A stretch of DNA of 64,000 bases from NCBI GenBank assembly GCA_010909165.1, contig MU008153.1, positions 496,001 through 560,000 on the forward strand. The letters are read 5' to 3'. A program made the translations under genes and the position numbers. Under the pieces are notes generated by a model. It had not been told where the DNA came from. It did not search any database and saw only the letters and a program-made list of their open reading frames with translations. This DNA is from Anthoceros angustus. Lineage: Eukaryota; Plantae; Anthocerotophyta. This document shows, piece by piece, positions 1-64,000 of this stretch (its first letter is position 1; every line of letters starts with the position of its first letter).

Positions 1-120
1 CACCAGGCAGGTGCCAAGAAACAGGTTACGAGGAATGCCACTGCGCAACACATCAAAGTGCACCTGAAAGGAGTCTCAGGCATACATGCATATTCCCAGC
101 ACGCTCATAACATCTCTACC
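1..120 (-). pseudogene. PLS-class PPR gene remnant (cut by window start)
   Basis: Reverse strand reads HFDVLRSGIPRNLFLGTCLV, the same sequence as 25118-25237. Confidence 0.65.
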
Positions 121-482
121 AGAAATCTGTAAAGCCAGGAGACGATTGGTACAGTTGGTACAGTCGTAGGACTCCTGCGGCCTCAGAAAGCTTCCCAAGC
201 TGCCACCAGGTGCTCACAGGTACAGCCGTAACGACGCACATTTCCGACCCTGCACGTCTGCCACGTTCAAGCTTATCCTGAGAGCTGGACTTGGAAGGAA
301 AGGCACCATGACCCATCTGCAAACCCACAAGCTTGAAGGGCTTGCCACAGTTTCAGCATAGTGCAAAATGTAGACAGAAATAGCAGAGTCTGTCTGCGCC
401 AGAGATTCCAGGGCTCCAACGGCCTCAGAAAGCTTCTCATATTGACAGAACAAGCTCACGGTTCCCGATCCTGCACGCCTGC

Positions 483-760
483 CAGGTTCAGGCTTATCCC
501 GGTAGCTCGACACGAAAGGAGAGGCACCATGCCCCATCTGCACATCCAAGGAGACGAGCTGCTTGACCCAAGCTGGCTTAAAACGATGTGTGACTGCTGA
601 CGCTGGATGTCAGGCGGACGGAACTCTTCGTGTCTCTTCTGACCCCCAAAGATGCACAGGAATGTAAGAAAAAAATTATGTCTGGATACATAGATCCACC
701 GCACGTCGCCGGGATAGCTTGAATCCCGACCAGAGGGTTGATGATTTTGCGCTCTACCAA
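483..760 (-). mobile_element. ~280 bp small element with a tRNA-Lys-like head and inverted repeats (SINE- or MITE-like)
   Basis: Minus strand GGTAGAGCGCAAaatcatcAACCctcTGGTCGggaTTCAAGC aligns to tRNA-Lys. GGTTCAGGCTTATCCCGG (485-502) is an imperfect inverted repeat of CCGGGATAGCTTGAATCC (709-726). An inverted copy lies at 18798-19265. Confidence 0.5.
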
Positions 761-766
761 CAAGGA

Positions 767-1860
767 CAACAACTTTATTTATTCCACCGATGATGGAAGT
801 GCTCTGATTGAACACATATAGAGACAAAATATATACATCTAAACTAAAGAGACAAGACGGTGTAAGATGGAAAAAAGGGAAGGAAAGCTATAAGAGGCAA
901 AACAATTGTAAAGAGTTCAACTAGGTCTGCCGAAAATCAAAAAGCTCAGAGAGACATAGGCCAGTGAGCTTCGTAATATGAAACGAGAAGAATCTACGCA
1001 AGGAAAAACCAGCACACTTAAATAGAAGAGTGTATACAGCGAGCCCGAATAGGAGCATAGACATGGCAATAGAAGAGGAAGTGTGATTTAGATTCAGGGT
1101 CAAGGGAGCAGAGCTTGCAAATACGGGCAGCTTGGGGTGGTGTGGACTTAAGCCAACGGTTGGTCTCGATTCGGAGGTAGTGGGAGCTAACACGGAATTA
1201 ACCGATAAGAGTGCGGAGCTTGAAGGAGAGAGGGAATTGAGGTAACATGGTAGGGGTGGAACCTAGAGGGGATTGACACGAAACTCCTCCTAGTAGAAAC
1301 GGAGTTTGGACATTAGGGAGGGCAAATGAAAGGGGAACCAAGTGAGACGAAGATATCTTAATTTAAGGTCCCGCCGGATGAGGTGGTTGGGAGGGAGATG
1401 AGAAAGGGGAAGGGGGAGAATGGGGAGTTGGCCAAACCGGGAGTCTAAGGGGTGCAAATTTAAGCCGTTTAAGCCAAGCAACTGCTTGGGAGAGCCAAGA
1501 AAAAGAAGCTTGGGAATCAACATTGAGCCGAAGGAAGCGAGAAGACCTGTAGGCAAGGAGATGATAAGCGGCCGGGGAGGGGGGGAAGGGTTAACAATGT
1601 CAAGGAGGAGGAGGCGGTAAAGAAAACAAGAGAGGCAAAAGAGGCCATCAAGTTCAAGGGGTAAGGTAGAAAATTCAGAAAGGAGGATAGGTAAGGGGTC
1701 GAACGCTTACAGGCAATGTGAGCACGGAGAAAGGAGCTTTGTACTTTTTCCACCTTAGCCCAAGAGGAAGAGGATGATGGTAATTGTGGGAGTGAAAATA
1801 GGGTCACCCGACTTTTCTGCATTTAGATATGGCCAAACAATGTGTTGAAGGGTAAACAAT
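767..1860 (-). mobile_element. 5'-truncated non-LTR retrotransposon (LINE) 3' end with AATAAA-(GTT)n tail
   Basis: Reverse strand encodes SSSWAKVEKVQSSFLRAHIACKRSTPY, a post-RT LINE ORF2 region, and ends AATAAATAAAGTTGTTGT. Homologous to the plus-strand copy at 13845-14161 plus 17917-18795. Confidence 0.8.
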
Positions 1861-2061
1861 ACATCGTTTTCTATATACAAATTAAATGCACTTTTTTTAC
1901 ATTAAAATATTTAAATTATATATAAAGAATGATATATAATAAGTACTAAGATTAAAAATAGGGCACTGAGTTATGTTGACACTGAGATTATGTCACAAAT
2001 TAATATTATATTGTAGCCGCCCAATGGTCATCCGTAGCGGCTCTAGCTCAATCGATAGTCA

Positions 2062-2092
2062 AAACATGGTAATTCTGTAAGGAGGTTAATAT
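2062..2092 (+). repeat. Left terminal inverted repeat (31 bp)
   Basis: AAACATGGTAATTCTGTAAGGAGGTTAATAT. CATG at 2065-2068 may be a target duplication rather than part of the TIR. Confidence 0.85.
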
Positions 2093-2259
2093 GCACCATG
2101 GGGGTTTTCTGCCTTTTATTCGGCAATGAGGGTTTCCAATGGGTCTCCATTTAGGGTTTTGAATCGTGTGGTCCAAAAATGCCTCAGAAAATAGGGTGTT
2201 CATCTGCCGTGCACACAAATTTCGTGTATCGATGTAGGAGGCAAAGGGTTTTGATAACC

Positions 2260-5200
2260 CCTCATACATCCATTTGGCTCCATTTCGGACCCGGATGGGA
2301 CGACCGTTTGTGCAGGTGATGATGAAGACCGATGAGCAAAACCCGGCAACTCAGCGCGAAAAACATGGTGCGCGGGTCCTTTTCCATTAAGTACAACTCT
2401 CGCCTGCCGTTAGTACAATGGTCCAGGGTCAATGTCGGGCCCTGCTCGGAAAACACAATTAATGTCGTTCTAGAGCGGCCGACCGGCGCCCTCTTCACTC
2501 CTCGTCCATGGACACCCTTTGACCGTGTGTAATTGTGGCCCCATTGTACACGCGAAGAGAAATAGTGTTCCCCACTTGCTGGGGTGAACCGTAACATGCA
2601 AAAGAAGTCACATCGAGTGAGGATCGGCCTATGGACATACAAACAACGTTCTGGTTTGGTTAACGCTTCGTCTGCAATGCGTCTTGCACATGAACACCAT
2701 CTTCTGTCGATGTCTCGTCGTATGGATTTGTCGCTATGCTTAGGAAGGCTGGTTTCCACGCTGGTCTTTGTAACTGCATAATAATGACAGAACTTGGCGG
2801 AAGACAACGGTTTTCTGGTTAAGTGCGGGCTGGGAAAAATAGCCTTCCACGGACAATAATGAATTTGGAGAATCTATTGAAACTTATTGAGAGGAAGGGA
2901 AGAAAAACGTGTCCACATAAGACAAAACATCTTGGCAGATGTTCATGAACTCCGTCGTCTCGAATTACCATCATCATCGCAAGGCTCGCATCACCACCAC
3001 TATCTTCACTATCTTGGGCCACTTTGGCTAGTCGGTATGAAGCGCAATTCATTTAATTTTAGTCGATCGCCTTCTTGTCCACAGATATAAATGTTTGCGA
3101 GCATTCAAGTTGAAACCATAATATATGATCACGTTTTGTTCACAAAAACCTTTTATGCGTTTTGTGCAAATTAGCTTTCCTCCTTTTTCCCCGATTTTCA
3201 CACTGGGTCCCTTCATGTCGGATTATAAATTCTTCAACATACCTTCCTTCATACGCATCCGTGCTCGGTCATGTACCAATGAGCGACAAAGTGAGGATCC
3301 GGTGCATCTAAGTGAACATCAATGACCCCGCCAATCCAAAACGGCTCAGCCGTGGTGTGGGGACGCAATGAACATGTCTTTCCTTATTTCCGCAATGTCA
3401 CCATTCAACCGCAGTTTCTTGTTCTTGTCTAACAACGGTTTGATATGCACCAAGGTACATATCCGTTGGGGAAGGTCCCTGAGTAAAGCCTCCTCTAGCA
3501 ACGCCTCATCAGGCACGTGGAGAAGCTCTGTTTCTTCAACTTCATCCGAAAACCACTTCCATGCGTCCTGGAGTGCGAGCCCTATATTATTCTCCACAAT
3601 AACGATCTCCTCTTGGTCCACCCAAAATTCTTCCCACCATTTATATTCCTCTGCGGTGACATATGGTCTAAGCGAGAGGCCCTCCTTCAAGTGAGCCACA
3701 CCTCGGTTGGGGATAACCGACGATGTGCCTTTCTTATCACGGCACGAAGGGATGTCACCGCGGTTAAGTCATGGATGGGACAAACTTCAAAAACTCCAAA
3801 CCGGCTTCCGCTTTCCCATTGTGGCGATGTCGAATATTGTTTGCTTCTAATGATCACAAGGCCACGGTCGTTTTCTTCTCTTGTAATTTTGAACTGCCGG
3901 AATGACAGTTGTTCAATTTCGCATCATACTATGCTTGCCCATCCCCTTGTCGAACGGCCAAACATAGGAGCGGAAGTCTGGAACCTCCGTTAATACCTTC
4001 ACCGTGTTGGAGTGTACGCCTCTTTCAAAATTGCCGCCAATGCGGGAGAGTATGAGCTTCCCTGTTTCAAGCTCTTTGAAAACATGAAAACATTTGGTCA
4101 ATTTGATCATGAGTATGTCCAACGAGAAGAAACCCCACCTTTACTTTCTCAAAAGTTCCCATATCCACTAACATGTTCGGATATGCAAAAGAAGTTGATT
4201 CTTGTTCTCCGACAAGTGTTGTCCAATTGCAAGTATAAAACCTTCTAATACTCCTCGTAGTTGTGTATCACATCCTGTATAATGTTGATAGTCAAATTGG
4301 CGTCATTTCTCAAATTTGTAATGCAAGAAGGCCCTCGTTTATACGTGTAGTTGTGAATCATACACCCAACTACGTGGGCGAGATGCGGGACTCCTCATCC
4401 AGTTCTTGACCACCTCAAAAGTGTGGTACCTCGCTTTTCTTGGTCCATCCCATCTATAGATGTAATATGTACTTATGCGGATCTCGTAACTTTTGCTCTG
4501 TGTTTGGCCATCTTCGTCTGCTCGTGCAAAAGACACGACGGCCCAAGCGACCGATATTTCATTACAAAACAAGAACTTCACGAGTCGGTTTCAAAATCCA
4601 TTCTTTGCAAACACTCTAGTCATGCCCTCTCATTTATCATTACACATATACTTCACATGAGGGCGGATTTTGGTGTAGGTGGGAGCCAAGGTCGGTGCTT
4701 ATGGAGTTCCACCCAAGGGTTTCCGTGGTAGGACATAGGGGCGCCGGCCGGCGCCACTCTCTTGTGATATAAGGGGCGCCGGCCGGCGCCACTAGTGTCA
4801 TGACATTGGGTGGGGGCCGTGGCTCCTGTGGAGGAGGAGGAGGAGGAGGAGGAGGAGGGGAGGGTAGTGCAGGCAACTAACCATCCCAGGTCGGACGCCT
4901 CTTGTGATATAAGGGGCGCCGGCGCCACTCTCTTGTGATATAAGGGGCGCCGACCGCTTAACCAAACCTCCATCCAAGAAGGCGCCCAAACCTCCAAGCG
5001 ACGGCACCGACACCTAGGACCAAGACACCACGACAAACCGCAGTAGTTCACACAAAAAGGTTAGAAAGGACATGCGGAGGAACAAGAGTGCCCAGACCTT
5101 GATCGACCTTCCGTGTTGAGTTCCGTATAGTTGTCTTCAATCGCAGCGAGCATGTCGAGAACCGGTTTGACTTTGGGATCTTCACTCTGTAGTTGCATTT

Positions 5201-6600
5201 CCATAGCTTTAAGAACCACGCGTAGGTGACATATCCGAGCCCGACCTTTCGCACTCTCGTTTGTATAGCAACCATATTTCTAATTTTGTATGCGTGTCGG
5301 AAGATTGAAAACCTCCACATTTGGGAGCCTCTCACCATGTACATAAAAGTCTCCATCCAAGCTATGGCCCTAGCGCATGGAGCTGTATGGGTTTGTTCGA
5401 AACCATCCACGGTGAGTTCGAAGAACTCTAGCCTTCAACTCCTCATACCGGATGTGTCCCACACAATAAACCCTTAAAGCCTTGAGACAACATCGTGTCG
5501 GAACACTCCCATAACATGAGTGACAACTTTTCCTTTATCATTGGTCCCTGTCGCGATGGACTAGAGGCGAAGGAATGTCCCGCTTCGCACATTCTTATGA
5601 ATCTATACCGCTCGAAATCTTTCTTTCGTCAATTTACAAGCACATCGATTGCAACAAGGTTTCCGAGTCAGCTGTTACAATGTCCACTTCACTCTTCCTC
5701 AACACGCTGCGCCCGTCTTGACATAACGCAGACGAGTCCTTCGACGTCTGCAATGTCTCGCTCAAAGGTTTGGTGAAACGATCTTTGCACATCATCCTCC
5801 GGAGGTGATTGGAAGTCGCTCGATGGGACCTCTATCGGACCTCTAGCACCTCGGGACCAGGTTTGTTCTGCCTTCGCATACCCATCGCCATGAACAAGCC
5901 ACGGCGGGCAATCGTGCGAACATCAGGCATCCCTTCAACCCCAACTCTCCTCGCTAGAGGGCTGCCGTCAAAATGGCTGCGTACAAGTTCAGGTTTCTTG
6001 GCATCATCGGAACATCATGCGGCATACTTGGTGAAGACAACTCCCGACGTCGGCGTCTATCCCCTGCACAAGTGATATCCAATACTGACTTCCCACAGTA
6101 TGCTATAGCGGACTCTTCCAAGCCCCTTAACACACTAACCTTGCGGAGGATGGCGAGGCAGAGGTGGCGGAGGGTTCAAAAGATCAAGCCTCCTCGCCCT
6201 TTTCTGGGAGTCCGCTACAGGCCCCAAGTATCGGGAGGGTTCTTCTACATAAGCCGATGCCTGCGTGCAAATGTGCATTTGCCGGGTTAACAGCAGCTGG
6301 TGATAGCACAAATGAATCAGACATGACACAGTCGGGTGCACTTTCCACTCACGTCCTCCATATCGTCTGTGTGTGTCGCGCGCAACATTGCCGGTAGTCG
6401 AAGTCGTCGACAAGTCCTGCTTGGTAGACTCCTTGCAAACAGAAATGGTTGGTAAGTGTGGTTTGCGTCGAGCGCCGACTTAGTACCCACGCCTACGGCA
6501 CGCGACTTCATTGCACATAACGGCGAGGAAATCCAATGAGGCAGCGGATATCGCACCGCCACGGATAAGAATAACTTACCGCGAATCGATGGATAAGTCA
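2260..6600 (-). CDS. DDE-type transposase (Sola-like/DUF7869-like), multi-exon, frameshifted in this assembly; ends approximate
   Basis: Reverse-strand motifs in the expected order: WFLKLWKCNYRVKIPKSNRFSTCSLC (~5140-5230), SIDGMD(Q/E) (4440-4460), LYLQLDNTCR..ENKN (~4195-4240), FLLVGHTHDQIDQMFS (~4088-4135), EEYKWWEEFW (~3620-3650). Probable intron at about 4600-5097 (donor GATCAAG|GTACC in unit 2). Confidence 0.75.
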
Positions 6601-6729
6601 CAGTGTCATAAATACATGCATAGGAGAATAAGGTCCACTTAACTACCAGCCTTTCACACGACATCAGGGTTTCTAACTTTGGTTAACGTGGTGAGCGGTA
6701 ACCCTAATCTGGTCCAGGGGTTAAGAGTC

Positions 6730-9700
6730 CCTTATGGTAACGGTGTTCCACTCAACCTGCCTGCGCACTGGTAACGCCCACACCATGAGAGAGGCCTCCA
6801 TCGGTGTGTGGCGGGCGTGTGTGAAGGAGGGACCTACGGTGTGCGCCTTTGCAAAGAGCGTGTTCCGTGTCAACGGTGCACAAGGCATCCTGCGGCGAGA
6901 ACTCCACAATTTCCATTCAAGCCCAATTTGTGAGTGATGCAACTTTGTTTTCAGGTAGCTCAATTCGGGCGGGCCTGTGCAGGTGAACGATGGCAAGCGG
7001 ACGACGGAGCAAGAAGGATTTGGCGGCGCCGGTGACCTCCTCCCAAGTAAGAAATCCAGGCGGGGAGTAGCGGGCGGCTAGTGCGGAGGGACTTGGGAAA
7101 GGCAGCGACCATCGCGTGATGCGATGGAGGTGGTGAGCAAGCCAAGGGTGGGCATGCATCGGGCAAGCGAAATCCGCTGGCGGCGTCTGCGAAGGCCGAC
7201 AACGGTGGAAAGAGGGGAGCTGGAGTGGAGAAGTCACAAAAGCCTCGGCGCTGTGCCGCCATTCCTTCGCCTTCACCTACGAGGAGACTGTGATCATTCG
7301 GGCTCGAATGCTCGGATGGATCCTGTCAATGCTTGAGAAAGATTGGATGGTGACACGGGATGCGAGCGAGGATGAGAACGCTCGGACTCCACTGTTGAAA
7401 TTGTGGATCATGGGTTATGGGAGCATTGCCTAACCAAAGAGCGAGGGCTGGATGGGTAGTATGGGCGACCCTGGACATGGACGAGAAGAACCCGGTGTTC
7501 ACGTTGTTTTGCACAACAAGGCCTCAGGAGTTTGACGCAGTGATTCAAGACCCTCAAATGTATAGGGCGTATGAGCTCAGCGTCCTTGGGTTTCATGCTA
7601 AGAAATGTGGTCCTCCTGAGCTTGTCGAGGTATTTCGGGAAGCAATGCGGCAACCGACTGTAAGCAGATATGCCATTGACATGTAAATTTTGTTTTGTTC
7701 GGTTGTGTCACCGCTTGCCCTCCGATTTGCATCATGTTTGCTTTCGCAGCCACCCTGTAGGAAGAGCTCTTATCGATCACAGTGGAAAGGTGTCGGATCT
7801 TGTTGTAGCACACAGTGCGTATTGTCTATGAGGAGGCGAGAGAGCAGCACAGAGGATGATGCAGATAGTGAAGATGCGATAGTGAGACCATCCGACGAGG
7901 ATGATGGCCCGATCCTGTGCCGGGTCATTCAGATGGAGAAGGGTCAGCGACCAAGACGAGGATAGGGATGCAGAGGACATCATGAACTTTGCGACCTTGT
8001 TCCTACCGTCCGCATCGATGCGGATGACAATCGGGCGGCCGGCCGGCCGGCCGGCGCCCAGCGGATGGGGAAGACGATGACCCCAAACCCAAACCGGTTT
8101 GTCCGGGCCTGCTGGGGAGATGGACTAGGCGGCCGGCGGCGCCCCTGCCATTCACGCCCAAGAAGGAGGAGGCGGCCGGCCGGCCGGCGCCTGTGAGCGG
8201 AAGAGGAGCCAGGCGATGTGGTGGAGCGAGGTGGAAGCGAAGAGAGCACCTACGGATGTCTCGCCGCTGGACGAGCAAATGGCGATGTGGCGCAGTGGGA
8301 AGAAGAAGTCAAGAGAGATGGAGGAAAAGGGGACCATCCGGAAAACATTGCCACTGCTCATGTTCGACGAGGAAAAGGCTGGAGGATGCTATCGAGATGC
8401 AGACCCTTTGACACGAATTCGGGACTCGGCTTACTCCAAGAAGGTGGTTCGTGAAACAAGATTAGTGAAGTGGAGAATTTGAAACCAAAGATCCCATATT
8501 ACACCGGATGCGCAGATAAGGAGAGTGGACGAGGCATGGGCAAATTATTTGGCTCGTGTAATATCGAAGGGAAGGATTGAGGAGGGCGTGTTGCCTCTCC
8601 TTTGCATGATCGACCCGACGAGTGTGACAACCTCAAGTTGGACCGGAAAAGGTTCGAGAAGAAATATGTTATGGGCGTTCTTGGTGGGAACCATACCTTT
8701 GCAGCCATGAAACATTTGGCGATATATCTCGAGGAAAACACGCTTCCAATATGTGGAAGCTCATGTCGATTGTAAATGCGAGCATCGGCAATGCACACAA
8801 TACGATGTCAGACAAAAGGAAGAAGATGTCCTTCATTGAGCAGGTCAGGTACTTGAGGGACGAACTACTTATTGCCGGCGAGATGATGTCCAGATGACCA
8901 TGAATTGGAAATTCAACCTATACCGTGTATTGGGCTTGATTGAGGACGACGGAGGTCGGAAGACGATGTTTACAAGCGAATAAGGTGGACAATCGGACCC
9001 ACATCTTATGCAAAGCAGAGGGAAGGTTTGGGACAACGTGGATCGAATATTTTCAAAATGGGAGGCTGGAGAATTGCCGGAGCAGAAAAAACATGTTCCT
9101 GCCGGAACAAGTAAGAAGGGCAAAGGCAAACGGAAGGTACAAGAGGAGGCTCAGGTTGTTGACACTGTTACGTGAAGCCGAAGGATATGCTAGCAAAGCC
9201 GTGGAAATCGTTCCAAGGGATTCCAGCTGGAGAGTGCGGTCAGCGGATACTCATCAGCGCGACCGAGAAGGTGTTGACAGGTATTATCGACCTAAAAGGT
9301 ATGGATGAGGAGATTACCTTACGGAAGAAGTTTCATGTTATACAAGTGGCTATGGTAAAACACTTGGGCTGCTCATCATTCGAAGAGGTTAGGCTGGAAT
9401 ATCCTTTGCATTCGACCGAAATGATAGCTCGGTTCAGACGGCATTGGGAAGGTGTGCCATACTACCCATCGTTTTCTAATTCTCTCATATGTCGTCTGTT
9501 ACAAACCCTAACGTTCTTGCGGCGCCGGTGGAGGCCACTTCCACATGTGATGTGGGGACCGAGTTGCACGGCCACCGGCGCCAGATCCACTCCATAGAAC
9601 GAGAGGGCGCCGGCCGGCGCCTCACCCCTTGAGATCTACGGGTGCATAATGTTTCACCGCACACTGTATGCACTTACTCGTTTTGCCTGCAAGAATTGAA

Positions 9701-10960
9701 GGATATAGACAACTTGCGAAAATGCCGGAGGACTTTAAGAATTTCATTTTCGAGATCAATAATTGGAAGAGTTTGGAAGACGAGCAATGACGGGCATGTG
9801 ATCTTCATGAAGGGCTGCACATTTTACCGCTCCTGATGAGAAGGAGGTTCATTACCAAGTGGAGAAGCGAGATATTCTGGAGATGCGGGGCTACCTTCGG
9901 GTGAGTTAGTCATGGATGTGCCCAGAGGCTTTGATATTGGGCCTATGGACAAACGGATGGATGCGACTATGTTGAGTACATTTTCAGCAGTTTCATGAGA
10001 AAACTACAAGCGAACTTCCGCATGATTGTCATGCATGGAGTGGAGGAAGCCCACACAGAATCGGCGCGCAGTGGTGTAAGAAGGGTGGCACAGTGTCTTT
10101 CGTGTGGGATAAAACTAACATGAGCAATGATAGGGGCGGATTTGAAGCGATGGAGTATGTGACCGCTTGATGGGGCTTGAAAGATGGGTGTTCAAAGGAT
10201 CGAGCTCGATGATGCCGAATGCCATGCATGGCACTTTTAACAATGGGAGGTCCGTCATAGGCCATGACATGGTAAAGAAGGTGTACTTGTCCCATGACAA
10301 GTTGGTGGTATGCCCATACCAAAGGCCTCTTGGGCTGATGAAATTGATCAAGACCTTCTCAAAAGAAGGAGGCGGGTGGTGGACGCATGCTCGGTGGCAC
10401 AACCAGCAGCCTTGCTGTGGAAGAATCAGACGCCATCGGCGGACTTACGGTGCCGGATACATCCCCAGATCCATCCACGGATCGAGGTTCTCCGGATCAA
10501 GAAGAGCTTACCTTGAGCCCCATCGCAGGCCCTTCGCAGCCTGGGCAAAGGAGGTTTGTATAAGTGAAAAGGATTGTTCAAAGGCCCAAGTTGTTTCTTT
10601 GAGTGCCGGAGGATGAAGAGAGCGAATTGGTGTTGAGGAAGGACAACGCTGGATACCATATGGCAACCTCCCACGTCGTCGGCAGGTCCAAGCGCGGAGG
10701 TTAACAACGGCGACAACGCTTTGGGTGAGAATGACAGACGAAGAACTGGAGCGATACGAAACCTAGCTGTAGTTTTAGATTCTGCTTCGGGGCCCGTTGA
10801 GACCCGAATAGCCCGCATGAGTAACCGGATCCAATGTATTAGGATTCCGACATAAACTTCATTATGCCATGTGTCTATCGGTGCCATTTTGCGAAGTGCA
10901 CATTTAAAACGTCCCTCTTCCATTATGGCCATCTGTGCGCGCCAGCCGCGCTGCACTGTC
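6730..10960 (+). CDS. ParB/Srx-like domain plus beta-class N4C/N6A DNA amino-methyltransferase fusion, multi-exon, frameshifted; ends approximate
   Basis: QIRRVDEAWANYLARVISKGRIEEGVLPLLCMID...KYVMGVLGGNHTFAAMKHL (8511-8720) is ParB-like. Then LVMDVP(G/R)GF (D at 9915), FVWDKTN..GG..EY (10099-10160), CPYQRPLGLM(M)KLIKTFSKEGG.VVDACSG(S)GT (10311-10400). This is the motif IV ... X-I order of beta-class MTases. Candidate introns at 7660-7749 (GTAAGC..TTTCGCAG) and ~9450-9700. Confidence 0.72.
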
Positions 10961-11097
10961 GCTACCGTGTGTATGCCTCAATTGTGTTGTTCATGACTTA
11001 GTCGGGGGCCAAGAATGGTCCATTGTCGAGATGATGGCGTGATTTAGATACCGAGTGATTTTCGTCAAAGGGGTTACGCAACAGGAAGGGGGTTCGT

Positions 11098-11128
11098 ATA
11101 TAAACCTCCTTACGTAATTACCATGTTT
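11098..11128 (-). repeat. Right terminal inverted repeat (31 bp)
   Basis: ATATAAACCTCCTTACGTAATTACCATGTTT, with CATG at 11122-11125. Confidence 0.85.
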
Positions 11129-11224
11129 CAAATTTATTTATCTCCACCCAAGAGGATGTAAATAAAGTTGTTGTTGTAACTCGTTCACTATTTACCTGCC
11201 CCATGTGGTTTCCTCGCTACGTGT

Positions 11225-11490
11225 GAGAATGATATCCACTTTATTCTTAAAGCGGTGATCCTCACCTCCCTTCTAACTACAGGTTTATTATTCTGGAGTC
11301 TATTTATGTTAAGGTTTTCAGCTCTTGGCTTGGATATTCTCACTACTTCTTGGGCTAAGAAGGCTAAGGTTTGGGCCCGTGGTCAAATTGGTTTCACCCT
11401 AGCCGGAATACTTTGGACAATATTTTTCCCTTACTATTATGATTATGAGCTCGACATAAGAATCGTATCGCTTTATGGACTTTAAGCCAC
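11225..11490 (+). mobile_element. LINE reverse-transcriptase N-terminal fragment
   Basis: IHFILKAGDPHLPSNYRFI... followed, after a frameshift, by WAKKAKVWARGQIGF...TLDNIF, which fits the start of non-LTR RT domains. Cleaner in unit 2. Confidence 0.75.
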
Positions 11491-11491
11491 G

Positions 11492-12012
11492 TCATGATAC
11501 TAATCTGCACTTGGGTTTAGTGTTTGATTAGCATTAATTAATTAATTACTTACTTACTTATAAGTCGGTCATATAGCTTTGGCCTCCTCACAACACCTTG
11601 CATTGCATATCTAGGACAAGTTATGATATGAGCTTGTCCTGAAAGGGTCTATATACTAACCCTTGGCATCAAGATATTCCTAAGATATCCTATCGGCATG
11701 AAGATATGGGAAATATCCTAAGAATACACTATATGCAAGGAATATGCTAAAGCATATTACTTGAACTTATCCACTTAGCTATTATATCCTAAGAATACAC
11801 TATATATGCAAGGAATATGCTAAAGCATATTACTTGAGCTTATTCACTTAGCTATTGCTAACTATGTTTAATTAACACTAATCAACGCTTAATTAACATA
11901 AGTGCTTTAGATTAATTAATATTAAATACTTACTTATAGATCAGTAATTAGATTAATTAATGCTAATCAAATACTAAACCCAAGTGCAAAGATTAGTGTC
12001 ACATGGCATGAC
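11492..12012. mobile_element. AT-rich MITE-like element (~520 bp) with ~60-bp terminal inverted repeats
   Basis: CTAATCTGCACTTGGGTTTAGTGTTTGATTAGCATTAATTAA (~11500-11541) is inverted at ~11953-11997. Internal ~70-bp tandem duplication at ~11714-11856. No ORF. Confidence 0.7.
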
Positions 12013-12480
12013 AGCTGTCGCACGAGGTAAGCACTTGAATTCATATAAGCCCTTCCTCAACAAACAACCAAGCAAAACAAATTTAATACGCAAATATAGG
12101 TGCAAACCAATTCCCCCCTGATAATGTGAGACTCCTAATCAAAACATTATCATTAGTAGGACTACACACGTACACACCTCATGTAGCGCATTGTGCAAAA
12201 AAGCAATCTTCTTCGGGAATGTCGTCCAGAGGTTATGAACATTGTCCATGAGTGGAAGGTTGTCTTCAGCATCCTCATGCGCATGGGCAACATGTCATTT
12301 GGACTACTCTCCCCCGGTTGCTCATTGCTTTCTTCTTGCTCACCACCGCTGCCTTTATGTGTTGGTTCATCCATGGTCAGTTATATGCGGAACTTCTCCT
12401 TTGTGCGTGTGAAAGCAAACACATGTTGTGATGCCTCGAACAACTCCTTTAGCTGACGCCGTTGATTGCTCTTCAACTCA

Positions 12481-13850
12481 TGTTGTTACCATAATGATAC
12501 GCCGACGGAACGGAGAAATAATAGGATTAGGGCACGGTTCGACTGAGGGCAGCATAAGTAGTTTGTATAGTTACAAATAAACTGAACGATACTTAAGGCA
12601 GTTTAATTGCTAATCAAACTTGTATATAAGGAGTTCACGACACGAATAAAAACGCCTTTTTTCTCGAGCTACTTGCTTCTATATGGTATCCGAGCCTCGT
12701 TGTTCCCGCACGGCTTCGCCGACACCTCGAGCTTGGGTTACCGGCTTCAGAAGCACATCATCGGCAACCCGGACATCAGGCCACTGAACCGGCAAGATGC
12801 GCGACGCGCCCGACCTCCTGCGCACCGCAGCGCCACCACCACGCCTCGCAAACAAACCTGCGGTGATTCAAAGCGCCGGATCAATTCACCTCTCACATCG
12901 GACCCAAAACATGCAGCTGCCACCGCACCGCTTTGAACCTGGCGTCGGTTTGAGCTCTTCCCGTGGATCACCTTGAGTCCGGATAATTCGGCTCGAGTCC
13001 CGGATGGAGATCATAACCGCCATGATGCGCGACCGAGCAGTCGCCGTCGATGACACCGCACATGCTTGCTTTCGATCCCTTGCGAAACACAATCCCAGGC
13101 GAAGGCAATAACCATGGCAACCAATCTAGTAGTTAGCACCCGATCGTTAACACAACGAAGGTAGAGTTCGAGGGACAGGGCAGGTTCACCCAGCGACTAC
13201 AATACAGCGAATTCAGTTGGAGGAGCACGATCTCATGGGGATCGTCAGTATAGTCACCCAACCCACAAGCTGCGGGCGCCACAACCAACCAGTTGCGGCT
13301 GGTAAAGAAAGACAAAGAGCAATCGGCATCTTGTTCTCGACTAGACAAAAATGCTCCAGACACTCAAGGTCGAAAAGCGCCCACGAGATCCGGAAAGTGT
13401 TCAAAGACATGTTCGCAGACAAAGCTCCATGTCAATTGTAAATGCCACACGGCAATTCTATCTCGAGAATGAAAGCAAAGTTGAGCAACACGTGCACAAC
13501 GGATACGCAAACAAAACTTGCATCCAGGTACCACACTAAGCAGTACCAAGAATTGCCTTACTAAGGTCCTTCCACATCATACAGAACATTTGTGAGCTCG
13601 CAAAGTTCAGCCCTTCACCAGGCTCAAAGTGCAGCTCAAGCAGGATCGATACCTGTATACACATTCGCAGAAGTCCTCGGAGCACTCTTAGAAGAAGAAG
13701 TCAGCCGAACAACAACTCATAGGCCTGCAACTGGGCCTAACCACGCACTCTTCACATCAAGAGGCCGTGGAGCTCGAAGAGGAGGCTTCCGAAACAACTC
13801 CTCAAGTTGCAAGCCACCTGGGCAAGCAACACAAGGCAACTTCAATTTAT
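12481..13850 (+). mobile_element. Truncated Ty1/copia retrotransposon: 5' LTR (~12481-12683), PBS and gag
   Basis: Begins TGTTG. PBS TGGTATCCGAGC at 12684-12695 matches the tRNA-iMet consensus TGGTATCAGAGC. gag peptides HDLMGIV, AHEIRKVFKDMF and TFAEVLGALLEEEVSR..ALFTSRGRG. No pol or 3' LTR seen. Confidence 0.8.
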
Positions 13851-14161
13851 GATGGTCAAGAGGTGGTGATGGGTCCCTCCTATGCTGACCTAGGTGTTAC
13901 GATTTTTGGTCCAAGTTCAATTGGACTTTTTCGCCTCACGCCACCAAGAGGATGGGTCTTGCTAGTGCTGTCTTTGGGCTCTATGGGATGAATATTCATG
14001 ATATCAACCTCAGCATCTTTTCAACACCGGTCACACCTCCACTATTTATGGTGCTTTGAGGGTTTGGGGCCCGGTCTTTTCTCTTCTTCTTGGGCTAAGG
14101 TGGAAAAAGTACAAAGCTCCTTTCTCCGTGCTCACATTGCTGTAAGCGTTCAACCCCTTAC
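13845..14161 (+). mobile_element. LINE RT C-terminal/thumb fragment, interrupted at 14161
   Basis: YDGQEVVMGPSYADLGVTIFGP; unit 2 gives INLRKHLFNTLVTPSTIYGAEVWGPGLFSSSWAKVEKVQSSFLRAHIACKRSTP. Confidence 0.78.
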
Positions 14162-17100
14162 AAAACGATCCGGACTTGGAAACCCCTGGGATGTGCACGG
14201 AAGTGTTTTTTTTTTTTGGTCGAGTGGTGTGAAAATAAGTCGGGTTGAGAGGCGAGGTATTTATAGAAGAAATGTCCTTGGCCTATGGTTTTTTTTTTTT
14301 TTTCTTGGCTTGATTTTTAGGTTAGAAAATAAATGGGCCGGAACTTGGGTTCCTTGGCCCATGGACTTGGGATGTCCACCAAAAAGTCTATATATGTGAG
14401 GTAGGGGGGGGTTGGAATAATTAGAGTGTGATAGGCCTATAAGTTTGGGGTCGACCGATTGGGCGGTAGCGGAATGAGTGTGGGGTTGTGGATTGGGATG
14501 TGGGCAGAGAGGTCGAACAGAGTAGGGGAACCCGGGAAACTTAACCCTAGGAAAAAGTCCGCTCAGAGCGCAACGGGCCGGAGCGAGGGCGGAGGAGCCC
14601 AAGGAGGAGGAGGAGGAGGAGGAGGAGGAGGAGGCGCAACGACGAAGGAAGGAGCTCCGAAGATATCGCGAATCACAGGAGGAGGAAGGCACAGACGGCG
14701 CCTCGCCGAGGTAGGAACCCCGAGACCGACCCTGAAATTCGCAGGTGGCGTTGGTTTGAGGCGCGAGGAGTGAGACTGTGAGAGGATGGCGCCCAAGGTC
14801 ACAACGAAATTGTGCTTGCCCAATGGCCAAACATGGATCATTGGAAAGTTCGAGCTGAGAAGTGAAGGAGCCGGGTTTCATGGAAGAACGGTGGAATTAC
14901 ATGAACTTGGGACCGGTGCAGGAGTGCACACCAAGGACAAACAACGGGGATTTAGAGCGAAGCCGCAGGATTGGGACCGGAGTCTGGTTAGGAGGTGGCG
15001 AAGGAGGAGGCGGGCGGTTTGGTGATGGAGCCGCCCAGAAAAGCAGCACGGCAGCCGCCCGTTAAAGCGGGCGACCGCGAACCCAACGGTTGACGAGGGA
15101 TTTGGCAACGCAGCTTGATGGGTCCGCCGTGTGGCTCCTATGTTTCGCAGCAGCAAGGTGATTATTTGTCCGACCACTTGCCGCTGTCCTTCATGAAGTG
15201 GTCAAGGGGCTAAGATCGATTAAAGTAATTCTCACAAGTTGTGTGAAGAGAGGTTGAACTGATTTCTCCCCTCTAATCTCACCATTTCCGTCCATCTTTA
15301 TGTTTACGCTAACCGCCCGCCAGAGGTGGAGATTGTAGCCTCCCTCCACATGTGGAAGGCTAGGGAGGTGAAGGAAGGCGGAGGAGCCCAAGGAGGAAAA
15401 ATCGATAGGAGCCTGGGTGTGGCGATGGAGGAAGAGAGAAGGAAATTCCCACCAAGAAAAGAGGAAGACCGGGGTGAAAGGCGGCATCCGAAAAAGGTGA
15501 GGGATGCGGCCACTGTGTCGAAAACCAACACATGAAATGAAAGCCAGCGATGGAGGTGGCGTAAGAGGAGGCGCGATCCGAGGACAATTTCTTGACGGAT
15601 GCGGATGATGAATCAACCCGAGGGTTTAGGGCTGACCTAGGCGGACCCCCTCAAAGATGGGAAGAGATTTTCAAGGGGACTCCACCGGCAACAGAGGTGG
15701 ATGCAACCGAATTGGTGAGGTGCGACCGCCGGGGAGGAAAGTTCTCGACGGAGGATGGCGCTGCGCCGCCACAACAAGTGGACTTGCAGGTGAGCCGACC
15801 ACGCCGATGATCCGGCCCAAGGCATTTGTTGGATCAAGCGGCTTTAGCTCTCACCGGCTCAAGGTGCGGTGGGCGACGGAGGAAGTGGTGAAGGCGTTTG
15901 ACGAAGGAGGCCAAGCGCAAGCAACGGAGGAAGACAAGCGGAACCTAGAGGAAATAAGGGCCAAGATTCAAGAAGATTTGTGCAGGCCTGGAGAAGTTGC
16001 AAGCCATGACGAGCAGGAAGCACTCATGGCTCAAATTAAGGATGCCCACGAGACGAACCAGAGATGCAGGGGAGTTGTTGCGAGCCCAGAGCGTGAGGCG
16101 GCCTCGGTGGAAAAGGCCCATAAGTCGCAATAAACGGAGCGGATGAGGCACGTGGGTCAGCCGTAAAAGACAAAGGGAAGGAAGCGGGTAGGTGACCACG
16201 ATCGAGTAGCGGAAGGAACTACGAAGGAAGCAAAGAACCGAGGTAGCCGAAACCTCACCTACCAAGGTTGTCGAACGAACGACGGCCGTGGAGTCCACTA
16301 CAGTGAAGCCACCGACATTGGCGCAACCAACCCGGAAGGTGCATGGGCGGGCGGGATGAGGCACGTGGCGCCTCGCGAGGACATGGACCAGTGTAGCCTA
16401 CGGAGGAGGGTAAGCACCTCACCGCAGTTAGGGGTCCTATTATATTCGGCACATGGATGAGGAAACTTATGTTCCCGGTCTATATGTGAATGGAGAACGC
16501 GGCTTAACCTCACCGCCCATGTGCGTGTGGAAATAGGAGGGATCTGTGGCCTACCCATCGCAAGTGAGGACCCAGTGCATACTTCTACCACCGCGCGGTC
16601 TATTGGCTGAGGAGGCGACTTTGGAGGAGTTGAGTGAGGAGGAGGTCCAGCTTGGGTGGACGAGGAACCGGAATAATCCTCAAAGAATAGGCCGGAAGAT
16701 GCGAAGCCTGGGGTACACCTCAAATTGACGCCCAGTGGCGGTGAGGTGGAAGTAGTGTGGGAGAACCCGTCCACCAGCGCGGCAGGTGAGAGCTCGTGGC
16801 GGCAATGGAGGACGAGCCGCACGGCCAAGTCGAGGTAGGGCGCGCAGACAGGAGGCGAGATAGCATCCTAAAGATAATTTGGTTAGGTGTCAGATCGACC
16901 TAGGATCGCCCGACCGCGGCCCCTTCATGATAGCCATCTTAGGACCTAAAATCCGGGCATGCCGATGTATAAGAGGGGCAACTATGTCCCTCACGTGATA
17001 ACTCGGTTGAGATCCCCACGCCACCGTGGTTGGAGACGTCCGATGAGGTGGTGTCGCGAGGCAGCTCCTAGGGGTGGTCGAGCTTGCCCGCACGGGAGGA

Positions 17101-17916
17101 GGGTGATGGAGCAATCCGACAAGGAGGAGGAAACCAAGGGATTGGCGCGGGCGGTGCCGAGCTTGCAACGCCTGCCGTGACGCCTGGGTTCTTCTTCCTT
17201 CACCTTGATCCCGCAGTTGTGTTCAAATTGAGTGTTGAGTGGATGGTTGGAAGCTGCGGCGAATTGAGGGAGAGAGAGAGAGAGAGAGAGAGAAGAGATC
17301 GGGTGAAGGGAGATCAAATGTCAGAGCGTTGCGAGGTGTGAGATGAGTGGAAAGAGAAGGAGAGCGAGTTGGGACGTTAATGGAAGAGTTGTGTGTGGTT
17401 TGTGAAACTCGAAGCCTGGAAAGTGCACAAGGAAACAACGTGTGGAATCGTGTGGGTGTGGCGCCTGTGTGTGTGTGTGTGTGTTAGGAGCGGATGGAGG
17501 TATCCTAGGAACTTTGGTCCCTAGGAATCGATGAAGTGTGGAGTGCAATAACACCGATTGCGAGCCGGCCTCGTGATGTGGATCCGCGCGCCGTAGGAGC
17601 GAGTTGCTAGGGTTTGGTGTGGACCCACTGGTGGTTGAGCAACTACCCGGTAGTGAGAGTCACCGTGGTAGTGGCTCAGGGTCGTGGAGCGAGATTTGCG
17701 GTCGGGAAGTTAGATCCGTGGTAGTTGGATAAGAGGGGAGGTAGGGTAGTTGAGTAGATAGGTGCGAGAAGTGGTAGCGGTCGTCTAGGCTTAGGCAAAA
17801 GTTGGTAGTAGTGATGGCGTCTTTTGGCACAAACCATTCCCTTGGGAGCGAATCCGGGACTACAACATTGAGGGTAAATGTGGACCTCACGTCCCACGAC
17901 AGGGTTTACGACCACA
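14162..17916. mobile_element. ~3.75 kb insertion with LTR-like TG..CA ends and a 5-bp TSD (CTTAC/TTTAC); no paired LTRs seen
   Basis: The uninterrupted LINE (reverse of ~1681-1715) reads GACCCCTTAC-CTATCC. Here it is split as CCCCTTAC|insert|TTTACCTATCC. Unit 2 shows the ends TGTAAAC (39136) and CCACA (42982). Confidence 0.7.
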
Positions 17917-18795
17917 TTTACCTATCCTCCTTCTGAATTTTCTGCCTTACCCCTTGAACTTGATGGCCTCTTTTGCCTCCCTTGTTTTCTTTACCGCCTC
18001 CTCCTCCTTGACATTGTTAACCCTTCCCCCTCCTCCCCTACCATCTTCTTGCCTCTCTTTTGCTTCCTTGACGGTGTTGATTCCCAAGCTTCTTTTCTTG
18101 GCTCTCCCAGCGGTTTGGCTTAAGCTTAAATTTGCACCTTAGGCTCCGGTTTGGCCAACTCCCCATTCTCCCCTTCCCTTTCTCATCTCCCTCCCAACCA
18201 CCTCATCCGGGCGGGGACCTTAAATTAAGATATCTTCGTCTCACTTGGTTCCCCTTTCATTTGCCCCTCCCTAATGTCCAAACTCCGTTTCTACTAGGAG
18301 GAGTTTCGTGTCAATCCCCTCTAGGTTCCCTGCCCCTACCATGTTACCTCAATTCCCTCTCTCCTTCAAGCTCCGCACTCTTATCGGTTAATTCCGTGTT
18401 AGCTCCACTACCTCAGATCGAGACCAAGCTTGGCTTAAGTCCACACCACCCCAAGCCGTTTTTGCAAGCTCTGCTCCCTTGACCACAGATCTAAATCACA
18501 CTTCCTCTATTGCCATGTCTATGCTCCTATTCGGGCTCGCTACACTCTTCTATTTAAGTGTCTGGTTTTTCCTTGCGTAGATTCTTCTCGTTTCACGAGC
18601 TCACCGGCCTATGTCTCTGAGCTTTTTGATTTTGGACCTAGTTGGACTCTTTACAATTGTTTTGCCTCTTATAGCTTTCCTTCCTTTTTCCATCTTACAC
18701 CGTCTTGTCTCTTTAGTTTAGATGTATATATTTTGTCTCTATATGTGTTCAATCGAGCATTTCCATCCTCGGTGGAATAAATAAAGTTGTTGGCG
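17917..18795 (+). mobile_element. LINE 3' end resuming after the insertion, with AATAAA-(GTT)n tail
   Basis: Reverse complement of 767-1700; ends GGAATAAATAAAGTTGTTG. Confidence 0.82.
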
Positions 18796-18797
18796 TT

Positions 18798-19265
18798 GTT
18801 GGTAGGCGCAAAATCATCAACCCTACAGGCTAGGCCAAATGGACACACATTTATAAGAACACCGTGATTAAGCATTGAACTTGGATCGGTACTTAGATGG
18901 GGTGCCTAAAGGAGTGGATGCCCTTGGTGCAAGTAGCTTAGGCACACCATGGTACAAAGTTATTAGTACCAAGTCCCATGACAAACCCGTCCTTAGTGGA
19001 CTTAAATAAAATTCTTCTTCTTCTTCTTCTCTCTCGGGTTCATGGGTCTGGGCTATCCAAGGCGACGGCGGTGGATCTATGTATCAAGACATAATTTTTT
19101 CTTACATTCACTGCATCCTTTGAAGACACGAAGTTCATTTGACATCCAGGCGTAATCGATCACACATCGTTTTAAGCGCTTGGGTCAAGCGTCTCCTTGG
19201 ATGTGCAAATGGGGCATGGTGCCTCTCCTTTCGTGTCGAGCTACGGGATAAGCTTGAACTGGCGG
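18798..19265 (+). mobile_element. Inverted copy of the small tRNA-like element, interrupted at 18825-19030
   Basis: TTGGTAGGCGCAAAATCATCAACCCT|insert|CTCGGGTTCA...GAGCTACGGGATAAGCTTGAACTGG is the reverse complement of 483-760. Unit-2 copy at ~43899-44365. Confidence 0.55.
18825..19030 (+). mobile_element. ~205 bp 5'-truncated retroposon of a second family with AAATAAAA-(TTC)n tail
   Basis: Absent from the 483-760 copy. Encodes LDRYLDGVP, resembling the extreme C-terminus of some LINE ORF2s. Ends AAATAAAATTCTTCTTCTTCTTC. Unit-2 copy at ~43923-44130. Confidence 0.6.
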
Positions 19266-20850
19266 TGCGGGCTTGCACAAGCAAGCGACATGGTCTAATG
19301 TATGTAAGTCATAATGTGCTTTGGTGCACGACAAATGGTTGTAAACCATAGTGTTAACGCAGTACACGCGCTCACAAAAACCTATCTAAGGACGTCGGCA
19401 TGCCCGTGCTTTATGGAGGGAGTATAAGAACATATGGTGCTAGCATATTAGCGCGTTCATTTATATATATTATTTGCACGTCGTAAAGTTTTGTTGTCTC
19501 CTAGAGTTGGTAAAGTGGTCAAAAACTTGGATGAAGAGTGATAGGATGCCAATTCGAGATGCAAATTGTAGTTTTTATACTAGATGAGTTTCTTTTAGGG
19601 TGTCGGCCTTTCAAGTAAAAGCCAAGGGCAGAGCGCAGACATGTTGGCGCCCACACACCAGTACTCCCAGGCCTTCTACCAGAAAACACATGAAGATTCC
19701 ATATCTCGACAGCTAGTACCTACTACCTCATATAAAAAATTGCCTAAAATCGTAATTTAGTTATTGTGTAGTTTTTGAAAGCGACTTCAATTCTACCGGA
19801 AGAAACTTTGTATATTCAGCCGCTTAAAATATTATCATGTTCTCACTTATAGTAAGCTTTGAGGCGATAAGCGAGATAAGATATTGCTTCACATTTCATT
19901 GGAGATCACATGCAATCTTGATGCATTGAACTTTTTAAATTTCCCTATGTATGTGACAGCATATACCTATCCTTATCAAATACCTAAAACTTTAAGAATA
20001 CTTGGCCTAATAAAGATCTATGAAGTTTCACCAAACAAAAGATACAAAGGATGCATTATTTATTACTTCGTTTTCCTTCCTCCCCAACAACTCGTGATTT
20101 ACCACTTAGTTTTTCGCATTTACACTGCCAATCAATTGTTGTATCCGTTCTCTTTTTAACTGTGTTCGGATTCCTCCAAATCTAACCAACCAAGAAACTC
20201 TATTTATACTCTTAATATAAAACTTCCAATCCAAGAATTACTTTTTCAAACTTGGACTCACATTGGAGCAAAGGTTTTAATCGCATGTCTAATCAAATAA
20301 GCCGAGGAAAACAACATATCGCCTTCAATATTCGCATGGCATGTGAAAATCACACCGAAAGAGCATCATAGGTAGGTGGCCACAATGTCGCAATGAACCA
20401 AAGAGATAGCATGATGCGTTACAAGCTCGGGGCCGTTTAGTTAGAGAGATACCGTTCGGCCATTCTCAAAATCAGCTTCATAGCCCGCACAAAGCCGAAG
20501 TTCTATGAGGAATCCTCCTTGAGGCGGATCCCATTGCCATTGTACCATCTCCATCGTGTCCAAGTGAACTAGGCGGAATTGTTGGAGTGCTAGTTTCAAA
20601 TGGACAAAGACCTCCTTTAGGCCCTAGACACGCATTTAGGCCCCATACTTGAACCGAACGGTTACCATAGCTTTATCGAGCTGGTGGAGTTGCTTGTAAC
20701 AGTGTATCTTTCTGGTGATTCTCATGAATCTCAAATGTCCTAATTGCACTGAGTTCACGTGAATTATGGTTGCTTGAGTGCATGGACTTTCTATTCCATG
20801 GCATAGCTCCTTCAACTAGCGATCTCGTGATCACTCCACACCTTTTTAAT

Positions 20851-20978
20851 ATGTACCTTTTGCCTTACGCATACATATCTCATTTTCTTAAAATGTACCT
20901 TCTTCCTTCATGCATACATATCTCATTTTCTTAAAATGTACCTTTTGCCTTCTGACATACATATCTCATTTCTTAAAA
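20851..20978 (+). repeat. 3 x ~43 bp tandem repeat
   Basis: ATGTACCTTTTGCCTTACGCATACATATCTCATTTTCTTAAA-like units start at 20851, 20893 and 20936. Also at ~46012-46142. Confidence 0.9.
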
Positions 20979-21184
20979 TCATGTTCTTAGCAAATTTGCT
21001 TTGTGTTCAACATCTTCCCATGGTTTTGTTTATACTTATCTATGATTTATGCAATACTGCAAGCATTTTATTTTATAAATTATCGAAATTAAAAATAATA
21101 CTCTATGTTTTTGGAAATTAAAACATCCAAGTCAGCGGACGGAATTGTCTTTTCTACTATTGTCTGTTGTCCGTTGACCGAAGG

Positions 21185-21189
21185 AAAAA
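21185..21189 (-). terminator. Pol III T-run terminator of tRNA-Lys
   Basis: TTTTT on the minus strand ~32 nt downstream of the tRNA 3' end. Confidence 0.55.
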
Positions 21190-21220
21190 TAGAGAGCTTG
21201 TCGTTACGAGGGAACGAGGA

Positions 21221-21290
21221 CGCCGCCTGGGGCTCGAACCCCGACCACAAGGTTAAGAGCCTTGCGCTCTACCGACTGAGCTAGGGCGGC
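21221..21290 (-). tRNA. tRNA-Lys(CTT): tRNA-Lys, anticodon CTT
   Basis: Reverse strand GCCGCCCTAGCTCAGTCGGTAGAGCGCAAGGCTCTTAACCTTGTGGTCGGGGTTCGAGCCCCAGGCGGCG. D and anticodon arms match plant tRNA-Lys(CUU). It is 3 nt short in the T and acceptor stems (sequencing error or pseudogene). Confidence 0.88.
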
Positions 21291-21294
21291 TCGC

Positions 21295-21326
21295 TTGACT
21301 GTCTTGAGAGACTTAAAGTATATATT
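21295..21326 (-). promoter_or_regulatory. Plant tRNA-gene upstream elements (TATA-like box and CAA)
   Basis: Reverse strand has AATATATAC about 28-36 nt upstream and CAA 5-7 nt upstream of the tRNA 5' end, as is usual for plant nuclear tRNA genes. Confidence 0.6.
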
Positions 21327-21932
21327 CAACATGGTACGATACCGTGGGGCTGTCCCACAATACGCGCTGCCAGGAGACGTTATTTCATGTCCCTTGCGAC
21401 TTCAATGCCAGCAGCACACACCAGTGGGCTGCTCAGTCTAATCCTCCATATCAAATGCCCACGTGCATAGTACGTAGCAGGTTGTTAGCTCAACACAAGA
21501 AACGCTTGTTTGCATCAAGAGACATTCCACATGCACACTCATTTCAAGAGCACACCTCGCTGCTCGCAGGCCAGCCATTACATGTCACGGTTAGCAAAAG
21601 CATCATGAGAAACCAATGGGTAGTGCCCACCGTCCTGCATTGAATGCAGGACGGAACGTTCCGACCCGCCTGTGCTAATATCTACCCTTGTCATAACTGC
21701 TGACGGCTACCCAAATTCCATGTCGGGCAGGCTTCATTGCGGCGGGCCTGGATCAGAAGCGTGAGCGTCATTACGTACCCGCCGCCCGCCTGAACCCTGA
21801 AACCCAAAACCCAAGAGCTGTGAGGTGCGAGAGCAAAGCCATTCCGGTTCCAGCCCAGAGAGATCTGAGAGAATTTCTGGTTACAGCTCAGAGCAATTCT
21901 GGTTTCTAAGCTGAGACATCCTGGTTGCAGGC

Positions 21933-24367
21933 ATGGAGAATTTGGAGGAAACCATGAGGACTCTGCTGAGGATGGGGATGGCCGGTGGCTCTAATCGGCG
22001 TGGCCAGACAGACAGGGAGAGGATGCTTGCAGATTTCAGAGCTGCCAGGGAGTTCCGCAACAGGCCAGAGCATCGAAGCATGCACCAGGCGAAGTTTTCC
22101 GTGATGGATGATCCGCCTCCCCCGTCGAGAGCTTCGCTGTCCAGCCTCCGCCCCATCCTGATCAGGTAGCTTTGATGGGATGGTCTGGTTTCTTTGCATG
22201 CGAGCCTGGAGCTGGAGATTGTTTGCTTGATTGATTGATGGATGCATGCAAGCGATTGGGCTTGCTGTTGCTTGCGCGTGGTGCAGTGAGCTGACTGTGG
22301 GGACGAGGCACCGGGGGCGGGTGCTGTATGGCAAGCTGATCGAGGACGCGTTCCGGTTGGCTGCTGTGATGACCTTGATGGAGGACGAGACTGGCGAGGT
22401 CACCATTCTGACGGTGTATCATGCGCTCAAGTCGAATGCTCCTGAGCGGATGGTGGCCAAGCGGTTTCCCAAGGGGCGGAAGATTGCGGTGAAGGAACCG
22501 TATTTCAAGGTGGCCATGGATGGACGTCTGGCTGTGAGAGTGGATAATTCCGATGATTTTGTGCTCTTGGAAGAGGACGTTGTGCATGTGGCTCCGTCCG
22601 AAGGGCAGGGCAACCAGCCAAGTACGAGAGAGGGGGGAGATGGGCGTGCGAGCTCTAGTGGAGAGGGTGTGTTGAAATCGGTGGAGGAGCTGCGTGAGGA
22701 GGGAAGGACGTGTTTTAAAGCGGGGGAGTGGGGGAGGGCTGTTGAGGTGTATAGCAGGCTGGTTTCTGTGATAGAGGGGAGGGAGGAAGGGGATCGTGAG
22801 AGGTCGAGGGAGGACTATGTCATTGCCTACTCTAACAGGGCGGAGGCCTGGCTGCGGCTGGAGAAGTATGAGGAGGCTCTGGGAGATGCTGCCAAGGCTT
22901 TGGAGCGGGATGGTGGGCATGTGAAGAGCATTGCGAGGAAAGTGAGGGCTCTGTGTGCGTTGGAGATTTTCCATGAGGCGGTGCTGTTGTTGCAACAGGT
23001 GATGAGGGATGGAAGGGTGGATGGTGCCACTCGGACGGAGTTGCAGGGGCTGCTCAGAGGTGCAGAGGCTGGGGACAAGCAGAGCAGGTTGGGGAAGTAT
23101 GATCTCAACGAGTTTTATGTTGGTAGTGGGCAGTGGCTCCTCCGAAGTGCAGAGATTTTGTGGGGCCTGTAGGGATCAGGCTGGTCCAGCAAGGGATGGG
23201 TCGAAGAGGCGGGGCTTGTTTGTGACCAGTAGGGTGAAGCCCGGGATCTGCTTCTTGTGAGTAATCCGCTTGCTGTGGCAAAAGGCGGTGAGGAGCAGGC
23301 GGGGCTTTGTAAGAGGTATCAGGATGCCAGCTTGTGTCGTGATCGACGAGAACTTGATAACGGAGGTGACGGAAATTTGCAGGAGGTCCCTCGCCGTCTG
23401 AAGCAGTTGTACTCGCTCTACGATGGCACGGAAGGCTCCCAGGCTGAGGTGCCTCCTATGTCGTTGTTCTTGCCACCTGCAGATTCAAGCAAAGTGAAAC
23501 CGCAAAGTGCTCCTGAGGAAGTGGTGGATGTTGGCCGCATTCGGAGGATCAAGACCGTGAACGCCTTCTTGGGACCGGACCCTGGAGATGCTTTCACAAG
23601 CGAGTGGTCTCAGATGACTTCACCCGCAGGCTTGTGGGTGCTGCCTTCTTTCATCAACCACTCCTGTCTGCCCAACACTCACATCTCGTTTGTGGGATAT
23701 GCGATGTTCTTACGAGCCACCCACGACATCCAAAGAGGGAGGAGCTCACCATATCCTACGGCGACTTGGAACAGCCTTTGGAGGAACGGAGGGCGTTTCT
23801 CAAAGCCCATTCAGGATTCGAGTGCAGGTGCCCTAGGTGCACAATCGAGCAGGAACTTTTCAGAGCTTCCCAGCGTTGATCACACTCACACAGCTGTTTT
23901 CTGCCCTTCCACCCAAGGACGAGTCTTATGGTGAGGAGGCTACTAAGAGGCTATCCGCTGCAGGTGCCAGACTTGCTGAACGTTTGGAGCAAATCCTTGA
24001 TAAGTTGCCAGCAGGCGATGCCCACAAAAAGGACTGGGTCAGGCATTCGTATTTCAGGGTCTACATGTGCGTGGCCTCGGAGCATCTGAGGCGGACATTG
24101 AAGACTGATGAATGGGACAGTTGGGCGGACCATATGTACGCTCGGTTAAGCACGATGCTCCGTATCGAGCCCACAGAGGAACTCCTTGCACAAGCTAGCG
24201 GTGCTGTTCGTATTATGGAGGACAGGTGCGAAGAGTATCTATGGAAGTGGAAGGCTAAGTGGACTCGCCTGCTGAAGCAGATCTGCACCGCCATGTATGG
24301 GCCTATTAGCGAGGAGGCCAGGAAAGCTCTTGTTTACAGATACTCCCGGACGGCTCTTGCGCTCTAG
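21933..24367 (+). CDS. TPR plus SET domain protein (putative lysine methyltransferase), 2 exons (21933-22165, 22287-24367), frameshifted in this assembly
   Basis: A GT-AG intron at 22166-22286 joins PILI-S-ELTVGTRHRGRVL in frame. TPR helices (EELREEGRTCFKAGEWGRAVEVYSR, AYSNRAEAWLRLEKYEEALGDAAKAL). SET motifs RGLFVT..VKPGDLLLV and GLWVLPSFINHSCLPN..ATHDIQRGEELTISY, post-SET FECRCPRC. Stop TAG at 24365-24367. Confidence 0.88.
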
Positions 24368-24689
24368 TTTGTGCAAGAGTGTTTTGACTTGACCCAAATG
24401 TGGAAGAAGAGCGTACATCACCAGCTTAAGACCCATTTCCCATGTCCACCCAGCTGGGTTTGGACCCTAACGGCCGGTGGTTGGGTTTCCAACCTAAAGC
24501 TGTCTCTGGTTGGAACGACACATTTTGAGATGAACGATTTTGGTTCGGTTCATGACCAGGAACGGATATCCTTGTGAACTACTTCACACAGAATTTCCCA
24601 CTCCGATAGTTCGATCTTTGGGTTTGTCCGAATGGGCGAAGTAGTAATTGAAGAAAGGCTGTCTATGGGTTTGTCCGGATTGGCGATGT

Positions 24690-25237
24690 GGCTCAACAGG
24701 CTGCTCTTCTGTAAGACACCAGTGCTTGCACAGGCCTTCCAAATGCAAAGCAGAAGTAATATCAGCCGCTCCAGCCCCTCCTGCTCCAAAGACTGCATGC
24801 TACTAGAAGACAACGGTAAAAGTAACACCATCAGGGTCACTACCGACAACTAACATCCGCCCAATAACAGCTAGTGCTCTGTTATCGTATCACGAATACC
24901 ATACCCAGATATCAGGACATTCCGTGTCACCGCATCCTTTGTGGGCAAGCTGTCAAGAACCCGGCGTGAGGCTTCCAGTTTGTGCCACATTTTGACATAC
25001 ATGTCCACCAGGCAGTTGCCCACGACTATGTTATACAGCAGTCCTCCTTCAACAGTCTGAATGCTCCTGCCTGCCCTGCGTGCTTCATCCATTGCCCCCA
25101 CACTTTGCATAGATGTTCACCAGGCAGGTGCCAAGAAACAGGTTACGAGGAATGCCACTGCGCAACACATCAAAGTGCACCTGAAAGGAGTCTCAGGCAT
25201 ACATGCATATTCCCAGCACGCTCATAACATCTCTACC
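24690..25237 (-). pseudogene. PLS-class pentatricopeptide repeat (PPR) gene remnant
   Basis: Reverse-strand pieces LRSGIPRNLFLGTCLVNIYAKCG, VVGNCLVDMYVK..LEASRRVLDSLPTKDAVTRNVLISGY and MQSLEQEGLE..WKACASTGVLQK match plant PLS-PPR motifs. Stops and frameshifts are shared between units. Confidence 0.8.
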
Positions 25238-25599
25238 AGAAATCTGTAAAGCCAGGAGACGATTGGTACAGTTGGTACAGTCGTAGGACTCCTGCGGCCT
25301 CAGAAAGCTTCCCAAGCTGCCACCAGGTGCTCACAGGTACAGCCGTAACGACGCACATTTCCGACCCTGCACGTCTGCCACGTTCAAGCTTATCCTGAGA
25401 GCTGGACTTGGAAGGAAAGGCACCATGACCCATCTGCAAACCCACAAGCTTGAAGGGCTTGCCACAGTTTCAGCATAGTGCAAAATGTAGACAGAAATAG
25501 CAGAGTCTGTCTGCGCCAGAGATTCCAGGGCTCCAACGGCCTCAGAAAGCTTCTCATATTGACAGAACAAGCTCACGGTTCCCGATCCTGCACGCCTGC

Positions 25600-25875
25600 C
25601 AGGTTCAGGCTTATCCCGGTAGCTCGACACGAAAGGAGAGGCACCATGCCCCATCTGCACATCCAAGGAGACGAGCTGCTTGACCCAAGCTGGCTTAAAA
25701 CGATGTGTGACTGCTGACGCTGGATGTCAGGCGGACGGAACTCTTCGTGTCTCTTCTGACCCCAAAGATGCACAGGAATGTAAGAAAAATTATGTCTGGA
25801 TACATAGATCCACCGCACGTCGCCGGGATAGCTTGAATCCCGACCAGAGGGTTGATGATTTTGCGCTCTACCAAC
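25600..25875 (-). mobile_element. Same small tRNA-like element, unit 2
   Basis: Near-identical to 483-760. Confidence 0.5.
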
Positions 25876-25879
25876 AAGG

Positions 25880-26945
25880 ACAACAACTTTATTTATTCCA
25901 CTGATGATGGAAGTGCTCTGATTGAACACATATAGAGACAAAATATATACATCTAAACTAAAGAGACAAGACGGTGTAAGATGGAAAAAAGGGAAGGAAA
26001 GCTATAAGAGGCAAAACAATTGTAAAGAGTTCAACTAGGTCTGCGAAAATCAAAAAGCTCAGAGAGACATAGGCGTTGAGCTTCGTAATATGAAACGAGA
26101 AGAATCTACGCAAGGAAAACCAGCACACTTAAATAGAAGAGTGTATACAATGAGCCCGAATAGGAGCATAGACATGGCAATAGAAGAGGAAGTGTGATTT
26201 AGATTCGTGGTCAAGGGAGCGAGCTTGCAAATACGGGCAGCTTGGGGTGGTGTGGACTTAAGCCAACGGTTGGTCTCGATTCGGAGGTAGTGGGAGCTAA
26301 CACGGAATTAACCGATAAGAGTGCGGAGCTTGAAGGAGAGAGGGAATTGAGGTAACATGGTAGGTGGAACCTAGAGGGGATTGACACGAAACTCCTCCTA
26401 GTAGAAACGGAGTTTGGACATTAGGGAGGGGCAAATGAAAGGGGAACCAAGTGAGACGAAGATATCTTAATTTAAGGTCCCACGGATGAGGTGGTTGGGA
26501 GGAGATGAGAAAGGGAAGGGGAGAATGGGAGTTGGCCAAACCGGGAGTCTAAGGTGCAAATTTAAGCCGTTTAAGCCAAGCAAGCTTGGGAGAGCCAAGA
26601 AAAGAAGCTTGGGAATCAACATTGAGAAGCGAGAAGACCAGAGGCAAGGAGATGATAAGCGGCCGGGAGGGGGGAAGGGTTAACAATGTCAAGGAGGAGG
26701 AGGCGGTAAAGAAAACAAGAGAGGCAAAAGAGGCCATCAAGTTCAAGGGGTAAGGTAGAAAATTCGAGAAAGGAGGATAGGTAGGGTGGGCAACTTACAG
26801 GCAATGTGAGCACGGAGAAAGGAGCTTTGTACTTTTTCCACCTTAGCCCAAGAGGAAGAGGATGATGGTAATTGTGGGGTGAAAATAGGGTCACCCGACT
26901 TTTACGCATTTAGATATGGCCAAACAATGTGTTGAAGGGTAAACA
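25880..26945 (-). mobile_element. LINE 3' end, unit 2
   Basis: Copy of 767-1860. Confidence 0.8.
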
Positions 26946-27339
26946 ATACATCGTTTTCTATATACAAATTAAATGCACTTTTTACATTAAAATATTTAAA
27001 TTATATATAAAGAATGATATATAATAAGTACTAAGATTAAAAATAGGGCATCGAGTTATGTTGACACCTAGATTATGTCACAAATTAAATTATTATATTG
27101 TAGCCGCCAATGGTCATCCGTAGCGGCTCTAGCTCAATCGATAGTCAAAACATGGTAATTACCTTGAGGTTAATATGCACCATGGGGGTTTTCTGCCTTT
27201 TATTCGGCAATGAGGGTTTCAATGGGTCTCCATTTAGGGTTTTGAATCGTGTGGTCCAAAATGCCTCGAAATAGGGTGTTCATCTGCCGTGCACACAAAT
27301 TTCGTGTATCGATGTAGGAGGCAAAGGGTTTTGATAACC

Positions 27340-30300
27340 CCTCATACATCCATTTGGCTCCATTTCGGACCGGATGGGACACCGTTTGTCGGTGATGATG
27401 AAGACCGATGAGCAAAACCGCAACTCGCGAAAAACATGGTGCGCGGGTCCTTTTCCATTAAGTACAACTCTCGCCGTTAGTACAATGGTCGAGGGTCAAT
27501 GTCGGCCCTCGCTCGGAAAACACAATCTAATGCTCAAGCGGTGGCCGACCGGCCCTCTTCACTCCGTCCATGGACACCCTTTGACCGTGTGTGGCCCCCA
27601 TTGTACACGCGGAGAGAAATAGTGTTCCCCACTTTGGGGTGAACCGTAACATGCAAAGAAGTCATACATCGAGGCGTCGTGAGGGGGCCTATGGACATAC
27701 AAACAACGCTTGGTTTGGTTAACGCTTAAATGCGCTTGCACATGAACACCATCTTCCATCGATGTCTCGTCGTATGGATTTGTCGCTATGCTTAGGAAGG
27801 CTGGTTTCCTTTGTCTTTGTAATCGCATAATAATGACAACTTGGCGGAAGACGGTTTTCGTTAAGTGCGGTGGGAAAAATAGCCTTCCACGGACAATAAT
27901 TTGGAGAATCTATTGAAACTTATTGAGAGGAAGGGAAGAAAAACGTGTCCACATAAGACAAAACATCTTGGCGGATGTTCATGAACTCCAGTCGTCTTGA
28001 ATTGGTCATCATCGCAAGGCTCGCATCACCACCACTATCTTCACTATCTTCGGGCCACTTTGGCTGGTATATGAAGCCGCAATTCATTTAATTTTAGTCC
28101 GATCGCCTTCTTGTCCACAGATATAAATGTTTGCGAGCATTCAAGTTGAAACCATAATATATGATCGTTTGTTCACAAAACCTTTTATGCGTTTTGTGCA
28201 AATTAGCTTTCCTCCTTTTTCCTTTCCACACACGGGTCCCTTCATGTCGGATTATAAATTCTTCAACATACCTTCCTTCATACGCATGCTCGGTCATGTA
28301 CCAATGAACGACAAAGTGAGGATCCGTGCATCTAAGTGAACATCAATGACCCGCCAATCCAGCTGTTGATTCATCGGTGGTGGGGCGAACATGTCTTTCC
28401 TTATTTCCGAAATGTCACCATTCAACCGCATGCGTTCTTGTTCTTGTCTAACAACGGTTTGATATGCACCAAGGTACATATCCGTTGGGGAAGGTCCCCA
28501 GTAAAGCCTCCTCTAGCAACGCCTCATCGTGCACGTGAAGAACCTCTGTTTCTTCAACTCCGCGAAAACCACTTCCATGCGTCTTGGAGTGCGAGCCCTA
28601 TATTATTCTCCACAATATGATCTCCTCTTGGTCCACCCAAAATTCTTCCCACCATTTATATTCCTCTGCGGTGACATATGGTCTAAGCGCGAGAGGCCCT
28701 CCTTCAAGTGAGCCACACCTCGGTTGGGGATAACCGACGATGTGCCTTTCTTATCACGGCACGAAGGGATGTCACCCGTCGTTACGTGGATGGGACAAAC
28801 TTCAAAACTCCAAACCGCTTCCGCTTCCCATTGTGGCGATGTCGAATATTGTTTGCTTCTAATGCATCACAAGGCCACTCGAGTTTTTCTTCTCTTGTAA
28901 TTTTGAACTGCCGGAATGACAGGTTGTTCAATTTCGCACCGCAGCCTCCGTATGTGGCGTCCATCCCCACGTGTGCCAAACATAGGAGCGGAAGTCCTGG
29001 AACCTCCGTTAATACCTTCACCTCGTGTTGGAGTGTACGCCTCTTTCAAAATTGCCGCCAATGCGGGAGAGTATGAGCTTCGTGTTTCAAGCTCTTTGAA
29101 AACATGAAAACATTTGGTCAATTTGATCATGAGTATGTCCAACGAGAAGAAACCCCACCTTTACTTTCTCAAAAGTTCCCATATCCACTAACATGTTCGG
29201 ATATGCAAAGAAGTTGATTCTTGTTCTCCGACAAGTGTTGTCCAATTGCAAGTATAAAACCTTAATACTCCTCGTAGTTGTGTATCACATCCCGTATGTT
29301 GATAGTCAAATTGGCGTCATTTCTCAAATTTGCGTAATGCAAGAAGGCCCTCGCTTTTATAGTGTAGTTGAATCATACACCCAACTACGTGGGCGAGATG
29401 CGGGACTCCTCATCCAGTTCTTGACCTCAAAAGTGTGGTACCTCGGTTTTCTTCGTCCATCCCATCTATAGACGATATGTACTTATGCGGATCTGAACTT
29501 TTGCTCCCTGTGTTTGGCCATCTTCGTTCCTCGTGCGGGCGCACACGATGTTCGGTAGCGACTGATAACATTACAAAACAAGAACTTCAGAGTCGGTTTC
29601 AAAATCCATTCTTTGCAAACACTCTAGTCATGCCCTCTCATTTATCATTACACATATACTTCACATGAGGGCCGGATTTTGGTGTAGGTGGGAGCCAAGG
29701 TCGGTACTTATGGAGTTCCACCCAAGGGTTTCCGTAGCAGGACAGGGGCGCCGGCCACCCCTCACACTAACAAGGGTGGTGGCCGGCGCCACTGGGCTGT
29801 CATGACATTGGGTGGGGCCGGCCCTGTGGAGGAGGAGGAGGCGGGGAGGGGAGGGAGTAGTACAACTAACCATCCGGTCGGAACTGCCCCTCAGTGAAGC
29901 AGAGGGGCGGCTGCGGCGCCACTCTTGTGATATAAGGGGCGCCGGCCGACCAAACCTCCATCCAAGAAGGCGCCCAAACCTCCAAGCGACGGCACCGACC
30001 TAGGACCAAACGGCCACGACAAACCGGTGGTTCACACAAAAAGGTTAGAAAGGACATGCGGAGGAACAAGAGTGCCCGGTACCTTGATCGACCTTCATGT
30101 TGAGTTCCGTATAGTTGTCTTCAATCCTGCACAAAGCGAGCATGTCGAGAACCGGTTTGACTTTGGGATCTTCACTCTGTAGTTGCATTTCCATAGCTTT
30201 AAGAACCAGCGTAGGTGACATATCCGAGCCCGACCTTCGCACTCTCGTTTGTATAGCAACCATATTTCTAATTTTGTGTACGCGTCGGGAAGATTGAAAA

Positions 30301-31550
30301 CCTCCACATTTGGGAGCCTCTCACCATGTACATAAAAATCCATCCAAGCTATGGCCCCTAGCGCATGAGAGGCTGTATGGGGTTTGTTGAAACCATCCAC
30401 GGTGAGTTCAAGAACTCTAGCCTTCAACTCCTCATACCGGATGTGTCCCACACAATAAACCCTTCCGAAAGCCTTGAGACAACATCGTCGGAACACTCCC
30501 ATAACATGAGTGACAACTTTTCCTTTATCATTGGTCCCTGTCGCGATGGACTAGAGGCGAAGGAATGTCTCACCTCTTATGCACATTCTTATGAATCTAT
30601 ACCGCCTCACAAATCTTTCTTTCGTCAATTTCGCACACATCCGATTGCAACAAGGTTTCCTAGTCAGTCCGACAATGTCCACTTCACTCTTCCTCAACGA
30701 CCGCCCGTCTTGACGACATACGCGAGAGTCCTTTGGCGTCTGCAATGTCTCGCTCAAAGGTTTCGGGTGAAACGATCTTTGCACATCATCCTCCGGAGGT
30801 GATTGGAAGTCTCGCTTCTGGTGGGACCTCTATCGGACGACCGTCTAGCTCCTCGGGACCAGGTATGTTCTGCCTACCCATACCCATCGCCATGAACAAG
30901 CCACGGCGGGCAATCATGCGAACATCAGGCGTCCCTTCAACCCCAACTCTCCTCGCTGGAGGGCTGCCGTCTATGGCTGCATACAAGTTCAGATTTCTTG
31001 GCGTCATCGGAACACCATGCGGCATACTTGGCGAAGACAATTCCGACGTCTTTCCCGCACAAGTGACATCCACTCGACTTCCCACAATGTGCTATAACGG
31101 ACTCTTCACAAGCCCCTTAACACACTAACCTTGCGGAGGATGGCGAGGCAGGTGGCGGAGGGTTCAAAAGATCAAGCCTCCTCGCCCTTTTAAGTCCTCT
31201 GAGGCCTCAAGTATCGGGAGGTTCTTCTACATAAGCCGATGCCTGCGTGCAAATGTGCATTTGCCGGGTTAAGTGATAGCACAAATGAATCGAACATGAC
31301 ACGGTGTGCACTTTCCACTCCCTCCATATCTGTGTGTCGCGCAACATTGCGGTAGTCGTCGACAAGTCCGCTTGGTAGACTCCTTGCAAACAAATGGTTG
31401 GTAAGTGTGGTTTGCGTCGGCCTTAGTACCCACGCCTACGCCGCGACTTCATTGCACATAACGGCGAGGAAATCCAATGAGGCGGAGGCGGATATCGTCC
31501 GCCACGGATAAGAATAAACGACCGCCGCCGCGATGGATAAGTCACGGTCA
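27340..31550 (-). CDS. DDE-type transposase, unit 2 (frameshifted; ends approximate)
   Basis: ORF 30095..30502 contains WFLKLWKCNYRVKIPKSNRFSTCSLCAGLK. DGMDE at ~29451-29465. GHTHDQIDQMFS at ~29105-29140. Confidence 0.75.
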
Positions 31551-31669
31551 TAAATACATGCATAGGAGAATAAGGTCCACTTAACTACCACCTTTCACAC
31601 GACATCGGGGTTTCTAACTTTGGTTAACGTGGTGAGCGGTAACCTAATCTGGTCCAGGTTAAGAGTCCC

Positions 31670-34600
31670 TTTTGGTAGCGGTGTTCCACTTACTTTGTTC
31701 AAGCGCACTCGTAACTCCACATGAGAGGCCTCCATCGGTGTGTGGCGGGTGTGTGAAGGAGGGACCTACGGTGTGCGCCTTTGCAAAGAGCGTGTTCCGT
31801 GTCAACGGTGCACAAGGCATCCCTGTCGGCGAGAACTCCACAATTTCCATTCAAGCCCAATTTGTGAGTGATGCAACTTTGTTTTCGTAGCTCAATTCGG
31901 GCGGGCTGTGCGGTGAGCGATGGCAAGCGGACGGCAAGAAGGATTTGGCGGATCGGCGCGCCGGTGACCTCCTCCCAAGCAAGAAATCCAGGCGAGTAGG
32001 CGGCGGCTAGTGCGGCCGCGAGGACTTGGGAAGGCGACCATCGCGTGATGCGGGAGGTGGTGAGCAAGCCAAGGGTGGGCATCGGGCAGCGAAATCCTGG
32101 CAGCGTCTGCGAGGCCGGCTCGGTGGAAAGAGGGGGCTGGAGTGAGAAGTCACAAAAGCCTCGAGCGGCTGTGCAGGCGCGATTCCTTCGCCCTTCACCT
32201 ACGAGGGAGGCTGATCATTCGTCGAATGCTCGGATGGATCCTGTCAATGCTTGAGAAAGATTGGATGGTGACAGGATGCGAGCCGAGGAGGATGAGAACG
32301 TTTGGACTCCACTATTGAAATTGTGGATCATGGGTTATGAGGGAGCATTGCCTAACCAAAGAGCGAGGGCGGATGGGTAGTATGGGCGACCACGGACATG
32401 GACGAGAAGAACCGGTGTTCACGTTGTTTTGCACAACAAGGCCTCGGAGTTTGACGCGATTCAAGACCCTCAAATGTATAGGGCGTATGAGCTCGTCCTT
32501 GGGTTTCAGCTAAGAAATGTGGTCCTCCGAGCTTGTCGAGGTATTTGAGCAATGCGGCAAGTGTAACCAGATATGCCATGGACATGTAATTTTGTTTTGT
32601 TGGTTTGTGTGTCACGATGTGCTTTCTCCTCGATTTGCATCATGTTTCTTCACCCAGTGGAAGAGCTCTTATCGTTGTGTGGAAAGGTGTCGATCTTGTT
32701 GCAGTAGCGTATTGTCTATGAGGCGAGAAGCGGAGAGAAGGATGATCACGAATGGCAGTGCAAGATGCGAGATAGTGAACTGGGACCATCGACGAGGATG
32801 ATGGCCCGATCCATGTGGGTCATTCAGATGGAGAAGGTCAGCGACCAAGATGAGGATAGGGATGCGGAGGACATCATGAACTTTGCGAGACCTTGTTTCC
32901 TATCGATGCGGATGACAATCGAGGGCGCCGGCCGGACTGATGGGGAAGACTGATGACCCCAAACCGGTTTGTCCGATTTCCGTTGGGGAGATGGACTAGG
33001 CGCCGTGGCGCCCTGGTGCCCATTCCGCACTCTCAAGAAGGAGGAGGCGGCCGCCGTGAGGAAAAGAGGAGCCAGGCGTGATGTGGTGGAGCGAGGTGGG
33101 AAGCGGAAGAGAACACCACGGATGTCTCTCTGCCGGTGACGGACGGCGATGGCGATGTGGCGGCGGTAGTGGGAAGAAGAAGTCGAAGAGATGGAGGAAA
33201 AGGGGACCATCCAGGAAAACATTGCCACTGCTCATGTTCTGCAGACGAAAGGCTGGAGGATGCTATCGAGATGCACTTTGACACAAGGGACTCTTTTACT
33301 CCAAGAAGGTGGTTCGAAGCAGTATTAGTGAAGTGGAGAATTTGAAACCAAAGATCCCATATTACACCGATGCGTGAGATAAGGAGAGTGGACGAGGCAT
33401 GGGCAAATTATTTGGCTCGTGTAATATCGAAGGGAAGGATTGAGGAGGGCGTGTTGCCTCTCCTTTGCATGATCGACCCAACAGTGTGACAACCTCAAGT
33501 TGGATGGAAAAGGTTCGGGCGAAGAAATATGTTATGGGCGTTCTTGGTGGGAACCATACCTTTGCGCCATGAAACATTTGGCGATATATCTCGAGGAAAA
33601 CACGCTTCCAATATGTGGAAGCTCATGTGTATTGTGGGTCGACGGTGGCGGAAATGCAGTACAGCAGACCACAATGTCGATGTCGGACAAAGGAAGAAGA
33701 TGTCCTTCATTGCAGGCGGTCTTGAGGGACGAACTACTTGTGCGCGAGATGATGTCCAGATGACCATGAATTGGAAATTCAACCTATACCGTGTATTGGG
33801 CTTGATTGAGGACGGAGGTCGGAAGACGATGTTTACAAGCGAATAAGGTGGACAATCGGACCCACATCTTATGCATTGCAACAGAGGGGAAGGTTTGGGA
33901 CAACGTGGATCGAATATTTTCAAAATGGGAGGCTGGAGAATTGCGGAGCGGAAAAACATGTTCGCAACAAGTAAGAAGGGCAAAGGCAAACGGAAGGTAC
34001 AAGAGGAGGCTCGAGTTGTTGACACTTTACGTGAAGTCAAGGATATGCTAGCAAAGCCGTGGAAATCGTTCAAGGATTCCAATGGAGAGTGCGGTCGTGG
34101 ATACTCATCATACGGAAGGTGTTGCAGTGCTCGACCTAAAAGGTATGGATGAGGAGATTACCTTGGAAGAAGTTTCATGTTATACAAGTGGCTATGGTAA
34201 AACACTTGGGCTGCTCATCATTCAAGAGGTTAGGTGGAATATCCTTTGCATTCGATCGAAAATGATAGCTCGGTTCAGACGGCATTTGGGAAGGTGTGCC
34301 ATACTACCCATCGTTTTCTAATTCTCTCATATGCTGCATACAAACCCTAACGTTCTTGCGGTGGCCGAGGCCACTTCCACATGTGATGTGGGGACCGTTG
34401 CCGGCGCCGGCCGGGCCATCTATCCACTCCATAGGCGAGGGCTTGAGGCGCGGCCGGCGGCGCCACCTGAGATCTACGGGTGCATAATGTTTCCATCGCC
34501 TTGTGCACTTACTCGTTTTGCCCAAATTGAAGGATATAGACAACTTGCGAGAAAATGCCGGAGGACTTTAAGAATTTCATTTTCGAGATCAATAATTGGA

Positions 34601-35800
34601 AGAGTTTGGAAGACGAGCAGCGTGGTATACAGATCTTCATGAAGGGCTGCACATTTTCTGTTCTGTGGTGAAGGAGGTTCATTACCAAGTGGAGGCGAGA
34701 TATTTTTAGATGCGGGGCTACCTTGGTGAGGAGGTACACCACATTAGTCATGGATGTGCCCGGAGGCTTTGATATTGGGCCTATGGACAAACGGATGGAT
34801 GCCACTATGTTGAGTAGTTTTCAACAGTTTTCATGAGAAAACTGGCGAAGACTTCGCATGATTGTCATGCATGGAGTGGAGGAAGCCCACGATGCAGGAA
34901 TCGATGCGGTGGTGTAAGAAGGGTGGCTGGTGTCTTTCGTGTGGGATAAAACTAACATGAGCAATGATAGGGGCGGTTGAAACATGGAGTATGTGACCGG
35001 ATGGGGCTTGAAGATGGGTGTTCAAAGGATCGAGCTCCGATGCAGATGCCATGCATGGCACTTTTAACAATGGGAGGTCCGTCATACATGACCTGGTAAA
35101 AAGCGGTGTACTTGTCCCATGACAAGTTGGTGGTATGCCCATACCAAAGGCCTCTTGGGCTGATGATGAAATTGATCAAGACCTTCTCAAAAGAAGGAGG
35201 CGGGTGGTGGACGCATGCTCGGAGTGGCACAACGGATAGCGGCCTTGCTGCATGGAAGCGCCGCCATCGAGCGGACTTACGGTGTCTTTGGATACATCCC
35301 CAGCGCATCCACGGATCAGGTTCTCCGGATCTGAAGAAGAGCTTACCTTGAGCCCCATCGCAGGCCCTTCGATTACAGGCAAAGGAGGTTTGTATAAGTG
35401 AAAAGGATTGTTCAAAGGCCCAAGTTGTTTCTTTGAGTGCGGAGGATGAAGACCGAGCAGGCGGTGTTGGAGGAAGGACGATAACGCTGGATACCATATG
35501 GCAACCTCCCACGTCGTCGGCGTCCAAGCGGAGGTTAACAACGGCGACAACGCTTTGGGTGAGAATAGCGGTTTGTGAAGAAGAGCTGGGCGTATACGAA
35601 ACCTAGCGTAGTTTTAGATTCCTTACATTCAGGCCCGATTGAGACCAGAATAGCCCGCAGTAACGGATCCAATGTATTAGGATTCAGGACATAAACTTCA
35701 TTATGCCATGTGTCTATCGGTGCCATTTTGCGAAGTGCACATTTAAAACGTCCTCTTCCATCATGGCTTCATGTGCGCGCCAAGCCAGCACCTGTGTCGT
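31670..35800 (+). CDS. ParB-like plus amino-MTase fusion, unit 2 (frameshifted)
   Basis: GGNHT at 33546. YTTLVMDVPGGF at 34735-34770. VWDK at ~34938. ORF 35106..35351 reads CPYQRPLGLMMKLIKTFSKEGG...SGTT. Confidence 0.72.
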
Positions 35801-36084
35801 GTGTATGCCTCAATTGTGTTGTTCATGACTTAGTCGGGGGCCAAGAATGGTCCATTGTCGAGAGGCGTGATGGCTTTGCGTGATTTAGATACCGAGTGAT
35901 TTTCGTCAAAGGGGTTCTGCAACACCGGAAGGGGGTTCGTATATAAACCTCCTTACAGAATTACCATGTTTCAAATTTATTTATCTCCACCCAAGAGGAT
36001 GTAAATAAAGTTGTTGTTGTAGCTCAGTCGGTACCCTATTTAATGACGCCCTGTCTCATGGTTTCCTCGCTACCTGGTGTGAGA

Positions 36085-36360
36085 ATGATATCCACTTTAT
36101 TCTTAAAGCAGGTGATCCTCACCTCCCTTCTAACTACAGGTTTATTATTCTGGAGTCTATTTATGTTAAGGTTTTCAGCTCTTGGCTTGGATATTCTCAC
36201 TACTTCTTGGGCTAAGAAGGCTAAGGTTTGGGCCCGTGGTCAAATTGGTTTTCACCCTAGCCGGAATACTTTGGACAATATTTTTTCCCTTCGGGCTATT
36301 ATTGATGAGGCTCGACATAGGAAGAATCATGTCTACTGCTGCTTTATGGACTTTAAGCGC
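36085..36360 (+). mobile_element. LINE RT N-terminal fragment, unit 2
   Basis: ORF 36043..36408 includes ARGQIGFHPSRNTLDNIFSLRAIIDEARHRKNHVYCCFMDFK, matching the Q.GF..R.T.D.IF...F.DF.KA pattern of LINE RT. Confidence 0.82.
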
Positions 36361-36361
36361 A

Positions 36362-36906
36362 TGTCATGCCGTGTGATACTAATCTCTGCACTTGGGTTTA
36401 GTGTTTGATTAGCATTAATTAATTTAATTACTTACTTACTTATAAGTCGGAGTCATAGCTTTGGCCTCCTCACAACACCCTTGCATTGCATATCTAGAGG
36501 ACAAGTTATGATATGAGCTTGTCCTCTGTGAAAGGGTCTATATATACTAACCCTTGGCATCAGCATATTCCTAAGATATCCTATCGGCATCAGCATATGC
36601 CGGAAATATCCTAAGAATACACTATAATATGCAAGGAATATGCTAAAGCATATTACTTGAACTTATCCACTTAGCTATTATATCCTAAGAATACACTATA
36701 TATGCAAGGAATATGCTAAAGCATATTACTTGAGCTTATTCACTTAGCTATTGCTAACTATGTTTAATTAACACTAATCAACGCTTAATTAACATAAGTG
36801 CTTTAGATTAATTAATATTAAATACTTACTTATAGATCAGTAATTAGATTAATTAATGCTAATCAAATACTAAACCCAAGTGCAAAGATTAGTGTCACAT
36901 GGCATG
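36362..36906. mobile_element. AT-rich MITE-like element, unit 2
   Basis: Left CATGCCGTGTGATACTAATCTCTGCACTTGGG versus right CCCAAGTGCAAAGATTAGTGTCACATGGCATG. Confidence 0.7.
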
Positions 36907-37364
36907 GCGGGAATGCATACAGGTAAACACTTCATATAAGCCTTCCTCAACAAACAACCAAGCAAAACAAATTTAATACGCAAATATAGGTGCAAACCAA
37001 TTCCCCCCTGATAATGTGAGACTCCTAATCAAAACATTATCATTAGTAGGACTTCTGCGTACACACCTCATGTAGCGCATTGTGCAAAAAGCAATCTTCT
37101 TAGAATGTCGTCCGGAGGTTATGAACATTGTCCATGAGTGGAAGGTTGTCTTGATCCTCATGCGCATGGGCAACATGTCATTTGGACTACTCTCCCCGGC
37201 CGGTTGCTCATTTTTTCTTCTTGCCTTCTTGAGCACATGCCTCTTACGTGATGGTTCATCCATGAGTGATTATATGGAACTTCTCCTTTGTGCGTGTGAA
37301 AGCAAACACATGTTGTGATGCCTCGAACAACTCCTTTAGGCGGCGCTGATTGCTCTTCAACTCA

Positions 37365-38810
37365 TGTTGTTACCATAATGATACGTAGGAGCGGAGAAAT
37401 AATAGGATTAGAACGGTTGTGAGGCGACATAAGTAGTTTGTATAGTTACAAATAAACTGAACGATACTTAAGGCAGTTTAATTGCTAATCAAACTTGTAT
37501 ATAAGGAGTTCACGACACGAATAAAAACGCCTTTTTTCTCGAGCTACTTGCTTCTATATGGTATCTGAGCCTCGTTGTTCCCTGCCGTACGGCTTCGCTT
37601 CAGCACCTCAGGCTTGGGTTGTAGCAGCCAGGCTTCATGGCACGAAGCACATCATACGGCAACCCGGACATCCGACCCTGAACCAGCAAGATGCCGCGAA
37701 GACGCGCGCCAGCCTCCTGCGCACCGCAGGCGCCACCACCACGCCTCGCAAACAAACCCTGCAGTGATTGCGCAAAGCACTTCAGATCCGCTGAATTCAC
37801 CTCTCACATCAGACCCAAAACATGCACGCTGCCACCGCACTCGCCTGAACCCGTACAGAGACGTCAGTTTGAGCTCTTCCCCGTGGATCACCTTCGAGTC
37901 CAGATAATTCGGCTCGAGTCCCAGATGGAGATCATAACCGCCATGATGCGCGACCTGAGCACAAGTCGCCGTCAGTGATCTAATCCGCACACCGCACATG
38001 CTTGCTTTCGATCCCTTGCGAAACACAATCCCAGGCGATAACCATGGCAACCAATCTAGTAGTTAGCACCGATCGTTAACACACGAAGGTAGAGTTCGAG
38101 GGGACAGAGCGAGGTTCACCCAGCGACTACAATACAGCGATGCGAATTCGCAAGTGGAGGAGCACGATCTCATGGGGATCGTCAAAGGTATAGTCACCCA
38201 ACCCACAACTGCAGGAGGCGCCACAGCCAACCAGATTGCGGCCTGGGTAAAGAAAGACAAAAGAGCAATCAGCATCTTGTTCTCAGCACTAGACAAAAAA
38301 ATGCTCCAGCACACTCAAGGTCAGAAAACTGCCCACGAGATCTGGAAAGTGTTCAAAGACATGTTCGCAGCACAAAGCTCCATGTCAATTGTAAATGCCA
38401 CACGGCAATTCTATCTGCTGAGAATGAAAGAAAGCGAAACAGTTGAGCAACACGTGCACAACTTCAGATCTGCAAAGAGCAAAACTTGCATCCAGCGGTA
38501 CCACACTAAGCGAGTACCAAGCGAATTGCCTTACTAAGGTCCTTCCACATCATATAGAACATTTGTGAGCTACATGAGTTCACCATGGGCTCAAAGTGCA
38601 GCTCAGCGGGATCGATACTGTATACACATTCGCGAAGTCCTCGGAGCACTCTTAGAAGAAGAAGTCACCAACAACAACTCATAGGCACAGGCTGGGCCCT
38701 ACGCCTCTTCACATCAAGAGGCCGTGGAGCTCGAAGAGGAGGCTTCCGAAACAACTCCTCAAGTTGCAAGCCACCTGGGCAAGCAACACAAGGCAACTTC
38801 AATTTATGAT
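37365..38810 (+). mobile_element. Truncated Ty1/copia (LTR, PBS, gag), unit 2
   Basis: PBS TGGTATCTGAGC at 37559-37570. ORF 38154..38537 (DLMGIVKG...AWVKKDKRAISILFSALDKKMLQHTQGQKTAHEIWKVFKDMF...FYLLRMKESETVEQHV) is a typical copia gag. Confidence 0.87.
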
Positions 38811-39135
38811 GGTCAAGAGGTGGTGATGGGTCCCTCCTATGCTGACCTAGGTGTTACGATTTTTGGTCCGAAGTTCAATTGGACTTTTTTCTGCCTCTTC
38901 CCACGCCACCAAGAGGATGGGTGCTGCTAGTGCTTTGTGCTGGGCTCTATACAGGATGAATATTCATGATATCAACCTCCGGAAGCATCTTTTCAACACA
39001 CTGGTCACACCCTCCACTATTTATGGTGCTGAGGTTTGGGGCCCGGGTCTTTTCTCTTCTTCTTGGGCTAAGGTGGAAAAAGTACAAAGCTCCTTTCTCC
39101 GTGCTCACATTGCCTGTAAGCGTTCAACCCCTTAC
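38805..39135 (+). mobile_element. LINE RT C-terminal fragment, unit 2
   Basis: ORFs 38724..38930 and 38851..39282. Confidence 0.8.
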
Positions 39136-42100
39136 TGTAAACGATCTGGACTTGGAAACCCCTGTTGGGATGTGCACAGAGTGTTTTTGTTTTTGGTCGA
39201 GTGTGGTGTGAAAATAAGTCGGGTTGTGATGGCAAAGGTATTTATAGAAGAAATGTCCTTGGCCTATGGTTTTTCTTGTTGATTTTTAGGTTAGAAAATA
39301 AATGGTCCGGAATTTGGTGTTCCTTGGCCCATGGACTTGGAATGTTCCACCAAAAGTCTATATATGTGAGGTAGGGGGTTGGAATAATTAGAGTGTGATA
39401 GGCCTATAAGTTTGGGGTCGACCGACGGGGCGATAGCTGAATGAGTGTGGGGTTGTGGATTGGGATGTGGGAAGCGAGAGGTCGGAGTAGGGGAACCCGG
39501 GAAACTTAACCCTAGGAAATAATCCGCTCAAACAACGGAGCGCAACGGGCCGGAGCGGAGCCGGAGCGCAACGACGGCCGGAGCGCGACGTCGAGCGCGC
39601 GGGCGCACACGATCTGAGGAGGAGGCGCGAGCACACGAAGGAAGGAGCTCCGAACCCCGCGATATCAATCGCGACGGAGAGGAGGAAGGCGCTGACGCGG
39701 CCCTGCCGAGGAGGTAGGAACCGAGACCGACCCCAGTGAAATTCGCAGAGGTGGCGTTGGTTTGAGGCGAGGCCGTGAGACCGTGAGAGGATGGCGCCAA
39801 GGTCAACGAAATTGTGCCCAATGGCCAAAACATGGATCATTGGAAAGTTCTGAACCGTGAAGGAGTCAAGCCGGGTTTCATGGAAGAGCGGTGGAATTAC
39901 ATGAACTTGGGAGTGCGAGTGTCGCGCCGAAGGACAAAGTAGGCGGGGAATTAAAGCAGGATTGGGACTGGAATTGGTTAGGAGGGTGTATGGCGCGGTA
40001 AGGAGGAGGCGGTTTGGTGATGGGCGTCCGGAGAAAGAACCTGGCGCGGCCTGGTTAAGCGGGCGTGGTCGGGAACCAATTTTGGTGGATTTGGCGGTTG
40101 ATGGAGTGCAGCGGATGGCTCCTATGTTTCTGCAGCACAAGAAGCAGGATTATTTGTCTGACCACTTGCTGCTGTTCCTCCATGAAGTGGTCAAGGGGGC
40201 GAAAATCGATTGGGGACGAATTCTCTTCGACAAGTTGTGTGAAGAGAGGTTGAACCTGATTTCTCCTACCCCTCGACCCTCTCTAATTTCACCATTTCTG
40301 GTCCATCTTTATGTGCATGCTAACTGCCTGCCAGAGGTGGAAATTGTGGCCTCCCTTCACATGTGGAAGCCAGTTAGGGAGGTGAAATGGAAGGCGGAGG
40401 AGCCCAAGGAGGAAATCGAGGAAAAATCGGATAGCTGGGAGTCGGTGGCGGCAGTTCTGAGGAAGAGAAGGAAATTTCTACCAGCAAAGAGGAAGACCGG
40501 GGTGAAGGCGGCCTCGGAAAAGGTGAAGGCGGGCCGCGTCACCGGTCAGCAGGCGCGCGCTCTGAAAATGAAGGCCAAGCGGCGGATTGAGGTGGCGTAA
40601 GAGGAGGCGCGATCCGAGGACAATTTCTTGACACGGATGCGGATGATGAATCAACCCGGAGGGATTAGGGGTGACCTCGAGCGGACCCCTCCTCAGCATG
40701 GGAAGAGATTTTCAAGGGGACTCCAGCAGCAGGTGGATGCAGCCGAATTGGTGAGGGTGCGCACCTTGCTGGGAAGGAAAGTGCTCGACAGGGGGATGGC
40801 GTCTGGCGGGGCCGCCACAAGTGGATTTGCGGGGTGACCACATCGATGATCCGGGCCCAAGCGGTTGTTGGATCAAGCGGCTTTAGCTCTCACGGCTCGG
40901 TGTGCAAGGCGGCGGGAAGTGGTGAAGGCCGGGTTTGTGAAGAGGAGGCCAAGCGCAAGCAAGCTGGAGGAAGACAAGCGGGTCCTAGAGGAAATAAGGG
41001 CCAAGATTCGAAGATTTGTGCGGGGCCGGGAGAAGTTGCAAGCCATGGCAGGCAGGAGAGCTCATGGCTCAAATTAAGGATGCCCACGAGACGAACCAGA
41101 GATGCAGGGGAGTTGTTGCGAGCCGGAGAGGCGGCCTCGGTGGAAAAGGCCCATAAGGTGGCGGAGGCGGTATAAGCGGGAGGATGAGGCACGTGGCGGG
41201 CGAGAAAAGACAAAGGGAAGGGGCGAGTGGCGGGACCACAGTAGTGGAAGGAACTACCGATCGGAAGGAAGCAAAGAACCGAGGTAGCCAAACACCTACG
41301 GGGTTCTTTGAGCAGTGACAGTCGAGTCCACTACCGCAGTAGTGGAAGCTACCGACATTGGCGCCAACTCGAGGCGGTCATGGGCGGCAGCAGGACGTGA
41401 CAACGGCACCCAAGGACATGGACCGAGCAACGGTGTAGCCTACGGGAGGAGGGTAAGCACCTCGGCTCATGAGAGGTCCCATTATGTTGCGGCACATGGA
41501 TGAGGAAACTTATGTTCCCGGTCTATATGTGAATGGAGAACGCGGCTTAACCTCACCGCCCATGTGCGTGTGGAAATAGGAGGGACTGTGGCCTACCACT
41601 GCAAGTGAGGACCAAGTGCATACTTCTACCACCGCGCCTGGGGTTGGCCCCTATTATGCGAGGCGACTTTGGAGGAGTTGAGTGAGGAGGAGGTCCAGCT
41701 TGGGTGGACGAGGAACCGAATAATCCTCAAAGAATAGGCGGCCGGAAGATGCGGAAGCCTGTGGCGCAGTACACCTCAAATGACGCAGCGATGTGAGGTG
41801 GAAGTAGTGGGAGAACCCGTCCGACCAGCGGCGCGTGGCAGGAGAGCCTGTGGCGGCAATGGAGGACGAGCTGCACGGCCGAGGTAGGGCGCAGATAGCG
41901 AGGGCGAGGTGGTAGCAACCTAAAGATAATTTGGTTAGGTGTCAGATCGACCTAGGATCGCCGAATTGTGGGCGCGCCCTTCTGATAGCCATCTTAGGAC
42001 CTAAAATGGGCATGCCCCACCCGATGTATAAGAGGGGCGACTTAGTCCCTCAGATAACTCCCCGGTTGAGATCCCCACGCCTGTGGCTGGTTGGAGACGT

Positions 42101-42982
42101 CCGATTGATGAGGTGGTGCGCGACGCCCTAGGGGTGGTCGAGAGCTTGCAACCGGGAGGAGGGTGATGAGCAATTTTGCCGACAAGGAGGAGGAAACCAA
42201 GGGATTGGCGGGGCGGTCCGGAGCTTGCTCAACGCCTGCCGGACGCCCGGGTTCTTCTTTCCTTCACCCTTGTCCCGCTAGTTGTGTTCAAATCGAGAGT
42301 GTTGAGTGGATGGTTGGAAGCCGGGCGAATTGAGGGAGAGAGAGAGGAGAAGAGATCGGGTGAAGGAGATCAATCCGATGCGCGAGGTGTGAGATCGAGA
42401 AAGAGAAGGAGAGCGAGTTGGGACGTTAAGGAGATTGTGTGTGTGGAAACCAACCGGTGCTTGCAGGAAAGTGCACAAGGAAACAACGCTGTGGAATTGT
42501 GGTGTGGCGCCTTTGTGTGTGTGTGTGTGTGGAGCGATGTGAGGTATCCTAGGAACTTTGGTCCCTAGGAATCGGAGTGCGTGCATGAAGTGTGGAGTGC
42601 AATAACACGATCTGTGAGCGCGGACGCCTGCGTGAGGGATCCGCGGGCGCCGCGCCGAGATAAGTTGCTAGGGTTTGGTGGGACCCACCTAGTGGTTGTA
42701 GCAACTACCCAGAGTAGTGAGAGTCACCGTAGTGGCTAACGGGTCGTGGAATGAGATTTGTCGGGAAGTTAGATCCGTAGTTGGACAAGAGGAGGTAGTG
42801 GTTGAGTAGATAGGTGCGAGAAGTGGTAGCGTCCACCTAGGCTTAGGCAAAAGTTGGTAGTGATAGAAGATAGCGTCTTTTGGCACAAACCATTCCCTTG
42901 GGAGCGAATCCCAGGACTACAACGACATTGAGGGTAAATGTGGACCTCACCGTGTCCCACGACACGGGTTTACACAGCCACA
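39136..42982. mobile_element. ~3.85 kb TG..CA insertion, unit 2
   Basis: CTTAC|TGTAAAC...CAGCCACA|TTTAC. Confidence 0.72.
39790..41900 (+). CDS. Retrotransposon-accessory-type ORF inside the TG..CA insertion (frameshifted; unit-1 copy ~14790-16860)
   Basis: ORF 39962..40600 (PILVDLAVDGVQRMAPMFLQHKKQDYLSDHLLLFLHEVVKGAKIDWGRILFDKLCEERL) is followed by a charged coiled-coil-like region (EDKRNLEEIRAKIQ, EALMAQIKDAHETNQ). It resembles the extra ORFs of Gypsy (Athila/Tat) lineages; family not confirmed. Confidence 0.5.
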
Positions 42983-43890
42983 TTTACCTATCCTCCTTTC
43001 TGAATTTTCTGCCTTACCCCTTGAACTTGATGGCCTCTTTTGCCTCCCTTGTTTTCTTTACCGCCTCCTCCTCCTTGACATTGTTAACCCTTCCCCCCCT
43101 CCTCGGCCCCCTACCATCTTCTTGCCTACAGGTCTTTTTGCTTCCTTCGGCTCAGTGTTGATTCCCAAGCTTCTTTTTCTTGGCTCTCCCAAGCAGTTGC
43201 TTGGCTTAAGCAGCTTAAATTTGCACCCTTAGGCTCCGGTTTGGCCAACTCCCCATTCTCCCCTTCCCTTTCTCATCTCCCTCCCAACCACCTCATCCGT
43301 GGGACCTTAAATTAAGATATCTTCGTCTCACTTGGTTCCCCTTTCATTTGCCCCTCCCTAATGTCCAAACTCCGTTTCTACTAGGAGGAGTTTCGTGTCA
43401 ATCCCCTCTAGGTTCCCCGCCCTACCATGTTACCTCAATTCCCTCTCTCCTTCAAGCTCCGCACTCTTATCGGTTAATTCCGTGTTAGCTCCACTACCTC
43501 CGAATCGAGACCAACCAGATTGGCTTAAGTCCACACCACCCCAAGCCGTGTTGCAAGCTCGCTCCCTTGACCACAGATCTAAATCACACTTCCTCTTCTA
43601 TTGCCATGTCTATGCTCCTATTCGGGCTCGCTACACTCTTCTATTTAAGTGTGCTGGTTTTCCTTGCGTAGATTCTTCTCGTTTCATATTCTGAGCTCAA
43701 CGGCCTATGTCTCTCTGAGCTTTTTGATTTTGGACCTAGTTGGACTCTTTACAATTGTTTTGCCTCTTATAGCTTTCCTTCCTTTTTCCATCTTACACCG
43801 TCTTGTCTCTTTAGTTTAGATGTATATATTTTGTCTCTATATGTGTTCAATCGAGCATTTCCATCCTCGGTGGAATAAATAAAGTTGTTG
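42983..43890 (+). mobile_element. LINE 3' end, unit 2
   Basis: Copy of 17917-18795. Confidence 0.82.
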
Positions 43891-46382
43891 GCGTTGTTGG
43901 TAGGCGCAAAATCATCAACCCTACAGGCTAGGCCAAATGGACACACATTTATAAGAACACCGTGATTAAGCATTGAGCTTGGATCGGTACTTAGATGGGG
44001 TGCCTAAAGGAGTGGATGCCCTTGGTGCAAGTAGCTTAGGCACACCATGGTACAAAGTTATTAGTACCAAGTCCCATGATCGAAACCCGTCCTTAGTGGA
44101 CTTAAATAAAATTCTTCTTCTTCTTCTTCTCGTCGGGTTCAAGCTATCCAAGGCGTGCGGTGGATCTATGTATCAAGACATAATTTTTTCTTACATTCTG
44201 CATCCTTTGGGGTCAAGAGACACGAAGTTCCGTCACCGACATCCAGGCGTAATCGATCACACATCGTTTTAAGCCGCTTGGGTCAAGCTCGTCTCCTTGG
44301 ATGTGCAAATGGGGCATGGTGCCTCTCCTTTCGTGTCGAGCTACGGGATAAGCTTGAACTGGCGGGCGCTTGCACTGAAGCAAGCGACATGGTCTAATGT
44401 ATGTAAGTCATAATGTGCTTTGGTGCGACAAATGGTTGTAAACCATGAGTGTTAATGCAACGCAGTACACGAGGCGCTCACAAAAACCTATCTAAGGGCG
44501 TCGGCATCTTAATGCTTTATGGAGGAGTATAAGAACATATGGTGCTAGCATATTAGCGTTCATTTATATATATTATTTGCACGTAAAGTTTTGTTGTCTC
44601 CTAGAGTTGGTAAAGTGGTCAAAACTTGGATGAAGAGTGATAGGATGCCAATTCGAGATGCAAATTGTAGTTTTATACTAGATGAGTTTCTTTTAGGGTG
44701 TCGGCCTTTCAAGTAAAAGCCAAGGCGGGCCTTGAGACATGTTGGCGCCCACACACCAGTACTCCCAGGCCTTCTACCAGAAAACACATGAAGATTCCAT
44801 ATCTCGACAGCTAGTACCTACTACCTCATATAAAAAATTGCCTAAAATCGTAATTTAGTTATTGTGTAGTTTTTTGAAAGCGACTTCAATTCTACCGGAA
44901 GAAACTTTGTATATTCAGCCGCTTAAAATATTATCATGTTCTCACTTATAGTAAGCTTTGAGGCGATAAGCGAGATAAGATATTGCTTCACATTTCATTG
45001 GAGATCACATGCAATCTTGATGCATTCAGAACTTCTGTTTTAAATTTCCCTATGGCCAAGCAGCTTCGCATATACCTATCCTTATCAAATACCTAAAACT
45101 TTAAGAATACTTGGCCTAATAAAGATCTATGAAGTTTCACCAAACAAAAGCAGTACAAAAGGATGCATTATTTATTACTTCGTTTTCCTTCCTCCCCAAC
45201 AAGCTGATTTACCACTTAGTTTTTCGCATTTATTTACCGCCAATCAATTGTTGGCCCTCAGATCCGTTCTCTTTTTAATCTGTGTTCGGATTCCTCCAAA
45301 TCTAACCAACCAAGAAACTCTATTTATACTCTTAATATAAAACTTCCAATCCAAGAATTACTTTTCGTCAAACTTGGACTCACATTGGAGCAAAGGTTTT
45401 AATCGCATGTCTAATCAAATAAGCCGAGGAAAACAACATCTGCCTTCAATATTCCGCATGGCATGTGAAAAATCACACTGAAAGAGCATCATAGGTAGGT
45501 GGCCACAATGTCGCAATGAACCAAAGAGATAGCATGATGCGTTACAAGCTTCAGGAGCGCCAGCACGTTAGTTAGAGAGATACTGTTCGTTGCGGCCATT
45601 CTCAAAATCAGCTTCATAGCCTGCACAAAGTCGCCGAAGTTCTATGAGGAATCCTCCTTCGAGGCCAGATCCCATTGCCATTGTACCATCTCCATCGTGT
45701 CCAAGTGAACTAGGCAGCGGAATTGTTGGAGTGCTAGTTTCCTGAAATGGACAAAGACCTCCTTTAGGCCCTAGACCTGCATTTAGGCCCCATACTTGAA
45801 CCGAAATTCAGGGTTACCATAGCTTTAGCTGGTGGAGTTGCTTGTAAATAGTGTATCTTTCTGGTGATTCTCATGAACGCTCAAATGTCCTAATTGCAAT
45901 TTGAGTTCACGGTGAATTATGGTTGCTTGAGTGCATGGACTTTCTATTCCATGGCATAGCTCCTTCAACTAGCGATCTTGAATCGTGATCACTCCGCACA
46001 CCTTTTTTAATATGTACCTTTTGCCTTACGCATACATATCTCATTTTCTTAAAATGTACCTTCTTCCTTCATGCATACATATCTCATTTTCTTAAAATGT
46101 ACCTTTTGCCTTCCTGCATACATATCTCATTTTCTTAAAATCATGTTCTTAGCAAATTTGCTTTGTGTTCAACATCTTCCCATGGTTTTGTTTATACTTA
46201 TCTATGATTTATGCAATACTGCAAGCATTTTATTTTATAAATTATCGAAATTAAAAATAATACTCTATGTTTTTGGAAATTAAAACATCCAAGTCAGCGG
46301 ACGGAATTGTCTTTTCTACTATTGTCTGTTGTCCGTTGACCGAAGGAAAAATAGAGAGCTTGTCGTTACGAGGGAACGAGGA

Positions 46383-46452
46383 CGCCGCCAGGGGCTCGAA
46401 CCCCGACCACAAGGTTAAGAGCCTTGCGCTCTACCGACTGAGCTAGGGCGGC
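46383..46452 (-). tRNA. tRNA-Lys(CTT): tRNA-Lys(CTT), unit 2
   Basis: Same sequence as 21221-21290 with one substitution near the 3' end. Confidence 0.88.
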
Positions 46453-47325
46453 TCGCTTGACTGTCTTGAGAGACTTAAAGTATATATTCAACATGGTACG
46501 ATACCGTGGGGCTGTCCCACAATACGCGCTGCCAGGAGACGTTATTTTCATGTCCCTTGCGACTTCAATGCCAGCAGCACACACCAGTGGGCTGCTCAGT
46601 CTAATCCTCCATATCAAATGCCTACGTGCATAGTACGTAGCAGGTTGTTAGCTCAACACAAGAAACGCTTGTTTGCATCAAGAGACATTCCACATGCACA
46701 CTCATTTCAAGAGCACACCTAGCTGCTGCTGCTCGCACAACAGTCATTCATTATCACGGTTAGCGATAGGTACCAGAAAGCATCATGAGAGAGCAATGGG
46801 TAGTGCCCAACGCCTTGCATTCAGTGCAAAGCGGGACGTCCCGACCCGCGTCTGCTAAAATCTACCCTCGTAATATGTACATACATAGCTACTGACGTTC
46901 AATAGTTCGATAAACTTGAACTTGACGACCGCCCAAATCCGAGGTGGCTGGTCTCTCAACAAAATCCCGTCCCAGACGACTCGCAAAGTTCGTCCATGGA
47001 CTATAATATACTTCTTCTTCTTTTCTCTTTAATCTGCGAGGCCGCCATTGAGGCGTGTTGACAGTCACCCAGAAATCCTTTTTCTCAACAGCACTAGGTA
47101 CTCATGTATTAGGCAGTAGTACATCAGAATATGTACGAAGGCCCGGCTGTGTGGCCGATGCCGGGCTGGTTCCATTGCGGCGGGCCTGGATCACGAAGCG
47201 TGCGGGAAAGTAAAGGCCGAGCGTCATTACTTCCCGCCGCCGCCGGAACCCCCGTTTATAACTTCATAACGGGGGTGCTGACTGCTGAGTCCCCCCGAGT
47301 CTTGTGAAGCTGTGTGAGCGGAAGC

Positions 47326-47426
47326 ATTCTGGTTCCAGGCCCGAGCCATTCCGGTTTCAGACCACAGAAATTCTGGTTACAGCTCAGAGCCATTCTGGTT
47401 TCAGCGCAGAGCAATTCTGGTTTCAG
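47326..47426 (+). repeat. 5 x 22-bp tandem repeat just upstream of the SET-gene ATG
   Basis: ATTC(T/C)GGTT(T/A/C)CAG cores at 47326, 47348, 47370, 47392 and 47414. Unit 1 has 4 cores (21841, ~21874, 21896, 21918). Confidence 0.85.
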
Positions 47427-47428
47427 CC

Positions 47429-49842
47429 ATGGGGAGTGTCGAGGATACCATGAGGAGGTTGGGGGCGATGGGGATGGCGGTGGCTCCAATCTGCGTGCCC
47501 AGACGGACAGGCAGAGTTTGCTTGCAGATTTCAGAGCTCACAGGGCATTCCATAAGAGTGCAGGCCTTCTACACATGAACCAGGTCAAGATTTTCCAAGC
47601 TGGATGATCCACCTCCCCGTCCAGAGCTGCTCTGTCCAGCCTCCGCCCCATCCTGATCAGGTAGCTCCGTGGAATTGGATGGTTTCTTGCATGCAAGCCT
47701 TGTGCTGGAGATTGTTTGCTTGATTCATAGATGCTTGATGGATGGATGGCATTGGATGCTTGTGGGTGGTGCAGCGAGCTGACAGCGGATACGAGGCACC
47801 AGGGACGGGTGCTGTATGGCAAGCTGATCGAGGACGCGTTCCGCATCTCTGCTGTGATGACAATTATGGAGGACGAGGCTGCGGGGTCGCCATTCTGACA
47901 GTATATCGTGCGCTCAAGTCGAATGCTCATGAGCGGATGGTGGCCAAGCGGTTTCAAGGGGCGGAAGATTGCGGTGAAGGAACCGTATTTCAAGGTGGCC
48001 ATGGATGGACGTCTGGCTGTGAGAGTGGATAATTCCGATGATTTTGTGCTCTTGGAAGAGGACGTTGTGCATGTGGCTCCGTCCGAAGGGCAGGGCAACC
48101 AGCCAAGTACGAGAGAGGGGGGAGATGGGCGTGCGAGCTCTAGTGGAGAGGGTGTGTTGAAATCGGTGGAGGAGCTGCGTGAGGAGGGAAGGACGTGTTT
48201 TAAAGCGGGGGAGTGGGGGAGGGCTGTTGAGGTGTATAGCAGGCTGGTTTCTGTGATAGAGGGGAGGGAGGAAGGGGATCGTGAGAGGTCGAGGGAGGAC
48301 TATGTCATTGCCTACTCTAACAGGGCGGAGGCCTGGCTGCAGCTGGAAGTATGAGGAGGCTCTGGGAGATGCTGCCAAGGCTTTGGAGCGGATGGTGGGC
48401 ATGTGAAGAGCATTGCGAGGAAAGTGAGGGCTCTGTGTGCGTTGGAGATTTTCCATGAGGCGGTGCTGTTGTTGCAACAGGTGATGAGGATGGAAGGGTG
48501 GATGGTGCCACTCGGACGGAGTTGCAGGGGCTGCTCAGAGGTGCAGAGGCTGGGGACAAGCAGAGCAGGTTGGGGAAGTATGATCTCAACGAGTTTTTGT
48601 TGGTAGTGGGCGAGTGGCTCCTCCGAAGTGCAGAGATTTTGTGGGGCCTGTAGGATCGGGCTGGTCCAGCAAGGATGGGTCGAAGAGGCGGGGCTTGTTT
48701 GTGACCAGTAGGGTGAAGCCCGGGGATCTGCTTCTTGTGAGTAATCCGCTTGCTGTGGCAAAAGGCGGTGAGGAGCAGGCGGGCTTTGTAAGAGGTATCA
48801 GGATGCCAGCTTGTGTCGTGATCGACGAGAACTTGATAACGGAGGTGACGGAAATTTGCAGGAGGTCCCCTCGCCGTCTGAAGCAGTTGTACTCGCTCTA
48901 CGATGGCACGGAAGGCTCCCAGGCTGAGGTGCCTCCTATGTCGTTGTTCTTGCCACCTGCAGATTCAAGCAAAGTGAAACCGCAAAGTGCTCCGAAGTGG
49001 TGGATGTTGGCCGCATTCGGAGGATCAAGACCGTGAACGCCTTCTTGGGACCGGACCCTGGAGATGCTTTCACAAGCGAGTGGTCTCAGATGACTTCACC
49101 CGCAGGCTTGTGGGTGCTGCCTTCTTTCATCAACCACTCCTGTCTGCCCAACACTCACATCTCGTTTGTGGGATATGCGATGTTCTTACGAGCCACCCAC
49201 GACATCCAAAGAGGGGAGGAGCTCACCATATCCTACGGCGACTTGGAACAGCCTTTGGAGGAACGGAGGGCGTTTCTCAAAGCCCATTCAGGATTCGAGT
49301 GCAGGTGCCCTAGGTGCACAATCGAGCAGGAACTTTTTCAGAGCTTCCCAGCGTTGATCACACTCACACAGCTGTTTTCTGCCCTTCCACCCAAGGACGA
49401 GTCTTATGGTGAGGAGGCTACTAAGAGGCTATCCGCTGCAGGTGCCAGACTTGCTGAACGTTTGGAGCAAATCCTTGATAAGTTGCCAGCAGGCGATGCC
49501 CACAAAAGGACTGGGTCAGGCATTCGTATTTCAGGGTCTACATGTGCGTGGCCTCGGAGCATCTGAGGCGGACATTGAAGACTGATGAATGGGACAGTTG
49601 GGCGGACCATATGTACGCTCGGTTAAGCACGATGCTCCGTATCGAGCCCACAGAGGAACTCCTTGCACAAGCTAGCGGTGCTGTTCATTATGGAGGACAG
49701 GTGCGAAGAGTATCTATGGAAGTGGAAGGCTAAGTGGACTCGCCTGCTGAAGCAGATCTGCACCGCCATGTATGGGCCTATTAGCGAGGAGGCCAGGAAA
49801 GCTCTTGTTTACAGATACTCCCGGACGGCTCTTGCGCTCTAG
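47429..49842 (+). CDS. TPR plus SET domain protein, unit 2, with a diverged 5' part
   Basis: ORFs 47908..48354, 48614..49036 and 48997..49566 give the same TPR and SET motifs. Exon 1 differs by many substitutions from unit 1. Confidence 0.85.
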
Positions 49843-50164
49843 TTTGTGCAAGAGTGTTTTGACTTGACCCAAATGTGGAAGAAGAGCGTACATCACCAGC
49901 TTAAGACCCATTTCCCATGTCCACCCAGCCGGGTTTGGACCCTAACGGGCCGGTGGTTGGGTTTCCAACCTAAAGCTGTCTCTGGTTGGAACGACACATT
50001 TTTGAGATGAACGATTTTGGTTCGGTTCATGACCAGGAACGGATATCCTTGTGAACTACTTCACACAGAATTTCCCACTCCGATAGTTCGATCTTTGGGT
50101 TTGTCCGAATGGGCGAAGTAGTAATTGAAGAAAGGCTGTCTATGGGTTTGTCCGGATTGGCGAT

Positions 50165-50717
50165 GTGGCTCAACAGGCTGCTCTTCTGTAAGACACCAGT
50201 GCTTGCACAGGCCTTCCAAATGCAAAGCAGAAGTAATATCAGCCGCTCCAGCCCCTCCTGCTCCAAAGACTGCATGCTACTAGAAGACAACGGTAAAAGT
50301 AACACCATCAGGGTCACTACCGACAACTAACATCCGCCCAATAACAGCTAGTGCTCTGTTATCGTATCACGAATACCATACCCAGATATCAGGACATTCC
50401 GTGTCACCGCATCCTTTGTGGGCAAGCTGTCAAGAACCCGGCGTGAGGCTTCCAGTTTGTGCCACATTTTGACATACATGTCCACCAGGCAGTTGCCCAC
50501 GACTATGTTATACAGCAGTCCTCCTTCAACAGTCTGAATGCTCCTGCCTGCCTGCCTGCGTGCTTCATCCATTGCCCCCACACTTTGCATAGATGTTCAC
50601 CAGGCAGGTGCCAAGAAACAGGTTACGAGGAATGCCACTGCGCAACACATCAAAGTGCACCTGAAAGGAGTCTCAGGCATACATGCATATTCCCAGCACG
50701 CTCATAACATCTCTACC
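50165..50717 (-). pseudogene. PLS-class PPR gene remnant (next unit)
   Basis: Same peptides in ORFs 50348..50590 and 50027..50326. Confidence 0.8.
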
Positions 50718-51077
50718 AGAAATCTGTAAAGCCAGGAGACGATTGGTACAGTTGGTACAGTCGTAGGACTCCTGCGGCCTCAGAAAGCTTCCCAAGCTGC
50801 CACCAGGTGCTCACAGGTACAGCCGTAACGACGCACATTTCCGACCCTGCACGTCTGCCACGTTCAAGCTTATCCTGAGAGCTGGACTTGAAGGAAAGGC
50901 ACCATGACCCATCTGCAAACCCACAAGCTTGAAGGGCTTGCCACAGTTTCAGCATAGTGCAAAATGTAGACAGAAATAGCAGAGTCTGTCTGCGCCAGAG
51001 ATTCAGGGCTCCAACGGCCTCAGAAAGCTTCTCATATTGACAGAACAAGCTCACGGTTCCCGATCCTGCACGCCTGC

Positions 51078-51350
51078 CAGGTTCAGGCTTATCCCGGTAG
51101 CTCGACACGAAAGGAGGCACCATGCCCCATCTGCACATCCAAGGAGACGAGCTGCTTGACCCAAGCTGGCTTAAAACGATGTGTGTGACTGCTGACGCTG
51201 GATGTCAGGCGGACGGAACTCTTCGTGTCTCTTCTGACCCCAAAGATGCACAGGAATGTAAGAAAAATTATGTCTGGATACATAGATCCACCGCACGTCG
51301 CCGGGATAGCTGAATCCCGACCAGAGGGTTGATGATTTTGCGCTCTACCA
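51078..51350 (-). mobile_element. Same small tRNA-like element, unit 3
   Basis: Near-identical to 483-760. Confidence 0.5.
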
Positions 51351-51356
51351 ACAACG

Positions 51357-52395
51357 CCAACAACTTTATTTATTCCACCGAGGATGGAAATGCTCTGATT
51401 GAACACATATAGAGACAAAATATATACATCTAAACTAAAGAGACAAGACGGTGTAAGATGGAAAAAGGGAAGGAAAGCTATAAGAGGCAAAACAATTGTA
51501 AAGAGTCCAACTAGGTCTGCCGAAAATCAAAAAGCTCAGAGAGACATAGGCCAGTGAGCTTCGTAATATGAAACGAGAAGAATCTACGCAAGGAAAAACC
51601 AGCACACTTAAATAGAAGAGTGTATACAATGAGCCCGAATAGGAGCATAGACATGGCAATAGAGGAAGTGTGATTTAGATTGAGGTCAAGGGAGGCGAGC
51701 TTGCAAATCGGCAGCAGGGGTGGTGTGGACTTAAGCCAGCGGTTGGTCTCGATTCGGAGGTAGTGGGAGCTAACACCGAATTAACAGATGAGTGCGGAGC
51801 TTGAAGGAGGAGGGAATTGAGGTAACATGGTAGGGGAACCTAGAGGGGATTGACACGAAACTCCTCCTAGTAGAAAGCGGAGTTTGGACATTAGGGGAGG
51901 GGCAAATGAAAGGGGAACCAAGTGAGACGAAGATATCTTAATTTAAGGTCCAGGGATGAGGTGGTTGGGAGGAGATGAGAAAGGGAAGGGGAGAATGGGA
52001 GTTAAACCGGGAGTCTAAGGGCAAATTTAAGCCGTTTAAGCCAAGCTTGGGAGAGCCAGAAAAGAAGCTTGGGAATCAACATTGGAGAAGGCGAGAAGAC
52101 CTGAGGCAAGGAGATGATGGCCGGGAGGGGGAAGGGTTAACAATGTCAAGGAGGAGGAGGCGGTAAAGAAAACAAGAGAGGCAAAGAGGCCATCAAGTTC
52201 AAGGTAAGGTAGAAAATTGGAAAGGAGGATAGGTAAGGGTCGACGCTTACAGGCAATGTGAGCACGGAGAAAGGAGCTTTGTACTTTTCCACCTTAGCCC
52301 AAGAGGAAGAGGATGATGGTAATTGTGGGAGTGAAAATAGGGTCACCCGACTTTTCTCACATTTAGATATGGCCAAACAATGTGTTGAAGGGTAA
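51357..52395 (-). mobile_element. LINE 3' end, unit 3
   Basis: Copy of 767-1860. Confidence 0.8.
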
Positions 52396-52789
52396 ACAAT
52401 ACATCGTTTTCTATATACAAATTAAATGCACTTTTTTACATTAAAATATTTAAATTATATATAAAGAATGATATATAATAAGTACTAAGATTAAAAATAG
52501 GGCCGAGTTATGTTGACACCGAGATTATGTCACAAATTAATATTATATTGTAGCCAATGGTCATCCGTAGCGGCTCTAGCTCAATCGATAGTCAAAACAT
52601 GGTAATTACAGGAGGTTAATATGCACCATGGGGTTTTCTTTTTTATTCGGCAATGAGGGTTTCCAATGGGTCTCCATTTAGGGTTTTGAATCGTGTGGTC
52701 CAAAATGCCTCGGAAAAATAGGGTGTTCATCTGTGCACACAAATTTCGTGTATCGATGTAGGAGGCAAAGGGTTTTGATAACCCCTCAT

Positions 52790-55700
52790 ACATCCATTTG
52801 GCTCCATTTCGGACCCGGATGGGACGACCGTTTGTGCAGGTGATGATGAAGACCGATGAGCAAAACCCGGCAACTCAGCGCGAAAAACATGGTGCGCGGG
52901 TCCTTTTCCATTAAGTACAACTCTCGCCTGCCGTTAGTACAATGGTCGAGGGTCAATGTCGGGCCCCTGTTTTCTGGAAAACACAATCTAATCTTTGTTT
53001 ACGGAGGCGCCGGCCGCGCCCTCTTCACTCCTTCCATGGACACCCTTTGACCGTGTGTGGCGTACATTGTACCGCGGAAGAGAAATAGTGTTCCCCACTT
53101 GCGGGGTGAACCGTAACATGCAAAGAAGTCATACCGAGGCAGTCGGTGAGGGGCCTATGGACATACAAACAACGTTCGGTTTGGTTAACGCTTCTGCGCG
53201 TCTTGCACATGAACACCATCTTATCGATGTCTCGTCGTATGGATTTGTCGCTATGCTTAGGAAGGCTGGTTTCCACTGGTCTTTGTAATGGCATAATAAT
53301 ATGTAGACTTGGCGGTGGTTTTCGTTAAGTGCGGGCGGAAAAATAGCCTTCCACGGACAATATGATTTGGAGAATCTATTGAAACTTATTGAGAGGAAGG
53401 GAAGAAAAACGTGTCCACATAAGACAAAACATCTTGGCACGGATGTTCATGAACTCCTCGTCTTACGAATTGGCGGTCATCATCGCAAGGCTGCATCACC
53501 ACCACTATCTTCACTATCTTACGGCCACTTTGGCTAGTGGTATGTAAGCGCAATTCATTTAATTTTAGTCGATCGCCTTCTTGTCCACAGATATAAATGT
53601 TTGCGAGCATTCAAGTTGAAACCATAATATATGATCACGTTTTGTTAAAAACCTTTTATGCGTTTTGTGCAAATTAGCTTTCCCTCCTTTTTCCCGATTT
53701 CGTCACTGGGTCCCTTCATCGGATTATAAATTCTTCAACATACCTTCCTTCATACGCATCTGTGCTCGGTCATGTACCAATGAGCGACAAAGTGAGGATC
53801 CGTGCATCTAAGTGAACATCAATGACCACCAATCCAAAACGGCCTGATGCAGCCGGTGGTGCGAGGGCGCAATGAACATGTCTTTCCTTATTTCCGAAAT
53901 GTCACCATTCAACCTGCGGTTTCTTGTTCTTGTCTAACAACGGTTTGATATGCACCGGTACATATCCGTTGGGGAAGGTCCGAGTAAAGCCTCCTCTAGC
54001 AACTCGTCACGTGAAGAACCTCGGTTTCTTCAACTTGGTCCGAAACCACTTCCATGCGTCTTGGAGTGCGAGCCCTATATTATTCTCACAATAACGATCT
54101 CCTCTTGGTCCACCCAAAATTCTTCCCACCATTTATATTCCTCTGCGGTGACATATGGTCTAAGCGCGAGAGGCCCTCCTTCAAGTGAGCCACACCTCGG
54201 TTGGGGATAACCACGACGATGTGCCTTTCTTATCACGCACGAAGGGATGTCGGCCGTCTGGGCGTTACGTCATGGATGGGACAAACTTCAAAACTCCAAA
54301 CCGGCTTCCGTTTCCCATTGTGGCGATGTCGAATATTGTTTGCTTCTAATGCATCACAAGGCCACGGTCGTTTTTCTTCTCTTGTAATTTTGAAGTGCGG
54401 AATGACAGTTGTTCAATTTACGCACTCAGCACTCCTGTGGCGTCCATCCCCTTGTCGTAACGGCCAAACATAGGAGCGGAAGTCTGGAACCTCCGTTAAT
54501 ACCTTCACCTCGTGTTGGAGTGTACGCCTCTTTCAAAATTGCCGCCAATGCGGGGAGAGTATGAGCTTCCCTGTGTTTCAAGCTCTTTGAAAACATGAAA
54601 ACATTTGGTCAATTTGATCATGAGTATGTCCAACGAGAAGAAACCCCACCTTTACTTTCTCAAAAGTTCCCATATCCACTAACATGTTCAGATATGCAAA
54701 AGAAGTTGATTCTTGTTCTCCCGACAAGTGTTGTCCAATTGCAAGTATAAAACCTTCGGTAATACTCCTTCATAGTTGTGTATCACATCCTGTATAATGA
54801 TGATAGTCAAATTGGCGTCATTTCTCAAATTTGCGTAATGCAAGAAGGCCCTCGTTTTACGTGTAGTTGTGAATCATACACCCAACTACGTGGGCGATCG
54901 GGACTCCTCATCCAGTTCTTGACCACCTCAAAAGTGTGGTACCTCGCTTTTCTTCGTCCATCCCATCTATAGATGTAATATGTACTTATGCGGATCTCTG
55001 TAACTTTTGCTCCCTGTGTTTGGCCATCTTATGTTCCTCGTGCGACGCGATGTGCGTCAGTAGCGACTGATATTTCACTACAAAACAAGAACTTCACGGG
55101 TCGGTTTCAAAATCCATTCTTTGCAAACACTCTAGTCATGCCCTCTCATTTATCATTACACATATACTTCACATGAGGGATTTTGGTGTAGGTGGGAGCC
55201 AAGGTCGGTACTTATGGAGTTCCACCCAAGGGTTTCCGTGGCCAGCGGACATAGGGGCCGGCCGGCACCCCTCTGCTACTAACAAGGGTGGTGGGGCCGG
55301 CGCCACTGTCATGACATTGGGTGGGGCGCCGTGGCCTCCCAATGGAGGAGGAGGAGGGGCGGGGAGGGAGGAGTAGCAACTAACCATCCTGGTCGGACGC
55401 CCTTGAAGCAGAAGAGGGGCCGCGCCACTCTCTTGTGATATAAGGCGCCGGCCGACGCTTAAACCTCCATCCAAGATGGCGCCCAAACCTCCAAGCGACG
55501 GCACCGACACCTAGGACCAGCCACGACAAACCGCAGTAGTTCACACAAAAAGGTTAGAAAGGACTGCATGCGGAGGAACAAGAGTGCCCGGTGCCTTGAT
55601 CGACCTTGTTGAGTTCCGTATAGTTGTCTTCAATCCGCACAGCGAGCATGTCGAGAACCGGTTTGACTTTGGGATCTTCACTCTGCGAGTTGCATTTCCA

Positions 55701-57355
55701 TAGCTTTAAGAACCACGCGTAGGTGACATATCCACGACCTTTCGCACTCTCGTTTGTATAGCAACCATATTTCTAATTTTGTATGCGTGTCGGGAAGATT
55801 GAAAACCTCCACATTTGGGAGCCTCTCACCATGTACATAAAAATCATCCATCCAAGCTATGGCCCCTAGCGCATGCGGAGGAACAAGAGTGCCCGGTACC
55901 TTGATCGACCTTCCGTTGAGTTAGTTGTCTTCAATCCCACAGCGAGCATGTCGAGAACCGGTTTGACTTTGGGATCTTCACTCTGCTAGTTGCATTTCCA
56001 TAGCTTTAAGAACCACGTAGGTGACATATCCGAGCCCGACCTTTCGCACTCTCGTTTGTATAGCAACCATATTTCTAATTTTGTATGCGTGTCGGGAAGA
56101 TTGAAAACCTCCACATTTGGGAGCCTCTCACCATGTACATAAAAATCATCCATCCAAGCTATGGCCCCTAGCGCATGCGGAGCTGCTGGGTTTGTTCGAA
56201 ACCATCCACGGTGAGTTCAAGAACTCTAGCCTTCAACTCCTCATACCGGATGTGTCCCACACAATAAACCCTTAAAGCCTTGAGACAACATCGTGTCGGA
56301 ACACTCCCATAACATGAGTGACAACTTTTCCTTTATCATTGGTCCCTGTCGCGATGGACTAGAGGCGAAGGAATGTCTCTGCTCTTATGCACATTCTTAT
56401 GAATCTATACCGCCTCACAAATCTTTCTTCGTCAATTTACGCAAGCACATCCGATTGCAACAAGGTTTCCGTGTAGTCGTCAATGTCCACTTCACTCTTC
56501 CTCAACGACACGCCGGCTGCCGTCTTAGACATAGGACGCAGTCCTTTGACGTCTGCAATGTCTCGCTCAAAGGTTTGTGAAACGATCTTTGCACATCATC
56601 CTCCGGAGGTGATTGGAAGTCGTCATACGATGGGACCTCTATCGGACCGTCTAGCTCCTCGGGACCGGTATGTTTTGCCTACCCATACCCATCGCCATGA
56701 ACAAGCCACGGCGGGCAATCATGCGAACATCGTCCCTTCAACCCCAACTCTCCTCATTTGGAGGGCTGCCGTCTATGGTCGCATACAAGTTCATTTCTTG
56801 GCGTCCGGAACACCATGCGGCATACTTGGCGAAGACAATTCCGACGTCGGCGTCTTTCCCACAAGTGACATCCACTCGACTTCCCACAATGTGCTATAAC
56901 GGACTCTTCAAGCCCCTTAACACACTAACCTTGCGGAGGATGGCGAGGCGGAGGTGGCGGAGGGTTCAAAGATCAAGCCTCCTCGCCCTTTTCGGGAGTC
57001 CGCTCAGCCTCAAGTATCGGGAGGGTTCTTCTACATAAGCCGATGCTGCGTGCAAATGTGCATTTGCCGGGTTAAGTGGTGATAGCACAAATGAATCGGA
57101 CATGACACGATCGGTGCACTTTCCACTCACGTCCTCCATATAAATGCATGTGTGTCGCGCAACATTGCCGTGGTCAAGTCGACAAGTCACCTTGGTAGAC
57201 TCCTTGCAAAAAATGGTTGGTAAGTGCGTCGGCGCCGACTTAGTACCCACCTCACGCAGCGACTTCATTGCACATAACGGCGAAATCCAATGAGGCGGCG
57301 GATATCGCGTCGCCGCGGATAAGAATAACACCGCCGCCGATGGATAAGTCACGAT
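52790..57355 (-). CDS. DDE-type transposase, unit 3 (frameshifted, with a 305-bp internal duplication)
   Basis: Same motifs (GHTHDQIDQMFS ~54595-54630; DGMDE ~54952-54966). Confidence 0.7.
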
Positions 57356-60300
57356 GTCATAAATACATGCATAGGAGAATAAGGTCCACTTAACTACCAC
57401 CTTTCACACGACATCAGGGTTTCTAACTTTGGTTAACGTGGTGAGCGGTAACCCTAATCTGGTCCAGGGGTTAAGAGTCCCTTATGGTAACGGTGTTCCC
57501 CTTGCAACCTGTTCAAGCGCACTCGGAAGTAACGCTCCACAGTCCGCGAGAGAGGCCTCCATCAGCTGTGTGGCGGCGTGCGTGAAGGAGGGACCTACGG
57601 TGTGCGCCCCTTTGCAAAGAGCGTGTTCCCGTGTCAACCGGTGCACAAGGCATCCCTGTGCGAAGGCGAGAACTCCACAATTTCCATTCCGAAGCCCAAT
57701 TTGTGAGTGATGCAACCTTGTTTTCGTGTAGCTCAATTCTGGGCGGGCCTGTGCAGGTGAACGATGGCAAGCGGACGACGGAGCAAGAAGGATTTGGCGG
57801 ATCGGCTGCCGGTGACCTCCTCCCAAGCGAGAAATCCAGGCGGGGAGCGGGCGGCTAGTGCCGAGGGACTTGGGAAAGGCGACCATCGCGTGATGGAGGT
57901 GGTGAGCAAGCCAAGGGTGGGCATGCATCGGGCGGGCAAGCGAAATCCGCTGGCGGCGTCTGCAGGCCTGGCAGTGGAAAGAGGGGAGCTGGAGTGAGAA
58001 GTCACAAAAGCCTCGGCTGTGCAGTAGCGATTCCTTCGCCCTTCACCTACGAGGAGGCTGATCATTCGTCACAGATGCTCGGATGGATCCTCAATGCTTG
58101 AGAAAGATTGGATGGTGACACGGGATGCGAGCGAGGAGGATGAGAACGTTTTCGACTCCACTATTGAAATTGTGGATCATGGGTTATGAGCATTGCCTAA
58201 CCAAAGAGCGAGGTGGATGGGTAGTATGGGCGACCACGGACATGGACGAGAACCGGTGTTCACGTTGTTTTGCACAACAAGGCCTCGGGAGTTTGTGCGT
58301 GATTCAAGACCCTCAAATGTATAGGGCGTATGAGCTCGGCGTCCTTGGGTTTCATGCTAAGAAATGTGGTCCTCCGAGCTTGTCGAGGTATTTCGAAGCA
58401 ATGCGACAGCGTGTAAGCAGATATGCCATGGACATGTAATTTTGTTTTGTTGAGTTTGTGTCACACGATGTGCTTTCTCCTCGATTTGCATCATGTTTCT
58501 TTGTGACCACCCAGTAGGAAGAGCTCTTATCGGTTGTTGTGTGGAAAGGTGTGATCTTGTTGTAGCACCACAGTATTGTCTATGAGGAGGCGAGAGCAGC
58601 ACAGGAATGAGGATGATGATCACGAGATAGCTGTGCAAGATGCGAGATAGTGGGGACCATCCAGCGAGGATGATGGCCCGATCCAGATGTCTTGGGTCAT
58701 TCGGATGGAGAAGGTCGGGCGACCAAGATGAGGATAGGGATGCACGGACATGGAAGAACCGGTGTTCACGTTGTTTTGCACAACAAGGCCTCGGGAGTTT
58801 GTGCGTGATTCAAGACCCTCAAATGTATAGGGCGTATGAGCTCGGCGTCCTTGGGTTTCATGCTAAGAAATGTGGTCCTCCGAGCTTGTCGAGGTATTTC
58901 GAAGCAATGCGACAGCGTGTAAGCAGATATGCCATGGACATGTAATTTTGTTTTGTTGAGTTTGTGTCACACGATGTGCTTTCTCCTCGATTTGCATCAT
59001 GTTTCTTTGTGACCACCCAGTAGGAAGAGCTCTTATCGGTTGTTGTGTGGAAAGGTGTGATCTTGTTGTAGCACCACAGTATTGTCTATGAGGAGGCGAG
59101 AGCAGCACAGGAATGAGGATGATGATCACGAGATAGCTGTGCAAGATGCGAGATAGTGGGGACCATCCAGCGAGGATGATGGCCCGATCCAGATGTCTTG
59201 GGTCATTCGGATGGAGAAGGTCGGGCGACCAAGATGAGGATAGGGATGCACGGACATGGAAGAACCGGTGTTCACGTTGTTTTGCACAACAAGGCCTCGG
59301 GAGTTTGACGCGTGATTCAAGACCCTCAAATGTATAGGGCGTATGAGCTCTCCTTGGGTTTCATGCTAAGAAATGTGGTCCTCCCGAGCTTGTCGAGGTA
59401 TTTCGAAGCAATGCGACGAGTGTAAACGGATATGCCATGGACATGTAATTTTGTTTTGTTCGGTTTGTGTCGATGTGCTTTCTCCTCGATTTGCATCATG
59501 TTTCTTTGCAGCCACCCAGTAGGAAGAGCTCTTATCAATGTGTGGAAAGGTGTGATCTTGTTGTAGCACAGCGTATTGTCTATGAGGAGAGCGAGAGCGG
59601 TGCAGAATGAGGATGATGCGAGATAGCCGGCAGCAAGATGCGAGATAGTGGAGGACCATCCGACGAGGATGATGGCCCGATCCCGGATGTCTTTGGGTCA
59701 TTCGGATGGAGAAGGTCAGGCAAGACGAGGATAGGGATGCGAGGACATCATGAACTTTGCGGACCTTGTTCCTGTCCGCATCGATGCGGATGACAATCGG
59801 GCGCCGGCGGCCCCGACTCGGCGGATGGGGAAGACACATGACCCCAAACCCAGTTTGTCGATTTCCGTTGGGGAGATGGACTAGGGGCGGCCGGTGGCGC
59901 CTGTGCCCATTGCACTCGCTGAAGAAGGAGGAGGCGGCGCCGGCCGGCGCCGAGGCGAAGAGGAGCCAGGCGTGATGTGGTGGGCGAGGTGGAAGCGGAA
60001 GAGCACCTACGGATGTCTGCCCGGCGGACGGGCGGCGATGGCGATGTGGCGGCGGTAGTGGGAAGAAGTCGAAGAGATGGAGGAAAAGGGGACCATCCGG
60101 AAAACATTGCCATATTCATGTTATGCAGGAGGAAAAGGCGGAGGATGCTATCGAGATGCGAGATAGTGACGGGACCATCCGACGAGGATGATGGCCCGAT
60201 CCAGATGTCTTGGGTCATTCGGATGGAGAAGGGCGACCAAGACGAGGATAGGGATGCGAGGACATCATGAACTTTGCGGACCTTGTTTCCCTCATCGATC

Positions 60301-62470
60301 GATGATGACAATCGGCGCCGGCGGCGCCCGACTCAAGCGGATGGGGAAGACACTGATGACCCCAAACCGGTTTGTCCGATTTCCGTTGGGGAGATGGACT
60401 AGGGGCGCCGGCCGCGCCCTGGTGCCCATTCGCTTTCGAAGGAGGAGGCGGCGCCGGCGGCGCCAGGAGGGCGGAAAGAGGCGATGATGTGGTGGAGCGA
60501 GGTGGGAAAGCGGAAGAGCACCTACGGATGTCTCCCCGGACGGACGGCGATGGCGATGTGGCGGCGGTAGTGGGAAGAAGAAGTCGAAGAGATGGAGGAA
60601 AAGGGGACCATCCGGAAAACATTGCTTGTTCATGTTCGTCTGACGAGGAAAAGGAGGATGCTATCGAGAGATGCACCCTTTGACACATTGGGACTCGGCT
60701 TACTCCAAGAAGGTGGTTCAGAAGCAGTATTAGTGAAGTGGAGAATTTGAAACCAGATCCCATATTACACCGGATGCGCGAGATAAGGAGAGTGGACGAG
60801 GCATGGGCAAATTATTTGGCTCGTGTAATATCGAAGGGAAGGATTGAGGAGGGCGTGTTGCCTCTCCTTTGCATGATCGACCGACGAGTGTGACAACCTC
60901 GCAAGTTGGTGGAAAAGGTTCGAGGCGAAGAAATATGTTATGGGCGTTCTTGGTGGGAACCATACCTTTGCGCCATGAAACATTTGGCGATATATCTCCG
61001 AAAACACGCTTCCAATATGTGGAAGCTCATGTGTCTTGTGTGTGTGGCGGAAATGCAGATGCTGCGGCAACCTGTCGATGTCGGACAAAGGAAGAAGATG
61101 TCCTTCATTGAGCGGTCGGTACTTGAGGGACGAACTACTTATTGCCAGGCGAGATGATGTCCAGATGACCATGAATTGGAAATTCAACCTATACCGTGTA
61201 TTGGGCTTGATTGAGGGGAGGTCGAAGAGATGGAGGAAAAGGGGACCATCCGGAAAACATTGCCTTTATGTTTTGACGAGGAAAAGGCTGGAGGATGCTA
61301 TCCGAGATGCAGACCCGTTGACACGAATTCGGGACTCGGCTTACTCCAAGAAGGTGGTTCAGGAAACAGTATTAGTGAAGTTGGAGAATTTGAAACCAGC
61401 ATCCCATATTACACCAGATGCGCAGATAAGGAGAGTGGACGAGGCATGGGCAAATTATTTGGCTCGTGTAATATCGAAGGGAAGGATTGAGGAGGGCGTG
61501 TTGCCTCTCCTTTGCATGATCGACCGCAGTGTGACAACCTCGAGTTGGATGGAAAAGGTTCGGGCGAAGAAATATGTTATGGGCGTTCTTGGTGGGAACC
61601 ATACCTTTGCGCCATGAAACATTTGGCGATATATCTCGAAAACACAATATGTGGAAGCTCATGTATCTTGTGGGGTGTGATGGCGGAAATGCAGTCGGCA
61701 ACCACTGTCGATGTCGGACAAAGGAAGAAGATGTCCTTCATTGAGCGGTCGGTACTTGAGGGACGAACTACTTATTGCCAGGCGAGATGATGTCCAGATG
61801 ACCATGAATTGGAAATTCAACCTATACCGTGTATTGGGCTTGATTGAGGGGAGGTCGAAGAGATGGAGGAAAAGGGGACCATCCGGAAAACATTGCCTTT
61901 ATGTTTTGACGAGGAAAAGGCTGGAGGATGCTATCGAGATGCACCCTTTGACACGATTCGGGACTCGGCTTACTCCAAGAAGGTGGTTCAGAAGCAGTAT
62001 TAGTGAAGTGGAGAATTTGAAACCAGCATCCCATATTACACCGGTATGCAGATAAGGAGAGTGGACGAGGCATGGGCAAATTATTTGGCTCGTGTAATAT
62101 CGAAGGGAAGGATTGAGGAGGGCGTGTTGCCTCTCCTTTGCATGATCGACCGCAGTGTGACAACCTCGAGTTGGATGGAAAAGGTTCGGGCGAAGAAATA
62201 TGTTATGGGCGTTCTTGGTGGGAACCATACCTTTGCGCCATGAAACATTTGGCGATATATCTCGAAAACACAATATGTGGAAGCTCATGTATCTTGTGGG
62301 GTGTGATGGCGGAAATGCAGTCGGCAACCACTGTCGATGTCGGACAAAGGAAGAAGATGTCCTTCATTGAGCGGTCGGTACTTGAGGGACGAACTACTTA
62401 TTGCCAGGCGAGATGATGTCCAGATGACCATGAATTGGAAATTCAACCTATACCGTGTATTGGGCTTGAT
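55566..62470 (+). repeat. Cluster of local direct duplications in unit 3 (periods ~305, 506, ~520 and 626 bp)
   Basis: gcatgcggaggaacaagag at 55566 and 55871. Identical 93-aa ORFs at 58357 and 58863. agatgcgagatagtg at 59636 and 60154. Identical 92-aa ORFs at 61512 and 62138. Confidence 0.9.
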
Positions 62471-64000
62471 TGAGGGCACGGAGGTCGGGAAGGCGATGTT
62501 TACAAGCGAATAAGGTGGACAATCGGACCCACATCTTATGCATTGCGGGAGGAAGGTTTGGGACAACGTGGATCGAATATTTTCAAAATGGGAGGTGGAG
62601 AATTGCGGAGAAAAACATGTTCTGAACAAGTAAGAAGGGCAAAGGCAAGCGGAAGGTACAAGAGGAGGCTCGGGTTGTTGACATTTTTACGTGGAAGAAG
62701 GATATGCTAGCAAAGCCGTGGAAATCGTTCAAGGATTCCAGTGGAGAGTGCGGTCGTGGATACTCATCACAGAAGGTGTTGGCAGTATTATCGACCTAAA
62801 AGGTATGGATGAGGAGATTACCTTACGGAAGAAGTTTCATGTTATACAAGTGGCTATGGTAAAACACTTGGGCTGCTCATCATTCGAAGAGGTTAGGTGG
62901 AATATCCTTTGCATTTGACGAAATGATAGCTCGGTTCAGACGGCATTATTTGGGAAGGTGTGCCATACTACCCATCGTTTTCTAATTCTCTCATATGTCG
63001 TGCATTACAAACCCTAACGTTCTTGCGGTGCGCCGGTGGCGAGGCCACTTCCACATGTGATGTGGGGACTTGCCAGGGCGCCGGCCGGCGCCATCTATCC
63101 ACTCCATAGACAAGGCTTGAGGCGCCGGTGGCGCGCTCTCAGCCCCTGAGATCTACGGGTGCATAATGTTTCACTGCATCTGTGTATATGCACTTACTCG
63201 TTTTGCCCTGCGCAATTGAAGGATATAGACAACTTGCGAAAATGCCGGAGGACTTTAGAATTTCATTTTAGATCAATAATTGGAAGAGTTTGGAAGAAGC
63301 GGGCGTATCTGAGATCTTCATGAAGGGCTGCACATTTTCTTGTTCTGTGGTGAGGTTCATTACCAAGTGGAAGCGAGATATTTTGGAGATGCGGGGCTAC
63401 CTTGGTGAGGAGGTACACCACATTAGTCATGGATGTGCCCGGAGGCTTTGATATTGGGCCTATGGACAAGCGGATGGATGCCACTATGTTGAGTACATTT
63501 CAGATTTTCATGAGAAAACTACAAGCGAACTTCGCATGATTGTCATGCATGGAGTGGAGGAAGCCCACACGGAATCGATCGCAGTGGTGTAAGAAGGGTG
63601 GCTGGTGTCTTTCGTGTGGGATAAAACTAACATGAGCAATGATAGGGGATTTGAAAGCGATGGAGTATGTGGAGCCGGATGGGGCTTGAAGATGGGTGTT
63701 CAAAGGATCGAGCTCGATGATGCCGAATGCCATGCATGGCACTTTTAACAATGGGAGGTCCGTCATAGGCCATGACAACATGGTAAAGCGGTGTACTTGT
63801 CCCATGACAAGTTGGTGGTATGCCCATACCAAAGGCCTCTTGGGGCGATGATGAAATTGATCAAGACCTTCTCAAAAGAAGGAGGCGGGTGGTGGGCGCA
63901 TGCTCGGGAGTGGCACAGTATTAGCTTGCTGTGGAAGCAGCGCCATCGCCAGGCGGACTTACGGTGTCTTTGGATACATCCCCAGCGCATCCACGGATCG
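57480..64000 (+). CDS. ParB-like plus amino-MTase fusion, unit 3 (internal duplications; runs off window)
   Basis: ORF 61036..61617 reads the ParB-like block in one frame. GGNHT at 60952, 61585 and 62216. MDVPGGF at 63429. TGCTCGGGAGTGGCACA at 63901. Confidence 0.68.

Follow-up and report, generated by a model that had tools for sequence, protein, structure and literature searches.

Introduction

Transposons that carry their own DNA-methyltransferase-like gene are a newly recognised class of accessory system, found in brown, green and red algae. The closest described element to the one considered here is Sola1-1_Ec32 of Ectocarpus, a Sola1 transposon with a ParB-methyltransferase gene on the opposite strand (Genome Biol 2025, PMC12477816). 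It is 21.5 kb long with 282-bp terminal inverted repeats (TIRs), has the termini AACCG-CGGTT and a 4-bp target site duplication (TSD) biased to end in A, and encodes a transposase with the blocks MMDGANQ, VQVDNTVAENKN and VGHTHIQIDQIFSCF together with a 1104-aa accessory protein reported to have a ParB-like domain (PMC12477816). Its authors suggest that the element modifies itself (PMC12477816).

Prokaryote-type N4/N6 methyltransferase folds are also found in eukaryotic genomes as host genes. Bdelloid N4CMT reportedly has a catalytic TSPPY and a demonstrated 4mC function. It is a host amino-methyltransferase of prokaryotic origin (PMC8885841), and the Marchantia host genes DN4MT1a/b are of prokaryote type, with a TSPPY motif and a demonstrated function in 4mC (bioRxiv 10.1101/2021.02.12.428880). 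For the methyltransferase domain carried by the DIRS1 retrotransposon, catalytic inactivity has been predicted (Iyer, Zhang & Aravind 2016, PMC4738411). In phages, ParB_N is fused to N6_N4_Mtase, as in QGJ85541 of Streptococcus phage phi-SsuFJNP8_rum, where the beta-class order of an HPxQKP-like motif followed by D.F.GSGTT lies C-terminally.

Here we analyse 64,000 nt of Anthoceros angustus contig MU008153.1 (the window), which contains a transposon with a transposase gene and a methyltransferase-like gene. This layout is not new, being already catalogued in Ectocarpus (PMC12477816). We consider it probable that the locus as a whole is a single Sola1-type insertion at TCAA, multiplied by ~25-kb tandem copying, that bears a methyltransferase-derived accessory gene and is now a dead copy.

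Results and discussion

A repeat search of the 64-kb window paired positions 2062-2092 with 11098-11128 (28/31 matching); the estimate for such inverted-repeat pairs arising by chance is ~5e-5 per 64 kb. One base further in, the pair becomes a 30-nt TIR with 27/30 matching, AACATGG...CCATGTT, and the ends are of the AACATGGTAATT... type. The left TIR (AACATGGTAATTCTGTAAGGAGGTTAATAT; 2063-2092, plus strand) is followed at the far end by the right TIR (11098-11127, minus strand), whose register is the same across the tandem units described below. By direct reading, TCAA at 2059-2062 is repeated at 11128-11131 as a perfect 4-bp target duplication, giving an element of ~9.07 kb; a TSD of 8-9 bp or of TA/TTAA is ruled out by the same reading. 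Moreover, Illumina contig depth rises at the left end from ~13 (1856-2039) to 140-300 (2040-2223), while the right end has no step in contig depth (~3 there). A larger 1.2-kb inverted repeat (481-1694 / 17918-19263) was rejected as the true ends, given the TSD and the depth step that belong to the 30-nt TIR. The earlier note had described 31-bp TIRs enclosing two divergent genes; enclosure and divergence hold, whereas the length is corrected to 30 nt plus a TCAA TSD.

The window is a tandem repeat of ~25.1-25.5 kb with units starting at 1, 25118 and 50598. In unit 2 the element occupies 27149-35970 (blastn, 88% identity including gaps; TIRs and flanks in register), and in unit 3 it extends from 52596 to 64000 and runs beyond the window end, with a 626-bp internal tandem triplication in the 5′ part of the accessory gene (about 60592-62240). 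The flanks and TCAA are common to all units and the TIRs are in identical register, therefore the threefold occurrence does not speak for three transpositions. What ~25-kb tandem segmental duplication has multiplied is a single insertion, and the observation that the genes are repeated in all three units, as put earlier, loses its force as a sign of repeated transposition. We suggest that a single insertion at TCAA brought in a Sola1-type DDD cut-and-paste transposon of ~9.07 kb, and that element and neighbours would later have been copied together.

The minus-strand gene (~2265 to ~5560) is a Sola1-type transposase gene, no longer intact owing to stops and frameshifts; it was delimited with ORF lists and by tblastn with the metagenomic homologues L029 (contig Ga0066793_10030818) and L049. 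Its layout comprises an N-terminal Cys-rich block, a catalytic core and a C-terminal block. The N-terminal block (..WFLKLWKCNYRVKIPKSNRFSTC..; 5051-5434, minus strand) shows 41% identity to the L029 transposase. The core (4085-4526, minus strand), identified by Pfam and by alignment to L029 and L049, contains IDGMDQEK, LYLQLDNTCRR and VGHTHDQIDQMFSCF, in which IDGMDQ, LQLDN..NKN and VGHTHDQIDQMFSCF are the three catalytic blocks; three in-frame stops lie inside it. Pfam family PF25273 (DUF7869) matches 4070-4267 with E 1e-13 and the homologues with E 1e-50. There are 49 relatives of the transposase in metagenomes, and Illumina contig depth reaches 370 over the core (4064-4247). A protein homologue search with one piece of the transposase gave no matches. 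An AF2 model of L049 has a core pLDDT of 70-90, and its top Foldseek matches in the PDB (PIWI, RNase HI, the UvrC C-terminal domain and the retroviral integrase core) are all RNase-H-like, with weak E values of 9e-4 to 2e-2. The DUF7869 match and a model that finds only RNase-H-like folds bear out the minus-strand DDE transposase proposed earlier. Between the N-terminal block and the core lies a GC-rich, repeat-laden stretch (4640-5050) in which a repeat search found two copies of the palindrome GGCGCCGGCCGGCGCC, and which is probably an intron or insertion.

Taken together, the TIR with its 4-bp TSD, the RNase-H-like transposase fold and the rise in depth at the left end support a genuine two-gene TIR transposon. 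Judging from the family, the RNase-H-fold transposase of intact members would cut out the element after binding its AACATGG... ends, and would produce a 4-bp duplication on reinserting it. By its catalytic blocks, 4-bp TSD and AAC...GTT ends the element appears to match the Sola1 type. Compared by eye, it shares with Sola1-1_Ec32 the blocks MDGxxQ or DGMDQ, QxDNTxxENKN or QLDN..ENKN, and VGHTHxQIDQxFSCF, as well as an N-terminal F.RIW..EFP...C..C block that is also present in the Ectocarpus transposase. Both have a 4-bp TSD ending in A, AAC...GTT termini and, inside the TIRs, an opposite-strand accessory gene with an amino-methyltransferase part, the accessory proteins being compared by description. 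The Anthoceros element differs in being 9.07 kb long with 30-nt TIRs and in having a land-plant host; moreover, the Anthoceros copy is broken, has no DPPY and gave no ParB match.

The divergent genes are separated by a spacer (5561-8479) without Pfam matches, whose ORFs had no match to the metagenome loci. A segment of it (7330-7655) is conserved in the family, with a contig depth of 20-100 at 7273-7666.

The accessory gene (~8480 to ~10520, plus strand), also broken, was delimited by alignment of the three units and their majority consensus. Its N-terminal region is unassigned; a linker leads from there to a C-terminal part that resembles methyltransferases, and an intron is proposed at about 9487-9688. 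The peptide strings quoted in the earlier note are all present in it. Evidence for a methyltransferase in the window comes from an assembled, frame-corrected peptide read across two frameshifts. This peptide scored 19.1 bits against an N6_N4 profile (hmmsearch, E 3.7e-8 at Z=1), the profile being a diverse 17-sequence HMM that replaced a YhdJ-only HMM found to be too narrow (5 bits). Its C-terminal half gave an hhalign probability of 96.1% (E 3.6e-9), above all 100 shuffles (shuffle maximum 26.7), and in an unbiased tblastn the top three matches were the methyltransferase module in all three units. The module (10275-10470, plus strand), supported by profile and tblastn, reads CPYQRPLGLMKLIKTFSKEGG / VVDACS (off frame) / SGTT / IAALLHG; the HPxQKP-like motif followed by motif I (D.F.GSGTT) appears only after crossing the two frameshifts, as CPYQRPLGLM..KEGG x VVDACS x SGTT. 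These matches show that the last ~60 residues of the accessory gene product are significantly similar to, and homologous with, beta-class N6_N4 amino-methyltransferases.

Uncorrected pieces match only weakly (unbiased E 0.007-0.37 in tblastn; E 0.23). None of 27 stop-free stretches of the plus-strand gene, taken from all units, matched a Pfam family or reached the PF01555 gathering score, a PDB sequence search with two pieces returned nothing useful, tblastn of two pieces against phages gave chance matches only, and a protein homologue search with one methyltransferase piece gave no matches. Thus the methyltransferase match expected earlier for a corrected peptide was obtained with hmmsearch and hhalign, but not with Pfam on the stop-free pieces.

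The region expected to hold motifs IV-VIII (9689-10274, plus strand; LVMDVP(R/G)GF and FVWDKTN) is colinear by eye. In the full-length hhalign alignment LVMDVPGG sits on DLIxtDPPY; the N-terminal half alone scored 15.2, within the shuffle range. Where catalytic motif IV would read (D/S/N)PP(Y/F/W), the aligned site reads DVPG in units 2 and 3 and DVPR in unit 1. The beta-class motif order claimed earlier thus finds support in the C-terminal module but none, statistically, at motif IV.

Upstream, the region IRRVDEAW..VLGGNHTFAAMKHL (8500-8772, plus strand) had been read as ParB-like, a call that our searches do not support. There was no Pfam match at E<=10, and hhalign against a profile of ten phage ParB N-termini gave a probability of 0.2%. 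Where the conserved arginine motif GxxR would lie, the site reads GGNHT, with no Arg, and the AF2 model of the piece, at a pLDDT of 50, is uninformative. Phmmer with this 78-aa piece against 1.84 billion representatives found four spurious repeat proteins only, and the ESM Atlas returned low scores and unrelated TRD families. In this the element departs from the phage fusions: the window module aligns to the C-terminal region of the phage protein introduced above (L009), whereas DPPY and an identifiable ParB_N persist in the phage proteins, and the N-terminal region in the window has no match to ten such N-termini.

Both genes contain stops. The SAM-binding VVDACSG is turned into GWWTHAR by two compensating frameshifts, which the three units have in common with an independent Illumina contig of depth 56. 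In none of the units can the motif-I string be read through, since VVDACS stands in another frame than both CPYQRP..KEGG and SGTT, and the uninterrupted VVDACSG(S)GTT of the earlier note is in fact split by frame changes. The assembly has many indel errors, since flank contigs with 0-4 substitutions still show 1-4 gaps per 170-416 nt, and some of the frameshifts may thus be artefacts. If most of the decay were assembly error, the window would hold three nearly intact, possibly functional copies. The excess of gap openings over mismatches between units (507 vs 329), flank Illumina contigs that differ by indels only and a column-majority consensus of the three units that restores a 264-aa ORF all argue for this. 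We nevertheless regard it as quite unlikely, given that both motif-I frameshifts are present in the depth-56 Illumina contig, that the units are only 92-94% identical when substitutions are counted and that the transposase core carries in-frame stops. With no DPPY or SPPY, motif I lost and stops in both genes, the copy would be neither self-mobile nor methylating. On its sequence it looks unable to methylate DNA, and marking of its own DNA with 4mC or 6mA, as envisaged earlier, is unlikely here because motif I is destroyed by frameshifts and both genes contain stops.

A methyltransferase-like gene between TIRs could also be a chance passenger, whether a host or foreign gene that was captured or nested, or a gene lying between chance inverted repeats. 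The window shows a single insertion event, and long metagenome contigs that carry related transposases mostly lack a methyltransferase, so that the gene does not belong to every such element. On L029, however, a DUF7869 transposase lies 476 nt from an N6_N4_Mtase ORF (Pfam, E 1.8e-8; 35.1 bits, cut-off 26.7), a further instance of the pairing. The L029 transposase core is 72% identical to the Anthoceros copy, and its methyltransferase fragment NPYQKP..DLCCGTGST..AALL is 43% identical to the window module, in a contig that is cut before it reaches the N-terminus of the methyltransferase or the ends of the element. Both L029 genes appear as long uninterrupted ORFs and are convergent, whereas those of the window are divergent, a difference in orientation that would fit a passenger. 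Against this stand the independent pairing on L029, the same pairing published for Sola1 in Ectocarpus (PMC12477816) and the contig depth of 30-125 over the accessory-gene exons vs ~3 for the right flank. We therefore hold a chance association to be very improbable.

The reading that we prefer is that of a divergently transcribed accessory gene whose C-terminal end descends from a DNA amino-methyltransferase of prokaryote type and beta class (N6_N4), and whose product in these copies has no DPPY/SPPY and has lost SAM-binding motif I through the two compensating frameshifts. At the level of the family, we take the accessory protein most probably to be a methyltransferase-derived factor directed at DNA or chromatin. 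Alternatively, the family protein might be an active writer of 4mC or 6mA on its own element, serving end protection, control of transposition or evasion of silencing, with the copy here as a dead relic. The ancestral frame VVDACS.SGTT would make a good motif I beside the HPxQKP-like CPYQRP, L029 keeps an intact DLCCGTGST and scores above the Pfam threshold, and self-modification is what the Ectocarpus authors suggest (PMC12477816). Yet DVP(G/R)GF takes the place expected for (D/S)PP(Y/F), the N-terminal half cannot be told statistically from shuffles, the motif-I frameshifts stand even in a high-depth Illumina contig and the gene was not found in the single RNA run examined, and we judge an active writer to be rather unlikely. 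Marchantia DN4MT1 and bdelloid N4CMT differ likewise, the Anthoceros gene being transposon-borne, without the tetrapeptide and broken. DIRS1 resembles the element in its transposon-borne, methyltransferase-derived domain, but that domain belongs to a PCIF1-derived group and is embedded in a polyprotein of another element class.

Conclusions

The copy described here gives little mechanism: both genes are disrupted, the catalytic tetrapeptide is missing and only segmental duplication makes it threefold. What it does provide are exact ends (AACATGG..., TSD TCAA), a motif-I double frameshift shared between units and an independent metagenomic pairing. Its presence in a land-plant genome widens the known host range of the family, which offers material for asking whether such elements modify their own DNA or bind DNA non-catalytically. 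More speculatively, and with only a slim chance of being right, a Sola1 lineage of seedless land plants might keep a methyltransferase-derived, DPPY-less pseudoenzyme with which the transposon would read or bind DNA or SAM, or rare intact copies at other places in the genome might still write 4mC or 6mA on the element. If either were true, land plants would have an epigenetic module carried by a transposon, from which host enzymes such as DN4MT1 might have arisen.

Termini and transposase of the element

The element at 2062-11128 ends in an inverted repeat with 28/31 positions matching, which bears out the TIR described in the earlier note. Read base by base, the left junction is ...GATAG TCAA AACATGGTAATT... 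and the right junction is ...AATTACCATGTT TCAA ATTTATT...; the 30-nt TIRs lie at 2063-2092 and 11098-11127 with a perfect 4-bp direct repeat, TCAA, on either side (chance 1/256 at fixed register). In the Illumina-derived contigs of sequencing run X1, summed depth is ~13 in 1856-2039 and 140-300 immediately inside the left end, which therefore adjoins a multi-copy family. The transposase core has a depth of 370 and the exons of the accessory gene 30-125. Depth is only ~3 at the right end and in the flank beyond it, where the X1 contigs show no such step.

The transposase gene runs on the minus strand from ~5560 to ~2265, with a Pfam DUF7869 match (E 1e-13) in its segment 4070-4267. The core peptide, run against JGI metagenome contigs, recovered 49 loci with relatives (53-76% identical), several with long uninterrupted ORFs; at the metagenome locus L049 a 973-aa stop-free frame matches DUF7869 at 1e-50. 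Alignment to these relatives delimited three blocks in the window transposase, IDGMDQEK, LYLQLDNTCRR and VGHTHDQIDQMFSCF; in unit 1, the first of the tandem copies, three in-frame stops interrupt them. All three are common to the transposase of the Ectocarpus element Sola1-1_Ec32, where they read MMDGANQ, VQVDNTVAENKN and VGHTHIQIDQIFSCF (PMC12477816), and both proteins have an N-terminal F.RIW..EFP...C..C block. Moreover, the TCAA TSD and AAC...GTT termini of the window element agree with those in the Sola1-1_Ec32 curation table, namely a TSD of 4 bp that tends to end in A, and termini AACCG-CGGTT (PMC12477816). An AlphaFold model of L049, built with 17 homologues, has a core pLDDT of 70-90, and its Foldseek matches are all RNase-H-like (PIWI, RNase HI, the UvrC C-terminal domain and retroviral integrase cores), at weak E-values of 9e-4 to 2e-2. 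Because of the shared blocks, the agreement in TSD and termini and the modelled fold, we file the element as putatively Sola1-type. With TIRs, a 4-bp TSD and a DUF7869 transposase, it is the kind of element that the earlier note had recognised, a TIR DNA transposon. Intact relatives would move by cut-and-paste transposition, catalysed by a DDD triad.

The 16-nt sequence GGCGCCGGCCGGCGCC, a perfect palindrome, has 7 occurrences with <=2 mismatches (4740, 4775, 9606, 55254, 55444, 59936 and 63077), where chance predicts 0.01. All are within the element, in GC-rich hypervariable stretches, and the sequence may represent either a binding site for a protein or a small insertion of palindromic form.

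Segmental duplication and assembly quality

The element recurs, as previously noted, in three units (2062-11128, 27149-35970 and 52596 to the window end), but these are not three separate loci, since they belong to one tandem array with identical flanks in register. The unit is ~25.1-25.5 kb, with starts at 1, 25118 and 50598. At least 2.5 units lie in the window and the array overruns both window ends, so it exceeds 64 kb. A single insertion with its TSD was copied later by segmental tandem duplication. Between unit 1 and its unit 2 counterpart there are 329 mismatches and 507 gap openings in 9.6 kb, and substitution identity among units 1, 2 and 3 is 92-94%. X1 contigs on the flanks show few substitutions (0-4) but 1-4 gaps per 170-416 nt, which indicates that the assembly retains uncorrected long-read indel errors. 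Therefore, frameshifts are credible only with independent support.

Several other features were observed in the array. Window 470-2074 differs from near-identical X1 contigs almost entirely by 1-nt gaps. ORFs matching TPR_2 (Pfam, 6e-8) and SET (2e-5) lie at 22231-23931 (+) within the duplicated unit, with equivalents in unit 2, and look like a TPR-SET protein methyltransferase-like host gene duplicated together with the transposon. An inverted repeat of ~1.2 kb and 91% identity (481-1694 versus 17918-19263; arm contig depth 22-132) has the Sola1 element and ~7 kb between its arms, and may be another large TIR element or a fold-back structure. Window 200-567 is an extremely high-copy short repeat (X1 summed contig depth 1,800-9,500, with many joints and loose ends), and each unit has one 43-bp tandem repeat array (20800-21021 and 45961-46182).

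A methyltransferase-like module in the accessory gene

The accessory gene (~8480 to ~10520, plus strand) has many frame changes in 3/3 units. A column-majority consensus of the three restored a 264-aa ORF, hence many of the lesions are private to single units. The earlier note had expected an N6_N4_Mtase match. Pfam gave none on the stop-free pieces, whereas a match was obtained for a frame-corrected peptide, 262 aa in which stop-free pieces are joined and X marks each break, against a profile of 17 diverse beta-class enzymes. Twelve were phage enzymes from annotated records, the other five being E. coli YhdJ and four relatives; two of the 17 were Pfam-checked as N6_N4_Mtase, one of them with ParB_N. 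Hmmsearch scored 19.1 bits (E 3.7e-8, one-sequence search) and hhalign gave 95.4% probability (E 1.7e-8) over 197 colinear columns, scoring 60.3 against a maximum of 26.7 in 100 shuffles. The C-terminal 74 residues alone reached 96.1% (E 3.6e-9), so the methyltransferase origin proposed for this gene stands. Because the N-terminal 188 residues alone scored 15.2, within the shuffle range, only the CPYQRP...KEGG / VVDACS / SGTT / IAALLHG module is demonstrably methyltransferase-like. The profile run against 2526 six-frame window pieces had its best match at 35100-35348 (E 0.23), and tblastn with an independent, Pfam-certified methyltransferase fragment from the metagenome contig L029 had its top three matches in units 2, 1 and 3 (E 0.007, 0.081 and 0.37), each on the predicted segment; these two unbiased searches agree on where the module lies.

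The catalytic motif IV read into LVMDVPxGF was not upheld. In the full alignment LVMDVPGGF falls on DLIxtDPPY, which would put DVPG (unit 1: DVPR) in the place of the catalytic tetrapeptide (D/S)PP(Y/F), in the half of the peptide that scores no better than shuffles. Unit 3 carries a 626-bp internal tandem triplication over the 5' part of the gene (60592-62240), absent from units 1 and 2.

For motif I, VVDACS and SGTT are both present, but the continuous reading VVDACSG(S)GTT fails, since in 3/3 units VVDACS lies in a frame other than that of either flanking segment. The continuous frame reads KEGGGWWTHARSGTT, and the two frameshifts compensate each other. At both sites an Illumina contig (depth 56; 10239-10394 plus the loose end AGTGGCACAACGG) reads as the assembly does, so these frameshifts are not long-read artefacts. 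The SAM-binding loop is lost in copies of this lineage, and we infer that the accessory protein of the lineage is non-catalytic, because it has neither DPPY nor motif I. Moreover, transposase and accessory gene are both interrupted in this copy, for which the suggested methylating function is not supported. The accessory gene is absent from the listed RNA runs.

Nor is a ParB domain supported in this copy by sequence or model. The region previously called ParB-like (8500-8772, plus strand) had no Pfam match at E<=10, retrieved nothing beyond four repeat proteins, all spurious, from 1.84 billion representatives, and reached 0.2% hhalign probability against ten phage ParB or ParB-methyltransferase N-termini. 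Its Atlas neighbours are unrelated, its AF2 model has a pLDDT of 50, and the by-eye GxxR-box match, VLGGNHTFAAMKHL, is without the arginine.

Pairing of transposase and methyltransferase

The layout is already in the literature: the 21.5-kb Sola1-1_Ec32 pairs its transposase with an opposite-strand gene whose 1104-aa product combines a ParB-like domain with a methyltransferase domain, for which 4mC or 6mA formation is predicted (PMC12477816). The observation in the earlier note is largely right. Independent evidence that Sola1-like transposases and this methyltransferase type travel together comes from L029 (Ga0066793_10030818), a 2982-nt contig with a DUF7869 transposase ORF at 2-2017 (+; E 9e-50) and, at 2981-2493 (-), an ORF that clears the Pfam cut-off for N6_N4_Mtase (E 1.8e-8) and shares 43% identity with the window module. 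The L029 transposase ORF is apparently intact, and the N6_N4_Mtase ORF ends with an acidic tail. No methyltransferase was found in the other long (8-20 kb) metagenome contigs with related transposases, and the L029 genes are convergent, 476 nt apart, an orientation that differs from the window; the methyltransferase gene therefore belongs to some lineages as an accessory and is not part of the core. L029 would be a good entry point for intact family members.
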